From a virus, in IMG/VR virus record IMGVR_UViG_3300030419_002557, positions 1-64,000 of that record: a stretch of 64,000 nucleotides of DNA. One strand, 5' to 3'. This document shows positions 1 to 64,000 of this stretch, piece after piece; position 1 is the stretch's first letter; the number at the start of each line of letters is the position of its first letter. A program made the position numbers and the translations under genes. The notes under the pieces are model-generated. The model was given only the letters and a program-made list of their open reading frames with translations, was not told the DNA's origin and ran no database searches.

Positions 1-2
1 GC

Positions 3-2669
3 GCATTCAAGAAAGCAGTGTACGGAACAGACATGGTGAACTATTTGGGTCGCCCTGTCCTCATAACGGAAGACCCTAACTTCGGTCAAGAGCACCACTA
101 CGAAGACCTCCATAAGAACACGTCTCTTCAAGCTGAAAAAAAGTGGTATTCAGACGCTGTAAACACCGCACGAGTGAGAGGGATCGAAGCCCATTACGAA
201 GCACAAATTCAGGAGGCAAGAGACAGGGCGAACCAACCAAGGCGTACAACCACAACCACAACCTCGACAGGAGGAGGGTCAGGGAGAGGAGGGACTTCTG
301 GGGATATGGGAGCCCCCGCAAGCCCGCAAACCCGTGCAACAGAAAGGCAGATTGCAGACTACGAAGCCCGTCTCAGAGAGATTCAGGAGAAACGCGGCGG
401 AGTCTTGGGTAGAAGGCGAGACATCCTTGATGATTTCCTTGGCCCAAGAACAGCAACAGAGATGCTTACGCCCTACGAGGTGACCGATCCAGCAACAAGC
501 AGGATTCTGGACGAGGTTATGGGCATTGAGGATGAGGAGGCCCGCAATCGCGCTTTGCGTGAAGGCCGCATGCTCATTGACACTGAACGTGCGAAGTTGG
601 CTCCAGAGTTCGTTGAGTCTCAGGTTCTAAATAGACAAGCGCTCCAAGGGCATTACCAAGACGCATGGCAGGAGCTTGAGAAAGCAAAAAGAACATTTGC
701 GCGTGCTCATGCATCCGCTGTTCGTCTTCGAGCAAAATACGAAGAAATGGTGAAGCCCTTCGAAAACGATCCAAACCGCACTGTGGCGCTGGATGCCATG
801 TCTTCCAAATTAGAGCCGATTGTCGCGGCTATTCAGTCTCAGGAGCGCCTTCAAAGGCGAGCAGAAGAGCGAATGCAAATCATGGGGCAAGTGCATGATG
901 CATTAGAAATGCTTCAAGGGCCGCGCGGTGCCACTGCTGAGTGGTCGTCTTTAAGTCCACAGAACCGCTTGTTGGTTTTGCAAGCAATCAACGCAAAGTC
1001 TACGGCAAAAGCCTCCAGAAATAACGATGAGATTTCCAATGTTCGAGAAGAGATTCGGCTTGCAGAGTTTGAGATCCAAGACTTGGAGCAAAGCCTTGGG
1101 CCAAGAACAAGCGCAGACTTTAGGAACTCTGACCCAGGGCGGGCAGCGCTACAGAATCTTCAAGAAAACCAACAGGCTTTAAACGGGCTTCTTACTGAGC
1201 AAAACGAACATGTGATGTTTTCTGGAGAAGCGCAGGGCGCTATTGACCACTTGGTGGCCAATGACCCAGCCTATCGAATCCAGCCGCCAGCATCTCTTGG
1301 CCTCGGTGTAGAGAGTCCCGCTCTTGACGTTCTTGAAGATGATTTAGAAGAAGAGGCTATGACGCAGTGGCTTAAAGAGGGCGGGCTCGTAGGCGAGGAT
1401 TACGCTGAAGGAATTCTGGAAGGGGCTGATCAGACTTCTATAGATGCTGCTCTGCGAGCAGGGGCTCTGGGGCACGATCCAGCCCAAAGCGCCCAAACCC
1501 AGCTTGAGAGACAAACCCAGCTACAAACCTCATTAGAAGAACGAATCAATGCTTTGTCCGATGAAAGCATTAGAGGTGATACTTCTGCCGTCTTTAAAAT
1601 TCAGCAAGACATCAACGCTTGGCTACTTGATCAGGGAAAAGACCCGATTAAAGAAGACGGTCTTTGGGGAAGCGCAACACAAGATGCCATCAATGATGGG
1701 TACTTGGAAGGTCTTCAGATTCAACTTGAGACGGCGAAAGAGGTACGGGAACAAACCGAAAAACAACTAAATAGGATCTCAGAATTTGAGAAGAGAGAGG
1801 GGCGTCCCGAGTTTCGCGAGGAGGGAGAAGACCCCGGAGCTTCTAAAGTTAGATTGAAAAAAGATGGTGAGGTGGTTCGGTCCTACGATCTTCCAGCAAT
1901 GGAATCGACAGAAGTGCCCGAGGAACTTGTAGACTCTAAGCTCACGATTCCTACTGGAGGCGCTCGCTACCGGACCCCAGGCCTTAGTGTTGAGGAGACT
2001 GTCGAGGGTGCCCGTGCAAAAAGTGAGGAGTTGGATCAAGCTGGAATAATAGAAGTAGAGCCGGTAGAATCTTTTGATTGGGTAACAGAATTCAACACAC
2101 CAGAGGGGCTTACGGAGCCTGAGCCTGAGTTTGATATTGACAGCTTTGAGTTCGATGTAACTACTGAGGATGATCCTTTGCCGCCGCCCCCGTCCCCCTT
2201 GAGGCCGAGCGAGATCGATCTTTGGGAATATCTTGAAGCAGAGAAAAGATTGAAGGAGGAGACGGAGGGCATTGAGTTCGATGTAACTACTGAGGCTGAT
2301 CCGCCCTGGGTTTGGGAAATAGAACAAGAGTTCCCACGATGGTGGAATATCGATTCATACTTGTCTGGTCTGATTTCGCTTGGAAATGATGCACCCGCAG
2401 TTGCGGAGTACCTCACCGAAAAACGATACAACTATGATCCTGTTCTTCATCAGATGCTCTCAGATAAGATCTTTAGCTCCGAGTTTGATCGCAGCATGCA
2501 AGCAGACCGAGCAGTTGCAGAGCAAATTCTTGGTCACTACCAATCAATGAACCTACAGGCTAAGGATAGGTATGGGGATGATTACCAGAACAGGGTAAAG
2601 ACTCATGCCGACATACTTGGTCCTCCTCAGACGGATGATGATATTCTTACTAATGGATTAGGCCTGTAG
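3..2669 (+). CDS. Large virion-associated (probable internal/ejection) protein with an internal peptidoglycan-binding motif; 5' end probably outside the window
   Basis: Frame is open to the left window edge. Helical Q/E/A-rich sequence. Motif VFKIQQDIN..DPIKEDGLWGSATQDAI (~1590-1691) resembles PG_binding_1. Lies directly upstream of the giant protein. Confidence 0.6.
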   Translation, partial: AFKKAVYGTDMVNYLGRPVLITEDPNFGQEHHYEDLHKNTSLQAEKKWYSDAVNTARVRGIEAHYEAQIQEARDRANQPRRTTTTTTSTGGGSGRGGTSGDMGAPASPQTRATERQIADYEARLREIQEKRGGVLGRRRDILDDFLGPRTATEMLTPYEVTDPATSRILDEVMGIEDEEARNRALREGRMLIDTERAKLAPEFVESQVLNRQALQGHYQDAWQELEKAKRTFARAHASAVRLRAKYEEMVKPFENDPNRTVALDAMSSKLEPIVAAIQSQERLQRRAEERMQIMGQVHDALEMLQGPRGATAEWSSLSPQNRLLVLQAINAKSTAKASRNNDEISNVREEIRLAEFEIQDLEQSLGPRTSADFRNSDPGRAALQNLQENQQALNGLLTEQNEHVMFSGEAQGAIDHLVANDPAYRIQPPASLGLGVESPALDVLEDDLEEEAMTQWLKEGGLVGEDYAEGILEGADQTSIDAALRAGALGHDPAQSAQTQLERQTQLQTSLEERINALSDESIRGDTSAVFKIQQDINAWLLDQGKDPIKEDGLWGSATQDAINDGYLEGLQIQLETAKEVREQTEKQLNRISEFEKREGRPEFREEGEDPGASKVRLKKDGEVVRSYDLPAMESTEVPEELVDSKLTIPTGGARYRTPGLSVEETVEGARAKSEELDQAGIIEVEPVESFDWVTEFNTPEGLTEPEPEFDIDSFEFDVTTEDDPLPPPPSPLRPSEIDLWEYLEAEKRLKEETEGIEFDVTTEADPPWVWEIEQEFPRWWNIDSYLSGLISLGNDAPAVAEYLTEKRYNYDPVLHQMLSDKIFSSEFDRSMQADRAVAEQILGHYQSMNLQAKDRYGDDYQNRVKTHADILGPPQTDDDILTNGLGL
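2146..2302 (+). repeat. Intragenic direct repeat encoding EFDVTTE(D/A)DP
   Basis: TTGAGTTCGATGTAACTACTGAGG at ~2146 and ~2272. Confidence 0.8.
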
Positions 2670-2684
2670 ATAGGATTTGGATAA

Positions 2685-5600
2685 ATGGCAACGCCCTCAG
2701 TACCCGGAGCCGGAAGAGCCGGTGTTCGAGCTAACGAAGAAGAAGAACAAGAGGGATACCCAGAGGGTTGGGCGGTGCCTGAACCTCCGCCAGTAAGTTT
2801 GGAGGAAGCCGAAAAACTAAAGATACGGCTTCAAGAAGCTGTTCTCGATTGGGCTCAAAAAACACACCCAGGTTTGACAGAAGAAGAGCGGAAAGAAAAA
2901 GCCGAAGAAAAATGGGAAACCCTTCGGGTACATGACGATTTGAGTTCTGATGCCGCCAGAGCGCATGCGGCATATGAAACGGAAGAAGACAACGCTGATT
3001 TTGAGCTTCTTCGTGTGCTGGTTCCTCGTGAGGCTGTGTTCCCGTTGCCGGGTTCGTGGTCACCAACCGCATCAATGCACCAACGCCTTGAAGACAGAAA
3101 GCTGTTTAGCATTGCGAACTCCCTTCAGAAGGCTGATGGTCTTTCTCCAGAAGAGGCCATGGTTAGGGCGCACCAGTCTCCAGTTTCTCGTCACGAGGGA
3201 GGGGGCCTCGACTTTGCCCAGCGGTTTGAGTCGTTTGAAAGAATGATCAATCGCCCCGGCGCGTTTGGCGCTGTTGTTGACATTGCTAAAGAGAGTGCTG
3301 TTGGCGAGGCTATTCAGTCGGGCGTGGGGTATGCGTGGGACTTTGTCACGCTTGATACCGGGGCTGCGCCAGCCGAGGACTACTACGGTGGCGCAAGAGG
3401 TAAAGAGTGGTGGACGAAAAGATCAACACCATTCAATGTTCAGGCTGTTTTTAAAGGCCACGCTGATGCTGATGCGTTTGAAGACGTATTGTTTAAAGAG
3501 TACCGTGGCGAGGAAAGGCCGTGGTACGAGACTGTAGAAATGCGGGCCCATAAAGGCGAGGCGTATCAAGACGAAATCGATCTTTTCAATAAGAACGTAG
3601 ATCGTAGAAATGAACTCATGAGCGGCAACGCTGAGTTTATAGATTTGTTTGGTCAGTGGGTCAAGCAAAGAGAGGCTTTTCTTGAGGAGGTCGGAAACCT
3701 TAATTATGGCCTTTGGGACCATCTTGACTTTGACAACGCATACGCCGCCAGAAACGTCAATTGGATTGGAAATTACAGACAGGGAACAAAGAGGCCTGAG
3801 CGTTATTCCAGCACTTATTCCGAGGACCGGGCGGCTTGGGGTGAAGCATCGACCTTTCCCAAGGATAGCCAGCTTTACGAGCGTGTAGAAGCTGCTGTTG
3901 AAATGTGGAAGATGGTTGACCAGTTGGACCCAAACTCCGCCATGTACTCCTCAGCAAAAGAAAGGCTCGACCGGGCTCTTGGGAACATTCCAAACGACAT
4001 GTTTCCAGATTCTTTGTTGAGGACCACCCATAGAAATACTTACGGGGAATCGTCCTTTGCGACAAGGGCTGGCCATGTGCGGAATAGCACATGGGGTGAC
4101 GTATCAATGGTTGCCAACCCGCTTTTTGAGTTGGCTACATTGGACCTCGATTTTAGCGGCGTGAAGACCTCGGCACAAGCTGTTGGCCACCTTGGTCTCC
4201 AAACGGCCTCAACGCTGTACCACGGATGGGACAACTACCTTTGGGATTGGACGCACCTTGGTCTTCTGAATCTCATGCCAGAAGACATCGGTCTTACCGC
4301 AGAAGCATTGTACGGCAACTCCGCTATTGAAGATTTCAAGAAGTTCTTTGATAATGAAGAGCTTGTTTCTGATGACTTAGAAGAACGAAAAGCCATCTTG
4401 TATAGGATGGCTCTCGGCATGAGTCGTGCTGAGATGCACCTAAACAAGTTTGTTCTGGATGTTCCCGAACTCTCTAGATTTAAAGATGCGTTTTTGTCGG
4501 CACAAGACTTCCCTGTTGCACCAGAAGTTGCACTGAACGGCGCTACACCCCCTGGTGGCGGAGAGTATCTCACGCACTCGGTGGGTGAGATTATGGATGC
4601 AGCCAAGGAGTCGGCTGAGTCAGAGGGCATGACCCTGGAGGAGTATGTAAACTCCGACACAGGGTGGGCGAACATTAGTCAAAAGCTCAACAAGCTTAAG
4701 CTGTACAAGCTTCCGCACGCGATGTCTTCCGGCCTCATAAACGCTATGGGCGGGTATGAAGGTTTTCGCAAGCACGTCGAAAGGTACGTTGGCGCGAGAG
4801 AGCACTACTTTGGCAGAGAGGACCGGCAGGCCGGTAATTTCGCTATGGAAACTCTCGGTAACGCAATGTCGGACACCTATATTGACGGCGGAAATATCCG
4901 GGTCACAGAAAACACAGCGGGCTCAGTTATGAGGATTGGCTCTACTCTTCTGTTCGACCCCGTTGCAGAAACGGCGATGGATTTGCTTTTTGATCCGTTT
5001 ATGGAACTTAAAGATCAGCTTGGCGGCAGGGCGTGGCATGGTCGAGCCAACGACAGGGGCGGTATTCAAGACTGGTTTTACGGACTAGAAAACCCAGAAG
5101 GCGCTGGCTTTTGGGGCCGACTGCAAGACGCTGCGCTTAATGGTTTACGCTATGACAAGACTGACTCCGAATACCGCAATCTTATTGGGGCAGGCATAGC
5201 TCTGGATATTTGGGTTCCCGGTGAAGGATGGGCTCTTACTGCCATGTCCCGCCCCCTTGTAGGGACCGCCCGACTTGGTAAGTTGATGGAAGACATTCCA
5301 GGCATGCGGATTTCCTCCGACACGTTGCGTGCAGCGTATTTGCCAGAAGGCGTTTTTGGGGCAGGAAGTCTTTGGGAAAAGATCGCCCCAGCAGAAGACA
5401 TTGCCGATTACGAGCGGGCTGTTGATGTTGCCGAAGAATCAGCAACAGCGCGGCGTGACGCAGAGGTCGACGATAGGAGTCGTTTTCAGCGAGCACGCAC
5501 CGCCGTGTTTGGTGACCCGGAAGTAAACCTTGCAAAAAAGAGGTTGAAAAGAGCGCGAGCATACCGGCAAGGCACCATGGGTTGGAGAAGCTGGACCCCT

Positions 5601-8600
5601 TTTGCAAAGCCCAGAGAGCTTAAAGCAGAATTTGGCGGCATGCATGACATTACAAAGATTGCTGCTGAGCAGCACTTCAACAACAACTTAACGCAAGGGG
5701 TTCACCCTTTAGAGGGCTTTGGCCCCAAGTTTAGAAGCAACGTCTACGAGGTGATGAGGCGTGCTGGCGTTAAGGGTGAAGAGGTTGATCGCGTCTTAAG
5801 AGACTCTTCTCAAATGCGAAGCGCCAGATTCCTTTCTGAAGCGGCAGAACGCCTTACAAACGTAGACGACTATACGATGCAGATCAGAGAGTCTGCGCTG
5901 TACAGTCGGCTTAGAGATGAGCTTGAGGCGGCAAATCATCGTACTCCACTGCACTACAAGAACCTTCGTGGCGTTGACGCGGTTGATGCTTGGATGGCGA
6001 TGGTAGAGACTATTGGTGTAGCATTTGCTCGAACAAGAGGCCTTGAAGACGGTTTAAAAGCTACAGAACAATTCATGCAGCAGCGTCTTGCTGAGATTGA
6101 TTCTGGTCGGCTTATAGAGCCACCATCCAGGGCTATTGCGGGAGACACAAGAGGCTTCGATTCAGCCAAACAGGGTTTGATGGATGGAGTACCCTCTGAT
6201 CAAATCAAGATTCGGGAGGTTAACCTCGACAACGAGGCAGAACTTTTAGCGATGAAAAACTCGTCAGAGTACGAGACTGTTAGAGCTATTGGTGACAAGC
6301 AGGCCTTGCGAAGCATGTCTATGTCTTTGCTGGTTACCCTGCTGGGTCGAGTGGAGGCTGGAAGCAATGTTGGTGCGGACATTCTAGGGGAAATCGCACA
6401 CCGACTTTCAAAAGAGTTTGCTGACTCCCCAGGCACCGCACAATCAAAGTTTGACGAATTTGTTGAGCTTCTCTCCCAGGCGGAGGAAGACCTGCTTTCG
6501 CGGCTTCCAAACCAAGCAGATCGTGTTCAAAACCTGTTCGACAACATTCTTAATGATATTTCAGAACGGGTTCGTCTTGCTCGTGAAACACTTGATGAAT
6601 CATCTACGGCAAAAGCCACTAAGGTTCAGGCCGACACAGGTCGGGCGCAAATCGTCCAAGCTATTAGGAAGCTTGTTGAGGGAGACCTTCTTGAAGCTGA
6701 GCAAGGCGCGGTACTAGAGGCGCTTGTCATGTCTCTTCCTGAAAGGGTTCTCAGAGACATTAGGCTTTCGGAACAGATTGCCGGTATTGCGCGTGGTAAT
6801 GCAGCACGAAGCCTGCCTCTCCTTTCCGAGGGTGGGCCTGTAGACCGTCTAATAAGCTCTGTAGAGTTCTACGGTTTCGCTGACGAGGTTGGAACGCTTA
6901 AGGCTGGGGAAAACGCCCTTTTCGTGGGCGCAACGGTCGACGAAGTCCTGCAAGCGATTCGGTTTAAAAGAGATGAAAATCAAGGGTTTAAATCGTTAGG
7001 CATTCGGTACGTCAGCAAGAAGAAGAATCCCGATACCGGAAAAGCATACACCGCCAGAGAGCTTGCGGAAAAATACGTTGATGCTGAAACGTGGATGCGT
7101 AGGCAGCAAGGAGAGTCCTTTTCGCCCGAGAAGATCGAACAGCTTGTAAACCAGTTCGAAAAGGCACTTCATGCGTACAAGAAGGGATCTGACCGCGTTG
7201 GCCCTCGCACATACCAATTTCTTCATGAGTTGGGGCACGCCATATCTATGTCGTTCCTTTCAGACAGTGAGATCGCTATCCTGTCGAAGGCTTTTCGCGA
7301 TGAGTTAGACGACTTTGGCTTGTTCAGGGACACCCCCTATACTCGCGAATTCTCAACAATGACTGACGTTCAGTTTACTGAGTGGTTTGCGGAGAACTTT
7401 GCAGAGTATGTGATTACGCACCAGTTGCCTAAAGTTCTTGCCGGTGACGCCGGTTCGTCTGGTTTACTCCGCATTTTTAGCAACATCATGGAGCGTCTGT
7501 CTAACTACTTTAGCTCTTGGTTCCGTCGTGCTCCACGCGCAAAGACTGACTTCCATCCGGCCCTCGCAAATGTCATTGATCGCCTTTTCGATGGAAAAGC
7601 AGCGGCCATGGCTTCTAGGCGGGAAATCGCGCTCCGTCGTGCTTCACGGTATCAAATGCGTCTGTCCGACGAGGGCATTTTTAGCACACTGTCGGTGCAG
7701 CGATCCGGTCTTGATGGCCAATACATTCCAGAACTTGATGACGTTGAAGTTGCTGAAGACCTGTTGAGGATGGATGAGGGACCACAGGTTGACGTTGTAG
7801 ACGCTGAGAAGTCCAACATTCCAAGTGATGTCGGTCTTGGTGAACTCAGCCTCGACGAAGCAAATGCTGCAATGCGTCAAGCAAAGACAGGCTCACAGCT
7901 TGCTGACTTTATCTCTGAGAACGCAAGCGACCCTGTACACCAACGTATTGCTGAGCGTATCAAGCCTCACTTGAACGATACTGAGGTTCATGTAATCGAG
8001 GGCCCTGATGATATACCCGAAGCCATATATGAAATGGAGAAGAAAGGCACACTGCCAAAACTTGTTGCCTATCAAATAGCCACACTCTCCGCACACGAAT
8101 CTCGGTTGAGGTCAGTCACCAGGGGCCTGAACTGGTCACCCGAGGGTGACGCTTTTAATGATGTGTTCCTTCGTGGAAACAAGGCTTACTCTGGAACAAC
8201 CGCTGAAACAGCGTTGCACGAGTTGGTACATGCAGCCACCGTGAGGCGGCTTTCTGATGGCAACCTTTCTGCTAACAAGGGCACTGCGCTTCAAAAAGCT
8301 ACGTCTGATATTTTTGACCTTCGCAACCAAGTCGTCAAGATTGCCAAACAAGCTCAAAAAGACAAGACTCTTGATCCAGCGATTGAAGACATCCTGATAA
8401 GAGCAACAGCAAACGAGAAAGAGTTTGTTGCTTATGGCCTGACAAACAAGACATTCCAAGACTACTTGATGACCATTAAGGTCGAAGACAAGTCAATGTG
8501 GAACGTCTTTGTCGAGAAGATTGCAGACCTTCTTGGTGTTGCCAAGAAGGACCAAAACGCTTTAACGGACTTGGTCCGCATGACGGACGAACTGCTTGAC

Positions 8601-11600
8601 GCGCCACTTGAGGAGCTTCCGTCGCGGCCATTGACCGAATGGCTGACTCTGATGGAGGAGCCTGTTGGCGCTGCCGCTAGAGCGGCTGATGACGTGGAGA
8701 TTACCGTCGCAGCGGTGGGCATGCGTCCTGAGTTTATGGAAGCGCAGTTGCTAATGAACCGCGCAAACGAAGCTAGAAAGAGCAGGGATGCTGCCACAAA
8801 TGCTGGCACACGTCGGATGTACCAGCGCCAGCTTGATACGGCGAATAGAAGACTCTACCTCTTGCTTGAACCAGACCTTAAAAAGGCTTTGACTGAGGGT
8901 CTTGACCCTGATGTGGTTCAAATCACAAATCTCACCGAGGCTGGAGGTTTTGAGCGCAGCCTTGGTGCGTTTGCTGATTATGCCCCAGAGGGTGGGTTCT
9001 ACGTCACGCTAAAGGGTCCTCGCGACATCATCTTGGGGCGCGTTGCCGAGTATTCGCGGGCCTACAACCAAGACGCAATGCTGGTTCGTGAGCGAATCAA
9101 AACGGTTGACATTGATAAAACCAAGCCCCTGATCGAACAAATATCTTTTGATGACAAAGGTGTTCAGCGCGGAGCCACGGCACGAATTGTTATTCCTCGT
9201 GCTTTTGAAGGCAAACTTGCTCAAGCGATTATGCAAACAATCGCTAAGAACGAGACCGGCGCAACAATCCGTTTAGATACTTTAGAAGACGGAAGAGGTG
9301 TAATCGAGTTGGTCCATGTACCAGAGTGGATTCCAGCCCAATACGCCTCAGTTGAGACATTTCGTGACATTGTAGAGAAGGTCGCGGGTGATATTAAAGA
9401 ACATACCAAAAAGAAAAAGCTTGGCGACGTAGAGGTCACTTTTGAACAGGAGTCCGTCTACGCTGTTTCACACAGCAGGGGAGCACCAGATGCCGCAAAC
9501 AACCCAGGACTCTATGAATACTGGATCGAACGAAGCAGAAACCAACTCAGAAAGCAGGGAAGAGATGCTGCGCCGCTTTTCGAACTCGCTGAGGAAGGTG
9601 TTGGAACTGGACCCGTTACCCGAGGACCACGACTTCAGCCCGGAGGCGACAGACCGGCGGTTAATGGATCTAATTCCCTCCTCGACATCCCAGGGGCAGC
9701 AAGGCGAATTGGACCAGAAATCAGAAGAGTCCTCAATGAGCGTGATGCTTTTGACTCAGGGCACCTTTCAGAAGAACTAGCGGCTGAGTTCAATGTTCAA
9801 TCAGAAATCGCTGGTGGAACGCCTCATGACATTGTTGATTTAGAAGTAGATTCTGGTCTTAAACAACGGATTTCTTTATCCGAGATCACGCCAAATCAAG
9901 CATCAGAAATCAAGTCAAGGCTTGGCACAGCGAACCCTCTTGAGGATGTTTCGTTTGATGTAGAGTTTACTGTTGAGCGCGTCACCGAAACCCCAGAAGG
10001 AAAGGTTGTTGAGCGCTCCAAAGTGTCTGTTCCTGTGTTTCCAGTCTTAAAGGCAACAGACTTCGCTGGAGCAAAGGGGCAGAAAGTTCTTATTCCGGGT
10101 GGAATGGAGGGAACCTTTAGCTTCTCGGACGTTCAATACCTGGCCAGAAGACCTATTGAAATGATTCTGGAGGAAGCAGCAACCAAGTGGTGGGATGATC
10201 TCCCTAAAAATGATGATGGTGTAAACATCTTTGGCAAGAGGGAGGATCTTGGAAACTATGATGAGATCATGGCCCAGTACAAGGAGGCGTATTCCTCCAT
10301 GCTGGATCGCATGTATGACAAGCTGCACAACAGCTACGGCCTAGAGAAGCATCGCCCTAAAAACGAAGAAATCTTTGATGGCGGTAGATTTAAGAGCAAG
10401 GAAGCAAAGTTCCAGTGGGAACAAGAAATTGAAATCCACATGATGGATGTCGCTTCTCAGTATGTTTTTGCATACCTGTCAATGCAAACCAACCTCTTAG
10501 ACAATCAGGCGTTTGCCGCAGTTGTAAGGCCGAGAAGCTTTGCTGATCTGTCGGATATGGTCAACAGATACCGAACGGCTAAGCGAAACAAAGGTTCAGA
10601 CCTTGATCGGGATGAAGCAAACCACATTCTTGGGTTTTCTCTAACTTTGTCGGAAGGTGTTTTAAAGAACCGTTTTGGTAAGAAGACAAAGCTTGCTGAT
10701 GTCGAGACAGACATCCTTCCAATAATCCAGATTCATGATTGGACCAAGCCCGGTGGGCCGTTGATTACTGTGCAGTCTGTTGACATTGCGCCGCTCAATG
10801 CGGACAAAATCGCAGGAAAAACTAGGAAAGCGCTGGCCCGCTACGTCAAATCAAAAGAAAAGGTTGCAAAGAAAGAAGCGCTTCTTGCAAGAACAAAAGA
10901 CGCATCGAAAAGAAAAAGGATTCGGGCGGAGCTTAGGGCTGCGATTAAGGAGATGCAGGCCGCCGATGTTCAACACCAGGCGCTGCTTAACTCTGTTTCT
11001 ACCCAAGACGTTGTACAGCTTACCGGCGACATTGCTTTATCAAGCCCAGCAAACACCACCCGTCTGCTGGAAATGTACGAGATGATGCATGAGGACTTCT
11101 TAAGAGTCCAAAAAGGAGAACTTAAGCACGGCTTTTTCGAGCGCTATCCTGGCGAAGATTGGGATGCGTTCTCTGATAGGGTGTCCAGCATGGTGCCAGG
11201 AATGGCAACCAAGATCAGCGCATTCGGAATCTATTGGCAAAACCCTATTGCGGCCTCAATTGGTGCTCTCGACATCCATATGATTGGAATGATTGGGCCT
11301 GAACTCTTTAAGGAGCAGCGCTGGCTGAATAAGGCTGAGGGCTGGTATCGAGACTGGCAGTCGATCAAAAGTGATGCTGCAAAGAAGCACCTAAAAGAGG
11401 TAGCTGAAACCGCGCTTATTAGAGATACAGGCACCGAACCAACAAAGACAGCAATCTCAAAAAAAGCAAAGGAGATGCTTTCTTCTGAGCTTAAGGAAAG
11501 GGCTCGCGTTTCGTTTGAAGACTTTCTTTCCACAGGCAAATCCAATCCCGCATACACGTTTTGGCGCGAACAGTTGAGGGGCGAGATTACTGCTCCTGAG

Positions 11601-14600
11601 AAGTACCTTATTCACCCGACTGGTGTTCCAGAGTACAAAAGAGCTTTTGATCCAAAGCGAATTGATTCTAATAAAATCAAAGAGTTATTAGCCGCTGTAA
11701 AGGCAAACAAGAAGCTTACACCGAAACAAAGAAAAGAAAGAACCAGAAAGCTTGAAAGAGCACTGTTTGCACATGAGCACATTGAAAATGCTCAGCGCAT
11801 GTATGGCGCTGATCATCCAATCATTCAGCGGTTCGTCAAAGAGGCGAGAGTAACAGGCTCAACCGTCGATGTTATGTCTCCAGAATACAAAAAGGTTTTA
11901 GATGGACTTCACTCTAAATCCGTTGATAGAGACATCTTTGGTGATGTGGCGACATTGCAGCACAGGATTTGGGATGAATGGCGCGGATACCTTGATCCGC
12001 ATGTGATTGTTCACCCAGGTAGCGCTATGCTTCCGGCTGTAAGGCCAGCGGCCCTCAAGGCCGTGGTGAAAGCTTTGGAGGATTCTCTCCCAGAAATCCG
12101 AGACCCCCGTGTACAGGCAGAGCTTACAAGGCGGCACAGCCGCCTGACAAGCGGCCTGTTTGGTCGTGGATTTAGAGAGCTACACTCTTCGTTTAAAGAA
12201 GGAAGGTTTGGAGGAACCTCTCCGTTCGAAGACAGGCCGCTGCCTACTGAGCTTAGTCGCGGTGCTCTTTACATAGCTGATTCGTCGCCGCCATCGAGCA
12301 GCCTGGACGTGTTCCTTGAGGGCGGCTCTGACATGGCTGATTTTTTCAACCATGGTGACCTCTCTTCTCTGTTTAACCGTGGCAGCAATGCGCTCATGAT
12401 GTTGTTGGGAGAAGAGTTCCCAATGGTTATGGACATCTTTGTAGACAAGTTCGACAGCATAGTTGCTGATGACGGATCCCGTGTACTTACAGAGAGGGGT
12501 TTTGGCGAACTTAAAGAATCTTTCAGCACTTACTGGCACGATGGGCATGTTCGAGATCCTCGTCTTGATATTGCGTATGACAGTGTCAAAGACAGGCTTG
12601 CTGTGTTTTGGCGTCGATTGCGGCACAGCGCTGACCGGACAAACCCCGGCGTCAGAAGGTTTTTCGATGAGTGGCTTGGTGTTCTAAACGATGCAAAGAA
12701 AGAAGCGATGCTTGATGTTAAAAACTCTGCTGAGTTTAAAAACATCCCGAAGATACAGATCGAAGAGTTTAAACCAGGCCAAGCTTCTGAACTGCTTGAA
12801 ACAGAACAGGTAGCCAAAAGAGGGCGAGCAAGAGAAAAGGCTCGCATCGATATGGACGAGGGACGGATTCGTTATGCCTTGGGCCTTACCGATGAAGTGA
12901 CCGAGGTCGATGCTTTTAGCGCGATGGAAAAAGCCGTAGGCTACGTCGCAACTGAAATGTCGAGGCTTAAGCACACCAACCACTGGGTTTCTTTTTCAAC
13001 AAGAAGCGTTGTTCCGGCGCGTCTTCTGCCTAAATACTTGGAAGAAGCACAACTTAGAAACTACTCTGTGTTTGGCGACCCGCACGTTCTTAAGAAGCAG
13101 TTTGAGAGAATCCCGCTTGAGCGGGTAAAGCTTGATGAGTTTGGTGAGCCCGTGATGGACACACCGTATGGTGTAGTCGAACCACAGCCTGTAATGGAGG
13201 TTGTGACAGAGGTTCTTCCAGATGGAACGGAGCGAGTAGTAGAGATTGATGTCATCAATCTTAATGAGCTACAGCAAGATCGGTTGAAGCAGTTGCTTAT
13301 TGAACTGGCTGTTGACCCAAGAACAAAACAGTTAACCCAAGAGGTTTTGGGGGAATACCTTCTTCCAAATGCAAATCTCGATCAGATTCCTTTTAAGCAC
13401 TATGAGTTCATCACTCAGGAACTATTGAGAGATCACGTTGTTGGAATCGGGTCAGGCATGACCAAGGAAATCAAGAATGTCCCCCGATCTCTCGGGTTTG
13501 CCGCCGTTCAGGCTCTTATGGGGCCCAGGGGGCTTGGAATGTTTGACAATATCCAGTCCCTCCAAAAGAGCCTTTCTCAGAAGTTCAAAACACGAGCCCC
13601 TCTTGCACACATGGGCAAGAATAAAGACGGGAAAGTTCGAGACGGCCAAGTTGTAAGCCCCATTGTTCAGGAGCTTTTTCAGCGTAGAATGCGCCAGATT
13701 GATGACATTCCAAACTGGATCAAGCGAGTTCAGAGCGCGTTGGCGAACAGGCAGAACCCTGCTGGCGTTTGGGAGGTGATTGAAGGTCTTCAAAACGTGC
13801 TTGAGCAACCTATTCATCAGCACACATACCGAGTGTTAGACCGGCTTGAGCTTTTGTTTATGGGAGAAGCAAAGGGCATTAACCCTAATCAGGTCGGTGA
13901 TGCACTAGATGACATTGCCAGGGCGTTTGCTGACAACAGGTTGATGACCAAGTCTGAGCGTGCAGCAATCAATCTTCTTAGAGACTTTGAGCGCATCAAG
14001 ATTTTAGAGCCCGAACGAACAATGGTTAAGGGCGACAAGGTTTATATTAAAGATCCTGCTCAGAGGGAGGCAATAGCAGATGCCTATATGGTAATACAAG
14101 AGGGTATCGCCAGGCGTCTTGAGATTGCAGATCAACATGCAAGAATCATCATGGAGGGCATGGGTGGTTCTCCAGAACAGAAGGTAAAGCTTTTTAGGAC
14201 TGGAGATGGTCAGCTTTCCACAATCAACAGAGACAGAGCTATTCGCCTTTATGACAGCTTTTATAAAGGCGAGTGGGGAGCGCTTCTTGACCAACTGGCA
14301 AGAGAAGGGCTGTCAACAGGTACTGCCCTGAAGTATCCGGGCAAGTTCAACGTCCTTCACGCAATGCTTGAGACAGTGATTCGATTGAGGGCTCAAAGCA
14401 TTTTTATGGACTTGGTCAATGACATGACCGACATGGGTATGTCTGTTCGCATTGAGGACCTGGCTCCAAAAGACATCACCAACATGGCCGAAAAGCGAGC
14501 CTTTGCTCAGCGCGTAAAACTTTACCTCAATGAGGAGCTTAAGTTTGGTGGCCCGCTTCAAATAGTGGACGAAACTGGACGAGTTTATGATGCAACAGAA

Positions 14601-16919
14601 GCATTCGAGCGGGTCAGAACTGAGCCGCTAACTGGACAAAAGATCCAGGGGGCCGGGCCAGGCGCAGAAGATTTTTCAAGAGAAGCGAGGGCGAGAGCAA
14701 GCAAAATCGGTGCCTACAAGCCTATTCATGAAAGAATGGGCGACGTTATTCATAAAACAAAAGTTCACGATCTCGAAGCCTTTACGGTCGCCACACAGCT
14801 AATCGAGCAGTGGGGAATGAAGATTGGCGCTAACATTGAAAACTGGGAGTTGGTGAGGTTTGCGGACGGTTCCGAGGCCCTGGTTCCAAAGCTTCTTCTT
14901 GATGAAGTTCAAGACGCTATGGACAGGGTTGCTGGTCAGGCTTCTGCAAGACAGGGAGTCACCAGCCGCTATCGTTTGCAGCCGAAAGGCTTCTATGAAG
15001 GGTTCCTCCCAGAGGTCGGGCAGCCCCCACTGAAAACAAAAGCAAAGGTTTTTGTTGGCGATGCGATCAACTTGCTGAGCAACTCATTCAATGTCAGCTA
15101 TCGACTAATGAAAATGGGCCTTACGTCAGGGCTCTTCATAGTCAATCTCCCTTACTACATGGCAAACGCCTTTGGTGCTCAACTACAGACGTATCAAGCG
15201 CTTGGTTTGAAAGGGTATTTTTCCTCAATGAGTCGACCAATGCTGGCGTTAGAGATTTCCGCAGCTTTGTGGGGTGACGCACCAACTATGCGGTGGACAA
15301 AGGTAAAGCCTGTTGTAATGCCGGACGGTACAGTCTGGACAAAAGAGTCTTTGACAAGAGCCGCTCACGAACACGGTTTGTCCGGCTCATTCCTGTCAAA
15401 AGAAACAGCAAGGACCGTTGCCGAAGATTTGAAGAAGAAAGAGCCTACCTTCTGGAACAAAATGACTGCCGCGCCAAAGTTCTATCACGCGCAGCTAATC
15501 AACTTTGCGACGTTCCTCGACAACTATCATCGTGTTGCAATCTTCGTTGAGCAGATCGGAAAAGGCGCTTCGGCAAGAGAAGCAGCAGCCGTGTCAAGGA
15601 AAGCGCTGTTTGACTATTCAGACCTCACTGACTTTGAAAAGAAATACATGAGGCAGATCTTCATCTTCTATTCGTTCCAACGAAAGAACATTGATTTGTT
15701 CTGGGACACCTTGTTGACCAACCCCCACAGGGTAATGGGGCAGTTGCGATTTGCCCGTGGTTTAAACCAGACCTTTTTGGATGGTGATGAACGCCTAATT
15801 GAAAGCGACTGGAGTCTTGGCCGCGTTGGTGTGAAATATCAAGATTTTGCAGCCAGCAGATTTGTACAGAAAGCAAGGTACAATGCGCCTATTTTTCCTG
15901 TTCAAGAAGCCTTGCGCGGACAATTAGACTTTCTTAGTTTTCTCGGCAGTTTTCTTCCTGGCGAGGGACTCATGGAAGGCGAGAAAAGAATGAAGGCACG
16001 CTTGAAGTTTTTAGGAAGGCTGAACCCTTGGCTTCAAGCGCCCTTAGCATTAACTCTCAACAAGACATTCTTTGGCGCAAGACCTATGAGGCCAGAGAGA
16101 ATTCCGCTGTTTATGGTCCAGCATGACTTATTAACAACAGGTGGAATAGTGATGCGCTCAATCGGCGCTCAAGCCAAAGCATTGAAGCGATGGGAAGAGC
16201 AAGACTACCCAGGGCAAACACATGCATACTATGCCACAAACACCACCGCTTGGTATCTGTTGCAGAACCTGTGGCATGGGCCGCTGCCGGTAATGCCTAT
16301 GCGTGAGGACATTCCAGGCACAAGTAAGATTCGAAAGTTTGTTCCAGGTGGAGAAGCAGTTGGAGAAGCTCTCGACCATATGCCTCTTGGATATGTGCTT
16401 CGAGCGCGTCCGCTCAAGGGATTGAAAGAGGGAACATTAAGTTACACCACTGCTGGTCGCATGATGGATACGATTGAGCGCCTAAACAGGGCGGGCGGTG
16501 GTGTTCTACGTCCAGATATTGTCGATGCTCAACTTAGAGCAGACATGGCGCACTACAAAGGCCTGGTTGAGTCTGGAAGAAGAGAGCCTCTCTTTGGCAA
16601 CATTGGAGAAGAGGAACGCCTTACATCTCAGGAGCTAAACGCAGCAGGGTTCCGTGTTGATCCAGAAACTGGAAACGTGGCGTGGCGTGATGACGCGCAA
16701 GGCGTTCCCGTTCGTGGGGCAAGAGGCCGACCAGGCATTCAGGAAGGTTGGTTGTCAATCGTGTTTAGTCCCCAAAAAATCTACACCGAAGAATATGCCA
16801 TTCTTATGGAGCACTACCGCTATCGACAATTGCTTAAAGCTGCTTTGAAAAAGCAGTTTGCTGTAGACTATGACAAAGAAATCCTTGAAGGCCGATACAT
16901 ATCAGAAGGTAGTGACTAG
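2685..16919 (+). CDS. Giant (4,744 aa) polyvalent virion/ejection protein: two zincin HExxH domains, a putative HhH-GPD glycosylase-like domain, and a C-terminal domain typical of large polyvalent proteins
   Basis: Uninterrupted ORF. HELGH..EWFAENFA (7224-7403); HELVH..NEKEFVAYGLTN (8217-8447); PGMATKISAF..ALDIHM (11195-11282); ALFDYSDLTDFEKKYMRQIFIFYSFQRKN (~15600-15690). Confidence 0.75.
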   Translation: MATPSVPGAGRAGVRANEEEEQEGYPEGWAVPEPPPVSLEEAEKLKIRLQEAVLDWAQKTHPGLTEEERKEKAEEKWETLRVHDDLSSDAARAHAAYETEEDNADFELLRVLVPREAVFPLPGSWSPTASMHQRLEDRKLFSIANSLQKADGLSPEEAMVRAHQSPVSRHEGGGLDFAQRFESFERMINRPGAFGAVVDIAKESAVGEAIQSGVGYAWDFVTLDTGAAPAEDYYGGARGKEWWTKRSTPFNVQAVFKGHADADAFEDVLFKEYRGEERPWYETVEMRAHKGEAYQDEIDLFNKNVDRRNELMSGNAEFIDLFGQWVKQREAFLEEVGNLNYGLWDHLDFDNAYAARNVNWIGNYRQGTKRPERYSSTYSEDRAAWGEASTFPKDSQLYERVEAAVEMWKMVDQLDPNSAMYSSAKERLDRALGNIPNDMFPDSLLRTTHRNTYGESSFATRAGHVRNSTWGDVSMVANPLFELATLDLDFSGVKTSAQAVGHLGLQTASTLYHGWDNYLWDWTHLGLLNLMPEDIGLTAEALYGNSAIEDFKKFFDNEELVSDDLEERKAILYRMALGMSRAEMHLNKFVLDVPELSRFKDAFLSAQDFPVAPEVALNGATPPGGGEYLTHSVGEIMDAAKESAESEGMTLEEYVNSDTGWANISQKLNKLKLYKLPHAMSSGLINAMGGYEGFRKHVERYVGAREHYFGREDRQAGNFAMETLGNAMSDTYIDGGNIRVTENTAGSVMRIGSTLLFDPVAETAMDLLFDPFMELKDQLGGRAWHGRANDRGGIQDWFYGLENPEGAGFWGRLQDAALNGLRYDKTDSEYRNLIGAGIALDIWVPGEGWALTAMSRPLVGTARLGKLMEDIPGMRISSDTLRAAYLPEGVFGAGSLWEKIAPAEDIADYERAVDVAEESATARRDAEVDDRSRFQRARTAVFGDPEVNLAKKRLKRARAYRQGTMGWRSWTPFAKPRELKAEFGGMHDITKIAAEQHFNNNLTQGVHPLEGFGPKFRSNVYEVMRRAGVKGEEVDRVLRDSSQMRSARFLSEAAERLTNVDDYTMQIRESALYSRLRDELEAANHRTPLHYKNLRGVDAVDAWMAMVETIGVAFARTRGLEDGLKATEQFMQQRLAEIDSGRLIEPPSRAIAGDTRGFDSAKQGLMDGVPSDQIKIREVNLDNEAELLAMKNSSEYETVRAIGDKQALRSMSMSLLVTLLGRVEAGSNVGADILGEIAHRLSKEFADSPGTAQSKFDEFVELLSQAEEDLLSRLPNQADRVQNLFDNILNDISERVRLARETLDESSTAKATKVQADTGRAQIVQAIRKLVEGDLLEAEQGAVLEALVMSLPERVLRDIRLSEQIAGIARGNAARSLPLLSEGGPVDRLISSVEFYGFADEVGTLKAGENALFVGATVDEVLQAIRFKRDENQGFKSLGIRYVSKKKNPDTGKAYTARELAEKYVDAETWMRRQQGESFSPEKIEQLVNQFEKALHAYKKGSDRVGPRTYQFLHELGHAISMSFLSDSEIAILSKAFRDELDDFGLFRDTPYTREFSTMTDVQFTEWFAENFAEYVITHQLPKVLAGDAGSSGLLRIFSNIMERLSNYFSSWFRRAPRAKTDFHPALANVIDRLFDGKAAAMASRREIALRRASRYQMRLSDEGIFSTLSVQRSGLDGQYIPELDDVEVAEDLLRMDEGPQVDVVDAEKSNIPSDVGLGELSLDEANAAMRQAKTGSQLADFISENASDPVHQRIAERIKPHLNDTEVHVIEGPDDIPEAIYEMEKKGTLPKLVAYQIATLSAHESRLRSVTRGLNWSPEGDAFNDVFLRGNKAYSGTTAETALHELVHAATVRRLSDGNLSANKGTALQKATSDIFDLRNQVVKIAKQAQKDKTLDPAIEDILIRATANEKEFVAYGLTNKTFQDYLMTIKVEDKSMWNVFVEKIADLLGVAKKDQNALTDLVRMTDELLDAPLEELPSRPLTEWLTLMEEPVGAAARAADDVEITVAAVGMRPEFMEAQLLMNRANEARKSRDAATNAGTRRMYQRQLDTANRRLYLLLEPDLKKALTEGLDPDVVQITNLTEAGGFERSLGAFADYAPEGGFYVTLKGPRDIILGRVAEYSRAYNQDAMLVRERIKTVDIDKTKPLIEQISFDDKGVQRGATARIVIPRAFEGKLAQAIMQTIAKNETGATIRLDTLEDGRGVIELVHVPEWIPAQYASVETFRDIVEKVAGDIKEHTKKKKLGDVEVTFEQESVYAVSHSRGAPDAANNPGLYEYWIERSRNQLRKQGRDAAPLFELAEEGVGTGPVTRGPRLQPGGDRPAVNGSNSLLDIPGAARRIGPEIRRVLNERDAFDSGHLSEELAAEFNVQSEIAGGTPHDIVDLEVDSGLKQRISLSEITPNQASEIKSRLGTANPLEDVSFDVEFTVERVTETPEGKVVERSKVSVPVFPVLKATDFAGAKGQKVLIPGGMEGTFSFSDVQYLARRPIEMILEEAATKWWDDLPKNDDGVNIFGKREDLGNYDEIMAQYKEAYSSMLDRMYDKLHNSYGLEKHRPKNEEIFDGGRFKSKEAKFQWEQEIEIHMMDVASQYVFAYLSMQTNLLDNQAFAAVVRPRSFADLSDMVNRYRTAKRNKGSDLDRDEANHILGFSLTLSEGVLKNRFGKKTKLADVETDILPIIQIHDWTKPGGPLITVQSVDIAPLNADKIAGKTRKALARYVKSKEKVAKKEALLARTKDASKRKRIRAELRAAIKEMQAADVQHQALLNSVSTQDVVQLTGDIALSSPANTTRLLEMYEMMHEDFLRVQKGELKHGFFERYPGEDWDAFSDRVSSMVPGMATKISAFGIYWQNPIAASIGALDIHMIGMIGPELFKEQRWLNKAEGWYRDWQSIKSDAAKKHLKEVAETALIRDTGTEPTKTAISKKAKEMLSSELKERARVSFEDFLSTGKSNPAYTFWREQLRGEITAPEKYLIHPTGVPEYKRAFDPKRIDSNKIKELLAAVKANKKLTPKQRKERTRKLERALFAHEHIENAQRMYGADHPIIQRFVKEARVTGSTVDVMSPEYKKVLDGLHSKSVDRDIFGDVATLQHRIWDEWRGYLDPHVIVHPGSAMLPAVRPAALKAVVKALEDSLPEIRDPRVQAELTRRHSRLTSGLFGRGFRELHSSFKEGRFGGTSPFEDRPLPTELSRGALYIADSSPPSSSLDVFLEGGSDMADFFNHGDLSSLFNRGSNALMMLLGEEFPMVMDIFVDKFDSIVADDGSRVLTERGFGELKESFSTYWHDGHVRDPRLDIAYDSVKDRLAVFWRRLRHSADRTNPGVRRFFDEWLGVLNDAKKEAMLDVKNSAEFKNIPKIQIEEFKPGQASELLETEQVAKRGRAREKARIDMDEGRIRYALGLTDEVTEVDAFSAMEKAVGYVATEMSRLKHTNHWVSFSTRSVVPARLLPKYLEEAQLRNYSVFGDPHVLKKQFERIPLERVKLDEFGEPVMDTPYGVVEPQPVMEVVTEVLPDGTERVVEIDVINLNELQQDRLKQLLIELAVDPRTKQLTQEVLGEYLLPNANLDQIPFKHYEFITQELLRDHVVGIGSGMTKEIKNVPRSLGFAAVQALMGPRGLGMFDNIQSLQKSLSQKFKTRAPLAHMGKNKDGKVRDGQVVSPIVQELFQRRMRQIDDIPNWIKRVQSALANRQNPAGVWEVIEGLQNVLEQPIHQHTYRVLDRLELLFMGEAKGINPNQVGDALDDIARAFADNRLMTKSERAAINLLRDFERIKILEPERTMVKGDKVYIKDPAQREAIADAYMVIQEGIARRLEIADQHARIIMEGMGGSPEQKVKLFRTGDGQLSTINRDRAIRLYDSFYKGEWGALLDQLAREGLSTGTALKYPGKFNVLHAMLETVIRLRAQSIFMDLVNDMTDMGMSVRIEDLAPKDITNMAEKRAFAQRVKLYLNEELKFGGPLQIVDETGRVYDATEAFERVRTEPLTGQKIQGAGPGAEDFSREARARASKIGAYKPIHERMGDVIHKTKVHDLEAFTVATQLIEQWGMKIGANIENWELVRFADGSEALVPKLLLDEVQDAMDRVAGQASARQGVTSRYRLQPKGFYEGFLPEVGQPPLKTKAKVFVGDAINLLSNSFNVSYRLMKMGLTSGLFIVNLPYYMANAFGAQLQTYQALGLKGYFSSMSRPMLALEISAALWGDAPTMRWTKVKPVVMPDGTVWTKESLTRAAHEHGLSGSFLSKETARTVAEDLKKKEPTFWNKMTAAPKFYHAQLINFATFLDNYHRVAIFVEQIGKGASAREAAAVSRKALFDYSDLTDFEKKYMRQIFIFYSFQRKNIDLFWDTLLTNPHRVMGQLRFARGLNQTFLDGDERLIESDWSLGRVGVKYQDFAASRFVQKARYNAPIFPVQEALRGQLDFLSFLGSFLPGEGLMEGEKRMKARLKFLGRLNPWLQAPLALTLNKTFFGARPMRPERIPLFMVQHDLLTTGGIVMRSIGAQAKALKRWEEQDYPGQTHAYYATNTTAWYLLQNLWHGPLPVMPMREDIPGTSKIRKFVPGGEAVGEALDHMPLGYVLRARPLKGLKEGTLSYTTAGRMMDTIERLNRAGGGVLRPDIVDAQLRADMAHYKGLVESGRREPLFGNIGEEERLTSQELNAAGFRVDPETGNVAWRDDAQGVPVRGARGRPGIQEGWLSIVFSPQKIYTEEYAILMEHYRYRQLLKAALKKQFAVDYDKEILEGRYISEGSD

Positions 16920-16979
16920 AATTGGCTTTCCGTGTTACCCTTTCCACAACCCAACCCAGACTCTCATTAGGAGATAAGA

Positions 16980-17603
16980 ATGTCCTCAATCCCACAACTT
17001 GTAAATGGCAACGCTCTTGAGCATGGAATCACCATGTTTGTAGACCATGGCGCTGGCAGCGCATCTCAGATGCACGTCGGCGGTCAGGCTAACGCCGATG
17101 TTGCCGCAGGCACCGTAATCAACGGTGACGGCGAAGGAACAACCGAGACTGAGACTACCGAGTACACGATTCCAGCCAACACTCTTGTTGCTGGTTCAAC
17201 CATCCGGGCCAAGTTCTATGTGCATTGCCCATCAGGAAATGGTTCCGACACAACTCAGATTGGATTGCGATTTGGCTCAAACACCACCGCAAGCAGCAAC
17301 TCGGGAATCGAAACCGCTGCTACTGATCTTGACAACAGTGGTGCTGTTTGTGTCGGTGATGCTGTCGTTCAAATCCGCACTGCCGGGTCTGGTGGAACCG
17401 CCGTTATGTTTGGAACCGTCGCTTTGGATACGGCTGCTGCCGTCGCTCTGAGTCACGACGAAAGTGGTGCGCTGGCAACTTTTGCTGTCGATACAACAGT
17501 AGACAACTACTTGAGCGTCACGGTTACGCTTGGATCCACCAACGCATCAATGGTTGCCCAATCCGAAGCCTTCATTGTAGACATTTACAATCCGTCTACC
17601 TGA
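16980..17603 (+). CDS. Putative virion structural protein (beta-rich, T/A/G-rich)
   Basis: RBS AGGAGA; composition; position in the structural module. Confidence 0.6.
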   Translation: MSSIPQLVNGNALEHGITMFVDHGAGSASQMHVGGQANADVAAGTVINGDGEGTTETETTEYTIPANTLVAGSTIRAKFYVHCPSGNGSDTTQIGLRFGSNTTASSNSGIETAATDLDNSGAVCVGDAVVQIRTAGSGGTAVMFGTVALDTAAAVALSHDESGALATFAVDTTVDNYLSVTVTLGSTNASMVAQSEAFIVDIYNPST

Positions 17604-17628
17604 TTCATCCACCTTCTAATAGGAGGCC

Positions 17629-18060
17629 GTGATGGCTGATCAGGGCTTTGTTGTTAACGATGCAGAGCAGGCGAGCATTGGTACGTCTTACTCTGCTGGG
17701 CAGGCGATTCTTCTTCATGAGGATTTGACAGCAGATCCTTTGTCGAGAGCAATGCCACAGGCTTGTTATCTATCTCACCTTGAGCTTCAGCTTGACGTGA
17801 CTTCTGGATCTCCAGCTACTGTGTCTTGTTTCTTGACATGGGATTCGTCAGGTGATGACCCGCTTTCTGCGGAGGCTCAACTTATCAATCTTCATGCTGG
17901 TATGACTGACACAAGCCTTAGAAACACCGCAGTTGCGACTGATGTCTATGTTCGTGCTCCGACAGGACAGACAACGGCAAACAAGTGCTATTTGTTTTTA
18001 AAGGTCAATGATGGTGCTGTAACATTGAAAAAAGCCCGTCTTCTTTGGGCTGTGAGGTAG
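17629..18060 (+). CDS. Putative structural protein
   Basis: RBS AGGAGG; 143 aa, beta-rich. Confidence 0.55.
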   Translation: MMADQGFVVNDAEQASIGTSYSAGQAILLHEDLTADPLSRAMPQACYLSHLELQLDVTSGSPATVSCFLTWDSSGDDPLSAEAQLINLHAGMTDTSLRNTAVATDVYVRAPTGQTTANKCYLFLKVNDGAVTLKKARLLWAVR

Positions 18061-18065
18061 GGTAA

Positions 18066-19241
18066 ATGGGGATTAGCTCAGGGTTTTTCAATAGATTTGG
18101 CAACCAACGAGTAGTTGGAACAGACCTTGAAATCGACACTTCAGACGGCACTGTTTCTGTCGATGAAGTAAACAATAGGGTTGGCATTGGTGACACAGCG
18201 CCTGGAACGAAGCTTCAGGTTACTGATGCCGCACCTTATGTCACCTTGAAGAACTCAACATCCGAGAACTCAGATGGTGGCTGTGAATCGAGGCTGATCT
18301 TTGAAGATCACGCCAATGTTTCGCTTGGACAGATTGAGGTAAGCCATAGCGGCTCTTCTGATGACACCAAAGGCAAGATGATCCTGTCTACGCATACAGG
18401 GTCCAGTCTTGTTGCCGCCATTACAGTCAATGAAGCCCAGAACGTGGTGTTTGCTGGCGACCTTAGAGTCTCCGGTAACAACATCGTAGATAACGGTGGG
18501 TCTGCGGGCATCTCGTTTGATGGTTCTGGGAACACCCAGGTTGATGGTGACCTCACTGTGAACGGCGGTGATCTTCAGTATTCAAACGGACAGAACGCAA
18601 CTATCGGAATTGCTGCTGTTTCTGGCACCAACACTGCCGGTAGGAGCCTGACGATTAGTGGTGGGCAGAGCACAGGAAACGCCGCTGGTGGCTCTATTGT
18701 CTTCAAAAGTTCCGCAGCCGGTCTTTCCGGCAGTAGCGCCAACAGTTTGGCTACCGTGTTTACCATTGAGGAAGATGGCGACATTATTGTTCCTGGCGAC
18801 ATTGAAGTCGTTGATGGCAAGGCTGTTGTTGACAGCAATAACGCTAAAGTGCTGAAGTTCTGCACGGTTGGAAGCGCGGTCAACTACCTTGAAGTTGAGA
18901 ACGCAGCAGACGGAAGCGCCCCGGCGATTAGCGCTCTTGGTGACTCGGCCAACATTACGATTTCAATGAAACCAAAAGGCACGGGAGGCCTTCGGGTATA
19001 CGGGTCAACAGCATCGGCTGCCAGTATTCTTCTGAATGAAGATGCCGATAACGGCACCAACTTTGTTCAGATTCTATCAGCCGCAAACATTGGTTCGAAC
19101 TTCAAAATCATTCTTCCCGCTACAGTTGGGGCTACTGGGAAAGTCCTCCAGTCAACAGTTTCGAGTAACGAGGCGACGTTGGATTGGACGGACTTAAGTT
19201 CCGACGCCAGCCACATTCTTCACATGCAAGTTTTCTCATAG
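18066..19241 (+). CDS. Tail fibre/spike-like protein
   Basis: NNRVGIGDTAPGTKLQV motif, G/S/T-rich beta repeats, and a C-terminal ILPATVGATGKVLQ..LDW segment typical of fibre proteins. Confidence 0.7.
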   Translation: MGISSGFFNRFGNQRVVGTDLEIDTSDGTVSVDEVNNRVGIGDTAPGTKLQVTDAAPYVTLKNSTSENSDGGCESRLIFEDHANVSLGQIEVSHSGSSDDTKGKMILSTHTGSSLVAAITVNEAQNVVFAGDLRVSGNNIVDNGGSAGISFDGSGNTQVDGDLTVNGGDLQYSNGQNATIGIAAVSGTNTAGRSLTISGGQSTGNAAGGSIVFKSSAAGLSGSSANSLATVFTIEEDGDIIVPGDIEVVDGKAVVDSNNAKVLKFCTVGSAVNYLEVENAADGSAPAISALGDSANITISMKPKGTGGLRVYGSTASAASILLNEDADNGTNFVQILSAANIGSNFKIILPATVGATGKVLQSTVSSNEATLDWTDLSSDASHILHMQVFS

Positions 19242-19250
19242 GACTACTAA

Positions 19251-19628
19251 ATGGCCACCATTACTAAAGAAAGACTAAGCGGATCGACAAACGGTAAGCA
19301 GATCCTTATCACTACAACCGCGAGTGATGGAACTGGTGACGCGGGGCTTAGCACGGCCAATGTGATTCACACTGCTGTTGCTAACGCTACGGACTGGGAC
19401 GAAGTTTGGCTTTGGGCAAAGAACACCCACAGTGGCGATGTAATGCTGACAATCGAGTGGGGAGAAACAACCGCCAACAACATCATCAAAGTAAATCTTG
19501 ACGAGGACGCTGGCTTAGTTCAGATCATTCCTGGCCTTATTATTCAAAACAGCCTTGAAATACGCTGCTTTGCTGCGACTGCAAATGTTGTTGCCATTTC
19601 AGGTTTTGTAAACAGGATTGATTACTAA
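19251..19628 (+). CDS. Small virion protein (DEVWLWA family), paralog of 21529-21915
   Basis: DEVWLWAKN...NVVAISGFVNRI. Confidence 0.65.
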   Translation: MATITKERLSGSTNGKQILITTTASDGTGDAGLSTANVIHTAVANATDWDEVWLWAKNTHSGDVMLTIEWGETTANNIIKVNLDEDAGLVQIIPGLIIQNSLEIRCFAATANVVAISGFVNRIDY

Positions 19629-20614
19629 TGCCTAGACGAAGTCGAGCCGACGTTGGGCTTTACGCCCCAAGAGTGACAAGACGCGCAGATCACATCCCAA
19701 ACCGTGGTCCTCGAACTCCAAGTGCAGGCGGCGGGAACGCTTGGAAGGACTGGGTGGACTTTGATTTGTCCAAGATTGCTGACGTATCTGAATGGAAGAA
19801 GATTGAAGGCGATGGGATTGGTGGCATTAACGTAACGGCGGCGATGTCGGGTGATCAACTCCACATTACGTTTCCTGATATTGGGAGCAACTACAACGTA
19901 AGAAACCAGGGCAACCAACAAAAGGGGCTTTGGTTTATTAAGAAGGTAAAGTTTGCTCCCTGGGCAAATCAGGCGACTCCAGCAGGGCAGGCTGCAAACA
20001 GCTTTCAAAGTGAGAGCACCCTTTTTAAAATGGAGATGCAGTTCGATCATACCAACGGACCCATCAACGGAACTTCCGACCAAAACTACGGCCAAAATGT
20101 TCACGCTGCATGCGGCATCATTGCCTATGATTCTGATCAGGGCACAGATCCTCCGTTGCCTGGCACGACAAACTATGCGGGCGTGTATGTTAGGAAGAAC
20201 AGGTCAGAGGATCCAAGCGGATCAAGCCACACCAACCAGTATCAATCTGGCCTTTTTTCCCGTAATGGAAAAGCTCCAGGGGATGGTCGTATTTGGAGGA
20301 ACCAGGACGGAGGAGACGCAACATCGCATGATGCTATCGTCTTTCAAGCGGGAATCTCCACCAACATTACCTCCCATCCTATTGGATCTTACAACGAGAA
20401 CATGCCTTGCGGTTCTTACGCGACAACGACTCCTTTCGGCCCAATGGTAAAAGGATCGTTGCTTTCAAACAACGCATGCAGGTTTGGAGGAAAGCACCTC
20501 TATTTGGCATGCTGGTTCGGGTTTGATACAACGAGCCAGAAGGGCGGGGTTATTCGCATCAAGAAGCTTAGGTATTTGCTTCAGCCTATCGCTGCACGCG
20601 CCGCACTGGGGTAG
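19628..20614 (+). CDS. Hypothetical protein, possibly receptor-binding
   Basis: 328-aa ORF coupled to the upstream gene (TAATG); beta-rich. Confidence 0.5.
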   Translation: MPRRSRADVGLYAPRVTRRADHIPNRGPRTPSAGGGNAWKDWVDFDLSKIADVSEWKKIEGDGIGGINVTAAMSGDQLHITFPDIGSNYNVRNQGNQQKGLWFIKKVKFAPWANQATPAGQAANSFQSESTLFKMEMQFDHTNGPINGTSDQNYGQNVHAACGIIAYDSDQGTDPPLPGTTNYAGVYVRKNRSEDPSGSSHTNQYQSGLFSRNGKAPGDGRIWRNQDGGDATSHDAIVFQAGISTNITSHPIGSYNENMPCGSYATTTPFGPMVKGSLLSNNACRFGGKHLYLACWFGFDTTSQKGGVIRIKKLRYLLQPIAARAALG

Positions 20615-20617
20615 TTC

Positions 20618-20905
20618 ATGGCTTCAATATGTTTGTTTGAGACAACCGGCACAAGCGCAGCCGACGATATAGTCGCTGCTGTAGAGGCTGGGGAGTTGTG
20701 GGGAGTAAACATGGGCTCCACATCTAAAAGTTCTTCCTATTCTAACTATGCTTTGGTTGAATGCACTGCCAACCGGGCTCTTCAAATCACGGATTCAATT
20801 CCAGATGATGTCCTTCTTCGTATCGTTCAAGACGAAGTCCCCAGTTTTACAGATGCTGGCACCAACGAGAAAGCGTGGTATTTACTGGGGATGAATGGGG
20901 GATAG
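20618..20905 (+). CDS. Hypothetical protein
   Basis: 95-aa ORF in a tightly packed operon. Confidence 0.55.
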   Translation: MASICLFETTGTSAADDIVAAVEAGELWGVNMGSTSKSSSYSNYALVECTANRALQITDSIPDDVLLRIVQDEVPSFTDAGTNEKAWYLLGMNGG

Positions 20906-20908
20906 TGA

Positions 20909-21100
20909 ATGGAACAACGTGTACGAAAACTCGAAACTGATGTAGCAGTCCTTGGTCAGCGCGTTGACACTACGGAGGCTGAGGTGTCAGCTATTCGAGA
21001 AGACATTCAAGGCATCAAGAAAGAGATCCACAAGGCACAAGGGCTGATCCTCGCAACTATCGTCATCATGCAATGCATCGCGATCTTTATGGAAGGGTGA
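20909..21100 (+). CDS. Coiled-coil plus C-terminal TM protein (XhlA-like holin/accessory)
   Basis: Heptad coiled coil followed by GLILATIVIMQCIAIFM. Confidence 0.55.
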   Translation: MEQRVRKLETDVAVLGQRVDTTEAEVSAIREDIQGIKKEIHKAQGLILATIVIMQCIAIFMEG

Positions 21101-21101
21101 T

Positions 21102-21263
21102 GTGGAGGCAGATGTAGTAGCGAGCTACCTAGACTTAGGCATGACTTGCGGCTTCATTGCGTACCTCATCAACACAAATCGACGACAAGGCAAAGCCCTC
21201 ACGATGATGACCCGAAAGTATGAAGAGCTTTTCGAGCGGGTCTTAAAGAGGGAACGTGAGTGA
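21102..21263 (+). CDS. Small holin-like protein (BhlA/UviB-like), not in the ORF track
   Basis: Hand translation from GTG: MEADVVASYLDLGMTCGFIAYLINTNRRQGKALTMMTRKYEELFERVLKRERE* (53 aa); fills the gap exactly. Confidence 0.5.
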   Translation: MEADVVASYLDLGMTCGFIAYLINTNRRQGKALTMMTRKYEELFERVLKRERE

Positions 21264-21519
21264 AGGCTCGACCAATCCCTTTTCCAACATGCCTCCGTGG
21301 GGCTGGATACTCGTCTATCTTGCTGGCGGCTCTGCAATAGGTGTTGGGGGTCTTGAGCTTACTCATAGTTCTCATAGCGAAGAGAAAGAATGCCCCGATC
21401 CAGGCTTTGCTCTTCATCAGGCAGAGAAAGAAATAGAAGAGCTAAAGAACGCTCACGAGTCAATGGTCTCCAGTATTGGTATGATTTCTGGGTTATTGTC
21501 TCAATGTCAACAGCAATAG
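21256..21519 (+). CDS. N-terminal TM plus coiled-coil protein (possible spanin-like)
   Basis: WGWILVYLAGGSAIGVGGL TM followed by a coiled coil. Confidence 0.45.
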   Translation: MSEGSTNPFSNMPPWGWILVYLAGGSAIGVGGLELTHSSHSEEKECPDPGFALHQAEKEIEELKNAHESMVSSIGMISGLLSQCQQQ

Positions 21520-21528
21520 GAGGTTGAT

Positions 21529-21915
21529 TTGGCGACCTATACAAAGTTAAATCTGTCCCCTGGTGGCACCGAAGGTGACGGTAATCCAATTCCAGTTACC
21601 GACAATGCAGGAAATGGGTCATTTCTTCACGACACCTCGAATGATGAAACGAAGCAAGACGAGATTTGGCTTTGGGCAACGAACATTCATACGTCTGCCG
21701 TCGAAGTTACGTTGCATGTTGGCTATTTGAACAGCGGCAGTGCCGCTGCAACAGACAGAATGATTGTCACTATTCCTGCAAAGTCTGGGTGGTCACTGGT
21801 CCTGGCTGGAATCCCGCTGCGTAGCAGTGGTAGCACTCCCCGCAGGGTCGCGGCATACGCTGACACGGTGAATGTCATTAACTTTGTTGGATATGTGAAC
21901 AGGATTTCCGCTTGA
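21529..21915 (+). CDS. Small virion protein (DEIWLWA family), paralog of 19251-19628
   Basis: RBS AGGAGG, TTG start; DEIWLWATN...NVINFVGYVNRI. Confidence 0.65.
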   Translation: MATYTKLNLSPGGTEGDGNPIPVTDNAGNGSFLHDTSNDETKQDEIWLWATNIHTSAVEVTLHVGYLNSGSAAATDRMIVTIPAKSGWSLVLAGIPLRSSGSTPRRVAAYADTVNVINFVGYVNRISA

Positions 21916-22070
21916 TAAAATGGCAATACCATAAGCCGTTTGTCGACTGGCTTTTGAAGATGCAATATGCGGAGATGAAGGACGACAAGATAAGCCCCTA
22001 CATCAGCCCTGGTCTTGTTCTATACATGTACGAGGCATACCTGGCGGGGTTTAAAGAACGAGGAAAGTAG
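21912..22070 (+). CDS. Small hypothetical protein (52 aa), not in the ORF track
   Basis: TTGA overlap with the upstream stop; MIKWQYHKPFVDWLLKMQY...AGFKERGK*; stop abuts the next ATG. Confidence 0.45.
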   Translation: MIKWQYHKPFVDWLLKMQYAEMKDDKISPYISPGLVLYMYEAYLAGFKERGK

Positions 22071-22559
22071 ATGGGTCATTTCTCTCTTGATGAGTTTGTA
22101 GGCGCAATTCAAGAGGCAGTAGTCAAATCAACAGACATTGCCGAGCAGCATGAACTAAACCATATTCGGGAAGAAGAATACTGGATTGATACTGGTGAGA
22201 AGGCACCTGACGGGACTTCTATCTATAAGCCCCGAATGGTAACTGTTCGCTTGCCCATGTGGGAAGATGGCAAGCAGACTGAAAAAGACATTCAGGTTCC
22301 CATGCAAACGCTTGTCACTGGCCAATCTTTAATGATTGAAGCGCTAACTGTTGAGATGAATGTGGAACTCCAAGGAATGGAAGACGGTGCTGACGTTGGC
22401 TGTACTCATCGCAAGCTCAAGATAAATCCATCTGTTGGTGGAAATGGGTGGTTTGCTAAAAAGCGGAATACTGCTAAGATTTCGATAACTTTTAAAGGGC
22501 AGGAACCACCAGAAGGTTATGCTCGAATTGATAATCAACTCATAAAGCTACTTCCGTAG
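22071..22559 (+). CDS. DUF2589-family protein (short type)
   Basis: LDEFVGAIQEAVV..QVPMQTLV..SLMIEALTVEMNVEL..ISITFKGQEPPEGYARI pattern. Confidence 0.65.
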   Translation: MGHFSLDEFVGAIQEAVVKSTDIAEQHELNHIREEEYWIDTGEKAPDGTSIYKPRMVTVRLPMWEDGKQTEKDIQVPMQTLVTGQSLMIEALTVEMNVELQGMEDGADVGCTHRKLKINPSVGGNGWFAKKRNTAKISITFKGQEPPEGYARIDNQLIKLLP

Positions 22560-22568
22560 GAGAGATAA

Positions 22569-23207
22569 ATGCCAGACGGCCTTGTAAAAATGTCAGACCA
22601 GTTTGGCGGCCTGCCAATGGACCAACTGATTGGAGGTCCGCTTAAGGCAGCCTGCGATTCGCAGGTTCAGCTTGCCAAGGCGACCGCTGACTTTATTCAG
22701 AACGTCGGTCTGGAGACCGATTCCAACGGAGTAGTAAAAGCTCGTACTGTTGACTTCACTTACACGAAGCCTGTCAATGACGGTAACGGTGGGTACACCG
22801 AAGTTACCAACCAACTCGACGTTCCAATCCTGGCGATTCTGAACACTCCTTCACTTCAGGTCAAAGAGGTTGAGGTGGACTTCACGATGGAAGTGAAGTC
22901 AAGCACTTCTGAGAAGTCGAGTCGAGACTATGAAGCTGCAATGGACACCCACGTTAAAGCAGGCTGGGGCCCAGTGAGTGTGGACGTGAAAATCCACGGG
23001 TCTATTTCCGCCAAGAGCGAGAACACCCGCTCATCGGACAACTCCGCTAAGTACAACGTCAAAGTCATTGCCCGCGATGATGGTATGCCTGAAGGGTTGA
23101 AGCGCTGCTTGGACATCGTACAGGCAGCAATCGCTGAGAAACCAGCGCCAGCACCCCCTGTCAATCAGCCTGCAAACCCACCCGCTCCTGCTGTGAGGAA
23201 TGGATAA
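22569..23207 (+). CDS. DUF2589-family protein (long type)
   Basis: QFGGLPMDQLIGGPLKAACDSQVQLAKATADFIQNVG..VPILAILNTPSL..AKYNVKVIA..MPEGLKR signature. Confidence 0.8.
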   Translation: MPDGLVKMSDQFGGLPMDQLIGGPLKAACDSQVQLAKATADFIQNVGLETDSNGVVKARTVDFTYTKPVNDGNGGYTEVTNQLDVPILAILNTPSLQVKEVEVDFTMEVKSSTSEKSSRDYEAAMDTHVKAGWGPVSVDVKIHGSISAKSENTRSSDNSAKYNVKVIARDDGMPEGLKRCLDIVQAAIAEKPAPAPPVNQPANPPAPAVRNG

Positions 23208-23582
23208 ATGGCGATTACAACTGGAAAGTTATCGATAACAGAAACAGACTACATGTTCATCGACACTGCATCTACAGCAACTGCTGTGACGGATGTGTTC
23301 GGTGGTTCAGCGACAATCCACAGTATCAATATGGTGAATGGCCACTCCAACCCTGCATGGTTGAAAATCTACAACGCTAGCAGCGCCACTGTTGGGACAA
23401 CAGACCCAGACATTATTTTGAAGGCAGACGGGTCAGGCACTAATGGTGGTCGAACTGTCTGGCAGATTATCGACGGAATCGCTCTGACGAATATGACTTA
23501 CGCTTCCGAGATTTCTGCCGGTACATCTGGAACATCAAACCCTGATGCTGGAAATCTTACCATCAGCATGGTTGTGAGGTAG
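23208..23582 (+). CDS. Small structural protein, paralog of 23585-23980
   Basis: WLKIYNASSATVGTTDPD motif. Confidence 0.6.
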   Translation: MAITTGKLSITETDYMFIDTASTATAVTDVFGGSATIHSINMVNGHSNPAWLKIYNASSATVGTTDPDIILKADGSGTNGGRTVWQIIDGIALTNMTYASEISAGTSGTSNPDAGNLTISMVVR

Positions 23583-23584
23583 AG

Positions 23585-23980
23585 ATGGCATCAGCACTTG
23601 TAAAAACGTCCGTAGTCGCCAATGTTGGCACATTTCATTGTGTAAATCTTGACGCCGATCATAATGTCGAAGCGCTGGATGCCAGTAGCGGTACTCTCTA
23701 CAAAGTAGAAATCATCAACCCTAATGCAACCGCAGTGTATGTGAAGCTTTATGACTCAACCAGCACTGTAAACATTGGTGGAGACGCCCCCACTTCTCCC
23801 GAATGGGTGTTCATGTGTCCGGGTAATGCAACAAGAGTGTATTCCAATCCATCGGGAACCTCTTACGGAACTGGCTTGAAGGCAGCGTGCGTTACAACTG
23901 CTGGCAGCGCCAGCGGTTCTGTGGCCGCAAGCACGGCACCGACTGACAGCGTCACTTATCGAATCCTTATTGCGACGTAG
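23585..23980 (+). CDS. Small structural protein, paralog of 23208-23582
   Basis: YVKLYDSTSTVNIGGDAPTSP motif. Confidence 0.6.
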   Translation: MASALVKTSVVANVGTFHCVNLDADHNVEALDASSGTLYKVEIINPNATAVYVKLYDSTSTVNIGGDAPTSPEWVFMCPGNATRVYSNPSGTSYGTGLKAACVTTAGSASGSVAASTAPTDSVTYRILIAT

Positions 23981-23982
23981 AA

Positions 23983-24192
23983 ATGAAGTACGGAAAAATC
24001 CTTAAGCAAGCAATCCTCATGGCCGAGGATCTCTTCCCCGAACCCAAGACAGGCAAGAAGAAGAGAGCCTGGGTCGTGAAGTTCATCAACGAGCATGTGA
24101 ATGTGCCGATCCTGAATGAGCGTCAGGAGGCCAAAGCTATAGGGTTCGCAGTAGATGTAGTGTGTGACCTAATTGAAGACCTGAAGAAATGA
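23983..24192 (+). CDS. Small protein resembling the soluble part of LL-H-type holins
   Basis: AEDLFPEPKTGKKKRAWV motif; just upstream of the endolysin; no TM segment. Confidence 0.4.
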   Translation: MKYGKILKQAILMAEDLFPEPKTGKKKRAWVVKFINEHVNVPILNERQEAKAIGFAVDVVCDLIEDLKK

Positions 24193-24386
24193 AGACGGTT
24201 ACTCGGTCCTACAGGCATCGCTCTACTGAAAAAATGAAAATTAGAAAGTCATCAGTGACAGTGGTGCGTGTTGGTTTTAAAGAACACGAGCCTTCTGTTC
24301 AGGGTGCCTACAACAACACCGAGGACCAAACGTGTGGTTCTCGTCCTGAGCAGGAGGCATCCCATGTTGATAAAGAAGGGAAGTAG
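24189..24386 (+). CDS. Hypothetical protein
   Basis: ATGA coupling to the upstream gene; overlaps the endolysin start. Confidence 0.35.
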   Translation: MKTVTRSYRHRSTEKMKIRKSSVTVVRVGFKEHEPSVQGAYNNTEDQTCGSRPEQEASHVDKEGK

Positions 24387-25170
24387 GGGCGACGAAGTTA
24401 AGGAAGTCCAGAAGGCGTTGAACGATAAGGGCTATGGCCAAATCGGCGTCGATGGAATCTTTGGACGAGGCACGGAGAAGGCCGTTAAGCGCTTCCAGAA
24501 GGCGTCAGGACTGGCCGCAGACGGAATCGTAGGGCCTAACACCCTCAAGGCTTTACAGGCCGCTGAGGAGCCAAAGCAGCCCGAGGTTTCGGATGAGCCC
24601 CCCGCCATCATTGGTGTGCTCAAAGCCAAAGGCTACGAGGTGTACACCGATGGCCAGATCAACACGATTGGTGTGCGCTCGAACAACACTGTTGCCAACA
24701 GCTTCGATGATGAGATGCACTTGGTGTGGGTGAAGAACGGATTGTGGCAGCACAAGAAGTACAGAATAACCACGGACCCCGGCACTTATTGTTTAGAACA
24801 TCCTGAAGTCTACGGTCGTGCCGCTGGCACAGCCATCATGGTGCCTGGATCCTACCGCGCCTACAAGTGGGATATGCACCGTGGAAAGTACGAAACGCTG
24901 TGTCAGCGGGCGGCTCCCATCCGCGTCTGGAGGGACAACGATCGAAATAACATTTTGTCGTTTGGCCATGACGACGACCCCGGAATCGAGGGGTGGTACG
25001 GGGTAAATCTTCATCACGCCGGGGCTAACTCTACGCGAGTAGATAAGTGGTCGGCTGGCTGCCAGGTGTTTGCCCGAATCGCAGACTGGGAGGAAGCGGT
25101 TAAGATCTGGAAGGCATCGGAGGCTGAGGTCTTTACTTATACCCTCATCACCGAAGATGACCTGTCGTAG
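24364..25170 (+). CDS. Endolysin: N-terminal PG-binding domain plus catalytic domain with H..H-x-SAGC motif
   Basis: RBS AGGAGG before ATG 24364; GSRGDEVKEVQKAL..DGIFGRGTEKAVKRFQ..DGIVGPNT (PG_binding_1); GVNLHHAG..VDKWSAGCQVF. Confidence 0.85.
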   Translation: MLIKKGSRGDEVKEVQKALNDKGYGQIGVDGIFGRGTEKAVKRFQKASGLAADGIVGPNTLKALQAAEEPKQPEVSDEPPAIIGVLKAKGYEVYTDGQINTIGVRSNNTVANSFDDEMHLVWVKNGLWQHKKYRITTDPGTYCLEHPEVYGRAAGTAIMVPGSYRAYKWDMHRGKYETLCQRAAPIRVWRDNDRNNILSFGHDDDPGIEGWYGVNLHHAGANSTRVDKWSAGCQVFARIADWEEAVKIWKASEAEVFTYTLITEDDLS

Positions 25171-25178
25171 GAGACGTA

Positions 25179-25409
25179 ATGGAAAAGCTCAAAGAACTTT
25201 GGAAGAAGCTCAACCCTCGGGTTGCCCTGATTGGAGGAGTCGTGGTTATCTCGACTTCTCTTGGCACTTGTCACCTAATGGACTCTGGCGATGAAGGAGC
25301 AGAAGAAGAAGCTCCCGTCGAAGCTCCTGCTGAGGAGACGCCGGAACCGGAGCCCGCTCCACCGGCTGAAGCTCCTGAAGAAGCTCCTGGCGCAGACGCA
25401 GACGCCTAA
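25179..25409 (+). CDS. Membrane/lipoprotein-like protein with an acidic Pro-rich tail (possible spanin component)
   Basis: Basic N-terminus, hydrophobic VALIGGVVVIS, SLGTC, then EAP repeats; last gene of the lysis operon. Confidence 0.5.
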   Translation: MEKLKELWKKLNPRVALIGGVVVISTSLGTCHLMDSGDEGAEEEAPVEAPAEETPEPEPAPPAEAPEEAPGADADA

Positions 25410-25410
25410 G

Positions 25411-25452
25411 AAAAAACCCCCGGAGACTTAGAGTTTCCGGGGGTTCTTCTTT
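25411..25452. terminator. Bidirectional intrinsic terminator between convergent operons
   Basis: AAAAAACCCCCGGAGAC-TTAGA-GTTTCCGGGGGTTCTTCTTT. Confidence 0.85.
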
Positions 25453-25549
25453 GCTGGAATGGGCTCGCCTGAGAAATAACCGCATTTAGGACAGCGCTCG
25501 TCTCCGACGTAGCGGTGGTCACACTCGAAGCAAATGCGCTTGATGGGCT

Positions 25550-26338
25550 TCATGCCAGAGCCGCACCAAGGTCGCTCATTCCATTTACCTCCTTGGGTTC
25601 ATCCTCGCCAACGATTGGCGTGATGTCGATAGGAGGCATCTTTGCGTGAGGATCATCTCCATCCGCAGAGACAGCCGTTGCAAGCTCAAACGACATGGGC
25701 ACGGTGCCGCCGTTGAAGAGGGCACGGATAGCGCTCTTACGAGCCATGCGAGAGTAGTCGTCTACCCAGGGGCCACTACGACCAGCCTTGGAACGACGAC
25801 GAACCTTGTCGATGTCCACCTTCCAAAGCACCTCAAAGTACGACGATCCGTCCTTAAGAACAGCAACAGCGTAGGCTGCTACAATCTTGTCGTCTGAGCG
25901 GTCTACATCTCCACGGACACTGTGCTCAATGTTGGGGTGAAGTCCAGCGCTAACATCGAACTTCTCGCCTTCATAGACAACACGGGCATCGAGGCGGGCC
26001 ACCTGGCCACTGCGTCGAGCAAGCTCCAAGTATCCTTTGTAGCCAATGATTGGCGTACACTTGTTGCCATAAGGAATGAAGTAGATGTGGCCCAGTGTTC
26101 CGCCGGGCTCCAAGCCAAGCTGCGCCGACAGCATTACGGATTCTGCCACGGAGATGCTGGTGCATTCCATAAGCTTTGGATTGCGGCTGGCCTCCACAAT
26201 CAACACCTTGCACATGCGCTCTGGGGTTAGATGGTTGGGCAAGATGGATGCTACTTGGTCCTTCATCTTGTTGTTGATGAGGTCCTTGAACTTCTCCATC
26301 TTGGTGGGTGGCTTGTTTGCAATTTCGTTCTTGGCCAT
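25550..26338 (-). CDS. recT: RecT-family single-strand annealing protein
   Basis: LPNHLTPERM..SAQLGLEPG..IYFIPYG..IIGYKGYLELARRSG..GPWVDDYSRMARKSAIR. Confidence 0.92.
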   Translation of the reverse strand: MAKNEIANKPPTKMEKFKDLINNKMKDQVASILPNHLTPERMCKVLIVEASRNPKLMECTSISVAESVMLSAQLGLEPGGTLGHIYFIPYGNKCTPIIGYKGYLELARRSGQVARLDARVVYEGEKFDVSAGLHPNIEHSVRGDVDRSDDKIVAAYAVAVLKDGSSYFEVLWKVDIDKVRRRSKAGRSGPWVDDYSRMARKSAIRALFNGGTVPMSFELATAVSADGDDPHAKMPPIDITPIVGEDEPKEVNGMSDLGAALA

Positions 26339-27276
26339 TAGTTGCCTCTCTTGTGTTGAATGTTCATTCGAAAGATTCGAGATGGTTCGCTGGTCTTAGT
26401 AAAATCTTTTGCGATTTCGGGATGTTCTTTACGCAGCGCCTTGGAATCGAGAGATGACCTGCCTTTGTTCATCTTCCAAGAGACGGTGCCAAAGACGCCG
26501 TTGAGACCGGCATTGTCAGCGATGCGCTCTTTGATTTGATTTTTAAGCAGGGCTTCCCTCTCCTTCATTGATTTGATTTCCGTCTGGAGATCATGAAGGT
26601 CAAAGATAAGCTCTTCTTCTACCGGGTCAGCAGTCCTGTACTCTTCACTTGGATCGCCAAACTTGTCCTGTAAAAATTTGTCAGCAGCAGGCGAGCCATC
26701 GATTGGTGGTGGTTCTCCACCTACAACGTGCTTTTTCCACCAGTCGCCGCACTTCTTGACCAGCTTCTTCTCAGTCTTCTTATTTCGAAGCAACGTGTAT
26801 CGACGAAACTCATCGTTGACTAGGAACAGAACAGCAAAGTCCCAGCGGTCAATGTTTGTACAGGCCATGTACCATGCCGCCTGTGTGGCATAGTAGACAG
26901 GCACGCCAGAACCAAGGTCTTCTCCCCAACCGTCGACGCTACGCGCCGTTTTGATTTCCAACCCGAACCGGCTCTCCCCGGAACTGACGTACCTGTCAGG
27001 TGATGCAAGCATGAATGACTTGGGGCCAACGATTGGCATCTCGTTGCCATCTAAAACCTCAAAGCCTGTCTCTTCCTGATACCATGTCGCGATTGCGGAC
27101 TCTAGTAGGCGGCCTCTCCGCATCGCGTTTGTTTCTGGAATCTCCTCAGCGAGCCCTCGCTTTGCTGCCCACACGTCCATGGGCGAGGACCACTTTGATA
27201 ATCCAAGGACTGCGGCAATATCAGACCCGCCGAGCCCTTTCATTCTAGCTTCGTACCAACCATCAGGTTTAGGCAA
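26338..27276 (-). CDS. YqaJ/lambda-exonuclease-family recombination nuclease
   Basis: WYEARMKGLGGSDIAAVLGLSKW..GRLLE..ASPDR..LEIKT..YATQAAWYM. Start reassigned to TTG 27276 behind GGAGGG. Confidence 0.9.
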   Translation of the reverse strand: MPKPDGWYEARMKGLGGSDIAAVLGLSKWSSPMDVWAAKRGLAEEIPETNAMRRGRLLESAIATWYQEETGFEVLDGNEMPIVGPKSFMLASPDRYVSSGESRFGLEIKTARSVDGWGEDLGSGVPVYYATQAAWYMACTNIDRWDFAVLFLVNDEFRRYTLLRNKKTEKKLVKKCGDWWKKHVVGGEPPPIDGSPAADKFLQDKFGDPSEEYRTADPVEEELIFDLHDLQTEIKSMKEREALLKNQIKERIADNAGLNGVFGTVSWKMNKGRSSLDSKALRKEHPEIAKDFTKTSEPSRIFRMNIQHKRGN

Positions 27277-27304
27277 AACACCCTCCATGCGATATGATGT
27301 TTCT

Positions 27305-27505
27305 ATGAAAGACAAAATTAGTCATCAAGGAATCGCAAGAGCGGCCAAGTACGCACAAAAAGCCATGGACTCTGGAGACGTTCCAGAGCGTGCCTTGGCG
27401 CGAGGCAAGAGCCTCGAACGTCAAGGGATGCTTAGAGATGATGGGTCGGTCCAAAAGATTCATCCTGACGAGCGACGATCAAGCCGTAGGCGTCTTACGG
27501 ACTAG
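27305..27505 (+). CDS. Small hypothetical protein, probably leaderless
   Basis: TAGGCA-N17-TATGAT-N6-ATG; 66 aa MKDKISHQGIARAAKY... Confidence 0.4.
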   Translation: MKDKISHQGIARAAKYAQKAMDSGDVPERALARGKSLERQGMLRDDGSVQKIHPDERRSSRRRLTD

Positions 27506-28120
27506 CTTACGCTTTCCCGATCTTGGGTTGTTCTTCTTAGCAGTAGGCTCTATCGCTGCTTTAATTTCGATGTCCTCATCTTCCGTTTTGTTAATGGAAC
27601 CTTCAAGCTTGGCGATGGCTTCGTTTGCGCTCAACTGTCCAGCAGCAAGCATCTTGAGAAGCGCAAGCGTTGCTTCGTTGTTCGTGGTGTCAGCCTTTAC
27701 ACTCACGTTCACAGCGGGCGCACCGTTGTGATACTGCACGTCTTCTTCGCCTCGCTCGTCTGTCCAGCGAACGCCTAACAAAAGAATAGCTTCGCCGTTG
27801 TCTTCACGAATCTCTACCTCAAACTCGCAGGGCTGCCAGTCTCCGTTGGGCTGGATGTTGAGCAGGGTCTTTCGTTGGCCGTCCAGTGCAGCGGAGATCA
27901 TGTTGTGCCAGGTGGCCTCGTCAACAGCGCTAAGAAGATTCACAACTCGCCATCGAGCAATCATCTCTTTAGACCGATGCGCCTTGTCTTCCTCGACAAC
28001 AACTTTGTTTACCATTCGGTTTGCAATGGTGATCAGCACCGAGGGGTCGGTGACCTTCTTGGTGTTTCGCTTGTCATCCATCAAGGACTCTGGCTTTTCT
28101 GGAAGGATCGACACGGGCAT
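27479..28120 (-). CDS. Hypothetical protein
   Basis: 213-aa ORF with a basic C-terminus. Confidence 0.6.
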   Translation of the reverse strand: MPVSILPEKPESLMDDKRNTKKVTDPSVLITIANRMVNKVVVEEDKAHRSKEMIARWRVVNLLSAVDEATWHNMISAALDGQRKTLLNIQPNGDWQPCEFEVEIREDNGEAILLLGVRWTDERGEEDVQYHNGAPAVNVSVKADTTNNEATLALLKMLAAGQLSANEAIAKLEGSINKTEDEDIEIKAAIEPTAKKNNPRSGKRKLVRKTPTA

Positions 28121-28144
28121 CTCCTGTTTTTAATCTAAGTTGTT

Positions 28145-28166
28145 GCCGGTCCAAAAACTGACCGGC
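28145..28166. promoter_or_regulatory. Inverted repeat (candidate operator) in the divergent control region
   Basis: GCCGGTC-N8-GACCGGC, with GCATTTTG direct repeats nearby. Confidence 0.4.
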
Positions 28167-28246
28167 CCAAAGAACTTGGCGCATTTTGTGTCCCCTGTCA
28201 AGGGTGGGTTCGCATTTTGCGCCCAATCTGGTATAAGGTCTATGAA

Positions 28247-28504
28247 ATGAACACTTCATACAGAATCTTCGGTCAAAATCTTCACTACCTTATTCGCGCA
28301 AAAGGCGTGGGAATGAGGGCTTTTGCACGCGAGGCAGGCATAGACTACTCGCTTCTTAAGCGGTACATGTCTGGTCAGGTTGCTCCTCGTAAGCAGCGAC
28401 TTGAACAGCTATCTGTTCTACTTGGCGTCAGTCCGGGTTCTTTGATGTTTGATGACCTTGTGCCTGAAATAGAGGAGAGCACCAATGTTGTTTGTGGGGA
28501 TTGA
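28247..28504 (+). CDS. XRE/Cro-CI-type HTH regulator
   Basis: FGQNLHYLIRAKGVGMRAFAREAGIDYSLLKRYMSGQVAPRKQRLEQLSVLLGVSPGSL; promoter TTCGCA-N17-TATAAG at 28209-28237. Confidence 0.85.
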   Translation: MNTSYRIFGQNLHYLIRAKGVGMRAFAREAGIDYSLLKRYMSGQVAPRKQRLEQLSVLLGVSPGSLMFDDLVPEIEESTNVVCGD

Positions 28505-28997
28505 TCCAGGGAAGGACGGAGCACTTGTCGCCATTGATGAAGAAGGCGTTGTGCGTGATGTAGTGCTGACCAAGTCTAAGTTCACTGTGCCTATTGGTAA
28601 GGGGTCTAAGCGAGAGTACGACGCAACCGCCATGGGTGACTATCTGACCAAGCTACACGCCACTCAAGGGGTGAAGCTCGTCGCAATTGAAAAGCAGCAG
28701 GCTCGCCCTGGACAGGGGAGGACATCGATGTTTTCAATCGGGGTAGGCTATGGGCTTTGGCTTGGCGTAGTTGGAACTCTTGGTATTCCTTTCTCAGTCG
28801 TTCACCCCACTACTTGGCAAAGAGATGTTCTTCGAGATGTCCCTGGTGTTGGGAAGGGCCGGGCGATTTTGCTTTGCAAGCAACGGCTGCCGGACTTAGA
28901 GCTTGCACCTGGCCGGAGGCAAAAATCTCACGACGGGATTGCTGATGCAGCCTGTCTTGCAATGTGGGGGTTCAAGTCGATGATTGGAAAGATGTAA
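28485..28997 (+). CDS. RuvC-like Holliday junction resolvase
   Basis: FVGIDPGKDGAL, VAIEKQ, SMFSIGVGYG, VHPTTWQ, HDGIADAACLA. Confidence 0.88.
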   Translation: MLFVGIDPGKDGALVAIDEEGVVRDVVLTKSKFTVPIGKGSKREYDATAMGDYLTKLHATQGVKLVAIEKQQARPGQGRTSMFSIGVGYGLWLGVVGTLGIPFSVVHPTTWQRDVLRDVPGVGKGRAILLCKQRLPDLELAPGRRQKSHDGIADAACLAMWGFKSMIGKM

Positions 28998-29013
28998 TGA
29001 TTTGTCAGTGTCG

Positions 29014-29041
29014 TTGACACGAAAACAGTTTTCGCTATGGA
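29014..29041 (+). promoter_or_regulatory. Putative sigma70-type promoter for the replication genes
   Basis: TTGACA-N16-TATGGA. Confidence 0.4.
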
Positions 29042-29069
29042 TTAGAGACAGAGAAGGACCGATGGAAAG

Positions 29070-30011
29070 ATGAGCGACGAGGCAGGACCGACAGGCGTAT
29101 TGATTGATGTAGATGAGTGGAAAGCTGTTCGAGACGCCATGGAGGGACCTTGGCCTACACGCTTAGCTGAAATCGACTTAGCGTTTATTGAGCTTGAAAC
29201 AGGGGCCGTACCGCCACGTCGAAAGCTTATGAAGAGGTGGGGCATTACCGAAAGAAAAGCCCGCACCATCGTGCAGCGACATAAGGCAAAGCGTCCCAAG
29301 CTCACTACTGAACCGTCCCAAAAACACACCGTTGAGGACACCCAAGTTATTGGAATCACTACTGTGGACGAGTCAACACCGTCCCAAGTTAATGTGGTTA
29401 GCGTCCCAAAACCAAAAGACATATTTGCTGATAAGATACAGCTTGTGTTCAAAGCATGGGAGGTGGCTCAGTTTCAGAGAACGCGCCGCCGCAACAAGCT
29501 TACTGCTGGAAGAAAGAAGATAATCAAGTCAGCGCTGACAGCCGGGCACACTGTGGAAGATCTTGTGCTTGTGGTGCGTATGGCCTTTGAGTACCCAGAG
29601 GGAGACTACCTCGTCGATAGCTGGAGAAGTGGTGGGTACATGGACATTGCCAACCTGCTCAACCGGGACAAGGTCGATAGGAACGTGACCCTGGCTATGG
29701 AGCGATGGGATGGAAATGAATGGGTGTTCAGTGGAAAGAAGCAGCACAGCTTTGAACCCAAGTATCACAAGCTTTGGGAAAACATTGTGTTCTTGGTGGG
29801 TGCGTACCCTGACAAGCCAGACACTCTTCATCGAATCCAAAGCGTGAATGAAGCGATGCACAAAGCGCTCGATGTGGTTGGCGGCTGGCGATACCTTGGC
29901 TCGCTCCGCCCTGGCAAGCAGCAAGAGCAAATCAAAAACGACTTTCTTTCTGAGGTTCGTTCTGAACTTCAACAACAACGACCGACGCTACAAAGAGGCA
30001 ACCACAAATGA
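29070..30011 (+). CDS. Putative phage replication initiator
   Basis: N-terminal HTH-like RRKLMKRWGITERKARTIV, central iteron region, LTAGRKKII..YMDIANLL-type C-domain; directly upstream of dnaB. Confidence 0.7.
   Translation: MSDEAGPTGVLIDVDEWKAVRDAMEGPWPTRLAEIDLAFIELETGAVPPRRKLMKRWGITERKARTIVQRHKAKRPKLTTEPSQKHTVEDTQVIGITTVDESTPSQVNVVSVPKPKDIFADKIQLVFKAWEVAQFQRTRRRNKLTAGRKKIIKSALTAGHTVEDLVLVVRMAFEYPEGDYLVDSWRSGGYMDIANLLNRDKVDRNVTLAMERWDGNEWVFSGKKQHSFEPKYHKLWENIVFLVGAYPDKPDTLHRIQSVNEAMHKALDVVGGWRYLGSLRPGKQQEQIKNDFLSEVRSELQQQRPTLQRGNHK
29291..29410 (+). repeat. Iteron-like repeats CGTCCCAA inside the initiator gene
   Basis: GTCCCAA at 29293, 29315, 29381, 29403 (two pairs, each 22 bp apart). 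Confidence 0.75.
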
Positions 30012-31402
30012 AGCCATTCCCTAAGAGTATACCAAGCGAGAGGTTTGTCCTTGGCGCTCTACTATTAGACAACACCTTGATTCATGAGGTCCAAGGCGAG
30101 ATTGAGCCTGAAGATTTCTATAGGTCATCACATAAAGAGATTTACCTTCTGATTCGATCTTGGATTCACAAGGGCAAAAACATTGATGTGATGCTGCTGG
30201 TCGACAACTTGATGACGTTAGACCAAAGCCAAAAGTATGGAGATATTCTTGAGGTGATGTCGCTACCGGAAGCGGTTGGCTCAACCATGCTGACGGAGCA
30301 TCACGCAAAAAACGTGCGTGAGAAAGCGATTCGTCGGCGCATGATCCTTGCTTCAGACAAGCTGAAGCACAACGCAACAGATGGCCAACTGGACATCGAC
30401 GAGCTTATTGAGCAAGGCCAAAGGGACTTGCTTGAGATCGCTGGCAGACAGCGCGGGGACGATTGGTTCGTGGGGCCACAGCTAGTAGAGCGTGCCCAGA
30501 CAAGGTGGGAGAAGCTTGCAGAACTCAAGGCAAACAACTGTGTGACGGCTTTGTCCACCGGCTTGGTGGCGCTCGACAATGTTCTGAGTGGGCTGCACCC
30601 AGGCCTGACGCTGCTAGCTGCACGTCCATCCATGGGGAAAACAGCCATGGCTCTGAACCTGACAGTAGCAGCATTGGAAAAGCAGGTTCCTGTAGCTTTC
30701 TTTTCTCTTGAGATGAGTGCTGACCAACTAACAGATCGTATGGCTTCGTCCTTGGCGAAGGTCAATGCCTGGAACATCAAGACTGGTGACCTCGGATCAA
30801 GAGACTGGGACAAACTGGAAGCGGGTGCGTTGGATTTTTTGCACGACTCACCACTATTTGTTTCCGACAAAGCTGGTGTAAGCATTTCAAAGATTACTGC
30901 TCAGGCACGCAGGCTGAAGTCTAAGGAGCCCAAGCTCGGCTTGATCGTCATTGATTACCTGCAACTCATTCGCCAACCCAAAGCGGAAAGCATGGAGCAG
31001 GGTGTGTCCCAGGTGTCGAGCGCTTTGAAGGTGTTGTCTCGGGACTTGAACGTGCCTGTTCTCTGCTTGGCTCAACTCAACCGTGGTTGCGAGCAGCGCA
31101 CCAACAAGCGCCCAATGTTGTCTGACCTTCGGGGCTCGGGCTCGTTGGAGCAGGACGCTGACGTGGTCATGTTCCTCTACAGGCACCACTACTACGATGA
31201 GCGAGCCGACCCATCAGATGCGGAGATCCTTGTGGCCAAGCACCGCAGTGGGCCGACAGGTACAGTCCATGCAGAATGGAACGCAACCAATCAAAAGTTT
31301 GAGGACAAGACTCGCCATGCTCCAAGGGCGGTTGAGTTCGCACAGGTTAAGAGAATCAGGCGCGACCTCGACGACGAGGATAGCGAGCCAACCTGGCTGT
31401 GA
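30008..31402 (+). CDS. dnaB: Replicative DNA helicase
   Basis: AARPSMGKT, FFSLEMS, IVIDYLQL, AQLNR, SDLRGSGSLEQDADVV, AKHRSGPTG. Confidence 0.95.
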   Translation: MKPFPKSIPSERFVLGALLLDNTLIHEVQGEIEPEDFYRSSHKEIYLLIRSWIHKGKNIDVMLLVDNLMTLDQSQKYGDILEVMSLPEAVGSTMLTEHHAKNVREKAIRRRMILASDKLKHNATDGQLDIDELIEQGQRDLLEIAGRQRGDDWFVGPQLVERAQTRWEKLAELKANNCVTALSTGLVALDNVLSGLHPGLTLLAARPSMGKTAMALNLTVAALEKQVPVAFFSLEMSADQLTDRMASSLAKVNAWNIKTGDLGSRDWDKLEAGALDFLHDSPLFVSDKAGVSISKITAQARRLKSKEPKLGLIVIDYLQLIRQPKAESMEQGVSQVSSALKVLSRDLNVPVLCLAQLNRGCEQRTNKRPMLSDLRGSGSLEQDADVVMFLYRHHYYDERADPSDAEILVAKHRSGPTGTVHAEWNATNQKFEDKTRHAPRAVEFAQVKRIRRDLDDEDSEPTWL

Positions 31403-31478
31403 TGGGGCGTGGTCCAATTGGAAGGACGCCCGACTGTTACTCGGGAAGGTGGTGGTTCGAGTCCACCCGCCCCAGCCA
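31403..31478 (+). tRNA. tRNA-Asn (GTT)
   Basis: Complete cloverleaf: TGGGGCG/CGCCCCA, GTCC/GGAC, CCCGA-CTGTTAC-TCGGG, GGTGG-TTCGAGT-CCACC, G discriminator, encoded CCA. Confidence 0.93.
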
Positions 31479-31483
31479 GACGC

Positions 31484-31518
31484 AAAACGGCCCCGGTGGA
31501 CCGACTCTACCGGGGCCG
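31484..31518 (-). terminator. Intrinsic terminator, probably for the leftward transcript
   Basis: CGGCCCCGGTGGA-CCGAC-TCTACCGGGGCCG, followed by TTTT on the minus strand. Confidence 0.65.
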
Positions 31519-31582
31519 CAAATGTCAAAGTTGGAGGCAACCAACAACTGACCGTGTCAGTCTAACAGACTTTCTCCAGCCA

Positions 31583-31882
31583 TCAACGCTTTTCAACTAA
31601 ATAAGGGTTGGTTTCAAGAGGTTCGTCGGGTCGGCCAGGAATCCAACCTCGACGCATGCCACCGCTTTTAGTCGGCCATCTTCCGTAAACCATTCCTGAT
31701 TCGTTTGCCTTCTTTCTTAGGGCTCTTCTAGGAGAGACAATCTCCATGATGGGAGCACCTGTATTCGTAAAGGCTACGACGGAAAGCCTGTCGCCTATGA
31801 AGATTTCATAAGACGCAACAATGCTCGATAGCTTTGGGTCCTCTCTCCAGTTTGCCCAATACTTAGGCCTGCTCGACCTCAA
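31583..31882 (-). CDS. Hypothetical protein
   Basis: 99-aa ORF overlapping the upstream gene end. Confidence 0.5.
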   Translation of the reverse strand: MRSSRPKYWANWREDPKLSSIVASYEIFIGDRLSVVAFTNTGAPIMEIVSPRRALRKKANESGMVYGRWPTKSGGMRRGWIPGRPDEPLETNPYLVEKR

Positions 31883-32138
31883 AGGTCACCTCCCCATCAG
31901 GCCACAATCCAATGGCGATTGATGGTCCTCCGTTTTGTTTGATGCTTTGTGCCCACTGATGAAGTGCTGGAATAGGTGCAGGCCGCCAACTTTTTCTGTC
32001 AGACGGTAGCAAGTAAGTCCTGATCGTTACGGGGTGGAAGTCTGTCTGTCTGGCAAACTCAGCCATTGACTTGCATTCGGAAAGTCTATAAAACTTTTGA
32101 GCATATGTTTCTTTTGGTTTAGGTGTAGGTCTTGACAT
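31863..32138 (-). CDS. HTH-like protein, paralog of 32406-32789
   Basis: SMAEFARQTDFHPVTIRTYL; ALHQW..LWPDGEV. Confidence 0.55.
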   Translation of the reverse strand: MSRPTPKPKETYAQKFYRLSECKSMAEFARQTDFHPVTIRTYLLPSDRKSWRPAPIPALHQWAQSIKQNGGPSIAIGLWPDGEVTFEVEQA

Positions 32139-32187
32139 GGTTGTGTCTCTTTTTCCTCGGGTAGATGAGGGTTCATCGTTTGAGGTA

Positions 32188-32382
32188 ATGAATGTAGGTG
32201 AACGTGTTTTTGTAGGGAGTCATGTAGCCAAGGTCATTGACCGCGTGTGCCCTCACTGCTATCGGTTTGGACCGCCCTTTCTCCCGCATTTCGAGATTGC
32301 TGGCGGCGACTTCAAGGGCCAACGCTGGTGCCCCAAACATCAGTATTTGACTCCTCGAAGGTTTGCGTGTGTGAATGATTGA
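32188..32382 (+). CDS. Small Cys/His protein
   Basis: GAGGT before ATG; CPHC..CPKH. Confidence 0.4.
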   Translation: MNVGERVFVGSHVAKVIDRVCPHCYRFGPPFLPHFEIAGGDFKGQRWCPKHQYLTPRRFACVND

Positions 32383-32405
32383 TTGCCTCCTTGTGTATGC
32401 GTACA

Positions 32406-32789
32406 CTATACAGTTTCGCTGTTCCCGCCAAGCCTTTGTTTAGCTTTTGCTCCAATGGTTCCGTCCGGCCTGGCCAGTAGCCACATCTCATAAGGAACCC
32501 CTCTCTCTTTCCAAGACGCTGAGATCTCAATGCACCACTTGTGTATGGCATCGAATGACCCTGACCCCTTGTTCAAGCCAGACAGGAGCGCAACAACGCG
32601 CACCATTGTGCTGCTGCAATCTGCTGCAAAGTCTTTGAGCAGGATGCTGTCTCCCATCTCTTGCTGCACCTTGCGCCAGGACAGCCACGCTTGGACTGCG
32701 CCATAATGCCAGGGTGCTGCTGGCACATCCGTTCCGTCAGCGACATTGATCGCTCGGGACTCTGCATTTCTAATAGTGGATCGTCTCAT
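32406..32789 (-). CDS. HTH-like protein, paralog of 31863-32138
   Basis: LLKDFAADCSSTMVRVVALL; AIHKW..ARPDGTI. Confidence 0.5.
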   Translation of the reverse strand: MRRSTIRNAESRAINVADGTDVPAAPWHYGAVQAWLSWRKVQQEMGDSILLKDFAADCSSTMVRVVALLSGLNKGSGSFDAIHKWCIEISASWKERGVPYEMWLLARPDGTIGAKAKQRLGGNSETV

Positions 32790-33321
32790 GGGTCGTCGTC
32801 TCTGGAAGAGTGAACATCAGCATATTGTTAGAGAGATGAAGCTCGATGGCTTCTCTCGTGCGGAGATCACCAGGGCGTTGAGAGAGTTCTGTGGGCTGAC
32901 TCAGAAGTCGGCCATTGGTTGCTACCTCTCCGTTGTTCCCCGGCGTCCATGGCCTATCAAGACTGGTTGGCGTAGGATCTCTGCATCGTTCATTGACCAG
33001 GCTCTTGATTGGGATGACTTCGATGACGAGGTCTTGGAAGACTTGAGGGTCTTGCCAGAGGACACCCGCTCATTGTCAGACATGCTGTACAACCAAGACG
33101 GGCCGCTGTTCCGTGTTCTCTTGTCATCGTCTGACGCTGCCCTTGCCTACCGGGTTTGCCGGAAAAGCAGAAGGCAGAAGTCTGCTGACTTCTCAAACGT
33201 CAGGACGATTGACAGGAGAGACACAAAGAAAGCACGGTCTAAGACCGTCAAGATCCTTGAGAGGTACGCCAAGGCACGCACTCAAGAATCCAGGGGCACT
33301 GCCTGGGCCCGGAATCGTTAG
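32788..33321 (+). CDS. Hypothetical basic protein, possibly DNA-binding
   Basis: GFSRAEITRALREFCGLT helix pattern; start uncertain. Confidence 0.45.
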   Translation: MGRRLWKSEHQHIVREMKLDGFSRAEITRALREFCGLTQKSAIGCYLSVVPRRPWPIKTGWRRISASFIDQALDWDDFDDEVLEDLRVLPEDTRSLSDMLYNQDGPLFRVLLSSSDAALAYRVCRKSRRQKSADFSNVRTIDRRDTKKARSKTVKILERYAKARTQESRGTAWARNR

Positions 33322-33719
33322 TCCGTGAACGTGGGTTTTGGTGGAGCGCAGATGCCTGATTGAATCAGGTTGACCGCTGTTCTTCCAAAGGACCCTTGCA
33401 GTTGCCAAGCCAAGCCGGTGTCGATCAGTTGCTGCCAAGCGCGAATACGCTCCGCATCAGTTCCTTCGACAAAGCCCTCGGCCAGGCCGATGGCGTCGTG
33501 ATTAGATAGTGGTTCCATAGTTGCCTCTGTTGTGAAACCGGGGAGGTCGGTCCCCGTAAGTTTTTTATAGGTTCTGTTCTTCTCTTCTTCTGCAATCAGC
33601 GCGGCCTCTTGTCCTGTAGAACCGTTGGCCTTCGCTTCCTTGAGCGCTCTCATTCCTTCAGCGTGTGCCGCCTCCAATGCGTGGCTATCAATCTGCTGGC
33701 GGTCGAACGTCGGGAACAT
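33318..33719 (-). CDS. Conserved small phage protein (AWQQLIDTGLAWQLQGSFGR family) with an in-frame N-terminal extension; second start at 33518
   Basis: GAGGAGG before ATG 33719; GAGGCAAC before ATG 33518. Confidence 0.6.
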   Translation of the reverse strand: MFPTFDRQQIDSHALEAAHAEGMRALKEAKANGSTGQEAALIAEEEKNRTYKKLTGTDLPGFTTEATMEPLSNHDAIGLAEGFVEGTDAERIRAWQQLIDTGLAWQLQGSFGRTAVNLIQSGICAPPKPTFTD

Positions 33720-33912
33720 CTTTGAGTTCCTCCTCGGTAAAGATGGTTGTACGGATTGCCCAAATAATATCAAGGTTCCGCTGAATGTCTTCATCCAGTC
33801 TACCCTTTCCTCTAAGGAAAGCCACCTGTCTTTGTAGGCCAGTCATTACAGCCAGCCATTGCAAGTTGGTTAGCTCGATGCTGTTCATGTCTTCTAGCTT
33901 GAACCCATTCAT
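33688..33912 (-). CDS. Hypothetical protein
   Basis: ATGA-coupled; RBS GGAGG. Confidence 0.55.
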   Translation of the reverse strand: MNGFKLEDMNSIELTNLQWLAVMTGLQRQVAFLRGKGRLDEDIQRNLDIIWAIRTTIFTEEELKDVPDVRPPAD

Positions 33913-34601
33913 TTGCTGCCTCCTGCGGTCAATAGGTCACAGATGTCGCGAAGGGTTTGACGGATGTCATCTACCGATGCAACGACTGATTCCCTGAACT
34001 CACGAATGCCTGCCATTTCGGTGAGGATCTCGGAGATGTCATCTCGCATATCCTGCACCTCATGGCCAATCTGGGTGTAGTTCTCTGCCAACGGCCCACC
34101 GGGCTTGGTATCGCTTTCCCGCTGCTCCCGTTGTCTTTTGTTGTACCAAGACTTAAGCGCCCCTGCCCCTCGATGGTAATCTGAATCGTGCCACAGAATA
34201 GTGGACACCTCCTCCCAAAACTTCAAGTTCTTTGGGTTGGTCTTCACACCAGGGCCAGGGTTCTTTTCAACTCTGTCTATAGCCCGAAGAATGGCGCGGA
34301 CCTCATCGTTTGTGTAAGCCTTGTTTGGGCTGCTCTTTTTATCTTTCTTTGCCATGATTGCCTCCAATCTTTCGTTGTACATACATTCAACCTCTGACAT
34401 CTTTTGTTTCATGTCGATGCAATCAATCAAGAAGTCTTCACTCGGGTCGGTCTGTCTTTCCTTTTTTTGTTTTCGTCTATGCTTTTGGTAGTGAATTGAG
34501 CACAAGCCCTTCGCTCGGTGCGGCTTATTACAGCCCCTCACGCTGCACGTTAGGTGCCTCATGCTCGGCCTGCCCCGGCCTCGCTTTACTGTCTGCTTCA
34601 T
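33909..34601 (-). CDS. Zn-finger + Myb/RsfA-like + coiled-coil putative regulator
   Basis: CSVRGC..KGLCSIHY; YTNDEVRAIL..FWEEVS..RGAGALKSWY; C-terminal heptads. Confidence 0.55.
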   Translation of the reverse strand: MKQTVKRGRGRPSMRHLTCSVRGCNKPHRAKGLCSIHYQKHRRKQKKERQTDPSEDFLIDCIDMKQKMSEVECMYNERLEAIMAKKDKKSSPNKAYTNDEVRAILRAIDRVEKNPGPGVKTNPKNLKFWEEVSTILWHDSDYHRGAGALKSWYNKRQREQRESDTKPGGPLAENYTQIGHEVQDMRDDISEILTEMAGIREFRESVVASVDDIRQTLRDICDLLTAGGSK

Positions 34602-36082
34602 TTTTTGCCTCCGTTAAACCATTCGGGTAGTCCAGCGTCTGATAGGTGGACAGCAATGGCGGCACCGATACGGGTGCAGCCTTTGGAGAAATCAAGGTCG
34701 TAGTGAGAGTTCGCGTGCTTGTGAGCAAACTCATGGATGATGAGGTCAAGATACTTCTCGAAGCCACGCCGGGTACTGACAGCTTGAGTTGGCCAGCGCT
34801 TGCCAAGTCGACGCTTGTTTAGCAACACTGTACCTCCTCCGTAGCAAGCGCTATAGCCCCGTGGGTCACTGACCCAGTTCACATGGCAAGTGGTGTTATG
34901 CACAAGGGTGTGAAGCTTTTCTGCGTACTCGCTCAAGTTCCTCATGTCTTCTGTCCACTTGTCTCTTGGGATGGTGACATCCTTGCCATCAGCCGCAAAG
35001 TCAACGCCAGCGTCCTTGAACTTGGTTGTGGCACTGGTCACGGGTTTATTGTTGCGAATGGTATCGTGTGCCTTCTTTGACCAACTGCCGCCGTAGACTA
35101 CGGCGTAGCCTTGTGCTGCGGCAGCGGCTGAAGCAGCCGGGTTGGTCGGGTCGTGCATGACTCTCTTCTTCCCGTGCTTCTGATCCAAGACCCTCGAAAC
35201 TGATTCGGCTTCGATAAAGTCCGACTCCATAGCCTCAGCAACCCAAGCCTGTGACGCTTCTTCCTTAGTCAACAAGTCGCGGGTTGCATTGAGAACAAGA
35301 GCGCAGAGCTTCCGACTGTAGGCTGGAGTGACTGAGTCCCTCTCCATGTTCAACGGAACCTTCTGCTTGACGTTGATGTGGTACTTGGTCGGGTTCTCCA
35401 CAACGGGAATCCCAAGCTCGTAGATCATCGGTGTCTCACCGTCGAGGGTCTCGTAGACTTCGATGGTTGTCTTGCGGCTCGTTCGAATGAGGTCGCCCTC
35501 ATCGTTCACGACAACTGTTGGCATCGACTCCTTGAACTCACTGAGTGAATCTCGCGTCACCAGTTCCTCACCATTGACTGTAGTGACAAAGCCACTCGGA
35601 GCGACAAAGGTGTGGACGTGCTCGGTCATCATAGCCAGCACTTCTTTCGAAGCCCTGAACTCAGCGGTGACCTTTGAGCCCTCCTCTGTCTTGCGGCGCA
35701 GTCGTTTACGCCCTCCCTCTTTTGAGAAGGAGTACCCACCAGTGGTTGTGAGGATCTCCACGGACCCGCCAGTCTCGATGCAGTGCGCGATAACCAGCTT
35801 CTCTCCCATGTTGAACCGACCACGAAGGTTAGCGTTGCCCTTCTTGTTTGACTCAGCGAACAAGGTGTACGCATGGCTCAAGTCGAGGAACCCGTCAGGG
35901 TCATCGTCGACGATGGTGATGCGGCCCTTGCCGTGGCCTATTGACTCAATGGTCATAGTCACCTTGGAAACCTGCTGGTCCCAGGCGTTTTGGATTAGCT
36001 CAGTGGGGATCCAGTTGAGCCCGTTGCGGGACGTAAGCTTGCTTAGCCCCTTTGTAGATACTGTTAGAACTGGCGATGCCAT
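34598..36082 (-). CDS. GHKL (HATPase_c) ATPase fused to a C-terminal HExxH zincin domain
   Basis: ELIQNAWD, IVDDDPDGF, RGRFNMGEK, EGSKV; LIIHEFAHKHANSH. Confidence 0.8.
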   Translation of the reverse strand: MASPVLTVSTKGLSKLTSRNGLNWIPTELIQNAWDQQVSKVTMTIESIGHGKGRITIVDDDPDGFLDLSHAYTLFAESNKKGNANLRGRFNMGEKLVIAHCIETGGSVEILTTTGGYSFSKEGGRKRLRRKTEEGSKVTAEFRASKEVLAMMTEHVHTFVAPSGFVTTVNGEELVTRDSLSEFKESMPTVVVNDEGDLIRTSRKTTIEVYETLDGETPMIYELGIPVVENPTKYHINVKQKVPLNMERDSVTPAYSRKLCALVLNATRDLLTKEEASQAWVAEAMESDFIEAESVSRVLDQKHGKKRVMHDPTNPAASAAAAAQGYAVVYGGSWSKKAHDTIRNNKPVTSATTKFKDAGVDFAADGKDVTIPRDKWTEDMRNLSEYAEKLHTLVHNTTCHVNWVSDPRGYSACYGGGTVLLNKRRLGKRWPTQAVSTRRGFEKYLDLIIHEFAHKHANSHYDLDFSKGCTRIGAAIAVHLSDAGLPEWFNGGKK

Positions 36083-36309
36083 TAGTTGCCTCCTTGAATG
36101 TATTTGAAATGATTCTCTTGAACCTTCGCGTATTCGTTAGGTTCATCGTGTAGCCATACCACCCAAAGGTGGAATGGATAGGTCCACTGCCCAAGCAGTG
36201 TCCCTACCTTTCCTTTGTGCTCACCGTATGTGATCTCAACAAAGGGTTTCTTGTCCAGTGAAGTGCAGTGGATGAAGTTGTCAGGGTTGTACTCGTCGAG
36301 TTCCATCAC
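36082..36309 (-). CDS. Small KOW/SH3-like protein
   Basis: VEITYGEHKGKVGTL. Confidence 0.45.
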   Translation of the reverse strand: MMELDEYNPDNFIHCTSLDKKPFVEITYGEHKGKVGTLLGQWTYPFHLWVVWLHDEPNEYAKVQENHFKYIQGGN

Positions 36310-36551
36310 TCTTCCTCCTCCTCTTCTTCCTCAACAGGCCATGTGCCAGCCTCCATTGCCTCTCGGAAGAAATACTGGGCCATGCAGAGTTCGTGGTCGT
36401 CAAGCATGCGAGCGTCTCTTCCCTGGTAGTGGTGCGAAACGTAGTTCAAGAACTCATTCGCCTCGTCGTGGTCATCAAACACTGGGCCGAATGCGGTCCC
36501 AGTGGTTGTGCAAACAAGCACAGCACCTTGCTCTGTTTCAACAGCCATCAC
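36306..36551 (-). CDS. Hypothetical protein
   Basis: Coupled ORF; TGTAFGPVF motif; acidic tail. Confidence 0.55.
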   Translation of the reverse strand: MMAVETEQGAVLVCTTTGTAFGPVFDDHDEANEFLNYVSHHYQGRDARMLDDHELCMAQYFFREAMEAGTWPVEEEEEEEE

Positions 36552-36769
36552 TCCTCCTCACATTCGGTGACGTGTCCACCGCTACAGCTACCACCGTGGT
36601 ATGCCTCGACCAGCAGGGCAGGATGTTCGACATCAAACTCTACCGAGGTCCCGCATTCTTGTTCGCTTGTCATTTCATGGGCAAGCTCGATTGCCTTCTC
36701 TTTCGAGTCGGCCTCGACCTCGACGATGACGAACACAGTGTGCTCCATTTCAACATGATAGGTCGCCAT
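36548..36769 (-). CDS. DpnD/PcfM-like small protein
   Basis: YHVEMEHTVFVIVEVEADSKEKAIELA. Confidence 0.55.
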   Translation of the reverse strand: MATYHVEMEHTVFVIVEVEADSKEKAIELAHEMTSEQECGTSVEFDVEHPALLVEAYHGGSCSGGHVTECEEE

Positions 36770-37326
36770 TATTCACCTCCTTCTTCTTTGCGTGGTTTGA
36801 GCTTACGCTCAGTGGCCTCGGCTGGAGCCTCGGCTGGGGCAGGGAACAGGGCCTCGGCCTCGGCGCGAGTCAACTCACGTTGCTCGATCACCAGCCCTTC
36901 GCTCTGAACCTTGACCACACCCTTGACGTTGATGGGTGGTAGACCTTCCTTCACAATCCTACGGACTGTGGAGAGGGCCTCGTCCAGGCCGTACTGCTCT
37001 TCGAGCAGCTTTGCCGCGTCCTTATCCATGGTGTGAGCTTCCTTGAACAACTTGATAAGCGTCCGAGTAGAAGACTCTTTGGTGTACCCTGCATGCTTGA
37101 GCATGAGGGCCAACACCCTGGTGTAAGGAATGCGTGCTGTACCAGCCCTCGGGCTGGGGTCCTCGGCCACGTCAACCTGTACGGTTCCGTGGACGAGCAC
37201 AGGCACATCGTATGAACCTGCTTCCAGATTGCTACGCGCTGCCTTGAACGTCTTGTCGTTGATAAGTTTACCGATTGCCACGATGAGCAAGTCGGTCATG
37301 TCTTGGGGGGGGATAGATTGTCCCAT
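36769..37326 (-). CDS. Hypothetical protein
   Basis: 185 aa; GAGGCAAC start element. Confidence 0.65.
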   Translation of the reverse strand: MGQSIPPQDMTDLLIVAIGKLINDKTFKAARSNLEAGSYDVPVLVHGTVQVDVAEDPSPRAGTARIPYTRVLALMLKHAGYTKESSTRTLIKLFKEAHTMDKDAAKLLEEQYGLDEALSTVRRIVKEGLPPINVKGVVKVQSEGLVIEQRELTRAEAEALFPAPAEAPAEATERKLKPRKEEGGE

Positions 37327-37376
37327 AGTTATGTTGCCTCCGTGGATACATAGTAACCACGATGTTTATGTTTGAG

Positions 37377-37402
37377 TGTCACGAAATGTCACAGCATGTC
37401 AC
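37377..37402 (-). promoter_or_regulatory. Triple TGTCAC direct repeat (10-bp period), candidate regulator site
   Basis: TGTCAC at 37377, 37387, 37397. Confidence 0.6.
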
Positions 37403-37863
37403 AGCATGCTGTCTTCTACGATTATCGGTTCTGTTTTCTCCTCCATCATGAGTTGTCGGTACATGATAAACGGTTGAAGTTTCACGGGTTTATTCTCTCC
37501 TCCGTTGTGATTGACGCGGGTGCATCTGATGTCTGGCAGGTTGGTCAGCGGTCCCAGGTGGTCGCAGTTGATGTCGAACACATAGTCCGCAAAAACATAC
37601 CGTTCGTTTGAGACTACACCTATGTTCTCTACACTTAGTGGACGCCTCTTGTTCTGCTGCTGGCATGCCCACACCACCCACCTTGTCGCAAGGATTGTTG
37701 GGCTGGTGAAGCGGGGCTTTGTTTGCCCCTGGTAGAGATCGACCATGAACTTCAAGAGCATGTCGCCCACCGTCCTGGCGTCTCCACCTTCGGGTAGCCA
37801 GTGGCAGACCTTTGCATAGGTCTCCACCCCTACGTTGAATCGCACAAGGTAGACCTTTGTCAT
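37399..37863 (-). CDS. Hypothetical protein
   Basis: 154 aa, ATGA-coupled. Confidence 0.55.
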   Translation of the reverse strand: MTKVYLVRFNVGVETYAKVCHWLPEGGDARTVGDMLLKFMVDLYQGQTKPRFTSPTILATRWVVWACQQQNKRRPLSVENIGVVSNERYVFADYVFDINCDHLGPLTNLPDIRCTRVNHNGGENKPVKLQPFIMYRQLMMEEKTEPIIVEDSML

Positions 37864-38015
37864 GGCTTCTTCCTTTCGCGTGGGTCTTTGGGCAGCAGTT
37901 CCCAGATGTCTGGTTCGTACTGCACAAAGGTTTTTTGTCCAGGCTCAAGGATCTTCTTAGACTCCACCCACTTTCGTCGGTGTGTCGGGTTGAGTTTTTT
38001 GTCTAAGAGTTTCAT
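37860..38015 (-). CDS. Small hypothetical protein (51 aa), not in the ORF track
   Basis: MKLLDKKLNPTHRRKW...RKKP*; ATGA overlaps at both ends. Confidence 0.5.
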   Translation of the reverse strand: MKLLDKKLNPTHRRKWVESKKILEPGQKTFVQYEPDIWELLPKDPRERKKP

Positions 38016-38425
38016 TTGAACCCCCCGTCATTCATCGATGGGGGCTCCTGCATCTGCTCACTGAGCCTATCCATGTAGTCATTCGTCCATGCATAAAGAG
38101 CCCGCTCGATCAGGATGGCTGCTCGCTTGCTTGGAACCTTCGTCAGGAATCCCTTGCGAGTGCCTTTGTCGTATGGGACAGGGGTTGCAAACTGTTCTGC
38201 CGTGATGTCCAGTACCTGCCCGCTCGGGTCGATTAGATACCAGTGCGGCGCACCTTCGTGACGGACAAAGCAGGGCGTGTACCCTGCATCCTTCCCGCCA
38301 AGCAAGTGGTAGGCCGCCTCGGATGCGACGTAGCAGTGGCCTGTGACGGGGCAATCGCTGCCCCGCCAAGGCTCACGCCTCAAGTCGTCGCTTACTTCAA
38401 GCGCATCGAGTAGTGCGTTCATCAT
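38012..38425 (-). CDS. YunG-like papain-fold protein (Cys-His-Asp)
   Basis: TGHCYVASEA..HWYL..VLDITAEQF. Confidence 0.55.
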   Translation of the reverse strand: MMNALLDALEVSDDLRREPWRGSDCPVTGHCYVASEAAYHLLGGKDAGYTPCFVRHEGAPHWYLIDPSGQVLDITAEQFATPVPYDKGTRKGFLTKVPSKRAAILIERALYAWTNDYMDRLSEQMQEPPSMNDGGFK

Positions 38426-38916
38426 TGCTTACCTCCAATCATGTGCATGATTGAGATGGGAGCATCGACAAGGTCACGGGGATGCATGTCGTCCATGCCC
38501 CATGGTGCGTCCTCGTAGCCCCGGACTCGCTCTTGAGTTGACTTCGAGATGATCCGCAGCAGCCTGTAGCCGTCGCTATCGTAGTAGTCGTTCGACTCGC
38601 ATGACTGGTACTCAAGGCAGCCGATGGCCTTGAACATCTCGCCTGGTGTGAGAGGGTTGACCTCAAAGTATTGGAGCAGCTTGTCACGGAAGATGTAGGT
38701 GTCGTCGCCGCCACTGACCCGTTCGTGGTCGTGGTTGGGGTAGCGAGTGTCAAGACTCCTGACGTTCTCCTTGTCAAGGATAGTGACGAGCAGCCTGCCT
38801 TCATCCATGAAGGAGTTGGAAGGGTCCTCAAAGGTGTATTGGCGGTACTGGCGGGTGCCGATGTAGCTCCCGACGATAGCGCATAGGTGGGTAAGGGTGC
38901 ATTGAAATGCTGACAT
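38422..38916 (-). CDS. Conserved phage hypothetical protein
   Basis: GAGGCAACC-ATG at 38916; ENVRSLDTRY..CLEYQSCE..GYEDAPWG. Confidence 0.65.
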   Translation of the reverse strand: MSAFQCTLTHLCAIVGSYIGTRQYRQYTFEDPSNSFMDEGRLLVTILDKENVRSLDTRYPNHDHERVSGGDDTYIFRDKLLQYFEVNPLTPGEMFKAIGCLEYQSCESNDYYDSDGYRLLRIISKSTQERVRGYEDAPWGMDDMHPRDLVDAPISIMHMIGGKQ

Positions 38917-38992
38917 GGTTGCCTCAATAGTTGTTAGTCGGTTGAAAGATGGGCAGTTTCGTGACGTGCCCAGGTCTTGCCTCACGTTTTGT

Positions 38993-39535
38993 TCAGGCCA
39001 GCCTGACTGGCATGACCACTGCTGACACAAGCCTCTCCACGTTTGTGACCAGGATTGGTCCGAGTGGATCGGTTGGCTTCTGGGTGACGGTGATCTCTCC
39101 ATCGCCTACCCACTTGAGTGCGGCGTTGAGCAGTACAGCGTTCACCCCTGCCTTCTCATGGTGCAGCTTCTGGATAGGCCAGCCGTGTTGGTCGAGGATC
39201 TCAGGGTTGATACCCAGGGTCTGCTTCTCCCATGAGGGTCCAGTCGCGGCGTGGACATCGGCGTGGGTTCGAAGCCACTCATCATGGCGCTCGCTTCCAA
39301 TGAGGTCGAGTGCGATGCTGCCATTGGTCACTGCAATGCGCGGTGCGTTGAATCCTTTGGCGAGCATAAGCCCTCCGATTCCCGTGCTCTTGAACGTGAA
39401 CCGCTTCAGGCCCAGGTCCTTTGGGTTCCACACCCTTTCGCTTTCCCGCTGACGGATAAGCTCCTCAGCGGCCTGTCGGAATGCGCGGGCCATTGCGGTC
39501 CCGGCTCGGTTGATTGTCTTGTCATGGTTGAACAT
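38993..39535 (-). CDS. Hypothetical protein
   Basis: GAGGCAAC start; C-terminal AVVMPVRL resembles sliding-clamp-like phage proteins. Confidence 0.55.
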   Translation of the reverse strand: MFNHDKTINRAGTAMARAFRQAAEELIRQRESERVWNPKDLGLKRFTFKSTGIGGLMLAKGFNAPRIAVTNGSIALDLIGSERHDEWLRTHADVHAATGPSWEKQTLGINPEILDQHGWPIQKLHHEKAGVNAVLLNAALKWVGDGEITVTQKPTDPLGPILVTNVERLVSAVVMPVRLA

Positions 39536-39586
39536 GGTTGCCTCCGTTTGTTCATAGTGTAAGTAGCATAGCTACGGTTTGTGAGT

Positions 39587-39602
39587 TGTCACGGTATGTC
39601 AC
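39587..39602 (-). promoter_or_regulatory. TGTCAC-N4-TGTCAC repeat
   Basis: TGTCACGGTATGTCAC, intergenic. Confidence 0.6.
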
Positions 39603-39604
39603 AA

Positions 39605-39850
39605 CTATTTGAATGCAGCCTGCACCACCCGTCCTTCCGGGCTGATGACTGCGTGCAGTGTCCAGCCTGGTTTCGGTGTGGCCGTCTTACTGTTCGCCTG
39701 CCTTGTCCACTTGAGGATCATGACCAGGCACACGTTGCCTGAGTCATCCATTGCTGGTGTGTCCCAGTTGATAGCGCTTGTGCCTGTGTCCTTTCGGTAC
39801 GAGTCCACTAAGGCGGTGATGATCTTTTCCTGGGCTTTGGTCTTACCCAT
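39605..39850 (-). CDS. Hypothetical protein
   Basis: Coupled 81-aa ORF, RBS GGAGGT. Confidence 0.55.
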   Translation of the reverse strand: MGKTKAQEKIITALVDSYRKDTGTSAINWDTPAMDDSGNVCLVMILKWTRQANSKTATPKPGWTLHAVISPEGRVVQAAFK

Positions 39851-40205
39851 AGATCACCTCCCCAAAGCAAGCCATCTGGATGATGGCGTCGGCAATGTCG
39901 GAGCCGACATCGCTACTGTCTCCCTCTGCTACCAGTCTTCTGATTGCGGACATGTAGTAGTCGTTGAGCGGTGCCTTCACGAACAGGTCGAGCGCGGCCT
40001 GCTCTACCTTCTCTCGGGTCAGGCTGTACGATGTTTCATCATCATCCGAATCGATGACAAGGTAGGACTTGTATGCCCCGTCCTCGCCCGTGTTGTCGAT
40101 GGCTCCAGCCATGGCCCAGTAGCCAATGCCGTAGCCTGCCATGTCTACGATGCCTTCGTAGTCGTCTTGTGACAGTTCAAAAGTGATTGCTGATGTCGCC
40201 ATCAC
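39843..40205 (-). CDS. Conserved phage hypothetical protein
   Basis: GIGYWA...ADAIIQMACFGEVIYG. Confidence 0.65.
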   Translation of the reverse strand: MMATSAITFELSQDDYEGIVDMAGYGIGYWAMAGAIDNTGEDGAYKSYLVIDSDDDETSYSLTREKVEQAALDLFVKAPLNDYYMSAIRRLVAEGDSSDVGSDIADAIIQMACFGEVIYG

Positions 40206-40642
40206 TCACCTCCTTCTTCGGCTTTGTTGGGCCGGTCAAGATTGTTGTAGTGGACATAGAGTTGCGTGCGAACATCGCGCTTCCCTGTCGGATCGAACAC
40301 CGTCCACTTCTCGTAGTGCGAAGACCAGCGGGTGATGTCCATCGCTTGGCGCTCCTCGTCACTCAGGGCATCCCACTCCTCTACGGTGTATCCCTCATCA
40401 GTCCCCTGTGGAGTTTCAACCCACGTCGTAAGACCTGTGAACTCAAAGCCACAAGCCTTGACCTCTTCGTGCAGTTCTTCAAGCACCTCCGTTTGGTGCC
40501 TCCCGCCCCATGGGAGTCCGCCGTCTCGCACAAGCAGATGGATGGTGACGCTCCCGCAGGGGTGAATCATGAGTGAAAGCACTTTAGTGCCAGGGTTTGT
40601 CAAACTCGCAATGACTTGCGTTGGTTGCTTCTCAGCTTCCAT
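40202..40642 (-). CDS. Hypothetical protein
   Basis: GAGGCAACA-ATG at 40642. Confidence 0.6.
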   Translation of the reverse strand: MEAEKQPTQVIASLTNPGTKVLSLMIHPCGSVTIHLLVRDGGLPWGGRHQTEVLEELHEEVKACGFEFTGLTTWVETPQGTDEGYTVEEWDALSDEERQAMDITRWSSHYEKWTVFDPTGKRDVRTQLYVHYNNLDRPNKAEEGGE

Positions 40643-40757
40643 TGTTGCCTCAGTGTTGTTGTTGTTGTTGTCGGTCAAGTTCTTGTCCTACGATATACAA
40701 AACGAAACGAATCGGGTTTAGCGGACAAAGAAAGTTTATTTTATTTTCGGCAGGCTC

Positions 40758-40880
40758 TCAGTCCCTCATCGAGATGATGAAGCAGAACACTGCCACCAAG
40801 AGGAAAGCACCTGCCAGGGTGTCCAAGATGACATGCCCTTGCTGGGCTGGCTGGTCAATCATCTGGTATTGGATCTTCAT
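40758..40880 (-). CDS. 40-aa single-TM protein, not in the ORF track
   Basis: MKIQYQMIDQPAQQGHVILDTLAGAFLLVAVFCFIISMRD*. Confidence 0.4.
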   Translation of the reverse strand: MKIQYQMIDQPAQQGHVILDTLAGAFLLVAVFCFIISMRD

Positions 40881-40884
40881 AGAT

Positions 40885-41180
40885 ATACCGTGGGATCTTA
40901 GAGTATATATATATAAATTAATTATCTAACTAATAGCTTTTGAGAGTAGAGGGGAGTGTGAGGGGAGAAGAGAACTTTGATTCCCGCTCTCGCTCTCCGT
41001 TTGGACGGTGACCAAACAGGAACCTAATGATTCCAGACGGTTGGCCACCGCCCTTGGGACGCCTGTCCTCCCCTTGGGACGGTTGCGCTTCACACTTGGG
41101 ACGCTTTGTTTCATGCACCGCAGTCATTTCAATGGTTTACGATTGTCTTTTGGGACACTATCGTCTCGCGACTGGGACGC
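40885..41180. other. Candidate replication origin: iteron array plus AT-rich tract
   Basis: TTGGGAC at 41054, 41074, 41096, 41150 and CTGGGAC at 41172 (reverse complement of the initiator iterons); AT-rich 40900-40940; purine-rich tract 40942-40975. Confidence 0.6.
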
Positions 41181-41342
41181 TTTGTTACCACGCAGCCAAT
41201 GAGCAAGTGCTCGTGCAACGATCTTCTCAAGGGGGGAAGGCTTACTCACGTTCTTGTTCCTCGATTGACTTGATGAATCCATGTGCCTCACTAACAGCCC
41301 AAGCAAACACAAGTATCCACAAGACTTGAAGTGTGAGCCAGA

Positions 41343-41636
41343 TCATTCCTCACCTCCTTTGAATGCTGGTTGGTATGAGTGAATGACAATCCAAGTCGTG
41401 TCGTGGTTGGTCCATCCTTTCAGGAAGGCCTTGCCCCACAGCATGAGGGCGGCCTGGTCTGAGTCCAGGTTGTGGACCACTTCAAACCTGGCCACGGGGC
41501 TTGGCTCTCCATCGACAGGCCACGTCGTGTAGCATCGTTGCAGTTGTTCGCACCCGACTTGGTCGGGCAGGTTCTCCAACTCTGCGATGTAAAGGTGGGA
41601 CACCTTGTCGACTGGTGCTTTGTATTGACTATTCAT
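41343..41636 (-). CDS. Hypothetical protein
   Basis: GAGGCAACTA-ATG. Confidence 0.6.
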   Translation of the reverse strand: MNSQYKAPVDKVSHLYIAELENLPDQVGCEQLQRCYTTWPVDGEPSPVARFEVVHNLDSDQAALMLWGKAFLKGWTNHDTTWIVIHSYQPAFKGGEE

Positions 41637-41745
41637 TAGTTGCCTCGGTGCCCATTGCTGGGCGTGTGTTGGGTTCTAAGGTGGGGGTCAGGGCTTGGGT
41701 AGGGGAATGCCTACCCTCACCCCTTGGTCGCCGTTAGAGGGCATT

Positions 41746-42063
41746 CTACGCGCTCTCGCTAATGGTTGGCGCGGTAGCCTGGTTTGCTTTCTCCCATGCT
41801 ACTTCTGCCTCTTCTTCTTCCAAGCACTCCTCGCACATGAAGGCATCGCCTATCGTAATCGATGGACTGAGCCACTCACGATTGAAGAGTTCACCGCATC
41901 CGTCGCAGCATTCGGCGCAGTCTTCGCAGACATCGCCTTCCTCTAAGGTTTCGAACCAGCCCTCGCATTGCTCGCACTGTTCCCAGTCACGGGGGATAGG
42001 TTGCTCATAGGTGGCCCTGAAGCAGGCCTCGGTGTACTCATCGCATAGGTGTCGGTCGCTCAT
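41746..42063 (-). CDS. Acidic multi-CxxC zinc-ribbon protein
   Basis: CEQC, CEDC, CDGC, CEEC; GAGGCAACC-ATG. Confidence 0.6.
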   Translation of the reverse strand: MSDRHLCDEYTEACFRATYEQPIPRDWEQCEQCEGWFETLEEGDVCEDCAECCDGCGELFNREWLSPSITIGDAFMCEECLEEEEAEVAWEKANQATAPTISESA

Positions 42064-42353
42064 GGTTGCCTCCAAAGGTTGGGGTCGTCGGGTAGCACTT
42101 CAAGCACATCGTCGCCCCAGTTGTTCCAGATGTCCCGCACACTCTCGACCTCGCACCGTTCAAGGCGTCGGACAATCAGTAGGGAGCCTACTCCGTTGCC
42201 GTTCCGGCCTGAGTGTTTCGCGTTGCCGCTACCGAATCGGTTCACTTGAACCATGAAGCCAGCATCGGCCAGCCTGTCGGCCAGTGCCTCGCGCTCCTGG
42301 TGTGACATGGGAAGGTTCTCCCCGGTTAGCAGGATGGGAAAGGTGTCGGTCAT
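42060..42353 (-). CDS. Hypothetical protein
   Basis: GAGGCAACT-ATG. Confidence 0.6.
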   Translation of the reverse strand: MTDTFPILLTGENLPMSHQEREALADRLADAGFMVQVNRFGSGNAKHSGRNGNGVGSLLIVRRLERCEVESVRDIWNNWGDDVLEVLPDDPNLWRQP

Positions 42354-42406
42354 AGTTGCCTCCAGTGTTAGCTGTTTGTTTATACTGTCGCAGTGCGACT
42401 ATGTCT

Positions 42407-42422
42407 TGTCACGAAATGTCAC
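42407..42422 (-). promoter_or_regulatory. TGTCAC-N4-TGTCAC repeat
   Basis: TGTCACGAAATGTCAC, identical to 37377-37392. Confidence 0.6.
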
Positions 42423-42425
42423 GGG

Positions 42426-42848
42426 TCAGTAGCCCATAGCCTCGGCGTACTGGTCGTAGTGTCGAGAGCTTTCATACTCCTGCCAGTTCGGCCAGCCTGG
42501 GTCGTCCTCGTACTTGTTCACCCATTCGGTGCCGGTGTGGACAGTGCCGTCCGGGTCAACCTCTTTCCATTCCTGCCACTTGCCACCCAGGTAGCGTTGT
42601 GTGGTCCTGGCTTTCATCTCAGACCAGGGGCAGAAGTCCACACTCTCGGATGAGATCTTGCCATCGCAGTCCTTTCCGTAGGTGTAGTAGGTCCGGTAGA
42701 CTCCCTCGATGTCAGCATCAAAGGTGACGCAGCCTCCTTCGTAGCCTTCATCGGTGGGTTGATGCCACCCGTGCTGGATGGTGTCGCCGGGTTTCATAGT
42801 GAGGATCACCTCGCCGTCGTTTATCCATGCTTTGAATCTCATTGTCAT
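42426..42848 (-). CDS. Conserved phage hypothetical protein
   Basis: PTDEGY..GKDCDG..DQYAEAMGY; ATGA-coupled. Confidence 0.6.
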   Translation of the reverse strand: MTMRFKAWINDGEVILTMKPGDTIQHGWHQPTDEGYEGGCVTFDADIEGVYRTYYTYGKDCDGKISSESVDFCPWSEMKARTTQRYLGGKWQEWKEVDPDGTVHTGTEWVNKYEDDPGWPNWQEYESSRHYDQYAEAMGY

Positions 42849-43120
42849 TCTCCCTCGTAGCCCTGTGACCAGGGCGAGTAGCTGGTGTCCCACCCCTCCT
42901 CTTCAAGCTCCTCCTGCACCTCATTGGCGAAGTCGTAGAACTTTCTGATTCGGTCGTAGCTGTTGCTCAACAAGACCTGCTCGGCGCGGTTCAGACACTC
43001 GTCTGCTCCGTTGTCGAAGGCCAAGTCGATGTTCGAGACCATGCCCATCAATCCGCTGATGAGTTCACCGAATCGGTGGTGGTCTTCAAAGTAGATCGCT
43101 TTCAAGTTCTTCTTGTTCAT
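42845..43120 (-). CDS. Hypothetical protein
   Basis: GAGGCAACCA-ATG. Confidence 0.6.
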   Translation of the reverse strand: MNKKNLKAIYFEDHHRFGELISGLMGMVSNIDLAFDNGADECLNRAEQVLLSNSYDRIRKFYDFANEVQEELEEEGWDTSYSPWSQGYEGE

Positions 43121-43139
43121 TGGTTGCCTCGTTGGTTGG

Positions 43140-43337
43140 TTAGAGTCCAGGTTGGCGAGCGTCGGCAGCAGCACACCAGATGTCTTCTGGTACGCAGCTA
43201 TGGTGAGCTACAATCCACCCACGGTCATCTTGCCCGACGAGCGAGCCTTGCCTTTCGCCTACCCTGCGCTTGCAGTAGCGGCACCAGCCTGCGAATTTGT
43301 TGCGTCGGAACGGGGTCTCACGGTCGATGCGGTTCAT
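43140..43337 (-). CDS. Small Zn-binding protein
   Basis: NKFAGWCRYC..GSL..HHSC; GAGGCAAC start. Confidence 0.55.
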   Translation of the reverse strand: MNRIDRETPFRRNKFAGWCRYCKRRVGERQGSLVGQDDRGWIVAHHSCVPEDIWCAAADARQPGL

Positions 43338-43352
43338 TGGTTGCCTCTCAGG

Positions 43353-43676
43353 TTAGCCAGCGTTGAAGCTGGCAATGATCACAGGGTTTTCTGGGGTGAA
43401 GTCAGCGACTCCGATCTTGGTCACCTCAAGTTGCTCCGGGTCGTCAACCCAGCCGTGGTACATGCCAGATCGTGGCTCAGTGGTCCCGTCTTGGAAGACC
43501 ATCACCCATCCTGCCTTCTGGGTGCGATCCCACTTGCGGTCATCCCACTCGTGGTAGGGGCCGGGGTAGGTGTATCGAGCCTCGGTTTCATCGGTCGCAA
43601 TGACGACGAATGAATCCCATTCATCGTAGCCACCGTTGTCAAGCCTCTTTACGAGGTAGATGTTCTTGCTGTTCAT
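43353..43676 (-). CDS. Conserved phage hypothetical protein
   Basis: GYDEWDSFVVIA..EAR..VTKIGVA..VIIASFNAG. Confidence 0.65.
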   Translation of the reverse strand: MNSKNIYLVKRLDNGGYDEWDSFVVIATDETEARYTYPGPYHEWDDRKWDRTQKAGWVMVFQDGTTEPRSGMYHGWVDDPEQLEVTKIGVADFTPENPVIIASFNAG

Positions 43677-43734
43677 TGTTGCCTCTCACTTAGAAAGACG
43701 ATGCCCGCCCTGGTAGGCGGACAAAGTCTTTCAG

Positions 43735-43768
43735 TTTTTTTTTGATAGGCTCGCAGCCTATCGTTTTT
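43735..43768 (+). terminator. Hairpin followed by a U-tract on the + (antisense) strand
   Basis: GATAGGC-TCGCA-GCCTATC-GTTTTT. Confidence 0.45.
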
Positions 43769-44144
43769 ATGCGGACACCACGGTCATCACCGCTGGGTTG
43801 GGTCCGAAGTTCCACACCAGTCCGTGCTCGGTAAGCACATCGAAGATTCTGTTCCAACCTTCGATGACCTCGGTGCCTTCGTAGGTCGGGTTGGGGATGT
43901 AGTCCTCGGTGAGGATCACCACCAGCGCATCCGGTTCCCACTGGCTGGGGTCCTCCTCTCCGAGGTAGGTGCGGTGGATGATGGCTGCACGCACTTGCTT
44001 TCTGAGGTGGGAGTGAGTGAGCGGTGAGCTACCGTCCTTGGTATCCAGTCCAAGGTCCGCAGCGATGCGTTCACCGAACTCGTTGTAGATGGCCTGCCTT
44101 ACTTGGAGCAGCGTGTTTAGTTTATGGATCGATGGTTCAATCAT
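43767..44144 (-). CDS. Hypothetical protein
   Basis: GAGGCAACCA-ATG at 44144. Confidence 0.6.
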   Translation of the reverse strand: MIEPSIHKLNTLLQVRQAIYNEFGERIAADLGLDTKDGSSPLTHSHLRKQVRAAIIHRTYLGEEDPSQWEPDALVVILTEDYIPNPTYEGTEVIEGWNRIFDVLTEHGLVWNFGPNPAVMTVVSA

Positions 44145-44234
44145 TGGTTGCCTCGCTTGTTGAAAGTGGTGGGGGCATCGCACCCCCAAGGACCGCTCGT
44201 GTCTTCTTGCCAGTGGTCTGTAGGCGGGTAGGGA

Positions 44235-44591
44235 TCATCCGGTGTAGACCATCCCTGCGGTTTCAAGGGCTTCTCGAAAGCCACCCTTCATCACTGAGCA
44301 GCCTTCTGCATACTGGGATGACACCAGCCAGATGTCCTGGTCAACAAACCAGAACAGGATGGGCCCTCGCTCGTAGTTGCAGGTGACCTCCCAGGCGGGG
44401 CCGCTGATCTCCTTGTAGCGGTAGTCGGGCGCTCCCCATGGGTCGGTGTAGTATTCCTTGACTCGCCTCTCCTCCTTCGGGTCGAAGCTCACATAGCAGG
44501 AGTCGTCTGGCATGCCTGCCTCTTTGGCGTTGGCACGCCATTCTGCTGCTACATGCTCGATCTTTTCCGGGGTAGGTGGTTTCCACTTCAT
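44235..44591 (-). CDS. Hypothetical protein
   Basis: RBS AGGAGA. Confidence 0.6.
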   Translation of the reverse strand: MKWKPPTPEKIEHVAAEWRANAKEAGMPDDSCYVSFDPKEERRVKEYYTDPWGAPDYRYKEISGPAWEVTCNYERGPILFWFVDQDIWLVSSQYAEGCSVMKGGFREALETAGMVYTG

Positions 44592-44594
44592 GGT

Positions 44595-44726
44595 CTATTC
44601 TCCTGCGTTGTAAACGTGGTAGCGCCCATCCAACTCACGTTGGACGAACAAGGTTGCCCAGGCCGGGTGGTGGTCACAGAATGTGATCGCTTCCCTGAGC
44701 GTCAAGAATGCTTTGATTGAATCCAT
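44595..44726 (-). CDS. Small hypothetical protein (43 aa), not in the ORF track
   Basis: GGGGAG RBS; MDSIKAFLTLREAITFCDHHP... Confidence 0.5.
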   Translation of the reverse strand: MDSIKAFLTLREAITFCDHHPAWATLFVQRELDGRYHVYNAGE

Positions 44727-44729
44727 GGT

Positions 44730-44879
44730 CTACTCCCCCACTTGGTAGGTGAACTCAAGGTTCCCCCAGGTCAAGCGGGCTTCAAGCTCCGCGCGTCGAC
44801 GTGTCGCAAAGCGACCGCCAAGGTTCTTGCCATTGAGAATCGCTTCCCATCTGCCGTGTCGTGAAATGATCGTGATCAT
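44730..44879 (-). CDS. Small hypothetical protein (49 aa), not in the ORF track
   Basis: GAGGCAACA-ATG; MITIISRHGRWEAILNGK... Confidence 0.55.
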   Translation of the reverse strand: MITIISRHGRWEAILNGKNLGGRFATRRRAELEARLTWGNLEFTYQVGE

Positions 44880-45034
44880 TGTTGCCTCTTGGTTGCGGAT
44901 CTATTAGATCCATTGACTGTATACTCAATAAAGGATCTATATATGGTGTGTGTGTTTATATATAGATCCTTGGATCAGTATAGAATCCAGGGGTTAGGTA
45001 AGGGTTAGTGGTAGGGTCAGTGTGTAGAGCACTG

Positions 45035-45217
45035 TCAATGCAATGGCCATGGGGTTGCCTCCTTAGTTTCGAGTTGGATGATGTCGGTTGTTTCACAGAT
45101 GACTTGGGCCTTGGCGTAGGCAGCCTTGGTCGCTATGCCCCAGGCAACTGCATACAGCAGGCCAGTGCGGACAGTAGGGTAGCCACCCAAGTGGTTCCAG
45201 GTTTTCAAGGTGTACAT
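45035..45217 (-). CDS. Small hypothetical protein, first ORF after the structured RNA
   Basis: RBS AAGGAGA. Confidence 0.5.
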   Translation of the reverse strand: MYTLKTWNHLGGYPTVRTGLLYAVAWGIATKAAYAKAQVICETTDIIQLETKEATPWPLH

Positions 45218-45226
45218 CGTTCTCCT

Positions 45227-45247
45227 TGTGGATAAGCCTGTGGATAA
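45227..45247. promoter_or_regulatory. Two perfect DnaA boxes in tandem
   Basis: TGTGGATAA (reverse complement of TTATCCACA) at 45227 and 45239. Confidence 0.6.
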
Positions 45248-45314
45248 GTCAGGCGGGTTGTTGACAATCTCAGTCTCAGTCAGCCTGTCAGCGTGGTGCT
45301 GCTCAAGCTCACGG

Positions 45315-46070
45315 AGACCGGCAGGACACCCTTAGTAGAGTGCCTGCTGGTTGCCTCCATTCCCCCCCACTGTTCCTCGGGGTGCCAGGTGTCATCGTGA
45401 CCTACTCGGACTTGGATGCACCGCCCGTCAATGGGCCGTGGGGGTCGTTCACCGCAACACATCCAGGCTATTTGAGGGTCTTCGCATGGTCGCTCGCCTC
45501 GCGGATCGGTCTCTTGCTTGCGTGTTCCTTGGCGTCGGGGCTCCTTGCAGGCACCGACCCTGTACTATGGCAAGCTCAACAGCAGCCCATCCTATGCCCC
45601 CTTCTCAGGGAGTCCCTATCACTATGGTGACCAGGGGGAGTGGGCTTTCACTCCTAACTCAGTCCGGCTTCCCTGCTCGAAAGCAGCATCCGGCTCGATG
45701 TGTTCAGCTTCTGTGCGCTACTGACTGCGTGTCTGGTCCCTCTCTACTTGCGGGGCCCGGTCTCTCACTTCTCGCCTACCCTTGCGGGGGTCTGGTACTC
45801 GGAGTGCTTAGGGGCGATCCGGCTTACGATAGCCAGGGTGCCTTGCAGTGTTCGCGATGTCAAAGAGCGTCACTCACCCCCCGTAGGGGTCCGGTTCGTC
45901 GCCATGCTTGCGAGCCCCCCGGATATGGGGTCCATCTCTGAGCACTTCTCCGAAGAGCGCCGCCGTAGCTCAGGTCCTGCACCCCAGTTGGGGTTGGAGC
46001 AGCCTGTCGAGATGAATCATTGATGAGTGATTGAAAGAGCGTGTCGAGTGGGGTGTTTCCCAGCGACACA
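45315..46070 (-). ncRNA. Large structured RNA or structured leader of the early operon; family unknown
   Basis: More than 12 hairpins with UUCG, UACG, GCAA and GAGA loops in the minus sense; two boxA-like motifs; upstream promoter; no credible CDS. Confidence 0.65.
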
Positions 46071-46073
46071 AGG

Positions 46074-46101
46074 ATTGTATCCGGTCTGCTTACACTGTCT
46101 A
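46074..46101 (-). promoter_or_regulatory. Putative early promoter with upstream A-tracts
   Basis: TAGACA-N16-TACAAT on the minus strand; AT-rich 46146-46182. Confidence 0.55.
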
Positions 46102-46266
46102 ATCGATGTACTGCGAGGAAGTTGGGCTGTAAACCCCTGGAATCATTGAATAAAAAAAATGCATTTTATTTGATTTTATTTTTGGTGCAGGCTCCCCGTC
46201 TATCGTTTAGCTTTTTTTCTTGTGTATTCATTTGCAATACACTCAAGCCTTAGTTATCATACACAC

Positions 46267-46701
46267 ATGAACTTGATTCTCGCCTTTGCTGCTCTCGACG
46301 CCGGGTCCCCCCGGCAACGGGCCCGGTGCGCCAAGACTGGACGATTCGTCGCCTGGTCCAAGGCTGCCCCGCTCCGTCGTGCTGTGGCTGGTCAGGTCTT
46401 GTTCGTTCCCCAGTCCCCCGCTGAGGCCCCCCAGGTCCCTGCCCCTGTGGCAGTGATTGACGAGGCCCCGGTAGTGGGGGGGGATAGCCCAGTGGCTGCT
46501 GCTGCTGCTGCTGTAGTCGATGGTGCTCGTCACCTGGTGGCTGCTGCTGGTCGCTGGTTCAGCCGGGCTGCTCGGTTGGCTGGGGCTGCTGCCCTTGCCG
46601 CTACCCTGGCCGCAGGTGCTGGCTGCATCGATGCCACCCCGGTCCAAGGTAGGTCAACCCTGGTCGACGGTCCCCGATCCGCGCATGGGGGTGCCCCATG
46701 A
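46267..46701 (+). CDS. Ala/Pro-rich hypothetical protein, probably leaderless
   Basis: TTGCAA-N17-TATCAT-N6-ATG; RCAKTGRF motif; hydrophobic LAGAAALAATLAAGAGC. Confidence 0.5.
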   Translation: MNLILAFAALDAGSPRQRARCAKTGRFVAWSKAAPLRRAVAGQVLFVPQSPAEAPQVPAPVAVIDEAPVVGGDSPVAAAAAAVVDGARHLVAAAGRWFSRAARLAGAAALAATLAAGAGCIDATPVQGRSTLVDGPRSAHGGAP

Positions 46702-46850
46702 CGTAGCAGCGGCGATCCCCTTGACTCGCACGGCCCCACCCGCATCGGTGGCGGGGTGCCGACCTCTGATCCCCGGGGGTGGGGGGGGGAGGCCCAACAA
46801 TCGTCGCGGTGAAGCCCGAGGGAGGGGGGGGATAACCCATATAGGGTTAA

Positions 46851-47723
46851 TTATGAGCGTTTACGCATAGCGTTCATCAGTTCGAGCCACTCAGGCATCT
46901 TCACAAGCTTTAGGCCACCATCGAGGATTGGAAGAGGCTCTGGAGAGTAGTGAGCGTGCGTAATCGTCGAAATCCAGGCCAAAGAGCCATTGTTGTTGCG
47001 TTTAGGCCGCTGTAGGCGTCTTCTAAGCGAGAAGTTCAATGGACCCCAAGCAGGACAGTTGGTGTGCCATGGATGAGCCATTCTGCCGACTGTTCCACCG
47101 TGTTTTACCAGCCAATCGCGACCAATAGTGTTGCGTATACTGTCTCTGCTCACACACCAGGCTCCTGTGTGCGATTTGTTGGACTTATCCATAAGGTTAT
47201 CCATACCTCTCCAATACCTACAAGTAGAGCAGTTTTTGCCCTGTACACGGTTGGCTTCGCGAGGATCTAAGGGGTCATTTGGCGATATTTGCCACCAAAC
47301 CACACCAATAGAGCGCCAACGGCACTTTTTCGCCTGTCTTGGACGCAAACCAGCAGCCCAGCGACGAACGTCATAAGCACGCTCTAAGGCTCCGTTTTGA
47401 GCCATTACACGCACCAAAGGGCCAACAATCTTCTCCACATAGCGCTCTTTGGACAGCGTCATGGGTGGTGCAGCGATGATTCTGCGTGCGTTGACGACCT
47501 CATGGACTTCAAGGCCAAACTGGCGAGCAAGCTTGGCGTCAGGCCACATGCCAAGCAAGGCTATGAAGTCTTTGGTGCCTGCTTTGGCCTCAAGCTCGTC
47601 CAAGAATGAGTGGATGACATCGTGATGGTCAGCGCAGACCCAATCAACGTAAGGTCTGTCGTGACGAGTCCGATTGTTAGCGAACTCTTTTGCCCACTTA
47701 CGAACCTTCAGGCGCTTCTTCAT
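46851..47723 (-). CDS. Hypothetical basic protein with HTH-like and Cys motifs
   Basis: LGMWPDAKLARQFGL; CSTCRYW..WC..CPAW. Confidence 0.6.
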   Translation of the reverse strand: MKKRLKVRKWAKEFANNRTRHDRPYVDWVCADHHDVIHSFLDELEAKAGTKDFIALLGMWPDAKLARQFGLEVHEVVNARRIIAAPPMTLSKERYVEKIVGPLVRVMAQNGALERAYDVRRWAAGLRPRQAKKCRWRSIGVVWWQISPNDPLDPREANRVQGKNCSTCRYWRGMDNLMDKSNKSHTGAWCVSRDSIRNTIGRDWLVKHGGTVGRMAHPWHTNCPAWGPLNFSLRRRLQRPKRNNNGSLAWISTITHAHYSPEPLPILDGGLKLVKMPEWLELMNAMRKRS

Positions 47724-47886
47724 CGAAGACCTGCTTGACCCTAACCTCGACGATGACTCGACTTACTTCAGGGTGATCAATCAAAACGAGAGAGTCTCGA
47801 AGCCTTGTGACCACTTCATCAGTGATGTCACTCATCTTGTTGACTGTCTTCATTGCTGAGCGAGTAACAGAAGGCATTATGCCCAA
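47698..47886 (-). CDS. Hypothetical protein
   Basis: Overlap-coupled small ORF. Confidence 0.45.
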   Translation of the reverse strand: MGIMPSVTRSAMKTVNKMSDITDEVVTRLRDSLVLIDHPEVSRVIVEVRVKQVFDEEAPEGS

Positions 47887-48107
47887 ATCCCTTCTTCTGG
47901 CACAATGACATCAAGCCAAGCCATCGTAGCGCCAACCAGGCGTAGTTCGAGGCTTACTTGAAGAGCATCGAGAGCTTCATCGACGCTGTTTCCTTCAGCC
48001 ACGACCTCATCATCCTCAATGAGCGCAAAGGTTCCGTCTTCTCGTTCTTGGAGAAAGAAACCCTCTGCAAGGTGAACAGTGTTTATGTCTTCCTGTAGTG
48101 AGTTCAT
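47877..48107 (-). CDS. HicB-like N-domain small acidic protein
   Basis: EDGTFAL..VAEGNSVDEAL; RBS GGAGG. Confidence 0.45.
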   Translation of the reverse strand: MNSLQEDINTVHLAEGFFLQEREDGTFALIEDDEVVAEGNSVDEALDALQVSLELRLVGATMAWLDVIVPEEGIWA

Positions 48108-48160
48108 TTCTTTCCTCCCTTCTTCTTGCCTTTGCATTTGTAAACCGGCATGTTCTCTCC

Positions 48161-48427
48161 TTATGATTCTCCGTTCTCACCAGTCCAGATGACCTGTTTG
48201 TCTTCATCGAGACCCAAGTCATCCATGTAGAATGGATCAAATTTGCTGGTCGTATCGGTGACATCGTAGACGACATCATCGAGTACGCTTGCTGGATTGT
48301 GTTGAAGCTCTTCAATCACAGTAGCGAAGGCGTCTTCGACATCATGAGACTCGACAGCGAGCCTGATGGTGAATGTGAATAGCTTGGGTGTTTTTTCGCG
48401 CATTGTCTTGGTAGAAGGATAACGCAT
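48161..48427 (-). CDS. Hypothetical acidic protein
   Basis: Coupled ORF. Confidence 0.5.
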   Translation of the reverse strand: MRYPSTKTMREKTPKLFTFTIRLAVESHDVEDAFATVIEELQHNPASVLDDVVYDVTDTTSKFDPFYMDDLGLDEDKQVIWTGENGES

Positions 48428-48610
48428 TTAGTCACCCTTCTTTGCACCAAACAACGATGGAGTTGCATCAAAGTCTTCTTTGAGCTTCCAGTGTTTGGGA
48501 GCATTGTGAAAGGCACAAACGGCTTTCCATTCTCCTTGTCGATTGACAACGACATCAGAGAGCCGCTTGCAGCCTTCTATTTCACATTCGCCTGGCTTGT
48601 CATCAGCCAT
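48428..48610 (-). CDS. Small Cys/His protein
   Basis: CEIEGC..VCAFH. Confidence 0.45.
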   Translation of the reverse strand: MADDKPGECEIEGCKRLSDVVVNRQGEWKAVCAFHNAPKHWKLKEDFDATPSLFGAKKGD

Positions 48611-49250
48611 CGTACTGATCGAAATGCCACGAGAAAAACTTCTTACTGTTTTTCCCATCACCTTGTCTGAAGACCAAGATTGCCGAACCCTTCGGTGCGC
48701 TTGATGCTTTCGAGCCATCTTCACGCAAGAACGGGACACGGCCTTTCATCAGACGAATCTGGTCAGCTTGCCAAGCCCAGTTGTGCCACCAAATGGTATC
48801 GGTGCAAGCCATGACGAGCATGACAACCGTTTTCCCTTTGAGTGACTCTTCCCAACCTTTCCTGACCCAATCACCAACGCTTCGACCGTAAGGAGGATTG
48901 ACGAAGATGCTTTGACCTTCCCAGTCTTCTAGAGCGAGAGCATCGGTACGAGAACCATCTTCATGGTCAGGACCGTAATAGCTGTCGAGAAGAGCAGTAT
49001 GTTTTAGGGCAGCAGCATCGAGTTCGAATCCAAACTCACGGTTGAGTCGATCAAACAGAGGCTTTGGCGTTCGCCAAGTGTCATTCTCTGATGAGTGGAT
49101 TGCTTTCCAAGCTGGAGACTTCTCCGCTTTCTTTGGAGCGGCTTTAGCCTTTGGCTTAGCAGGAGCCTTTGCTTTGGCCTTTGCGGGTGCTTTGGCTTTG
49201 GCTTTTGGCTTAGCGGCTGGTTTCTTGGCTGGTTTCTTAGCAGTTGGCAT
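48603..49250 (-). CDS. Phage DNA N6-adenine methyltransferase with a histone-H1-like AKP-rich N-terminal tail
   Basis: DTWRTPKPLFDRLNREFGFELDAAA, FVNPPYGR, WV.KG, DTIWWH, KGRVPF. Confidence 0.88.
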   Translation of the reverse strand: MPTAKKPAKKPAAKPKAKAKAPAKAKAKAPAKPKAKAAPKKAEKSPAWKAIHSSENDTWRTPKPLFDRLNREFGFELDAAALKHTALLDSYYGPDHEDGSRTDALALEDWEGQSIFVNPPYGRSVGDWVRKGWEESLKGKTVVMLVMACTDTIWWHNWAWQADQIRLMKGRVPFLREDGSKASSAPKGSAILVFRQGDGKNSKKFFSWHFDQYDG

Positions 49251-49259
49251 CGTATCTCC

Positions 49260-49676
49260 TTAGAACGGAACTTCTTCGTCCCAATCGTCATCTACATTAA
49301 CAGATTCGGGTGTATACGAAGCTTGTGGCTTCTTGTAGGAGTTGCCTTGAGAATCGCCTTGCTTGGTGTTTTTAGCCAAGAACTGTACTGTAAACGCGAC
49401 AATCATAGTGTTTGAGCGTTCCTGACCGTTCTTGTCAGTGTACTTTTGGGTCTCGATACGCCCTTCAACGAAGACCGTTTGCCCTTTAGTGCAGTATTTG
49501 GCGAGAGCTTCGCCGGTTTTACCGAAAGCAGTGCAGCGATGCCACTCTGTTTTCTTTTCCCCACGCGAAACAGACGTGGTTGCTACGGAAAAGCGACAGT
49601 AAGACGTACCGCTTTTGCCAGTTTGAAGTTCGGGATCGGCACCGAGGTTGCCGAGAAGAAATGCTTTGTTTACCAT
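49260..49676 (-). CDS. ssb: Single-stranded DNA-binding protein
   Basis: VNKAFLLGNLGADPE, TEWHRC, KGQTVFVEGRI, acidic DEEVPF tail. Confidence 0.95.
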   Translation of the reverse strand: MVNKAFLLGNLGADPELQTGKSGTSYCRFSVATTSVSRGEKKTEWHRCTAFGKTGEALAKYCTKGQTVFVEGRIETQKYTDKNGQERSNTMIVAFTVQFLAKNTKQGDSQGNSYKKPQASYTPESVNVDDDWDEEVPF

Positions 49677-49731
49677 TTTGGTTTACCTCCACCGAAAAGC
49701 TATCACATGGTGCAAAGTATGCACCCAGCCC

Positions 49732-49747
49732 GTGACAAATCGTGACA
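49732..49747 (+). promoter_or_regulatory. GTGACA-N4-GTGACA repeat at the ssb/terminase divergence
   Basis: CGTGACAAATCGTGACAT. Confidence 0.55.
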
Positions 49748-49766
49748 TTTCCGGTAGTTTGGAGAC

Positions 49767-50321
49767 ATGGAAGATGTAAAAGAGAAGCCTTTGGTTTTCG
49801 ATGGCGAGCCGATGTCTGCATTGTTGAACGGACAGCTTGTGAAATCGGAGCCGAACGAGGTCATTAAGCGAGAGGCTGAGGAACTTGTAGGATTCACGCC
49901 TACAGAACGCATGGAAGTGATGCAAGCTATTGCTATTACATGTGAAGAACAGGGCCTTGGTTACTTGAGAGACTGGATAAAGTCGGCCCGGAGTCATGAT
50001 TTCTTCCGAAAAGAGGCCTTTTCCATGAAGGAATGGAACGAATGGGTTGAAATTAAGGGGTTTAACGGGTGGTTTTACGGTGGATTTCCGCTTCCCAGAA
50101 CGATGTCGAAAGAGGATATTGAGGGCTTAGATGCGCTATTTTGGGACCAAATGCGTACAATGATGCGTGATGGGGACACGAAGGTGATGGATTTGTACGC
50201 GAAGATCACGGGTAAGACCGACCGAGCGCCGGAAGAAGCGGAGACCAACACCGAGATTGTTGAGTGGCTGCAAGTGAATGCTGGTTCGGTGGGTTGGAAG
50301 TCTGTTCGGAAGTTGAAATGA
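49767..50321 (+). CDS. Probable terminase small subunit
   Basis: Position and ATGA coupling to terL; helical. Confidence 0.55.
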   Translation: MEDVKEKPLVFDGEPMSALLNGQLVKSEPNEVIKREAEELVGFTPTERMEVMQAIAITCEEQGLGYLRDWIKSARSHDFFRKEAFSMKEWNEWVEIKGFNGWFYGGFPLPRTMSKEDIEGLDALFWDQMRTMMRDGDTKVMDLYAKITGKTDRAPEEAETNTEIVEWLQVNAGSVGWKSVRKLK

Positions 50322-51859
50322 AAGGCGTATCCACCGCGATGGTGAATCGCTTGATGGAGTTGGGCAACGACCCTGTCGAGTTTATCAGTCGACTGAAGAT
50401 TATCGACAACAAGGGAATGGAGCGTTTCTTCAACGAGCCGTTCTTAGAGCAGCAGATTGCGTTGTCTGACTTCATGGCTGGTCATCAGACGATTGTTCAC
50501 TGCAAGCCACGTCAGATTGGTGACACGACAGTGGGTTGTGCTTGGAACTTTACCTATGGGTATTGGTCAGCCGACCCTGTACGAACATTGATTGTAGCGA
50601 ACGACCACGATGCGACCGATTCGATTTTCCGAAGGCTGAAGTATTTCCACGACAGTCTTCCGAGTGTGATGAAGAGACCGATGGCGAGGTCGAACCGAAA
50701 GGAGATGGAGTTCTCCGACACGGGTGTGATGTTCCGATGCCTGACTGCTGGTGGTCGAGGGCACGGTCGTTCATTTACCTTTCAGCGGCTGCACGCAGAC
50801 GAGGTAGCCTTCTGGCCGAACGCCGACGACGTGTGGGCCTCAGTGACCTCTACGCTCCATGACGGGCCACACAAAAGTATTTTTGTCACGTCTACACCAA
50901 ACGGACCCGGTAATCTATTTCACAGGAAGGTACTCGATGCACAGAATGATCCAAATGCTTGCTTTCGGTTCTTTCGTTGGGCTGATCATCATGCGTACAG
51001 CCTTGAGCCGCCAAAAGACTGGGAGCCCACACAAGAAGAGTGGGACCTCAAAGAGTTGCACGACCTTAGTATTAACCAACTCTACTGGCGTAATCAGAAG
51101 ATCAGTGGCGCGGACGGTATTGGTGCGGACAGGTTTCGGAAGGAGTACCCCCTTACCGTTGAAGAGGGGTTCATGGAGGTCAGCGGTTCGTGGTTTAACG
51201 TCGCGTACCTGAACGAAGTCATTTGCACCTTACGTCCACCGGACCTTTCTAAGGAACTTCGGATACATAAACAGCCCCAAACAGGAGTTGCATACGCGAT
51301 TGGAGCCGACCCGAGTTGGGGAACAGGTAACGATTACGCTGTTGCACAGGTTTTGAGTGAGGATGGAGAGCTTGTAGCGACGTTTACAACGAACAAAAGA
51401 ACGCCAGAAGACTTCGCAATGCGAGTTGGAGAGCTTTCTTACTACTACAACAAGGCCAGGGTGCTGTGTGAATACAACACAGGTGGTGGTGGACCCGTTG
51501 TAATCCAGAAGATTCGAGAGATGGGCGTGCCATTGTGGTTCGATCCACAGACCGGGGACCACTTTAAGATGACTGGAGGGCGATCCTCAGTGGGTAAGAA
51601 GACCCAAGTTTATAGTCATTTAAGGTATTTAGTCGATGGTGACGGCCTGACCCTGACAGATTTGCCGACCGTTCAGCAGTTAATGCACATCCGAGAAGAA
51701 GACGGAAAGATTGAAGGTCGAGACGGATACCATGACGACTTGGCAGATGCGCTGGCGCTCGCAGCTTGGAATGCGAAGAATCTTCCGCGCCCCGTAAGCT
51801 TAGGAGCCTTTCCCTTTAAACGCAGGAGAAAAGCACTGCCTCATCCGTTCGGAGTGTGA
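50318..51859 (+). CDS. terL: Terminase large subunit
   Basis: KPRQIGDTT, LHADEVAFW, TSTPNG, FRKEYP, AIGADPSWG, HDDLADALALA. Confidence 0.93.
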   Translation: MKGVSTAMVNRLMELGNDPVEFISRLKIIDNKGMERFFNEPFLEQQIALSDFMAGHQTIVHCKPRQIGDTTVGCAWNFTYGYWSADPVRTLIVANDHDATDSIFRRLKYFHDSLPSVMKRPMARSNRKEMEFSDTGVMFRCLTAGGRGHGRSFTFQRLHADEVAFWPNADDVWASVTSTLHDGPHKSIFVTSTPNGPGNLFHRKVLDAQNDPNACFRFFRWADHHAYSLEPPKDWEPTQEEWDLKELHDLSINQLYWRNQKISGADGIGADRFRKEYPLTVEEGFMEVSGSWFNVAYLNEVICTLRPPDLSKELRIHKQPQTGVAYAIGADPSWGTGNDYAVAQVLSEDGELVATFTTNKRTPEDFAMRVGELSYYYNKARVLCEYNTGGGGPVVIQKIREMGVPLWFDPQTGDHFKMTGGRSSVGKKTQVYSHLRYLVDGDGLTLTDLPTVQQLMHIREEDGKIEGRDGYHDDLADALALAAWNAKNLPRPVSLGAFPFKRRRKALPHPFGV

Positions 51860-51885
51860 TAGCTTCTCTTACATAGGAGTTTCAA

Positions 51886-52584
51886 ATGCCCAACAAACCG
51901 AAAACACCTCGCCCTAGTTTTGCCGTTCCTCTTGATCCTGCCGCAGAAGCTGCCGCAGAAGCCGCGCAGAGTCTGCGTTTTAATCCTGTCCCAGAATCGA
52001 GGCGACAGGATCAACGGAACCAAGAGCGGATGGATAGGGCCCGCCGCAGTGGTGAACAGGCGAGTGCTGGCTTAGCCGTAGCGCCGGTTGGTGGTGCAGG
52101 CCTCAGCCGTTCTCACCGTGCTGAACGGGAAATGTCTAACTTGGAAATGCTCGGAAGGGCCCGCCAAAACGAAAGGGGCCGCCTCAGCCGTTCTCACCGT
52201 GCTGAACGGGAACAGGGCCTACCTCAAACTGCGGCTGAAATAGAGGAGTACAACCGTCAGGTTCGCATATGGAACCAACAAAACCCAAACTCAAAATACA
52301 AGAAGCAAGAACTGTTCGTTCGCACCGCCAGTGATCTAAGTCACTTACCGCCTCTCACGCGGGAAGCTGCCGGGGAAATGGAGGCTGAAAGAGCGGCTGA
52401 AATTGAGAGGTTGCGGAATGCTATTGAAATTGGGAAACAAGGATTGCAGAGGAATCCCAACAATGCCGAACTCCTCCGAAGAGTAAAAGAAGGCGAGATG
52501 CGGCTTCAAGAACTGCAAAGCCAGGGCATGAATCAGACGCTTCAGGAAGCTATGCCCGTTAATCCAGGCCAAACTATTCGATAA
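51886..52584 (+). CDS. Hypothetical helical protein with an internal repeat
   Basis: RBS AGGAG; LSRSHRAERE occurs twice. Confidence 0.6.
   Translation: MPNKPKTPRPSFAVPLDPAAEAAAEAAQSLRFNPVPESRRQDQRNQERMDRARRSGEQASAGLAVAPVGGAGLSRSHRAEREMSNLEMLGRARQNERGRLSRSHRAEREQGLPQTAAEIEEYNRQVRIWNQQNPNSKYKKQELFVRTASDLSHLPPLTREAAGEMEAERAAEIERLRNAIEIGKQGLQRNPNNAELLRRVKEGEMRLQELQSQGMNQTLQEAMPVNPGQTIR
52100..52212 (+). repeat. 32-bp perfect direct repeat
   Basis: GCCTCAGCCGTTCTCACCGTGCTGAACGGGAA at 52100 and 52181. Confidence 0.85.
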
Positions 52585-52604
52585 CCTTCTGAGGAACAGA
52601 GACC

Positions 52605-54710
52605 ATGCCATTAACCAGCGGCCAAGACCTCTTAACGCAACGTGTACTGAACCTTTTTCGCTTGCATGACGAGCAGGCCGCTGAAGTTCGAAGAATAAAG
52701 CAAGAGATTGCGGAGGGTGGCCCGAATTGGCTTTGGGAAAGTCTTGAGGACGCAGAGGGTGCGCTTCGTGAGATCGAAACAGAGTTTAGCGGGGCAAAAC
52801 GTCTTCTTGAGGAGCGCCGAAATCGCACCTGGAGCGCTCTTGAAGAGAGGTATGCGTCTGCTGTTGCGGAGCCATACATTGAAGGAGAAGTGTTTGAAAG
52901 TGAGATGGACTGGCAATCCAAAGAAGCTGGGGTCAGGCGAGGGGAGGCGGCTGCTGAAGGTAGAGCCGCAAGGTCTGGTCGACAGAGCTTAGACGATCTC
53001 CTTCAAAGCGAGGGTATTCCAAGAGAGGGCTTCTTAGACTTCATGGAAATTCCAGAGAATCGTCGCTCTGGAAAATCAATCCCACAGTTAATCGAGGATT
53101 ACAAAATTGCAGGCGAGCTTCCTGGGTCCGCTGGTATGCCTGCCAGTCGTCCCACGGCGCGTATGCCTGTTGAAGGATTGTCTTCCGACCCAGGCTTGCA
53201 GTCGGGAACATACATCGATGAGTTCGGTGAAACTGTTCGACGACCCACGTCCTCGATTGTTTCTCCAACCTCAGATCAAAAGGCGTTCAGTGCCTTAGAT
53301 CCAGAAGGTGGACTTAACGTCTTCACCCCGACTGACGTTGAGGCAGAGTGGACAGGTAGTCCCCAAATGCTTGCTGACGAAATACTTGATGACGAAGATG
53401 TTCTCGCGCGAGCAATCGCACCGAAAAAAGATTTGCTAGAGGGTGCAACACTTGGAATGGACCCAGAAACTGGGGATTTCCGTCCTATTACACCTTCAGG
53501 TGAGCGCCAGATGATTGTTGGCGGCAGCAATATCCCAGAGCGCCAGATGGTTGTGCCAGGCGGCAATGTACCAGAGAGTTATTGGATTGAAAGCGCCGCA
53601 GACGCACTGAATCTTGAACCTGGGCAAGTTCGACAGGACATCAGGTCTCAGGCAGACTTTTACAAAGGGCTTCTCAGGGAGAACAAAACACCAGCAATCG
53701 CTTTTGATGACCCCATTATGAGAGCAGCATACGAGATTGCGGAAGCAGAAGTTGCTGCTGAACGAAGGACTGCCTCCCCCCGACCGGGGCGCAGCGCACG
53801 AGGCGCTGCAAGTGTCCCTGCTGACTCTGAGTTCGCTCGTATTAATAGGCCCTTTTTGGATGCTGCAAGGACTTCCGGTGGCAGAGCCGCAGCAGAAGCT
53901 GAAGCTAGGCGTCTTTTGGATTTGTTGAAAGACCCAAACATCGAGGCAAGAATTGGCCCAGAGGGATTCAGTCAGCTTAAGACTAAGGCATCGGGGCTTA
54001 GTGCAGCCCTTGATGCGGTGGGCAGCGCAGCGCTTGCAGCCGAGCTTGGGTATTTCGTTGTCCAAGAAGGAGATATTGGTCGCGGCGTGATGGCCCAGGG
54101 GGCCGCAAGCATCGAAGGGACGGGCGCACTATTACAGCTTCCTCAACAAGCCATGGAGCAAATCCCTGGCTACGGAGAAGTCGGTGTCCATCCTGGCGCT
54201 GAGGGTCTCGCTTGGGCGGGCCGAAAAATCAGTAGACTCGCGGAACCGTACCGTCGAATGAAAGACCGCGAGGCCTATTGGGCTTTTGAAGAACGCAATG
54301 TTCCTGAAAGGATGCGAATGAATCCTGCCCTTACTGAAGCTGAAGCGAAAACTTTAGTTAGAAACGAGTGGAACACCCTTCAAGCCGCCCCTCCTGGGGG
54401 CTACCCACAGCAAATCCTAACGGGAACCCAGCAGCGAGCCTTGTTGGACGCAGGCTATGACCCTCTCACTCGGACTTGGGGAAATGTTCCCACGCCCAAC
54501 TGGTTTGGTTTGTCAGCAAATGAGCCGGTTAGTCAGCGAGAGGCCGAGAAGCAGCGCTACATGAACTGGCTTGTCGACCAGGGATACATGAAGTGGGGAA
54601 CTGGTAAGTATGAAGGCGCACTTTTGCAGGACACGAGGGCCCGAGAAGAAGGCAGCTACCCCACCATGAGTGACTGGGAAACAGAACAATCCTTAGCAGG
54701 TGGAATGTAA
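52605..54710 (+). CDS. Large hypothetical protein (possible internal virion protein)
   Basis: 701-aa ORF, A/E/G-rich, one hydrophobic segment. Confidence 0.6.
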   Translation: MPLTSGQDLLTQRVLNLFRLHDEQAAEVRRIKQEIAEGGPNWLWESLEDAEGALREIETEFSGAKRLLEERRNRTWSALEERYASAVAEPYIEGEVFESEMDWQSKEAGVRRGEAAAEGRAARSGRQSLDDLLQSEGIPREGFLDFMEIPENRRSGKSIPQLIEDYKIAGELPGSAGMPASRPTARMPVEGLSSDPGLQSGTYIDEFGETVRRPTSSIVSPTSDQKAFSALDPEGGLNVFTPTDVEAEWTGSPQMLADEILDDEDVLARAIAPKKDLLEGATLGMDPETGDFRPITPSGERQMIVGGSNIPERQMVVPGGNVPESYWIESAADALNLEPGQVRQDIRSQADFYKGLLRENKTPAIAFDDPIMRAAYEIAEAEVAAERRTASPRPGRSARGAASVPADSEFARINRPFLDAARTSGGRAAAEAEARRLLDLLKDPNIEARIGPEGFSQLKTKASGLSAALDAVGSAALAAELGYFVVQEGDIGRGVMAQGAASIEGTGALLQLPQQAMEQIPGYGEVGVHPGAEGLAWAGRKISRLAEPYRRMKDREAYWAFEERNVPERMRMNPALTEAEAKTLVRNEWNTLQAAPPGGYPQQILTGTQQRALLDAGYDPLTRTWGNVPTPNWFGLSANEPVSQREAEKQRYMNWLVDQGYMKWGTGKYEGALLQDTRAREEGSYPTMSDWETEQSLAGGM

Positions 54711-55369
54711 TGGCTGGCTACGATCCACTAACAGGAAATGCACGATGGCCCCTCCCAGGCGAGAGCCTGATGGAGCGTCCTTCAGAGGCGAGCCCCGCTA
54801 AGCCGAAGGCTCCTAAACGCACAGAAGACTGGGGTCTTTTCCACCAGTTTGATGAAGAAGAAAGAGATGACCTTCTTCGACGGATTGGTCAATCTTGGTT
54901 GGGTCCTGAAGAAGAAGCGAGCGCGACAGGAGAGGCTCCTTTTGATTTTGACCAAACGAACGAATACACTCGCCGCATAATGGAGTTGATTGGTAGCTCG
55001 CAGAGCGCCGCAAGAAGAGGCGCAGGAGCCCCTGTCGACCCCTCTGAAGCACATGGTGGCTCTCCGCCGCGAGGGATTGATCATCTTATGAATGAGATCG
55101 ACAACGCCGCAGATCAACACGACTGGCCTGAAGAAGAAAAAGAGAACGCACGAAAAGCCATTGAAGCCTTCATGGACGACGATGAAGACCTTTATTACGA
55201 GGACCTCGCCCTGGCGTGGACTGGTGATTTACCGGGCGGTCATGGAATAGCGTATAAAACCAACGCATCTGGCGAGTTCGAAAACGATGAGGTTGCCGTT
55301 TACTACCCAGAAACAGGGCAAACCGAATACTTCACCAGTTCCGAATGGGCTGACATGATTAGGGGATAA
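54710..55369 (+). CDS. Hypothetical acidic protein
   Basis: TAATG coupling. Confidence 0.6.
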   Translation: MAGYDPLTGNARWPLPGESLMERPSEASPAKPKAPKRTEDWGLFHQFDEEERDDLLRRIGQSWLGPEEEASATGEAPFDFDQTNEYTRRIMELIGSSQSAARRGAGAPVDPSEAHGGSPPRGIDHLMNEIDNAADQHDWPEEEKENARKAIEAFMDDDEDLYYEDLALAWTGDLPGGHGIAYKTNASGEFENDEVAVYYPETGQTEYFTSSEWADMIRG

Positions 55370-55767
55370 TGATGGCTGAAGATAAGTTTCATGACGCAAT
55401 GCTAAAGCGTGGTTCAGTTATGAACCGTTTGAAAGATGGTGATTCTTATGCAGAGGCCCCGGACAAACCCGAGCAGAGTCTGGAGCAACACGCCAAAAAG
55501 GCAAACGAGAGTTTTCCAGCCTTCAACAAACAGTACGTTGCAGACCAGAAAGAAAAAATGAGGGTGCTGAAGGCCTCCGTGACACAGGTCCTTGTAGGGA
55601 GCGGTCTGGATGAATTACAATCCAACACTGTAATGGAGGATGTAATGACTAATTATCCAGAACTAGCTCCTCGCATTATGGAGGGTTTGGTAAGCGGTGA
55701 TTTGCGTTATGTCTCAAAAGATGACTATGAGGCAATCAAAGATCGTTTTCCTTTATTGAAAACGTAA
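55369..55767 (+). CDS. Hypothetical protein
   Basis: TAATG coupling. Confidence 0.6.
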   Translation: MMAEDKFHDAMLKRGSVMNRLKDGDSYAEAPDKPEQSLEQHAKKANESFPAFNKQYVADQKEKMRVLKASVTQVLVGSGLDELQSNTVMEDVMTNYPELAPRIMEGLVSGDLRYVSKDDYEAIKDRFPLLKT

Positions 55768-55777
55768 TAGGCAAATC

Positions 55778-58057
55778 ATGGCTGAAAATGACATCCTTAC
55801 TCCCAAAGTCATGCGTGCTCATCTTGATGCACACGACAAGACAACAAGAAACCAGGCGAAGGATTGGCGTCTCTACAAAGAGACCTATCTAACTCGGTTT
55901 TGGGAGACCTATCAGGCAGGAAATGTCCGCACAATGCAGGACCTTCCAAGCCAGATTCAGATTGAAGTTAACCGGCTATACGGAATCATTGAAGCGTATG
56001 TCGCAGCCTTATACCCAAAGGCTGCCCGCGTTGTTGTGGGGCCTGGTCCTACGTTAGGTGGCGATGCAACCAAAGTCGAGATGGTTGCCAACAAGTGGCT
56101 CACTCAAAACAGGACACACCTTCGGGTGCTTAAAGCTATCCGACAGGGTCTGTTGTACCCAGGTTCGGGCATTAAAGTGGGTGTTGATGACGGCCCTGGT
56201 GACGTTTTGGACCGGGTTTGGTTCCGGGTAATCCCATATTGGGAGATGATTCTGGACTCAGATGTCTATGACGAAGACGACTCTAGGTTTATTGGTCACG
56301 TTTACTACCGGCCACTGCGAGAAGTCGAGGATCAATACGGCGTCAGTGGTCTTGTTGGCCAGCCCAGAGAGGATTTTCTGGACGGAAACGCTGGCGCGGT
56401 GACCAGAAATAACCGTCGTGGCTCTAAAAAAGGCAACAAAGGTGGGGAATACGACCCAGATGATGACCTTTTTGTGCGGGTTATGGAGGTCTGTAATCTG
56501 ATTGACACCTATCAATCAGAAGAAGGAGCGATGCGCGGCAAGTTTGAAGTCTTTCTTCTTGATCAGGGAGAAGAATACGAGGAGCCTATTTTTTCAGGGC
56601 CGATGCCGTACTCTACCCGTGCAGGCGATCCCCTTCCTCACATCGTTCCGTTGATTTTTAATCAAGAACCTGAGTTCCCTTTAAGGGGAATTAGCCACGC
56701 ATCTCGATTGTTTCCGCAGATTCAAGAGATAAACGTGTTCCGTTCCTTCCGAGCTAACGCCGCGCGTCGAGATTCTCGACAGTATTTGGCGCTAGATGGT
56801 GTGCTGACAGCCGACCAAATGAGCCTTATTACCGCTGGTGTGGACGGACTTGTGATTCCTGTAGAGGATGCAAGGATGCAGGGTCGTGATTTGAACGGTG
56901 TGGTTGTTCCTATTCAGAACGCGCAAGTATCTCCAAACATCATGAACTATGAAATGCAGGCGGAGGCCGATCTTGAGCGTGCTGCTGGCACAAGCCCCAA
57001 TGCATATGGCGGGGTTACCCAGGCAACGGCAACAGAAGTCATGAATCTTCGCGACTATACGGAGTCAGAGTACGGTCGACACGCGATGATCAAGGACAAC
57101 TGGGTTGCACAGGTGGTTCAGGTATTCCTGCGAGCAATCGTAGCTTCTATGGAAGCGCCGCTTCGAGACTTCGGAATGGAGTACAAGCGCGAAATTGTTG
57201 GCGTTGATGACGTTGAGCAGAAGGAAGACCAGACCGAAGACGCCATCGAGGAAGCCGAGGACCAGATCGAAGAGGTCGAGGAAGAGGTTCAAGAGATTGC
57301 AGAAGAGGCTGCGGAAGAAGCCGAGGAAGGGGAGGCTGTAGTTGTTCAGGCTACCGCTGAGATTGATGTTGAAATGCCTCCCGAGCCTGACGTTATTCGC
57401 ATTAAGTCTGGACCAGACATCATTGAGATTACGGTTGAAGACCTTGAGGGTGATTTCCAGATTGAAGTTGTCGACTCGCGTCGAACCCCGTTTTCGGACC
57501 AGGCTGTTCGTGACGCTGTGCTGCAACTAATGCAGCCACTTCAGCAGCTTTGGAGCCTCGTTCAAAAGGGCGGCCCTGAAGCCGTGCTTGCCAAGGCGCA
57601 AATGGAAGCCTTGGTTGAAAAGTTTGATTTGCCACAAGACATGCACCCTGATGCTTTGGAAGTTGCGCTAGAGGAAATGACAGCGGAACAAGCAAAGAAA
57701 GAAGCAGAGATGGGCGGTCAAGCTCCACCGCAAGGACAACCACCGGGACCGCCGCAAGGACAACCACCGGGACCGCCGCCACCGGGTCCTCCTCCACAAG
57801 GACCGCCTCCCCCACCGCAGGCAGCCCCGCCACAAGGCCCTCCGCCCCCTCCACAGGGCGGGGGGCTACCCCCTGAAGTGGTTCAGCAACTGATGGCTAT
57901 GCCGCCAGCGCAGGCTATTGAGCAGTTGGCTCAGATTTTAGAGCAAGCTGGGGCACCACCAGAAATTTTGCAGCAGCTTGAGCAAGCGCTCCAACTGCCA
58001 GAAAACGAGCAGCGCCAGTTTCTACTGGGGATTCTTGAACAGCTTGGGGGACAGTAA
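55778..58057 (+). CDS. Portal protein
   Basis: Size and position; VNRLYGIIEAYVAALYPKA, TQATATEV motifs typical of P22-like portals; acidic insert and P/Q/G tail. Confidence 0.8.
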   Translation: MAENDILTPKVMRAHLDAHDKTTRNQAKDWRLYKETYLTRFWETYQAGNVRTMQDLPSQIQIEVNRLYGIIEAYVAALYPKAARVVVGPGPTLGGDATKVEMVANKWLTQNRTHLRVLKAIRQGLLYPGSGIKVGVDDGPGDVLDRVWFRVIPYWEMILDSDVYDEDDSRFIGHVYYRPLREVEDQYGVSGLVGQPREDFLDGNAGAVTRNNRRGSKKGNKGGEYDPDDDLFVRVMEVCNLIDTYQSEEGAMRGKFEVFLLDQGEEYEEPIFSGPMPYSTRAGDPLPHIVPLIFNQEPEFPLRGISHASRLFPQIQEINVFRSFRANAARRDSRQYLALDGVLTADQMSLITAGVDGLVIPVEDARMQGRDLNGVVVPIQNAQVSPNIMNYEMQAEADLERAAGTSPNAYGGVTQATATEVMNLRDYTESEYGRHAMIKDNWVAQVVQVFLRAIVASMEAPLRDFGMEYKREIVGVDDVEQKEDQTEDAIEEAEDQIEEVEEEVQEIAEEAAEEAEEGEAVVVQATAEIDVEMPPEPDVIRIKSGPDIIEITVEDLEGDFQIEVVDSRRTPFSDQAVRDAVLQLMQPLQQLWSLVQKGGPEAVLAKAQMEALVEKFDLPQDMHPDALEVALEEMTAEQAKKEAEMGGQAPPQGQPPGPPQGQPPGPPPPGPPPQGPPPPPQAAPPQGPPPPPQGGGLPPEVVQQLMAMPPAQAIEQLAQILEQAGAPPEILQQLEQALQLPENEQRQFLLGILEQLGGQ

Positions 58058-58680
58058 TGCCCATTTACAGCTTCGATTGCGTTGAATGCCAACACGAGAC
58101 AGAGATTTTCTGCGGCATTGAGTCTAGGCCGGATGTCATTGAGTGTGAAGAGTGCAGTGCTGATGCAAAGTGGAGAAGCATTAACTGGCAGCCACCACCT
58201 AAAAAGAAGAACCAACATGTCATTTACGGGTCTGGAAAAAGCCCCGATGAATACATGAAGAAAGAAAGGCTAATTCAGTACAAGTGCGCCAAGTGTAGTC
58301 ACGGAACCTTCGAATGGTTTAAAGGAAAACCACCAGAGGAAGTCGATTGCGAGTATGAGACTTGTTCTGGAAAAGCCGCTCGTGTTTACAAAGTAAAGCT
58401 CGACATGCACTGGGCTCGTTTTCCGTACTATGACCGTGGTCTTGGGGTCATGCTTACATCGGAGAAGCATCGACGAGAGGTCTGTCGGCAGCAAGGACTA
58501 ACCCCAGTAGATGGTGATTGGGACCTTGCAGGCGAGATTGCTAAGAACGAAGCAAAAGTTGAAGAGGAAAAAGAAACTTATAGGGATTATTATGACAGGG
58601 TTCATAATGATCCTGCGTACAAGGACTTTCGAAAAGCCCAAGATGAAGGTCAAATCGACCAACTACTTCCCCCAGATTGA
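58057..58680 (+). CDS. FmdB-like zinc-ribbon protein (two ribbons)
   Basis: MPIYSFDCVECQHETE..CEEC; YKCAKCSH..CEYETC. Confidence 0.7.
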   Translation: MPIYSFDCVECQHETEIFCGIESRPDVIECEECSADAKWRSINWQPPPKKKNQHVIYGSGKSPDEYMKKERLIQYKCAKCSHGTFEWFKGKPPEEVDCEYETCSGKAARVYKVKLDMHWARFPYYDRGLGVMLTSEKHRREVCRQQGLTPVDGDWDLAGEIAKNEAKVEEEKETYRDYYDRVHNDPAYKDFRKAQDEGQIDQLLPPD

Positions 58681-58697
58681 TTTGAAGGAGAGAGCAA

Positions 58698-59345
58698 ATG
58701 CCTACTGACCCCGTAACTGGAGAACGACTCCCATACCCAGGTGAGCCTGGTGGACCACCAATGGGGCCTCCCCCAGGAGGTGCTCAAATGGGACCTCCCC
58801 CTGGTGGAGATATGGGTCCAAGCGTAGAAGAAATGGAACAACTTCGTGCTCAAGAAGCAGACTTACAAATGCAAGAGCTTGCGATGGGTGCTCCACCTCC
58901 AGATAAACCGTACAAGATTAAGACCATCAAAATGTTTTCGGACCAGATGGATAAGACTCTTGATGCTTTGTCTGGTACTGATGTCGAAATCCCTGCATGG
59001 GAACCCAACCCAGACGTAGTTGAAAAGGGAGATAGGTGGCCAGACCCGCTTCCTCCAGAGGTTTTTGCGCCAGCGGTTGCCTTGGTTGAAGCCATTCGCT
59101 TCATCGACCCAGAAGGTAACTACGAAAAATATATGTTTGATCCAGATGGCTTGGTTGGTGACAGTGAGTTGAAGGCTGCTGCTGGAAAACTCAAAATGAT
59201 GGAGAAGGACAAGCAGCTTGCACAAGATCTCCAGTCGCCCCCAGGTGAAGAGGCCATGGTAGAGGGTGAAGAACCCCCACCAATGCCGGAGGGTGAAGAG
59301 GAGCCAATGTCGCCTGACGATGAGCTTCTTTCGGAAAACATGTAG
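58698..59345 (+). CDS. Pro/acidic-rich hypothetical head-module protein
   Basis: RBS AAGGAGA. Confidence 0.6.
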   Translation: MPTDPVTGERLPYPGEPGGPPMGPPPGGAQMGPPPGGDMGPSVEEMEQLRAQEADLQMQELAMGAPPPDKPYKIKTIKMFSDQMDKTLDALSGTDVEIPAWEPNPDVVEKGDRWPDPLPPEVFAPAVALVEAIRFIDPEGNYEKYMFDPDGLVGDSELKAAAGKLKMMEKDKQLAQDLQSPPGEEAMVEGEEPPPMPEGEEEPMSPDDELLSENM

Positions 59346-59424
59346 CTTACACTCTTGCTTCACATGCTGTGGAGCTTTACAATCGTTCTGTGCAGGGCCC
59401 TTGAACTGCACATAAGGAGAAAAA

Positions 59425-60417
59425 ATGGCAGATACGGAACTGAGCAACTCTACCGCTGATGGTGGAGCCGTTGCGTCTAACGGTGTCTCAGCCCAACCTG
59501 TAGCCGATGTGGCTACCAATGATGCAGCCTCGGGCAACATCATCGAGCAGGTTAATGCGGCTGGAACTCGCGATAGCGCGGCAACATCTGAAAGTGAGTC
59601 AGGGACTCGGGGCACCAATAATGCTGACGCTGGTGCTCAACCAGATCGTGCATTCGATCTATTGACATCAGAGTTACCGGCTGACGAGACTTTCTCGTTA
59701 GATGGTTTCTACAAGGGAATCAAACCGGAGCATCTGGAGAAGTTGGACCCGCTTTCGAAGCAGGTCATCCACAATCTACGTCGCGACTACCACAATAAAC
59801 GCCAGCGTGATTCCGCAAAGGCTCGTGAGGCTGAGGCTTCATTTGCTGACAAACTAAACCAGTTGAAGGAGAAAGAGCGTGCTCTTACTACTCGGCAGGC
59901 AGCGTTTGCGAAGCTTATTGAAGACCCCAACCTTAAAGAGGTGTTAGCGAAGCCCGAATCCGAGCTTCCTGATCTTCTGAGCCCAGAAGGAATCGAGGCA
60001 CGCATTGAGCGTGCTGCTGCTGAAAAGCTTAGTCAATTGGTCCAGCCAATTGCTGAGCATTCCCAGCAGGAAACGCGCCGACTAGCTCTCAGCGACTTTA
60101 CGGAAGCACATCCCGAAATGAAGGATGCAAGCTTTCGTGGAGAGGTTGCCGAGCTTATTCGTCAGCGAAAGGCGTCAGGTTTCGACATTAGTACACCGGA
60201 CGCCTATGAGCTTGTCAGAGGCCAGCGTGAAGTAGAGGCGCGTAAGCGCCACGAAGCGCGGCAGCGGCAAGTTCGAGCGGCTAGTGCGCGACAGATTGGG
60301 AAGTCCAAAGCGAATGCGGCAAAGTCTTCAGGTCCTCCAAAAGGAGCCAAGGCCCATGAGATATACGCTTGGGTCAAGGCCAACCCCGAAGAGGCGAAAC
60401 GTCGCCGTCTTAAATAA
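59425..60417 (+). CDS. Capsid scaffolding protein
   Basis: Disordered acidic N-terminus, LRRDYHNKRQ coiled coil, immediately upstream of the capsid gene. Confidence 0.75.
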   Translation: MADTELSNSTADGGAVASNGVSAQPVADVATNDAASGNIIEQVNAAGTRDSAATSESESGTRGTNNADAGAQPDRAFDLLTSELPADETFSLDGFYKGIKPEHLEKLDPLSKQVIHNLRRDYHNKRQRDSAKAREAEASFADKLNQLKEKERALTTRQAAFAKLIEDPNLKEVLAKPESELPDLLSPEGIEARIERAAAEKLSQLVQPIAEHSQQETRRLALSDFTEAHPEMKDASFRGEVAELIRQRKASGFDISTPDAYELVRGQREVEARKRHEARQRQVRAASARQIGKSKANAAKSSGPPKGAKAHEIYAWVKANPEEAKRRRLK

Positions 60418-60436
60418 CTAAGCCCCGAGGATTAAA

Positions 60437-61489
60437 ATGGCTGTTACCCAGGCCACTGGCCTAAATATCACCGACGAGCTTCTCTCGTCGACCTTGTATT
60501 TGCTCGCGGAAGACTTCCGTGACAACCTTGCCCGCACCACGGCGTTGATTGACGTTCATGAAGAAGTTCATGGCAAAGGTCAGCCCAAGGTTGAGGGTGG
60601 AACCCGCTACATCGAGCCACTTGGCTTTGGTGAGCACAGTAACGCGACTCGTATGCAGACTGGATACGAGAAGCTTAACTTGACCGTGGCCGATGTTCTT
60701 CTGCCAGCGGTGTACACTCCTGCACACACCACGATGCCGATTGCCATCTCTAAGGATGAGGAAATCAAAAACCGTGGTGAAGCTGCTGTGATTAGCATCC
60801 TTGATGCTCGCACTAAGGCTGTGATGGGTGCTATGCGCCGTAACCTCCTCCGCAAGACGGTTGAGGGTGTGGACGCAGGCGGTTTTGCTGATTGGGCAAC
60901 GCTCAACGGTATTACCTATGCTACTGGTTACCTTGAGGAGAACGCTATTGGAGCGCAAGCCAACTCTGTTGGTGGTGTTTCTAAGGCTACCTACTCTGGT
61001 ATTCCCGGCTGGAACAACCAACGCGCCAACATCAACAACAGCTTCAACGCTAACGGTCTTCAAGCTCTTGTTGACTTGCGTGTTGAAACTTCTGCTGTGT
61101 CCCCTGGTGGCGAGCCTCACATCTGGCTGGCGTCTCGTGCAGGAGCGAAGAACCTCAAGCGTTCTCTCCGTGCATTCGAGCGCTACGTCGACGAGGCTAA
61201 GCTCGACGGTGGCCGTATGGTTCAGATGTGGGACGGTATCCGCATGGAAACCGAATACTACATGCCCACCAACACTGCTACTCACACTACTGCTACCATC
61301 AGCTTCTACTTGTTGAATCTTGATGACATCCACTACGTCTTCGATAGCGAAGGATACTTCGATGTATCTCCGTTCGAGAAGATCAGCGGTGAGTACGATG
61401 TTCGTTCGGCAAATGTTCGTCTCTACGGACAGCTTGTTGCTAAGCACCTCGGTTCGTCAGGCATTGCCTATGACGGTGAAACCTTCTAA
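60437..61489 (+). CDS. Major capsid protein
   Basis: 350 aa; DELLSSTL..DNL, GGTRYIEPL, ISKDEEIKNRGEAAVISIL, VGGVSKATY..WNNQ, FYLLN; strongly biased codons. Confidence 0.88.
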   Translation: MAVTQATGLNITDELLSSTLYLLAEDFRDNLARTTALIDVHEEVHGKGQPKVEGGTRYIEPLGFGEHSNATRMQTGYEKLNLTVADVLLPAVYTPAHTTMPIAISKDEEIKNRGEAAVISILDARTKAVMGAMRRNLLRKTVEGVDAGGFADWATLNGITYATGYLEENAIGAQANSVGGVSKATYSGIPGWNNQRANINNSFNANGLQALVDLRVETSAVSPGGEPHIWLASRAGAKNLKRSLRAFERYVDEAKLDGGRMVQMWDGIRMETEYYMPTNTATHTTATISFYLLNLDDIHYVFDSEGYFDVSPFEKISGEYDVRSANVRLYGQLVAKHLGSSGIAYDGETF

Positions 61490-61513
61490 TCATAGTCTTT
61501 AAGGAGATTTAAA

Positions 61514-61966
61514 ATGGCTGTATTGAAGCGAGATGGCGGCAACGGCGTCATTGCATACCCAAAGAAGATCTATACTGCGCTTGCTAATGGCACTATTGCT
61601 GTTGGTGACGTGGTAAAGGTTGAAACCGACGTAAGTCAAACCCCTGACCCCGACACCTACGGTGCGGCTGGTTTCATTGTTGCACCCACCGCAGAGTCGA
61701 ACTCGGCTTTGGCTGTTGGTGTTGCAACAACCGCTGCTGCTGATGGTGAAGAGGTCCAGGTCCAGGTTTCTGGATTCAACGATGCTTGCACCTCTGCTGA
61801 GGCTATTGCAATCGGTGAAATGGTTGGCGGCTCTGCCAACGGTGACGTGCGTCAGTGGGACACTGAGAGTGCAACAGCACAACCCTTCGCGGTATGTGTG
61901 AATGCATTCGCAGGCACCACTAACGACGGCGCGATTCTTATTATCGATAAGGGTTGGCTGGGCTAA
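61514..61966 (+). CDS. Capsid cement/decoration protein (DUF2190-like)
   Basis: IAVGDVV..AVGVATTAAADGEEVQVQVSG..AIAIGE. Confidence 0.7.
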   Translation: MAVLKRDGGNGVIAYPKKIYTALANGTIAVGDVVKVETDVSQTPDPDTYGAAGFIVAPTAESNSALAVGVATTAAADGEEVQVQVSGFNDACTSAEAIAIGEMVGGSANGDVRQWDTESATAQPFAVCVNAFAGTTNDGAILIIDKGWLG

Positions 61967-61991
61967 TCGTCCACCTTTGTGTGACTTTAAG

Positions 61992-62028
61992 GCCCCTCGG
62001 GAGATATACTCTCGGGGGGCTTTCTTTT
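61992..62028 (+). terminator. Intrinsic terminator after the capsid genes
   Basis: GCCCCTCGGGAG-ATATA-CTCTCGGGGGGC-TTTCTTTT. Confidence 0.85.
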
Positions 62029-62038
62029 AGGAAGGAAC

Positions 62039-63328
62039 ATGATTCTCAAAGATATTATCGAAGAAGTGAATGGTCTTCTCGACCACAACCCAAATGTTAG
62101 TACGCATGAGACTCATGTGGTGCGACTTGTCAACAGACACTACGAGGAGCTTTGCAGCGCCCATCCGTGGCGATTCTTGCAAGAACGCGCTGAGCAACAG
62201 CTTTACGCCGACATCGACGGTGCGGCAGGAACAACCCTTACTTTGGCGAACAACAGCAAGCTTGTGACCGCAGCGGCAGGAGCCTGGCTGCACACGGGTA
62301 TGGAAGGCGCTGTAATCGAAGACACCACTAATAGTGTTGAATACCGGATTGATTCTGTCGCAAATACTACTACGGCTTATTTAGCAGAAGCAACAGGCGC
62401 TTCTGGCGCTTTGAGTGCAACGACAGCCTTTAAGGTAAAGTGGGACAAGATTAAACTGCCAAGAGATATGGTTGATTTTCTCGGCATTACCATTCGCGAT
62501 GAAATCTTTGGACAAGCAGCAAACGCTCGCGACCGTCGACTGGTGTACGTTGATTCACGCACAGAAGAAGACTTGTTGCTTGAGCACACATCTTCCGGTG
62601 ACACCATCATCATTACAGATGACGATGCAGATCGGACGCTCAACAACGACCTTACGATTACAGCTACGGTTACCGTGGGTGGGTCGCTGACTTACAGCAC
62701 AAAGTACGAATACTGTGCAACTATTGAAAGAGAAGGTATTGAATCTGCTCCAAGCCCTGTTGTAAGCGGCACGATTGCTGCTTCAGGGTCTGAGCGGACC
62801 ATTACTATTGCTGGGCTTCCAGCGGTCAGCGGTACTGATGTGTATCGAAAACGGATTTACCGCAGGAACGCGACAGCAAATACGGGCTGGTATCAAGTCT
62901 ACGAGATCGTGCCCGCTACGTCACCTTCTACATTTTTTAATGATGACGGGTCCTTTCCATTAGACTACGACCGCCCTCTTTACTACGAGGGCCCTCGCGA
63001 CACTATGCGTCTGTACAAACGCCCAGATGCTGACATTAAGTGCGAGATTCGGTATATGCGCCGCCCTTCAAGGCTTGTTGGATACAATGACGAGCCCCAG
63101 ATTCCGCCACAATATCATGTGATTCTTGTCTACAAGACAGTCGCAGACCTTTATCTGCAATACGGACAAGGGTCTATTTCCAACATCTACGAGGTCAAGG
63201 CTCAACAACGAATCGAGCAAATGAAGAAGCGTTACTTAGACCGTACTGATAGACTCTATCGTAAGGGACAATTTCAAGAAATGCCGAGTGGTTATGCATA
63301 CCTGTACGGCGATCCGGTGAAAACCTAA
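62039..63328 (+). CDS. Head-tail adaptor-like protein with inserted beta domains
   Basis: LVNRHYEELCSAHPWRFL, KLPRD, RLYKRPD..DEPQIPPQYHVILVY; inserts IESAPSP..RKRIYR. Confidence 0.7.
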   Translation: MILKDIIEEVNGLLDHNPNVSTHETHVVRLVNRHYEELCSAHPWRFLQERAEQQLYADIDGAAGTTLTLANNSKLVTAAAGAWLHTGMEGAVIEDTTNSVEYRIDSVANTTTAYLAEATGASGALSATTAFKVKWDKIKLPRDMVDFLGITIRDEIFGQAANARDRRLVYVDSRTEEDLLLEHTSSGDTIIITDDDADRTLNNDLTITATVTVGGSLTYSTKYEYCATIEREGIESAPSPVVSGTIAASGSERTITIAGLPAVSGTDVYRKRIYRRNATANTGWYQVYEIVPATSPSTFFNDDGSFPLDYDRPLYYEGPRDTMRLYKRPDADIKCEIRYMRRPSRLVGYNDEPQIPPQYHVILVYKTVADLYLQYGQGSISNIYEVKAQQRIEQMKKRYLDRTDRLYRKGQFQEMPSGYAYLYGDPVKT

Positions 63329-63600
63329 TGGGAAAATTTTACGAAATTCAAATGAGGCGGTTTGGTCTTCTTGGTTCTAAGGCCAAACCAGAGGAGCCAA
63401 AGGCTTTTGAAGAACGCCCAGCCGAGCCTTCTGAACAAGAAAAGCTGATGGCTCAGGAACGTCGACGCAGAGAAAAGTTCAAAGAGGTTTTTGGAGACAT
63501 TGGTTCCCAGCAAGTCTCTACAACACCACCTCCACAAACTGTGGAGTCAATAGAAACAGACGACGACGTTTTGCTTGGCGGTCTTAGGGGGCATTTGTAA
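63328..63600 (+). CDS. Hypothetical protein
   Basis: TAATG coupling. Confidence 0.55.
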   Translation: MGKFYEIQMRRFGLLGSKAKPEEPKAFEERPAEPSEQEKLMAQERRRREKFKEVFGDIGSQQVSTTPPPQTVESIETDDDVLLGGLRGHL

Positions 63601-64000
63601 TGGCCAGAAAACCAATGACAAACATCCCAGTGCAAACCGCCAACCAGTCAGGCGCTAAAGCCTTTCAAGCTGCATCAAAGAGCAGCGGCGACTTGCCAGG
63701 AAACTCCTTTATGAACCGAAGTGGTGGAAAGTCACGATTCCCTGGTAGAAAGTCTGTTGGTGTAGAGCCAACCCAGAAGTCTACTCAGGCCCCTGAGCTT
63801 TCTCAAAGAATCAACGCTCCACGGTTAAGCCAAGCCAGGGTTGAAGGCTATCGAAACCGGATTCAGACTTTGGCTCAACAAGCAGATGAAGAGCAAATCT
63901 TGCAGGAATACGGAAAGATTTTAGAAGAGGCTCGTGGTCATCAAGACTCATTCGCATTCGAAACAATGCAAAATGACATGGAAAAGTTCAAAGCGGATTC
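63600..64000 (+). CDS. Hypothetical protein, truncated by the window end
   Basis: TAATG coupling; MARKPMTNIPVQ... open to the edge. Confidence 0.55.
   Translation, partial: MARKPMTNIPVQTANQSGAKAFQAASKSSGDLPGNSFMNRSGGKSRFPGRKSVGVEPTQKSTQAPELSQRINAPRLSQARVEGYRNRIQTLAQQADEEQILQEYGKILEEARGHQDSFAFETMQNDMEKFKAD

What the first reader, a model, noticed from the sequence alone, without database searches (positions are those of the whole stretch)
45315..46070. ~750-nt highly structured non-coding RNA at the head of the early operon (top candidate new system)
Seen: the only long stretch without credible genes in a densely packed genome. In the minus sense it is a run of helices with stable tetraloops: CUC-UUCG-GAG (45948-45957) inside CUGAGC/GCUCAG, CCCC-UACG-GGGG (~45878-45889), CCC-GCAA-GGG (~45779-45788), CUGCU-UUCG-AGCAG (45673-45686), GGAGUG/CACUCC (45637-45654), CCCU-GAGA-AGGG (45599-45610), GUCGG/CCGAC (45534-45558), UGGAUGUG/UGCAUCCA (45413-45465), GCAGG-CACUCU/AGGGUG-CCUGC (45321-45347) and GUGUCG/CGACAC (46041-46069). 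AGCCGGA recurs three times. A promoter lies just upstream. Known: phages carry large ornate RNAs of this size (GOLLD, ROOL) and cis-acting antiterminator RNAs. I could not assign it to tmRNA, RNase P or group I/II introns. Inference: a new large ncRNA class or structured antiterminator, probably among the first transcripts made.
Basis: partly seen in the sequence, partly recalled or inferred. Interest (0 to 1): 0.85.

Follow-up and report, generated by a model that had tools for sequence, protein, structure and literature searches.

The report
New large structured RNA in marine phages
This gene-free stretch of an uncultured marine phage encodes a roughly 800-base, intricately folded RNA that matches no catalogued RNA family and whose function is still unknown.

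Summary
Window 46067-45271 (minus strand) is a non-coding, conserved, multi-domain structured RNA. It lies directly behind the best sigma-70-like promoter match of the 19 kb scanned.

I found homologues in five lineages: three other IMG/VR phage contigs and four metagenome contigs, one a duplicate. They differ by 1-2 nt frame-breaking indels and show no codon periodicity, unlike the neighbouring gene.

Covariation is strong. In the 3' core, 116 predicted pairs are 94.8% paired. 23 pairs have changes on both sides, against 9.4 +/- 2.2 in shuffles (0 of 500) and 1-5 in slid controls. Five 5'-domain helices also covary.

Folding energy alone is not unusual (z -0.54).

No Rfam family matches the window or its relatives. 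GenBank phages give no match.

Function is not shown. My best guess is a stable early RNA, cut from the transcript at a conserved long 3' hairpin, of the same general kind as GOLLD and ROOL but unrelated to them. A cis-acting leader or antiterminator and an origin-associated transcript remain live rivals.

The parts
46074..46101 (-). Sigma-70-like promoter match, TAGACA-16 nt-TACAAT. The start site is inferred at about 46067.
   Evidence: 10 of 12 positions, the best of 11 matches in 31500-50500. Hexamers sit at the same place in the relatives (TAGACG/TACTTA, TTGCAA/TACATT), and L002 keeps a promoter there despite an insertion. The start site is not shown experimentally.
46102..46160 (-). Sequence-conserved block upstream of the promoter (ATTCAATGATTCCA ... 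CGCAGT..ATCGATTAGAC). Probably DNA-level control of the divergent promoters.
   Evidence: Conserved in L002, L005 and L004 without visible pair covariation. It occurs once in the window.
45271..46067 (-). The whole structured RNA, about 800 nt in this phage. It has a 5' domain, a variable domain, a 3' core and two 3' hairpins.
   Evidence: Homologous over its full length in L045, L024, L002/L041, L005 and L004, and partly in L038. No Rfam match. No coding signature.
46041..46069 (-). P1, the 5'-terminal hairpin (GUGUCG/CGACAC), enclosing the conserved GGGAAACACCCC.
   Evidence: Each of the 4 lineages forms a hairpin here from different sequence (L004 UUGUUGA/UCAACAA). The register between lineages is uncertain.
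46031..46042 (-). J1, a conserved unpaired segment, ACGCUCUUUCAA.
   Evidence: Nearly invariant in all lineages, including L004.
45982..45993 (-). P2b hairpin, CCCC-AACU-GGGG.
   Evidence: CCUCC/GGAGG in L005 and CCUCU/AGAGG in L002. 2 of 4 positions are compensatory.
45938..45973 (-). P4 (CUGAGC/GCUCAG) with the inner P4a, CUC-UUCG-GAG.
   Evidence: CCAGGC/GCUUGG in L002 and L005, UAAGGC/GCUUUG in L004. One position shows three pair types.
45890..45923 (-). P3 (UCCGG/CCGGA) enclosing P3a (UCGC/GCGA).
   Evidence: P3 is CCUGG/CCAGG in L002 and L005 and AUCGG/CCGAU in L004, with 3 of 5 positions compensatory. P3a is CAGC/GCUG in L004.
45878..45889 (-). P6 hairpin, CCCC-UACG-GGGG.
   Evidence: The same in L005, CCCCC-ACC-GGGGG in L002, absent in L004.
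45857..45870 (-). J2, a conserved junction, ACGCUCUUUGACAU.
   Evidence: UCUUUGACAU is invariant in all lineages.
45716..45856 (-). Variable peripheral domain of about 140 nt, with GCAA-capped hairpins.
   Evidence: Absent in L002 and L005. Carries 53 nt more in L024 and L038. Larger in L004. A DNA contig of run X16 joins 45712 to 45856, so the short form exists in nature.
45694..45707 (-). 5' strand of PL, the long-range helix that closes the first core domain.
   Evidence: It pairs with 45466-45452. 13 pairs, 98.7% of cells paired, with one AU/GC exchange in 3 of 6 sequences. L004 keeps it with a matched insertion on both strands (read).
45452..45466 (-). 3' strand of the long-range helix PL.
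45664..45693 (-). H1: a CCGG/CCGG base flanked by AG...A repeats, topped by CUGCU-UUCG-AGCAG.
   Evidence: UA changes to CG in L002. L004 has a longer hairpin on the same CCGG/CCGG base.
45584..45646 (-). H3 three-way element: the outer helix 45646-45637/45592-45584, hairpin H3a, and H3b capped by GAGA.
   Evidence: helices 5-7; 2 pairs have changes on both sides. Largely missing in L004.
45516..45575 (-). H4 (GCUUGC/GCAAGC) and H4a (GCAA loop; holds GUCGG/CCGAC). Between them is an AGUA/GAA internal loop.
   Evidence: helices 8-9; 4 pairs have changes on both sides. H4a is kept in L004 with a CG-to-GC flip. Reading the AGUA/GAA loop as a loop-E-like motif is from recall, not a test.
45474..45500 (-). 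H6 (GAGG/CCUC), around the invariant GGCGAGCGA.
   Evidence: helix 11; AU changes to GC in L002.
45364..45444 (-). C2 domain: the closing helix CCCCCAC/GUGGGGG, hairpin C2a, and hairpin C2b (45422-45388).
   Evidence: helices 13-17. C2b has 6 of 8 pairs changed on both sides and four different versions across the lineages. In L004 the two strands of the closing helix lie next to each other as a local hairpin.
45321..45347 (-). T1, a GC-rich hairpin. Its loop is ACUA here and UUCG in L045 and L024.
   Evidence: helix 19 (5 pairs changed on both sides). No U-tract follows it, and 0 terminator-like sites were found in 44000-47500.
45271..45320 (-). T2, a long imperfect hairpin of about 20 pairs. 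Candidate processing site for a double-strand RNase.
   Evidence: all 5 lineages fold a hairpin of -28 to -32 kcal/mol here from different sequences. The RNase III role is inference.

Best explanation
The region encodes a previously uncatalogued large structured RNA, about 650-850 nt depending on lineage. I found it in one small clade of uncultured marine phages.

Shown:
- It is non-coding.
- It is as well conserved as, or better than, the neighbouring protein gene.
- It folds into at least 20 helices, many of which covary.
- It has a 5' domain, an optional variable domain and a well-conserved 3' core closed by long-range helices.
- It begins within a few bases of a strong sigma-70-like promoter match.
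- It ends in two conserved hairpins with no U-tract.

Inferred:
- Host RNA polymerase makes it as the first part of a leftward transcript.
- The 5'-terminal hairpin P1 and the 3' hairpins T1 and T2 protect it. T2 has the length of a double-strand RNase substrate.
- T2 lets it be cut free from the downstream mRNA, so it builds up as a stable free RNA.
- It then acts in trans as an RNA-only or RNA-protein assembly on a host or phage partner, in the manner proposed for the ornate phage RNAs GOLLD and ROOL.

My odds: about 0.9 that it is a real structured RNA, and about 0.5 that it acts as a released stable RNA rather than only in cis.
For: - Homologues. Blastn and nhmmer find the whole element in L002, L005, L004, L024, L038 and L045. 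Core identity to the window is 79.5% for L002 and 84.2% for L005. The adjacent 290-aa gene shows 84.4% and 72.7%.
- Not coding. Substitutions by position mod 3 are 19/26/30, 18/23/24 and 14/20/22 in the core. In the 290-aa gene they are 30/12/90, 69/41/133 and 48/27/109. Indels in the RNA are 1, 2, 4, 5, 7 or 10 nt long; in the gene there are none, or one of 3 nt.
- Covariation in the core. There are 116 pairs in 19 helices, and 94.8% of 694 cells are paired. 23 pairs have changes on both sides, against 9.4 +/- 2.2 in shuffles (0 of 500) and 1-5 in slid controls.
- Covariation in the 5' domain. P1, P2b, P4, P3 and P3a are kept through compensatory changes in 4 lineages.
- Strand. There are 43 G-U cells against 9 A-C cells. 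Hairpin caps are UUCG, UACG, GAGA and GCAA on the minus sense. The promoter and the neighbouring genes point the same way.
- A folding unit. The long-range helix PL spans about 240 nt and the C2 closing helix about 80 nt.
- Modular change. Whole peripheral domains are gained or lost between lineages.
- Not tied to one gene. The next gene differs between lineages: a 59-62-aa gene is present in L002, L004, L005 and L038 and absent in the window, L045 and L024.
- T2 is kept as a structure in all 5 lineages.
- Composition. The 45001-46000 bin has the highest G+C of the window, 0.593.
Against: - Folding energy is no better than shuffles (z -0.54 for the minus strand). Alignment folding of the two strands is nearly equal, -135.9 against -131.6 kcal/mol.
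- The G-U over A-C excess is partly built in, because the structure was predicted on this strand.
- There are only five lineages, three of them close to one another, so per-pair statistics are weak. The shuffle control does not remove shared ancestry.
- No terminator-like site follows the RNA (0 found in 44000-47500). Transcription probably runs on into the next genes, which equally fits a cis-acting leader.
- Processing at T2, the stability of the RNA, the start site and any partner are all untested.
- The -10 hexamer is weak in L004 and L005 (TACTTA).
Confidence: 0.5

Rival explanations
1. It is a cis-acting leader. The RNA stays attached to the early mRNA. It either modifies the transcribing polymerase so that it reads through downstream terminators (as HK022 put RNA does) or it stabilises the operon transcript.
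For: - It lies directly behind the promoter-like site, with no terminator-like site before the next gene.
- A terminator-like hairpin lies about 1.5 kb downstream in the same direction, at 43723-43702.
- The search for a T7-type polymerase family found nothing in the record. Its control did not ring either, so this is weak.
Against: - By recall, known polymerase-modifying RNAs are about 70-120 nt. This one is about 800 nt, with long-range helices and optional domains.
- The gene that follows differs between lineages, so it is not a gene-specific switch.
- Terminator-like sites in the region are no more frequent than in shuffles: 24 against 20.9 +/- 5.1.
Confidence: 0.3
2. It is an origin-associated transcript. 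The RNA is made next to the phage replication origin. It primes or activates replication, as ColE1 RNA II does or as transcription does at the lambda origin.
For: - Tandem DnaA-box-like 9-mers (TTATCCACA twice) at 45227-45247 are the only perfect copies in 64 kb.
- A second tandem pair lies at 47185-47205.
- Such pairs recur on both sides of the RNA in L002, L004, L024, L038 and L045.
- An AT-rich stretch lies at 46140-46260.
- SSB, DnaB, RecT and YqaJ-type genes are present in the phage.
Against: - The boxes are not at a fixed distance from the RNA. A gene lies between them in L002, L004 and L038.
- No box pair was seen in L005, though that contig ends early.
- No antisense promoter-like site lies inside the RNA.
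- By recall, a primer needs no covarying multi-domain fold capped by tetraloops.
- The boxes may be operators of a phage protein.
Confidence: 0.12
3. It is a large ribozyme or intron: self-splicing, self-cleaving or with a new activity.
For: The size, the many GNRA and UNCG caps, the long-range helices and the invariant unpaired segments are typical of catalytic RNAs. This is recalled general knowledge applied.
Against: - No match to group I, group II, RNase P or any small ribozyme family.
- No reverse transcriptase in the record.
- No upstream exon. The minus strand between the promoter and the RNA has no conserved frame.
Confidence: 0.05
4. It is not an RNA at all: a diverged protein gene, or conserved DNA-level hairpins.
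For: - Long plus-strand frames exist in the window: 196 aa at 45351-45941 and 107 aa at 45700-46023.
- Folding energy is not unusual.
Against: - Those frames are broken or shifted in the relatives.
- There is no third-position excess, and the indels break the frame.
- Compensatory changes include G-U intermediates.
Confidence: 0.03

Closest known systems
GOLLD RNA (large ornate RNA of phages and prophages)
   Same: Phage-encoded, about 800 nt, with many covarying helices. [quoted passage not shown] GOLLD properties are from passages of bioRxiv 10.1101/2024.12.08.627333. One GOLLD studied there came from a marine metagenome.
   Different: No match to the Rfam model at E up to 10 or E up to 1 in relatives. 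It is not next to tRNA genes: the only tRNA is 14 kb away. It lies directly behind an early promoter-like site. Its range is far narrower as far as I could search. Multimer formation is untested.
ROOL RNA
   Same: A large, complex RNA of phages and prophages with no known protein partner or function (passages).
   Different: No Rfam match. No tRNA island. A different habitat: marine phages rather than rumen and Firmicutes.
HK022 put RNA and other polymerase-modifying leader RNAs
   Same: A structured RNA encoded just downstream of a phage early promoter, with no terminator between it and the operon. The properties of put are recalled, not read here.
   Different: About ten times larger and multi-domain, with optional peripheral domains. 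No evidence here of action on the polymerase.
ColE1 RNA II and transcription-activated origins
   Same: A promoter-proximal folded transcript of several hundred nt, close to DnaA-box-like repeats and an AT-rich stretch. The properties of RNA II are recalled.
   Different: No antisense promoter-like site. The spacing to the boxes varies. The fold is far more elaborate.
phi29 pRNA
   Same: A phage structural RNA transcribed from an early promoter, whose sequence drifts while its fold is kept (recalled).
   Different: By recall pRNA is about 170 nt and serves a phi29-type packaging motor. This phage has an ordinary large terminase.

Membership tests
GOLLD / ROOL (Rfam families) | Match to the family covariance model | tested here: not met
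   cmscan of the whole window at gathering scores finds only a tRNA. At E up to 10 on 44900-46400 there are 6 weak unrelated hits and no large-RNA family. At E up to 1 on L002, L004, L005, L024 and L038 there are 0 hits.
GOLLD / ROOL | Often encoded beside tRNA genes or tRNA islands (passages) | tested here: not met
   The window has one tRNA, tRNA-Asn at 31403-31478, about 14 kb away.
GOLLD / ROOL | Encoded by phages or prophages | tested here: met
   The window is an IMG/VR virus record of 72,076 bases. It carries terminase, SSB, RecT, YqaJ and DnaB-type genes.
GOLLD / ROOL | Forms homo-oligomeric RNA-only cages | not testable with these tools
   Needs native gels, mass photometry or cryo-EM of the transcript.
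Group I / group II introns, RNase P RNA, tmRNA | Match to the family model, plus flanking exons (introns) or an intron-encoded reverse transcriptase (group II) | tested here: not met
   No Rfam hit. ARAGORN finds no tmRNA. RVT_1 is absent from the record. There is no conserved upstream frame on the minus strand.
Riboswitch / gene-specific cis-regulatory leader | An expression platform (terminator or masked ribosome-binding site) joined to one conserved downstream gene | tested here: not met
   0 terminator-like sites in 44000-47500. More than 50 nt of variable sequence lie between T2 and the next start codon. The downstream gene differs between lineages.
Processive antiterminator RNA (put-like) | Lies in the nascent transcript directly behind the promoter and upstream of terminators | tested here: inconclusive
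   The position fits. One terminator-like site lies downstream at 43723-43702, but such sites are not enriched. The activity cannot be tested here.
ColE1-type primer RNA | An antisense regulator RNA and a defined transition point at the origin | tested here: inconclusive
   No plus-strand promoter-like site inside 45271-46067. DnaA-box-like pairs are nearby but at variable distance.

The most novel reading that the evidence does not exclude
This is a new class of ornate phage RNA with an activity of its own: a self-assembling RNA-only particle or a new ribozyme or ribonucleoprotein. It would be made in the first minutes of infection to capture or alter a host component. It would be a marine, early-expressed counterpart of GOLLD and ROOL, and one that is compact and modular enough for cryo-EM.
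Probability: 0.3. Interest if true: 0.85.

Novelty: new variant of a known kind. Interest (0 to 1): 0.7.

Why it matters
Only a handful of bacterial and phage RNAs of this size and complexity are known. Each one has either turned out to be a ribozyme or ribonucleoprotein core, or remains an open puzzle, as GOLLD, ROOL and OLE do. A further, unrelated class gives an independent case for asking what such RNAs do.

This one has features that help an experiment:
- a clear position behind an early promoter;
- natural deletion variants that mark its dispensable domains;
- a compact conserved core of about 350 nt.

It also shows that uncultured marine phages hold large RNAs that catalogues limited to motifs of at most 151 nt (PMC10690425, section 2.1) would at best see in pieces.

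Tried and rejected
- Rfam. Searches at gathering and permissive thresholds gave nothing relevant. The weak CRISPR-DR25 hit at 46011-46037 (E 0.38) lies in a stretch that is not conserved in relatives.
- Folding z-scores are not informative. Sense against antisense alignment folding does not tell the strands apart.
- GenBank phages. No DNA match for the window RNA or the L004 RNA, and no match for the 290-aa protein.
- Pattern scans.
  - One search gave 3 loci, one of them a chance hit (L007).
  - One search gave 49 metagenome loci, of which 4 are real.
  - One search gave 3 loci. Two are stretches of the known L002 and L005 contigs; L058 is chance.
  - One search gave 20 loci. Two lie on the known L004 and L005 contigs; nhmmer found no further homologue.
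None is real, so it says nothing about cellular genomes.
  - One search gave 19 loci with no new real hit. It also missed the L002 contig, which does match the pattern, so these scans are not exhaustive.
  - One search gave 4 loci. The only new one, L219, is chance.
- Protein-guided searches with the 290-aa protein returned the same four contigs.
- Sequencing runs. 20 rows hold the stretch or part of it, in 9 studies; no RNA holder is listed. Laying four runs gave short DNA contigs only.
- Targets in trans. Reverse complements of J1 and J2 find only their own site in the window.
- Neighbouring proteins. No Pfam, NCBIfam, PHROG or PDB family for the 290-aa, 144-aa, 118-aa, 140-aa or 155-aa proteins. 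The Atlas gave only weak helix-turn-helix leads, with scores of 0.79 or less.
- Literature. Two full-text searches and passages of three papers showed no description of this RNA. The supplements of PMC10690425 could not be seen, and they may list short motifs that overlap it.
- I made no host assignment.

Full report
**What the window is.** The window is bases 1-64000 of a 72,076-base IMG/VR virus record. Its genes include a large terminase, SSB and a DNA methylase, and RecT, a YqaJ-type exonuclease and a DnaB-type helicase. The closest cultured phage by terminase is Roseobacter phage CRP-7, at 26% identity. No reverse transcriptase or tyrosine integrase family was found. Twenty rows of public runs hold the stretch or part of it, in 9 studies; those labelled with an organism are marine or seawater metagenomes.

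**Checking the observation.** A sigma-70-like match lies at 46101-46074 (TAGACA, 16 nt, TACAAT). It is the best of 11 matches in 31500-50500.

Folding energy does not stand out from dinucleotide shuffles: z is -0.54 on the minus strand and +0.10 on the plus strand. Stability alone is therefore no evidence. The 45001-46000 bin has the highest G+C of the window, 0.593.

**Relatives.** The 290-aa protein encoded just upstream (46851-47723, minus strand) led to four related IMG/VR contigs. A profile search gave the same four. Blastn showed that the non-coding stretch is conserved in them:
- The window core 45715-45361 is 79.5% identical to L002 and 84.2% to L005.
- The 290-aa gene itself is 84.4% and 72.7% identical at the DNA level.

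A metagenome scan with a 20-base signature returned 49 loci, of which 4 are true homologues:
- L045, 98.4% identical;
- L024, 92.7%;
- L038, 78%, cut by a contig end;
- L041, identical to L002.

Profile searches then found a much more diverged full-length copy in L004, with E 3.1e-18 for the 5' domain and 4.5e-17 for the core.

Further signature scans of IMG/VR added no homologue (checked). One of them missed a known positive, so absence elsewhere is not proven. GenBank phages have nothing similar. The family as seen here has five lineages: {window, L045, L024}, L038, L005, L002/L041 and L004.

**Not coding.** In the 290-aa gene, substitutions pile up at third positions (30/12/90, 69/41/133, 48/27/109), and indels are absent or 3 nt long. 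In the RNA they are flat: 19/26/30, 18/23/24 and 14/20/22 in the core, and 22/31/34 and 21/22/29 in the 5' domain. Its indels are 1, 2, 4, 5, 7 or 10 nt. The long plus-strand frames of the window are broken or shifted in the relatives.

**Structure of the core.** RNAalifold on six core sequences predicts 116 pairs. Counting them gives 94.8% of 694 cells paired. 23 pairs have changes on both sides, against 9.4 +/- 2.2 in column shuffles (0 of 500 reach it) and 1-5 when partners are slid by 1-3 columns. The shuffle control does not remove shared ancestry, and three of the six sequences are close kin. The slid control and the spread of changes over 11 helices make the result solid all the same.

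The best cases:
- Hairpin C2b has 6 of 8 pairs changed on both sides, with four different versions.
- T1 has 5 such pairs.
- H4 and H4a have 4 between them.
- The long-range helix PL (45707-45694 with 45466-45452) has 13 pairs, 98.7% of cells paired and an AU/GC exchange.

**Structure of the 5' domain.** I checked helices by coordinates in four lineages:
- P3 is UCCGG/CCGGA, CCUGG/CCAGG or AUCGG/CCGAU.
- P4 is CUGAGC/GCUCAG, CCAGGC/GCUUGG or UAAGGC/GCUUUG.
- P3a, P2b and the terminal hairpin P1 also change on both strands.

Read by eye, L004 keeps PL, with a matched extra pair on both strands, and also H1's CCGG/CCGG base, H4, H4a and C2b. It lacks most of H3 and P6. Its two strands of the C2 closing helix sit side by side as a local hairpin.

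Their strands covary with other partners.

**Which strand is the RNA.** Alignment folding barely separates the strands: -135.9 against -131.6 kcal/mol. The minus sense is favoured on three grounds:
- The promoter and the neighbouring genes point that way.
- There are 43 G-U cells against 9 A-C cells, though this is partly built in by predicting the structure on this strand.
- The loop sequences on the minus sense are UUCG (twice), UACG, GAGA and GCAA (at least three times). Their complements belong to no stable tetraloop family; that last point is recalled knowledge.

**Architecture.**
- A 5' domain of about 215 nt starts with hairpin P1 within a few bases of the inferred start.
- Two nearly invariant unpaired segments follow: J1 (ACGCUCUUUCAA) and J2 (ACGCUCUUUGACAU).
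- A variable domain of about 140 nt comes next. It is absent in L002 and L005, longer by 53 nt in L024 and L038, and larger again in L004. A DNA contig of run X16 joins 45712 to 45856, so the short form also circulates among close relatives.
- The conserved core of about 350 nt follows.
- Two hairpins end it. T1 is GC-rich. T2 (45320-45271) folds at -28 to -32 kcal/mol in all five lineages from different sequences.
- No U-tract or terminator-like site follows.
- The next gene differs. The window, L045 and L024 go straight to a 60-aa gene. L002, L004, L005 and L038 have an extra 59-62-aa gene first.

**What it is not.**
- No Rfam family matches, at gathering scores on the whole window (only tRNA-Asn), at E up to 10 on the region, or at E up to 1 on five relatives.
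- This excludes membership, by model, of GOLLD, ROOL, group I and II introns, RNase P, tmRNA, the known ribozymes and the marine metagenome motifs that Rfam holds.
- It is not beside tRNA genes.
- It lacks the expression platform and fixed downstream gene of a riboswitch-type leader.

**How it most likely works.**
- Shown: a conserved, covarying, multi-domain fold with a promoter match in front, no terminator behind, and hairpins at both ends.
- Inferred: host polymerase transcribes it first in a leftward operon.
- Inferred: P1 at the 5' end and T1/T2 at the 3' end shield it from exonucleases and 5'-end-dependent decay. These roles for such hairpins are recalled.
- Inferred: T2, with about two helical turns, is cut by a double-strand RNase, as at phage T7 early processing sites (recalled). 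This would free a stable RNA that acts in trans.

I put about 0.9 on a real structured RNA and about 0.5 on the free-RNA reading.

The rivals:
- Leader or antiterminator, about 0.3. It fits the position, but not the size or the variable downstream gene.
- Origin-associated transcript, about 0.12. It rests on the tandem TTATCCACA boxes at 45227-45247, the only perfect copies in 64 kb, on a second pair at 47185-47205, and on the AT-rich stretch at 46140-46260. The spacing to the RNA varies, however.

**Comparison with known systems.** It works most like the ornate phage RNAs GOLLD and ROOL. They are phage-borne, very large, of unknown function, and GOLLD likewise has a conserved 3' part and a looser 5' part (passages of bioRxiv 10.1101/2024.12.08.627333). 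It is not a member of either, since the model test was done and failed.

**Is it in print?** Two full-text searches and passages of three papers turned up no description. The IMG/VR catalogue of Fremin and colleagues lists motifs of 29-151 nt only (PMC10690425, section 2.1). Its supplements were not visible and may contain fragments of this RNA.

**Verdict.** This is a real, uncatalogued, large structured RNA class of narrow known range. Its function is open and it is worth experimental follow-up.

Noticed in passing
window 45227-45235 and 45239-45247 (minus strand); 47185-47193 and 47197-47205 (plus strand): Tandem DnaA-box-like 9-mers with a 12-nt period. The first pair is two perfect TTATCCACA copies, the only perfect ones in 64 kb. 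It sits just upstream of the ribosome-binding site of the 60-aa gene. The second pair (TTATCCATA twice) lies inside the 290-aa gene. Such pairs recur at both places in L002, L004, L024, L038 and L045. They may mark a replication origin or be operators of a phage protein.
   Followed up: partly
window 46267-46701 (plus strand): A divergently transcribed 144-aa gene. Its N-terminal 50 or so residues are conserved and arginine-rich (also seen in L005 7013-7423 and L004 2944-3408). Its C-terminal part is variable and of low complexity. No family in Pfam, NCBIfam or PHROGs.
   Followed up: partly
window 2685-16919 (plus strand): A single open frame of 4,744 aa with no Pfam family at E up to 0.01.
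   Followed up: partly
L004 4225-4245 (RNA index about 699-714), compared with window 45444-45364: In the most diverged copy, the two strands of the C2 closing helix (CCCCCAC and GUGGGG) lie next to each other as a local hairpin. They do not enclose the C2a and C2b hairpins as in the other lineages. This looks like a natural rewiring of the same helix.
   Followed up: no
window 43702-43763: Back-to-back terminator-like hairpins on both strands, between the genes at 43767-44189 and 43353-43676. This is the best terminator-like site of the 19 kb scanned.
   Followed up: no
window 46851-47723 (minus strand): A conserved 290-aa cysteine- and tryptophan-rich protein, always found upstream of the RNA. 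It has no family or solved relative. The Atlas gives only weak helix-turn-helix leads (score 0.79 or less). It carries one of the box pairs inside its own gene, as some phage replication initiators do (recalled).
   Followed up: partly
collection scan: The viral contigs pattern scan did not return the L002 contig, although L002 7477-7676 matches the pattern. Negative results of such scans are therefore not exhaustive.
   Followed up: yes
window 45654-45640 and L004 3527+484 to +494: The invariant unpaired UUAGGAGUGAAAGC contains a Shine-Dalgarno-like AGGAG. L004 has AUAAGGAAAGC at the same place. It could pair with J1 (CUUUCA with UGAAAG here; CUUUUC with GGAAAG in L004) or with 16S rRNA. Neither was tested.
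   Followed up: no
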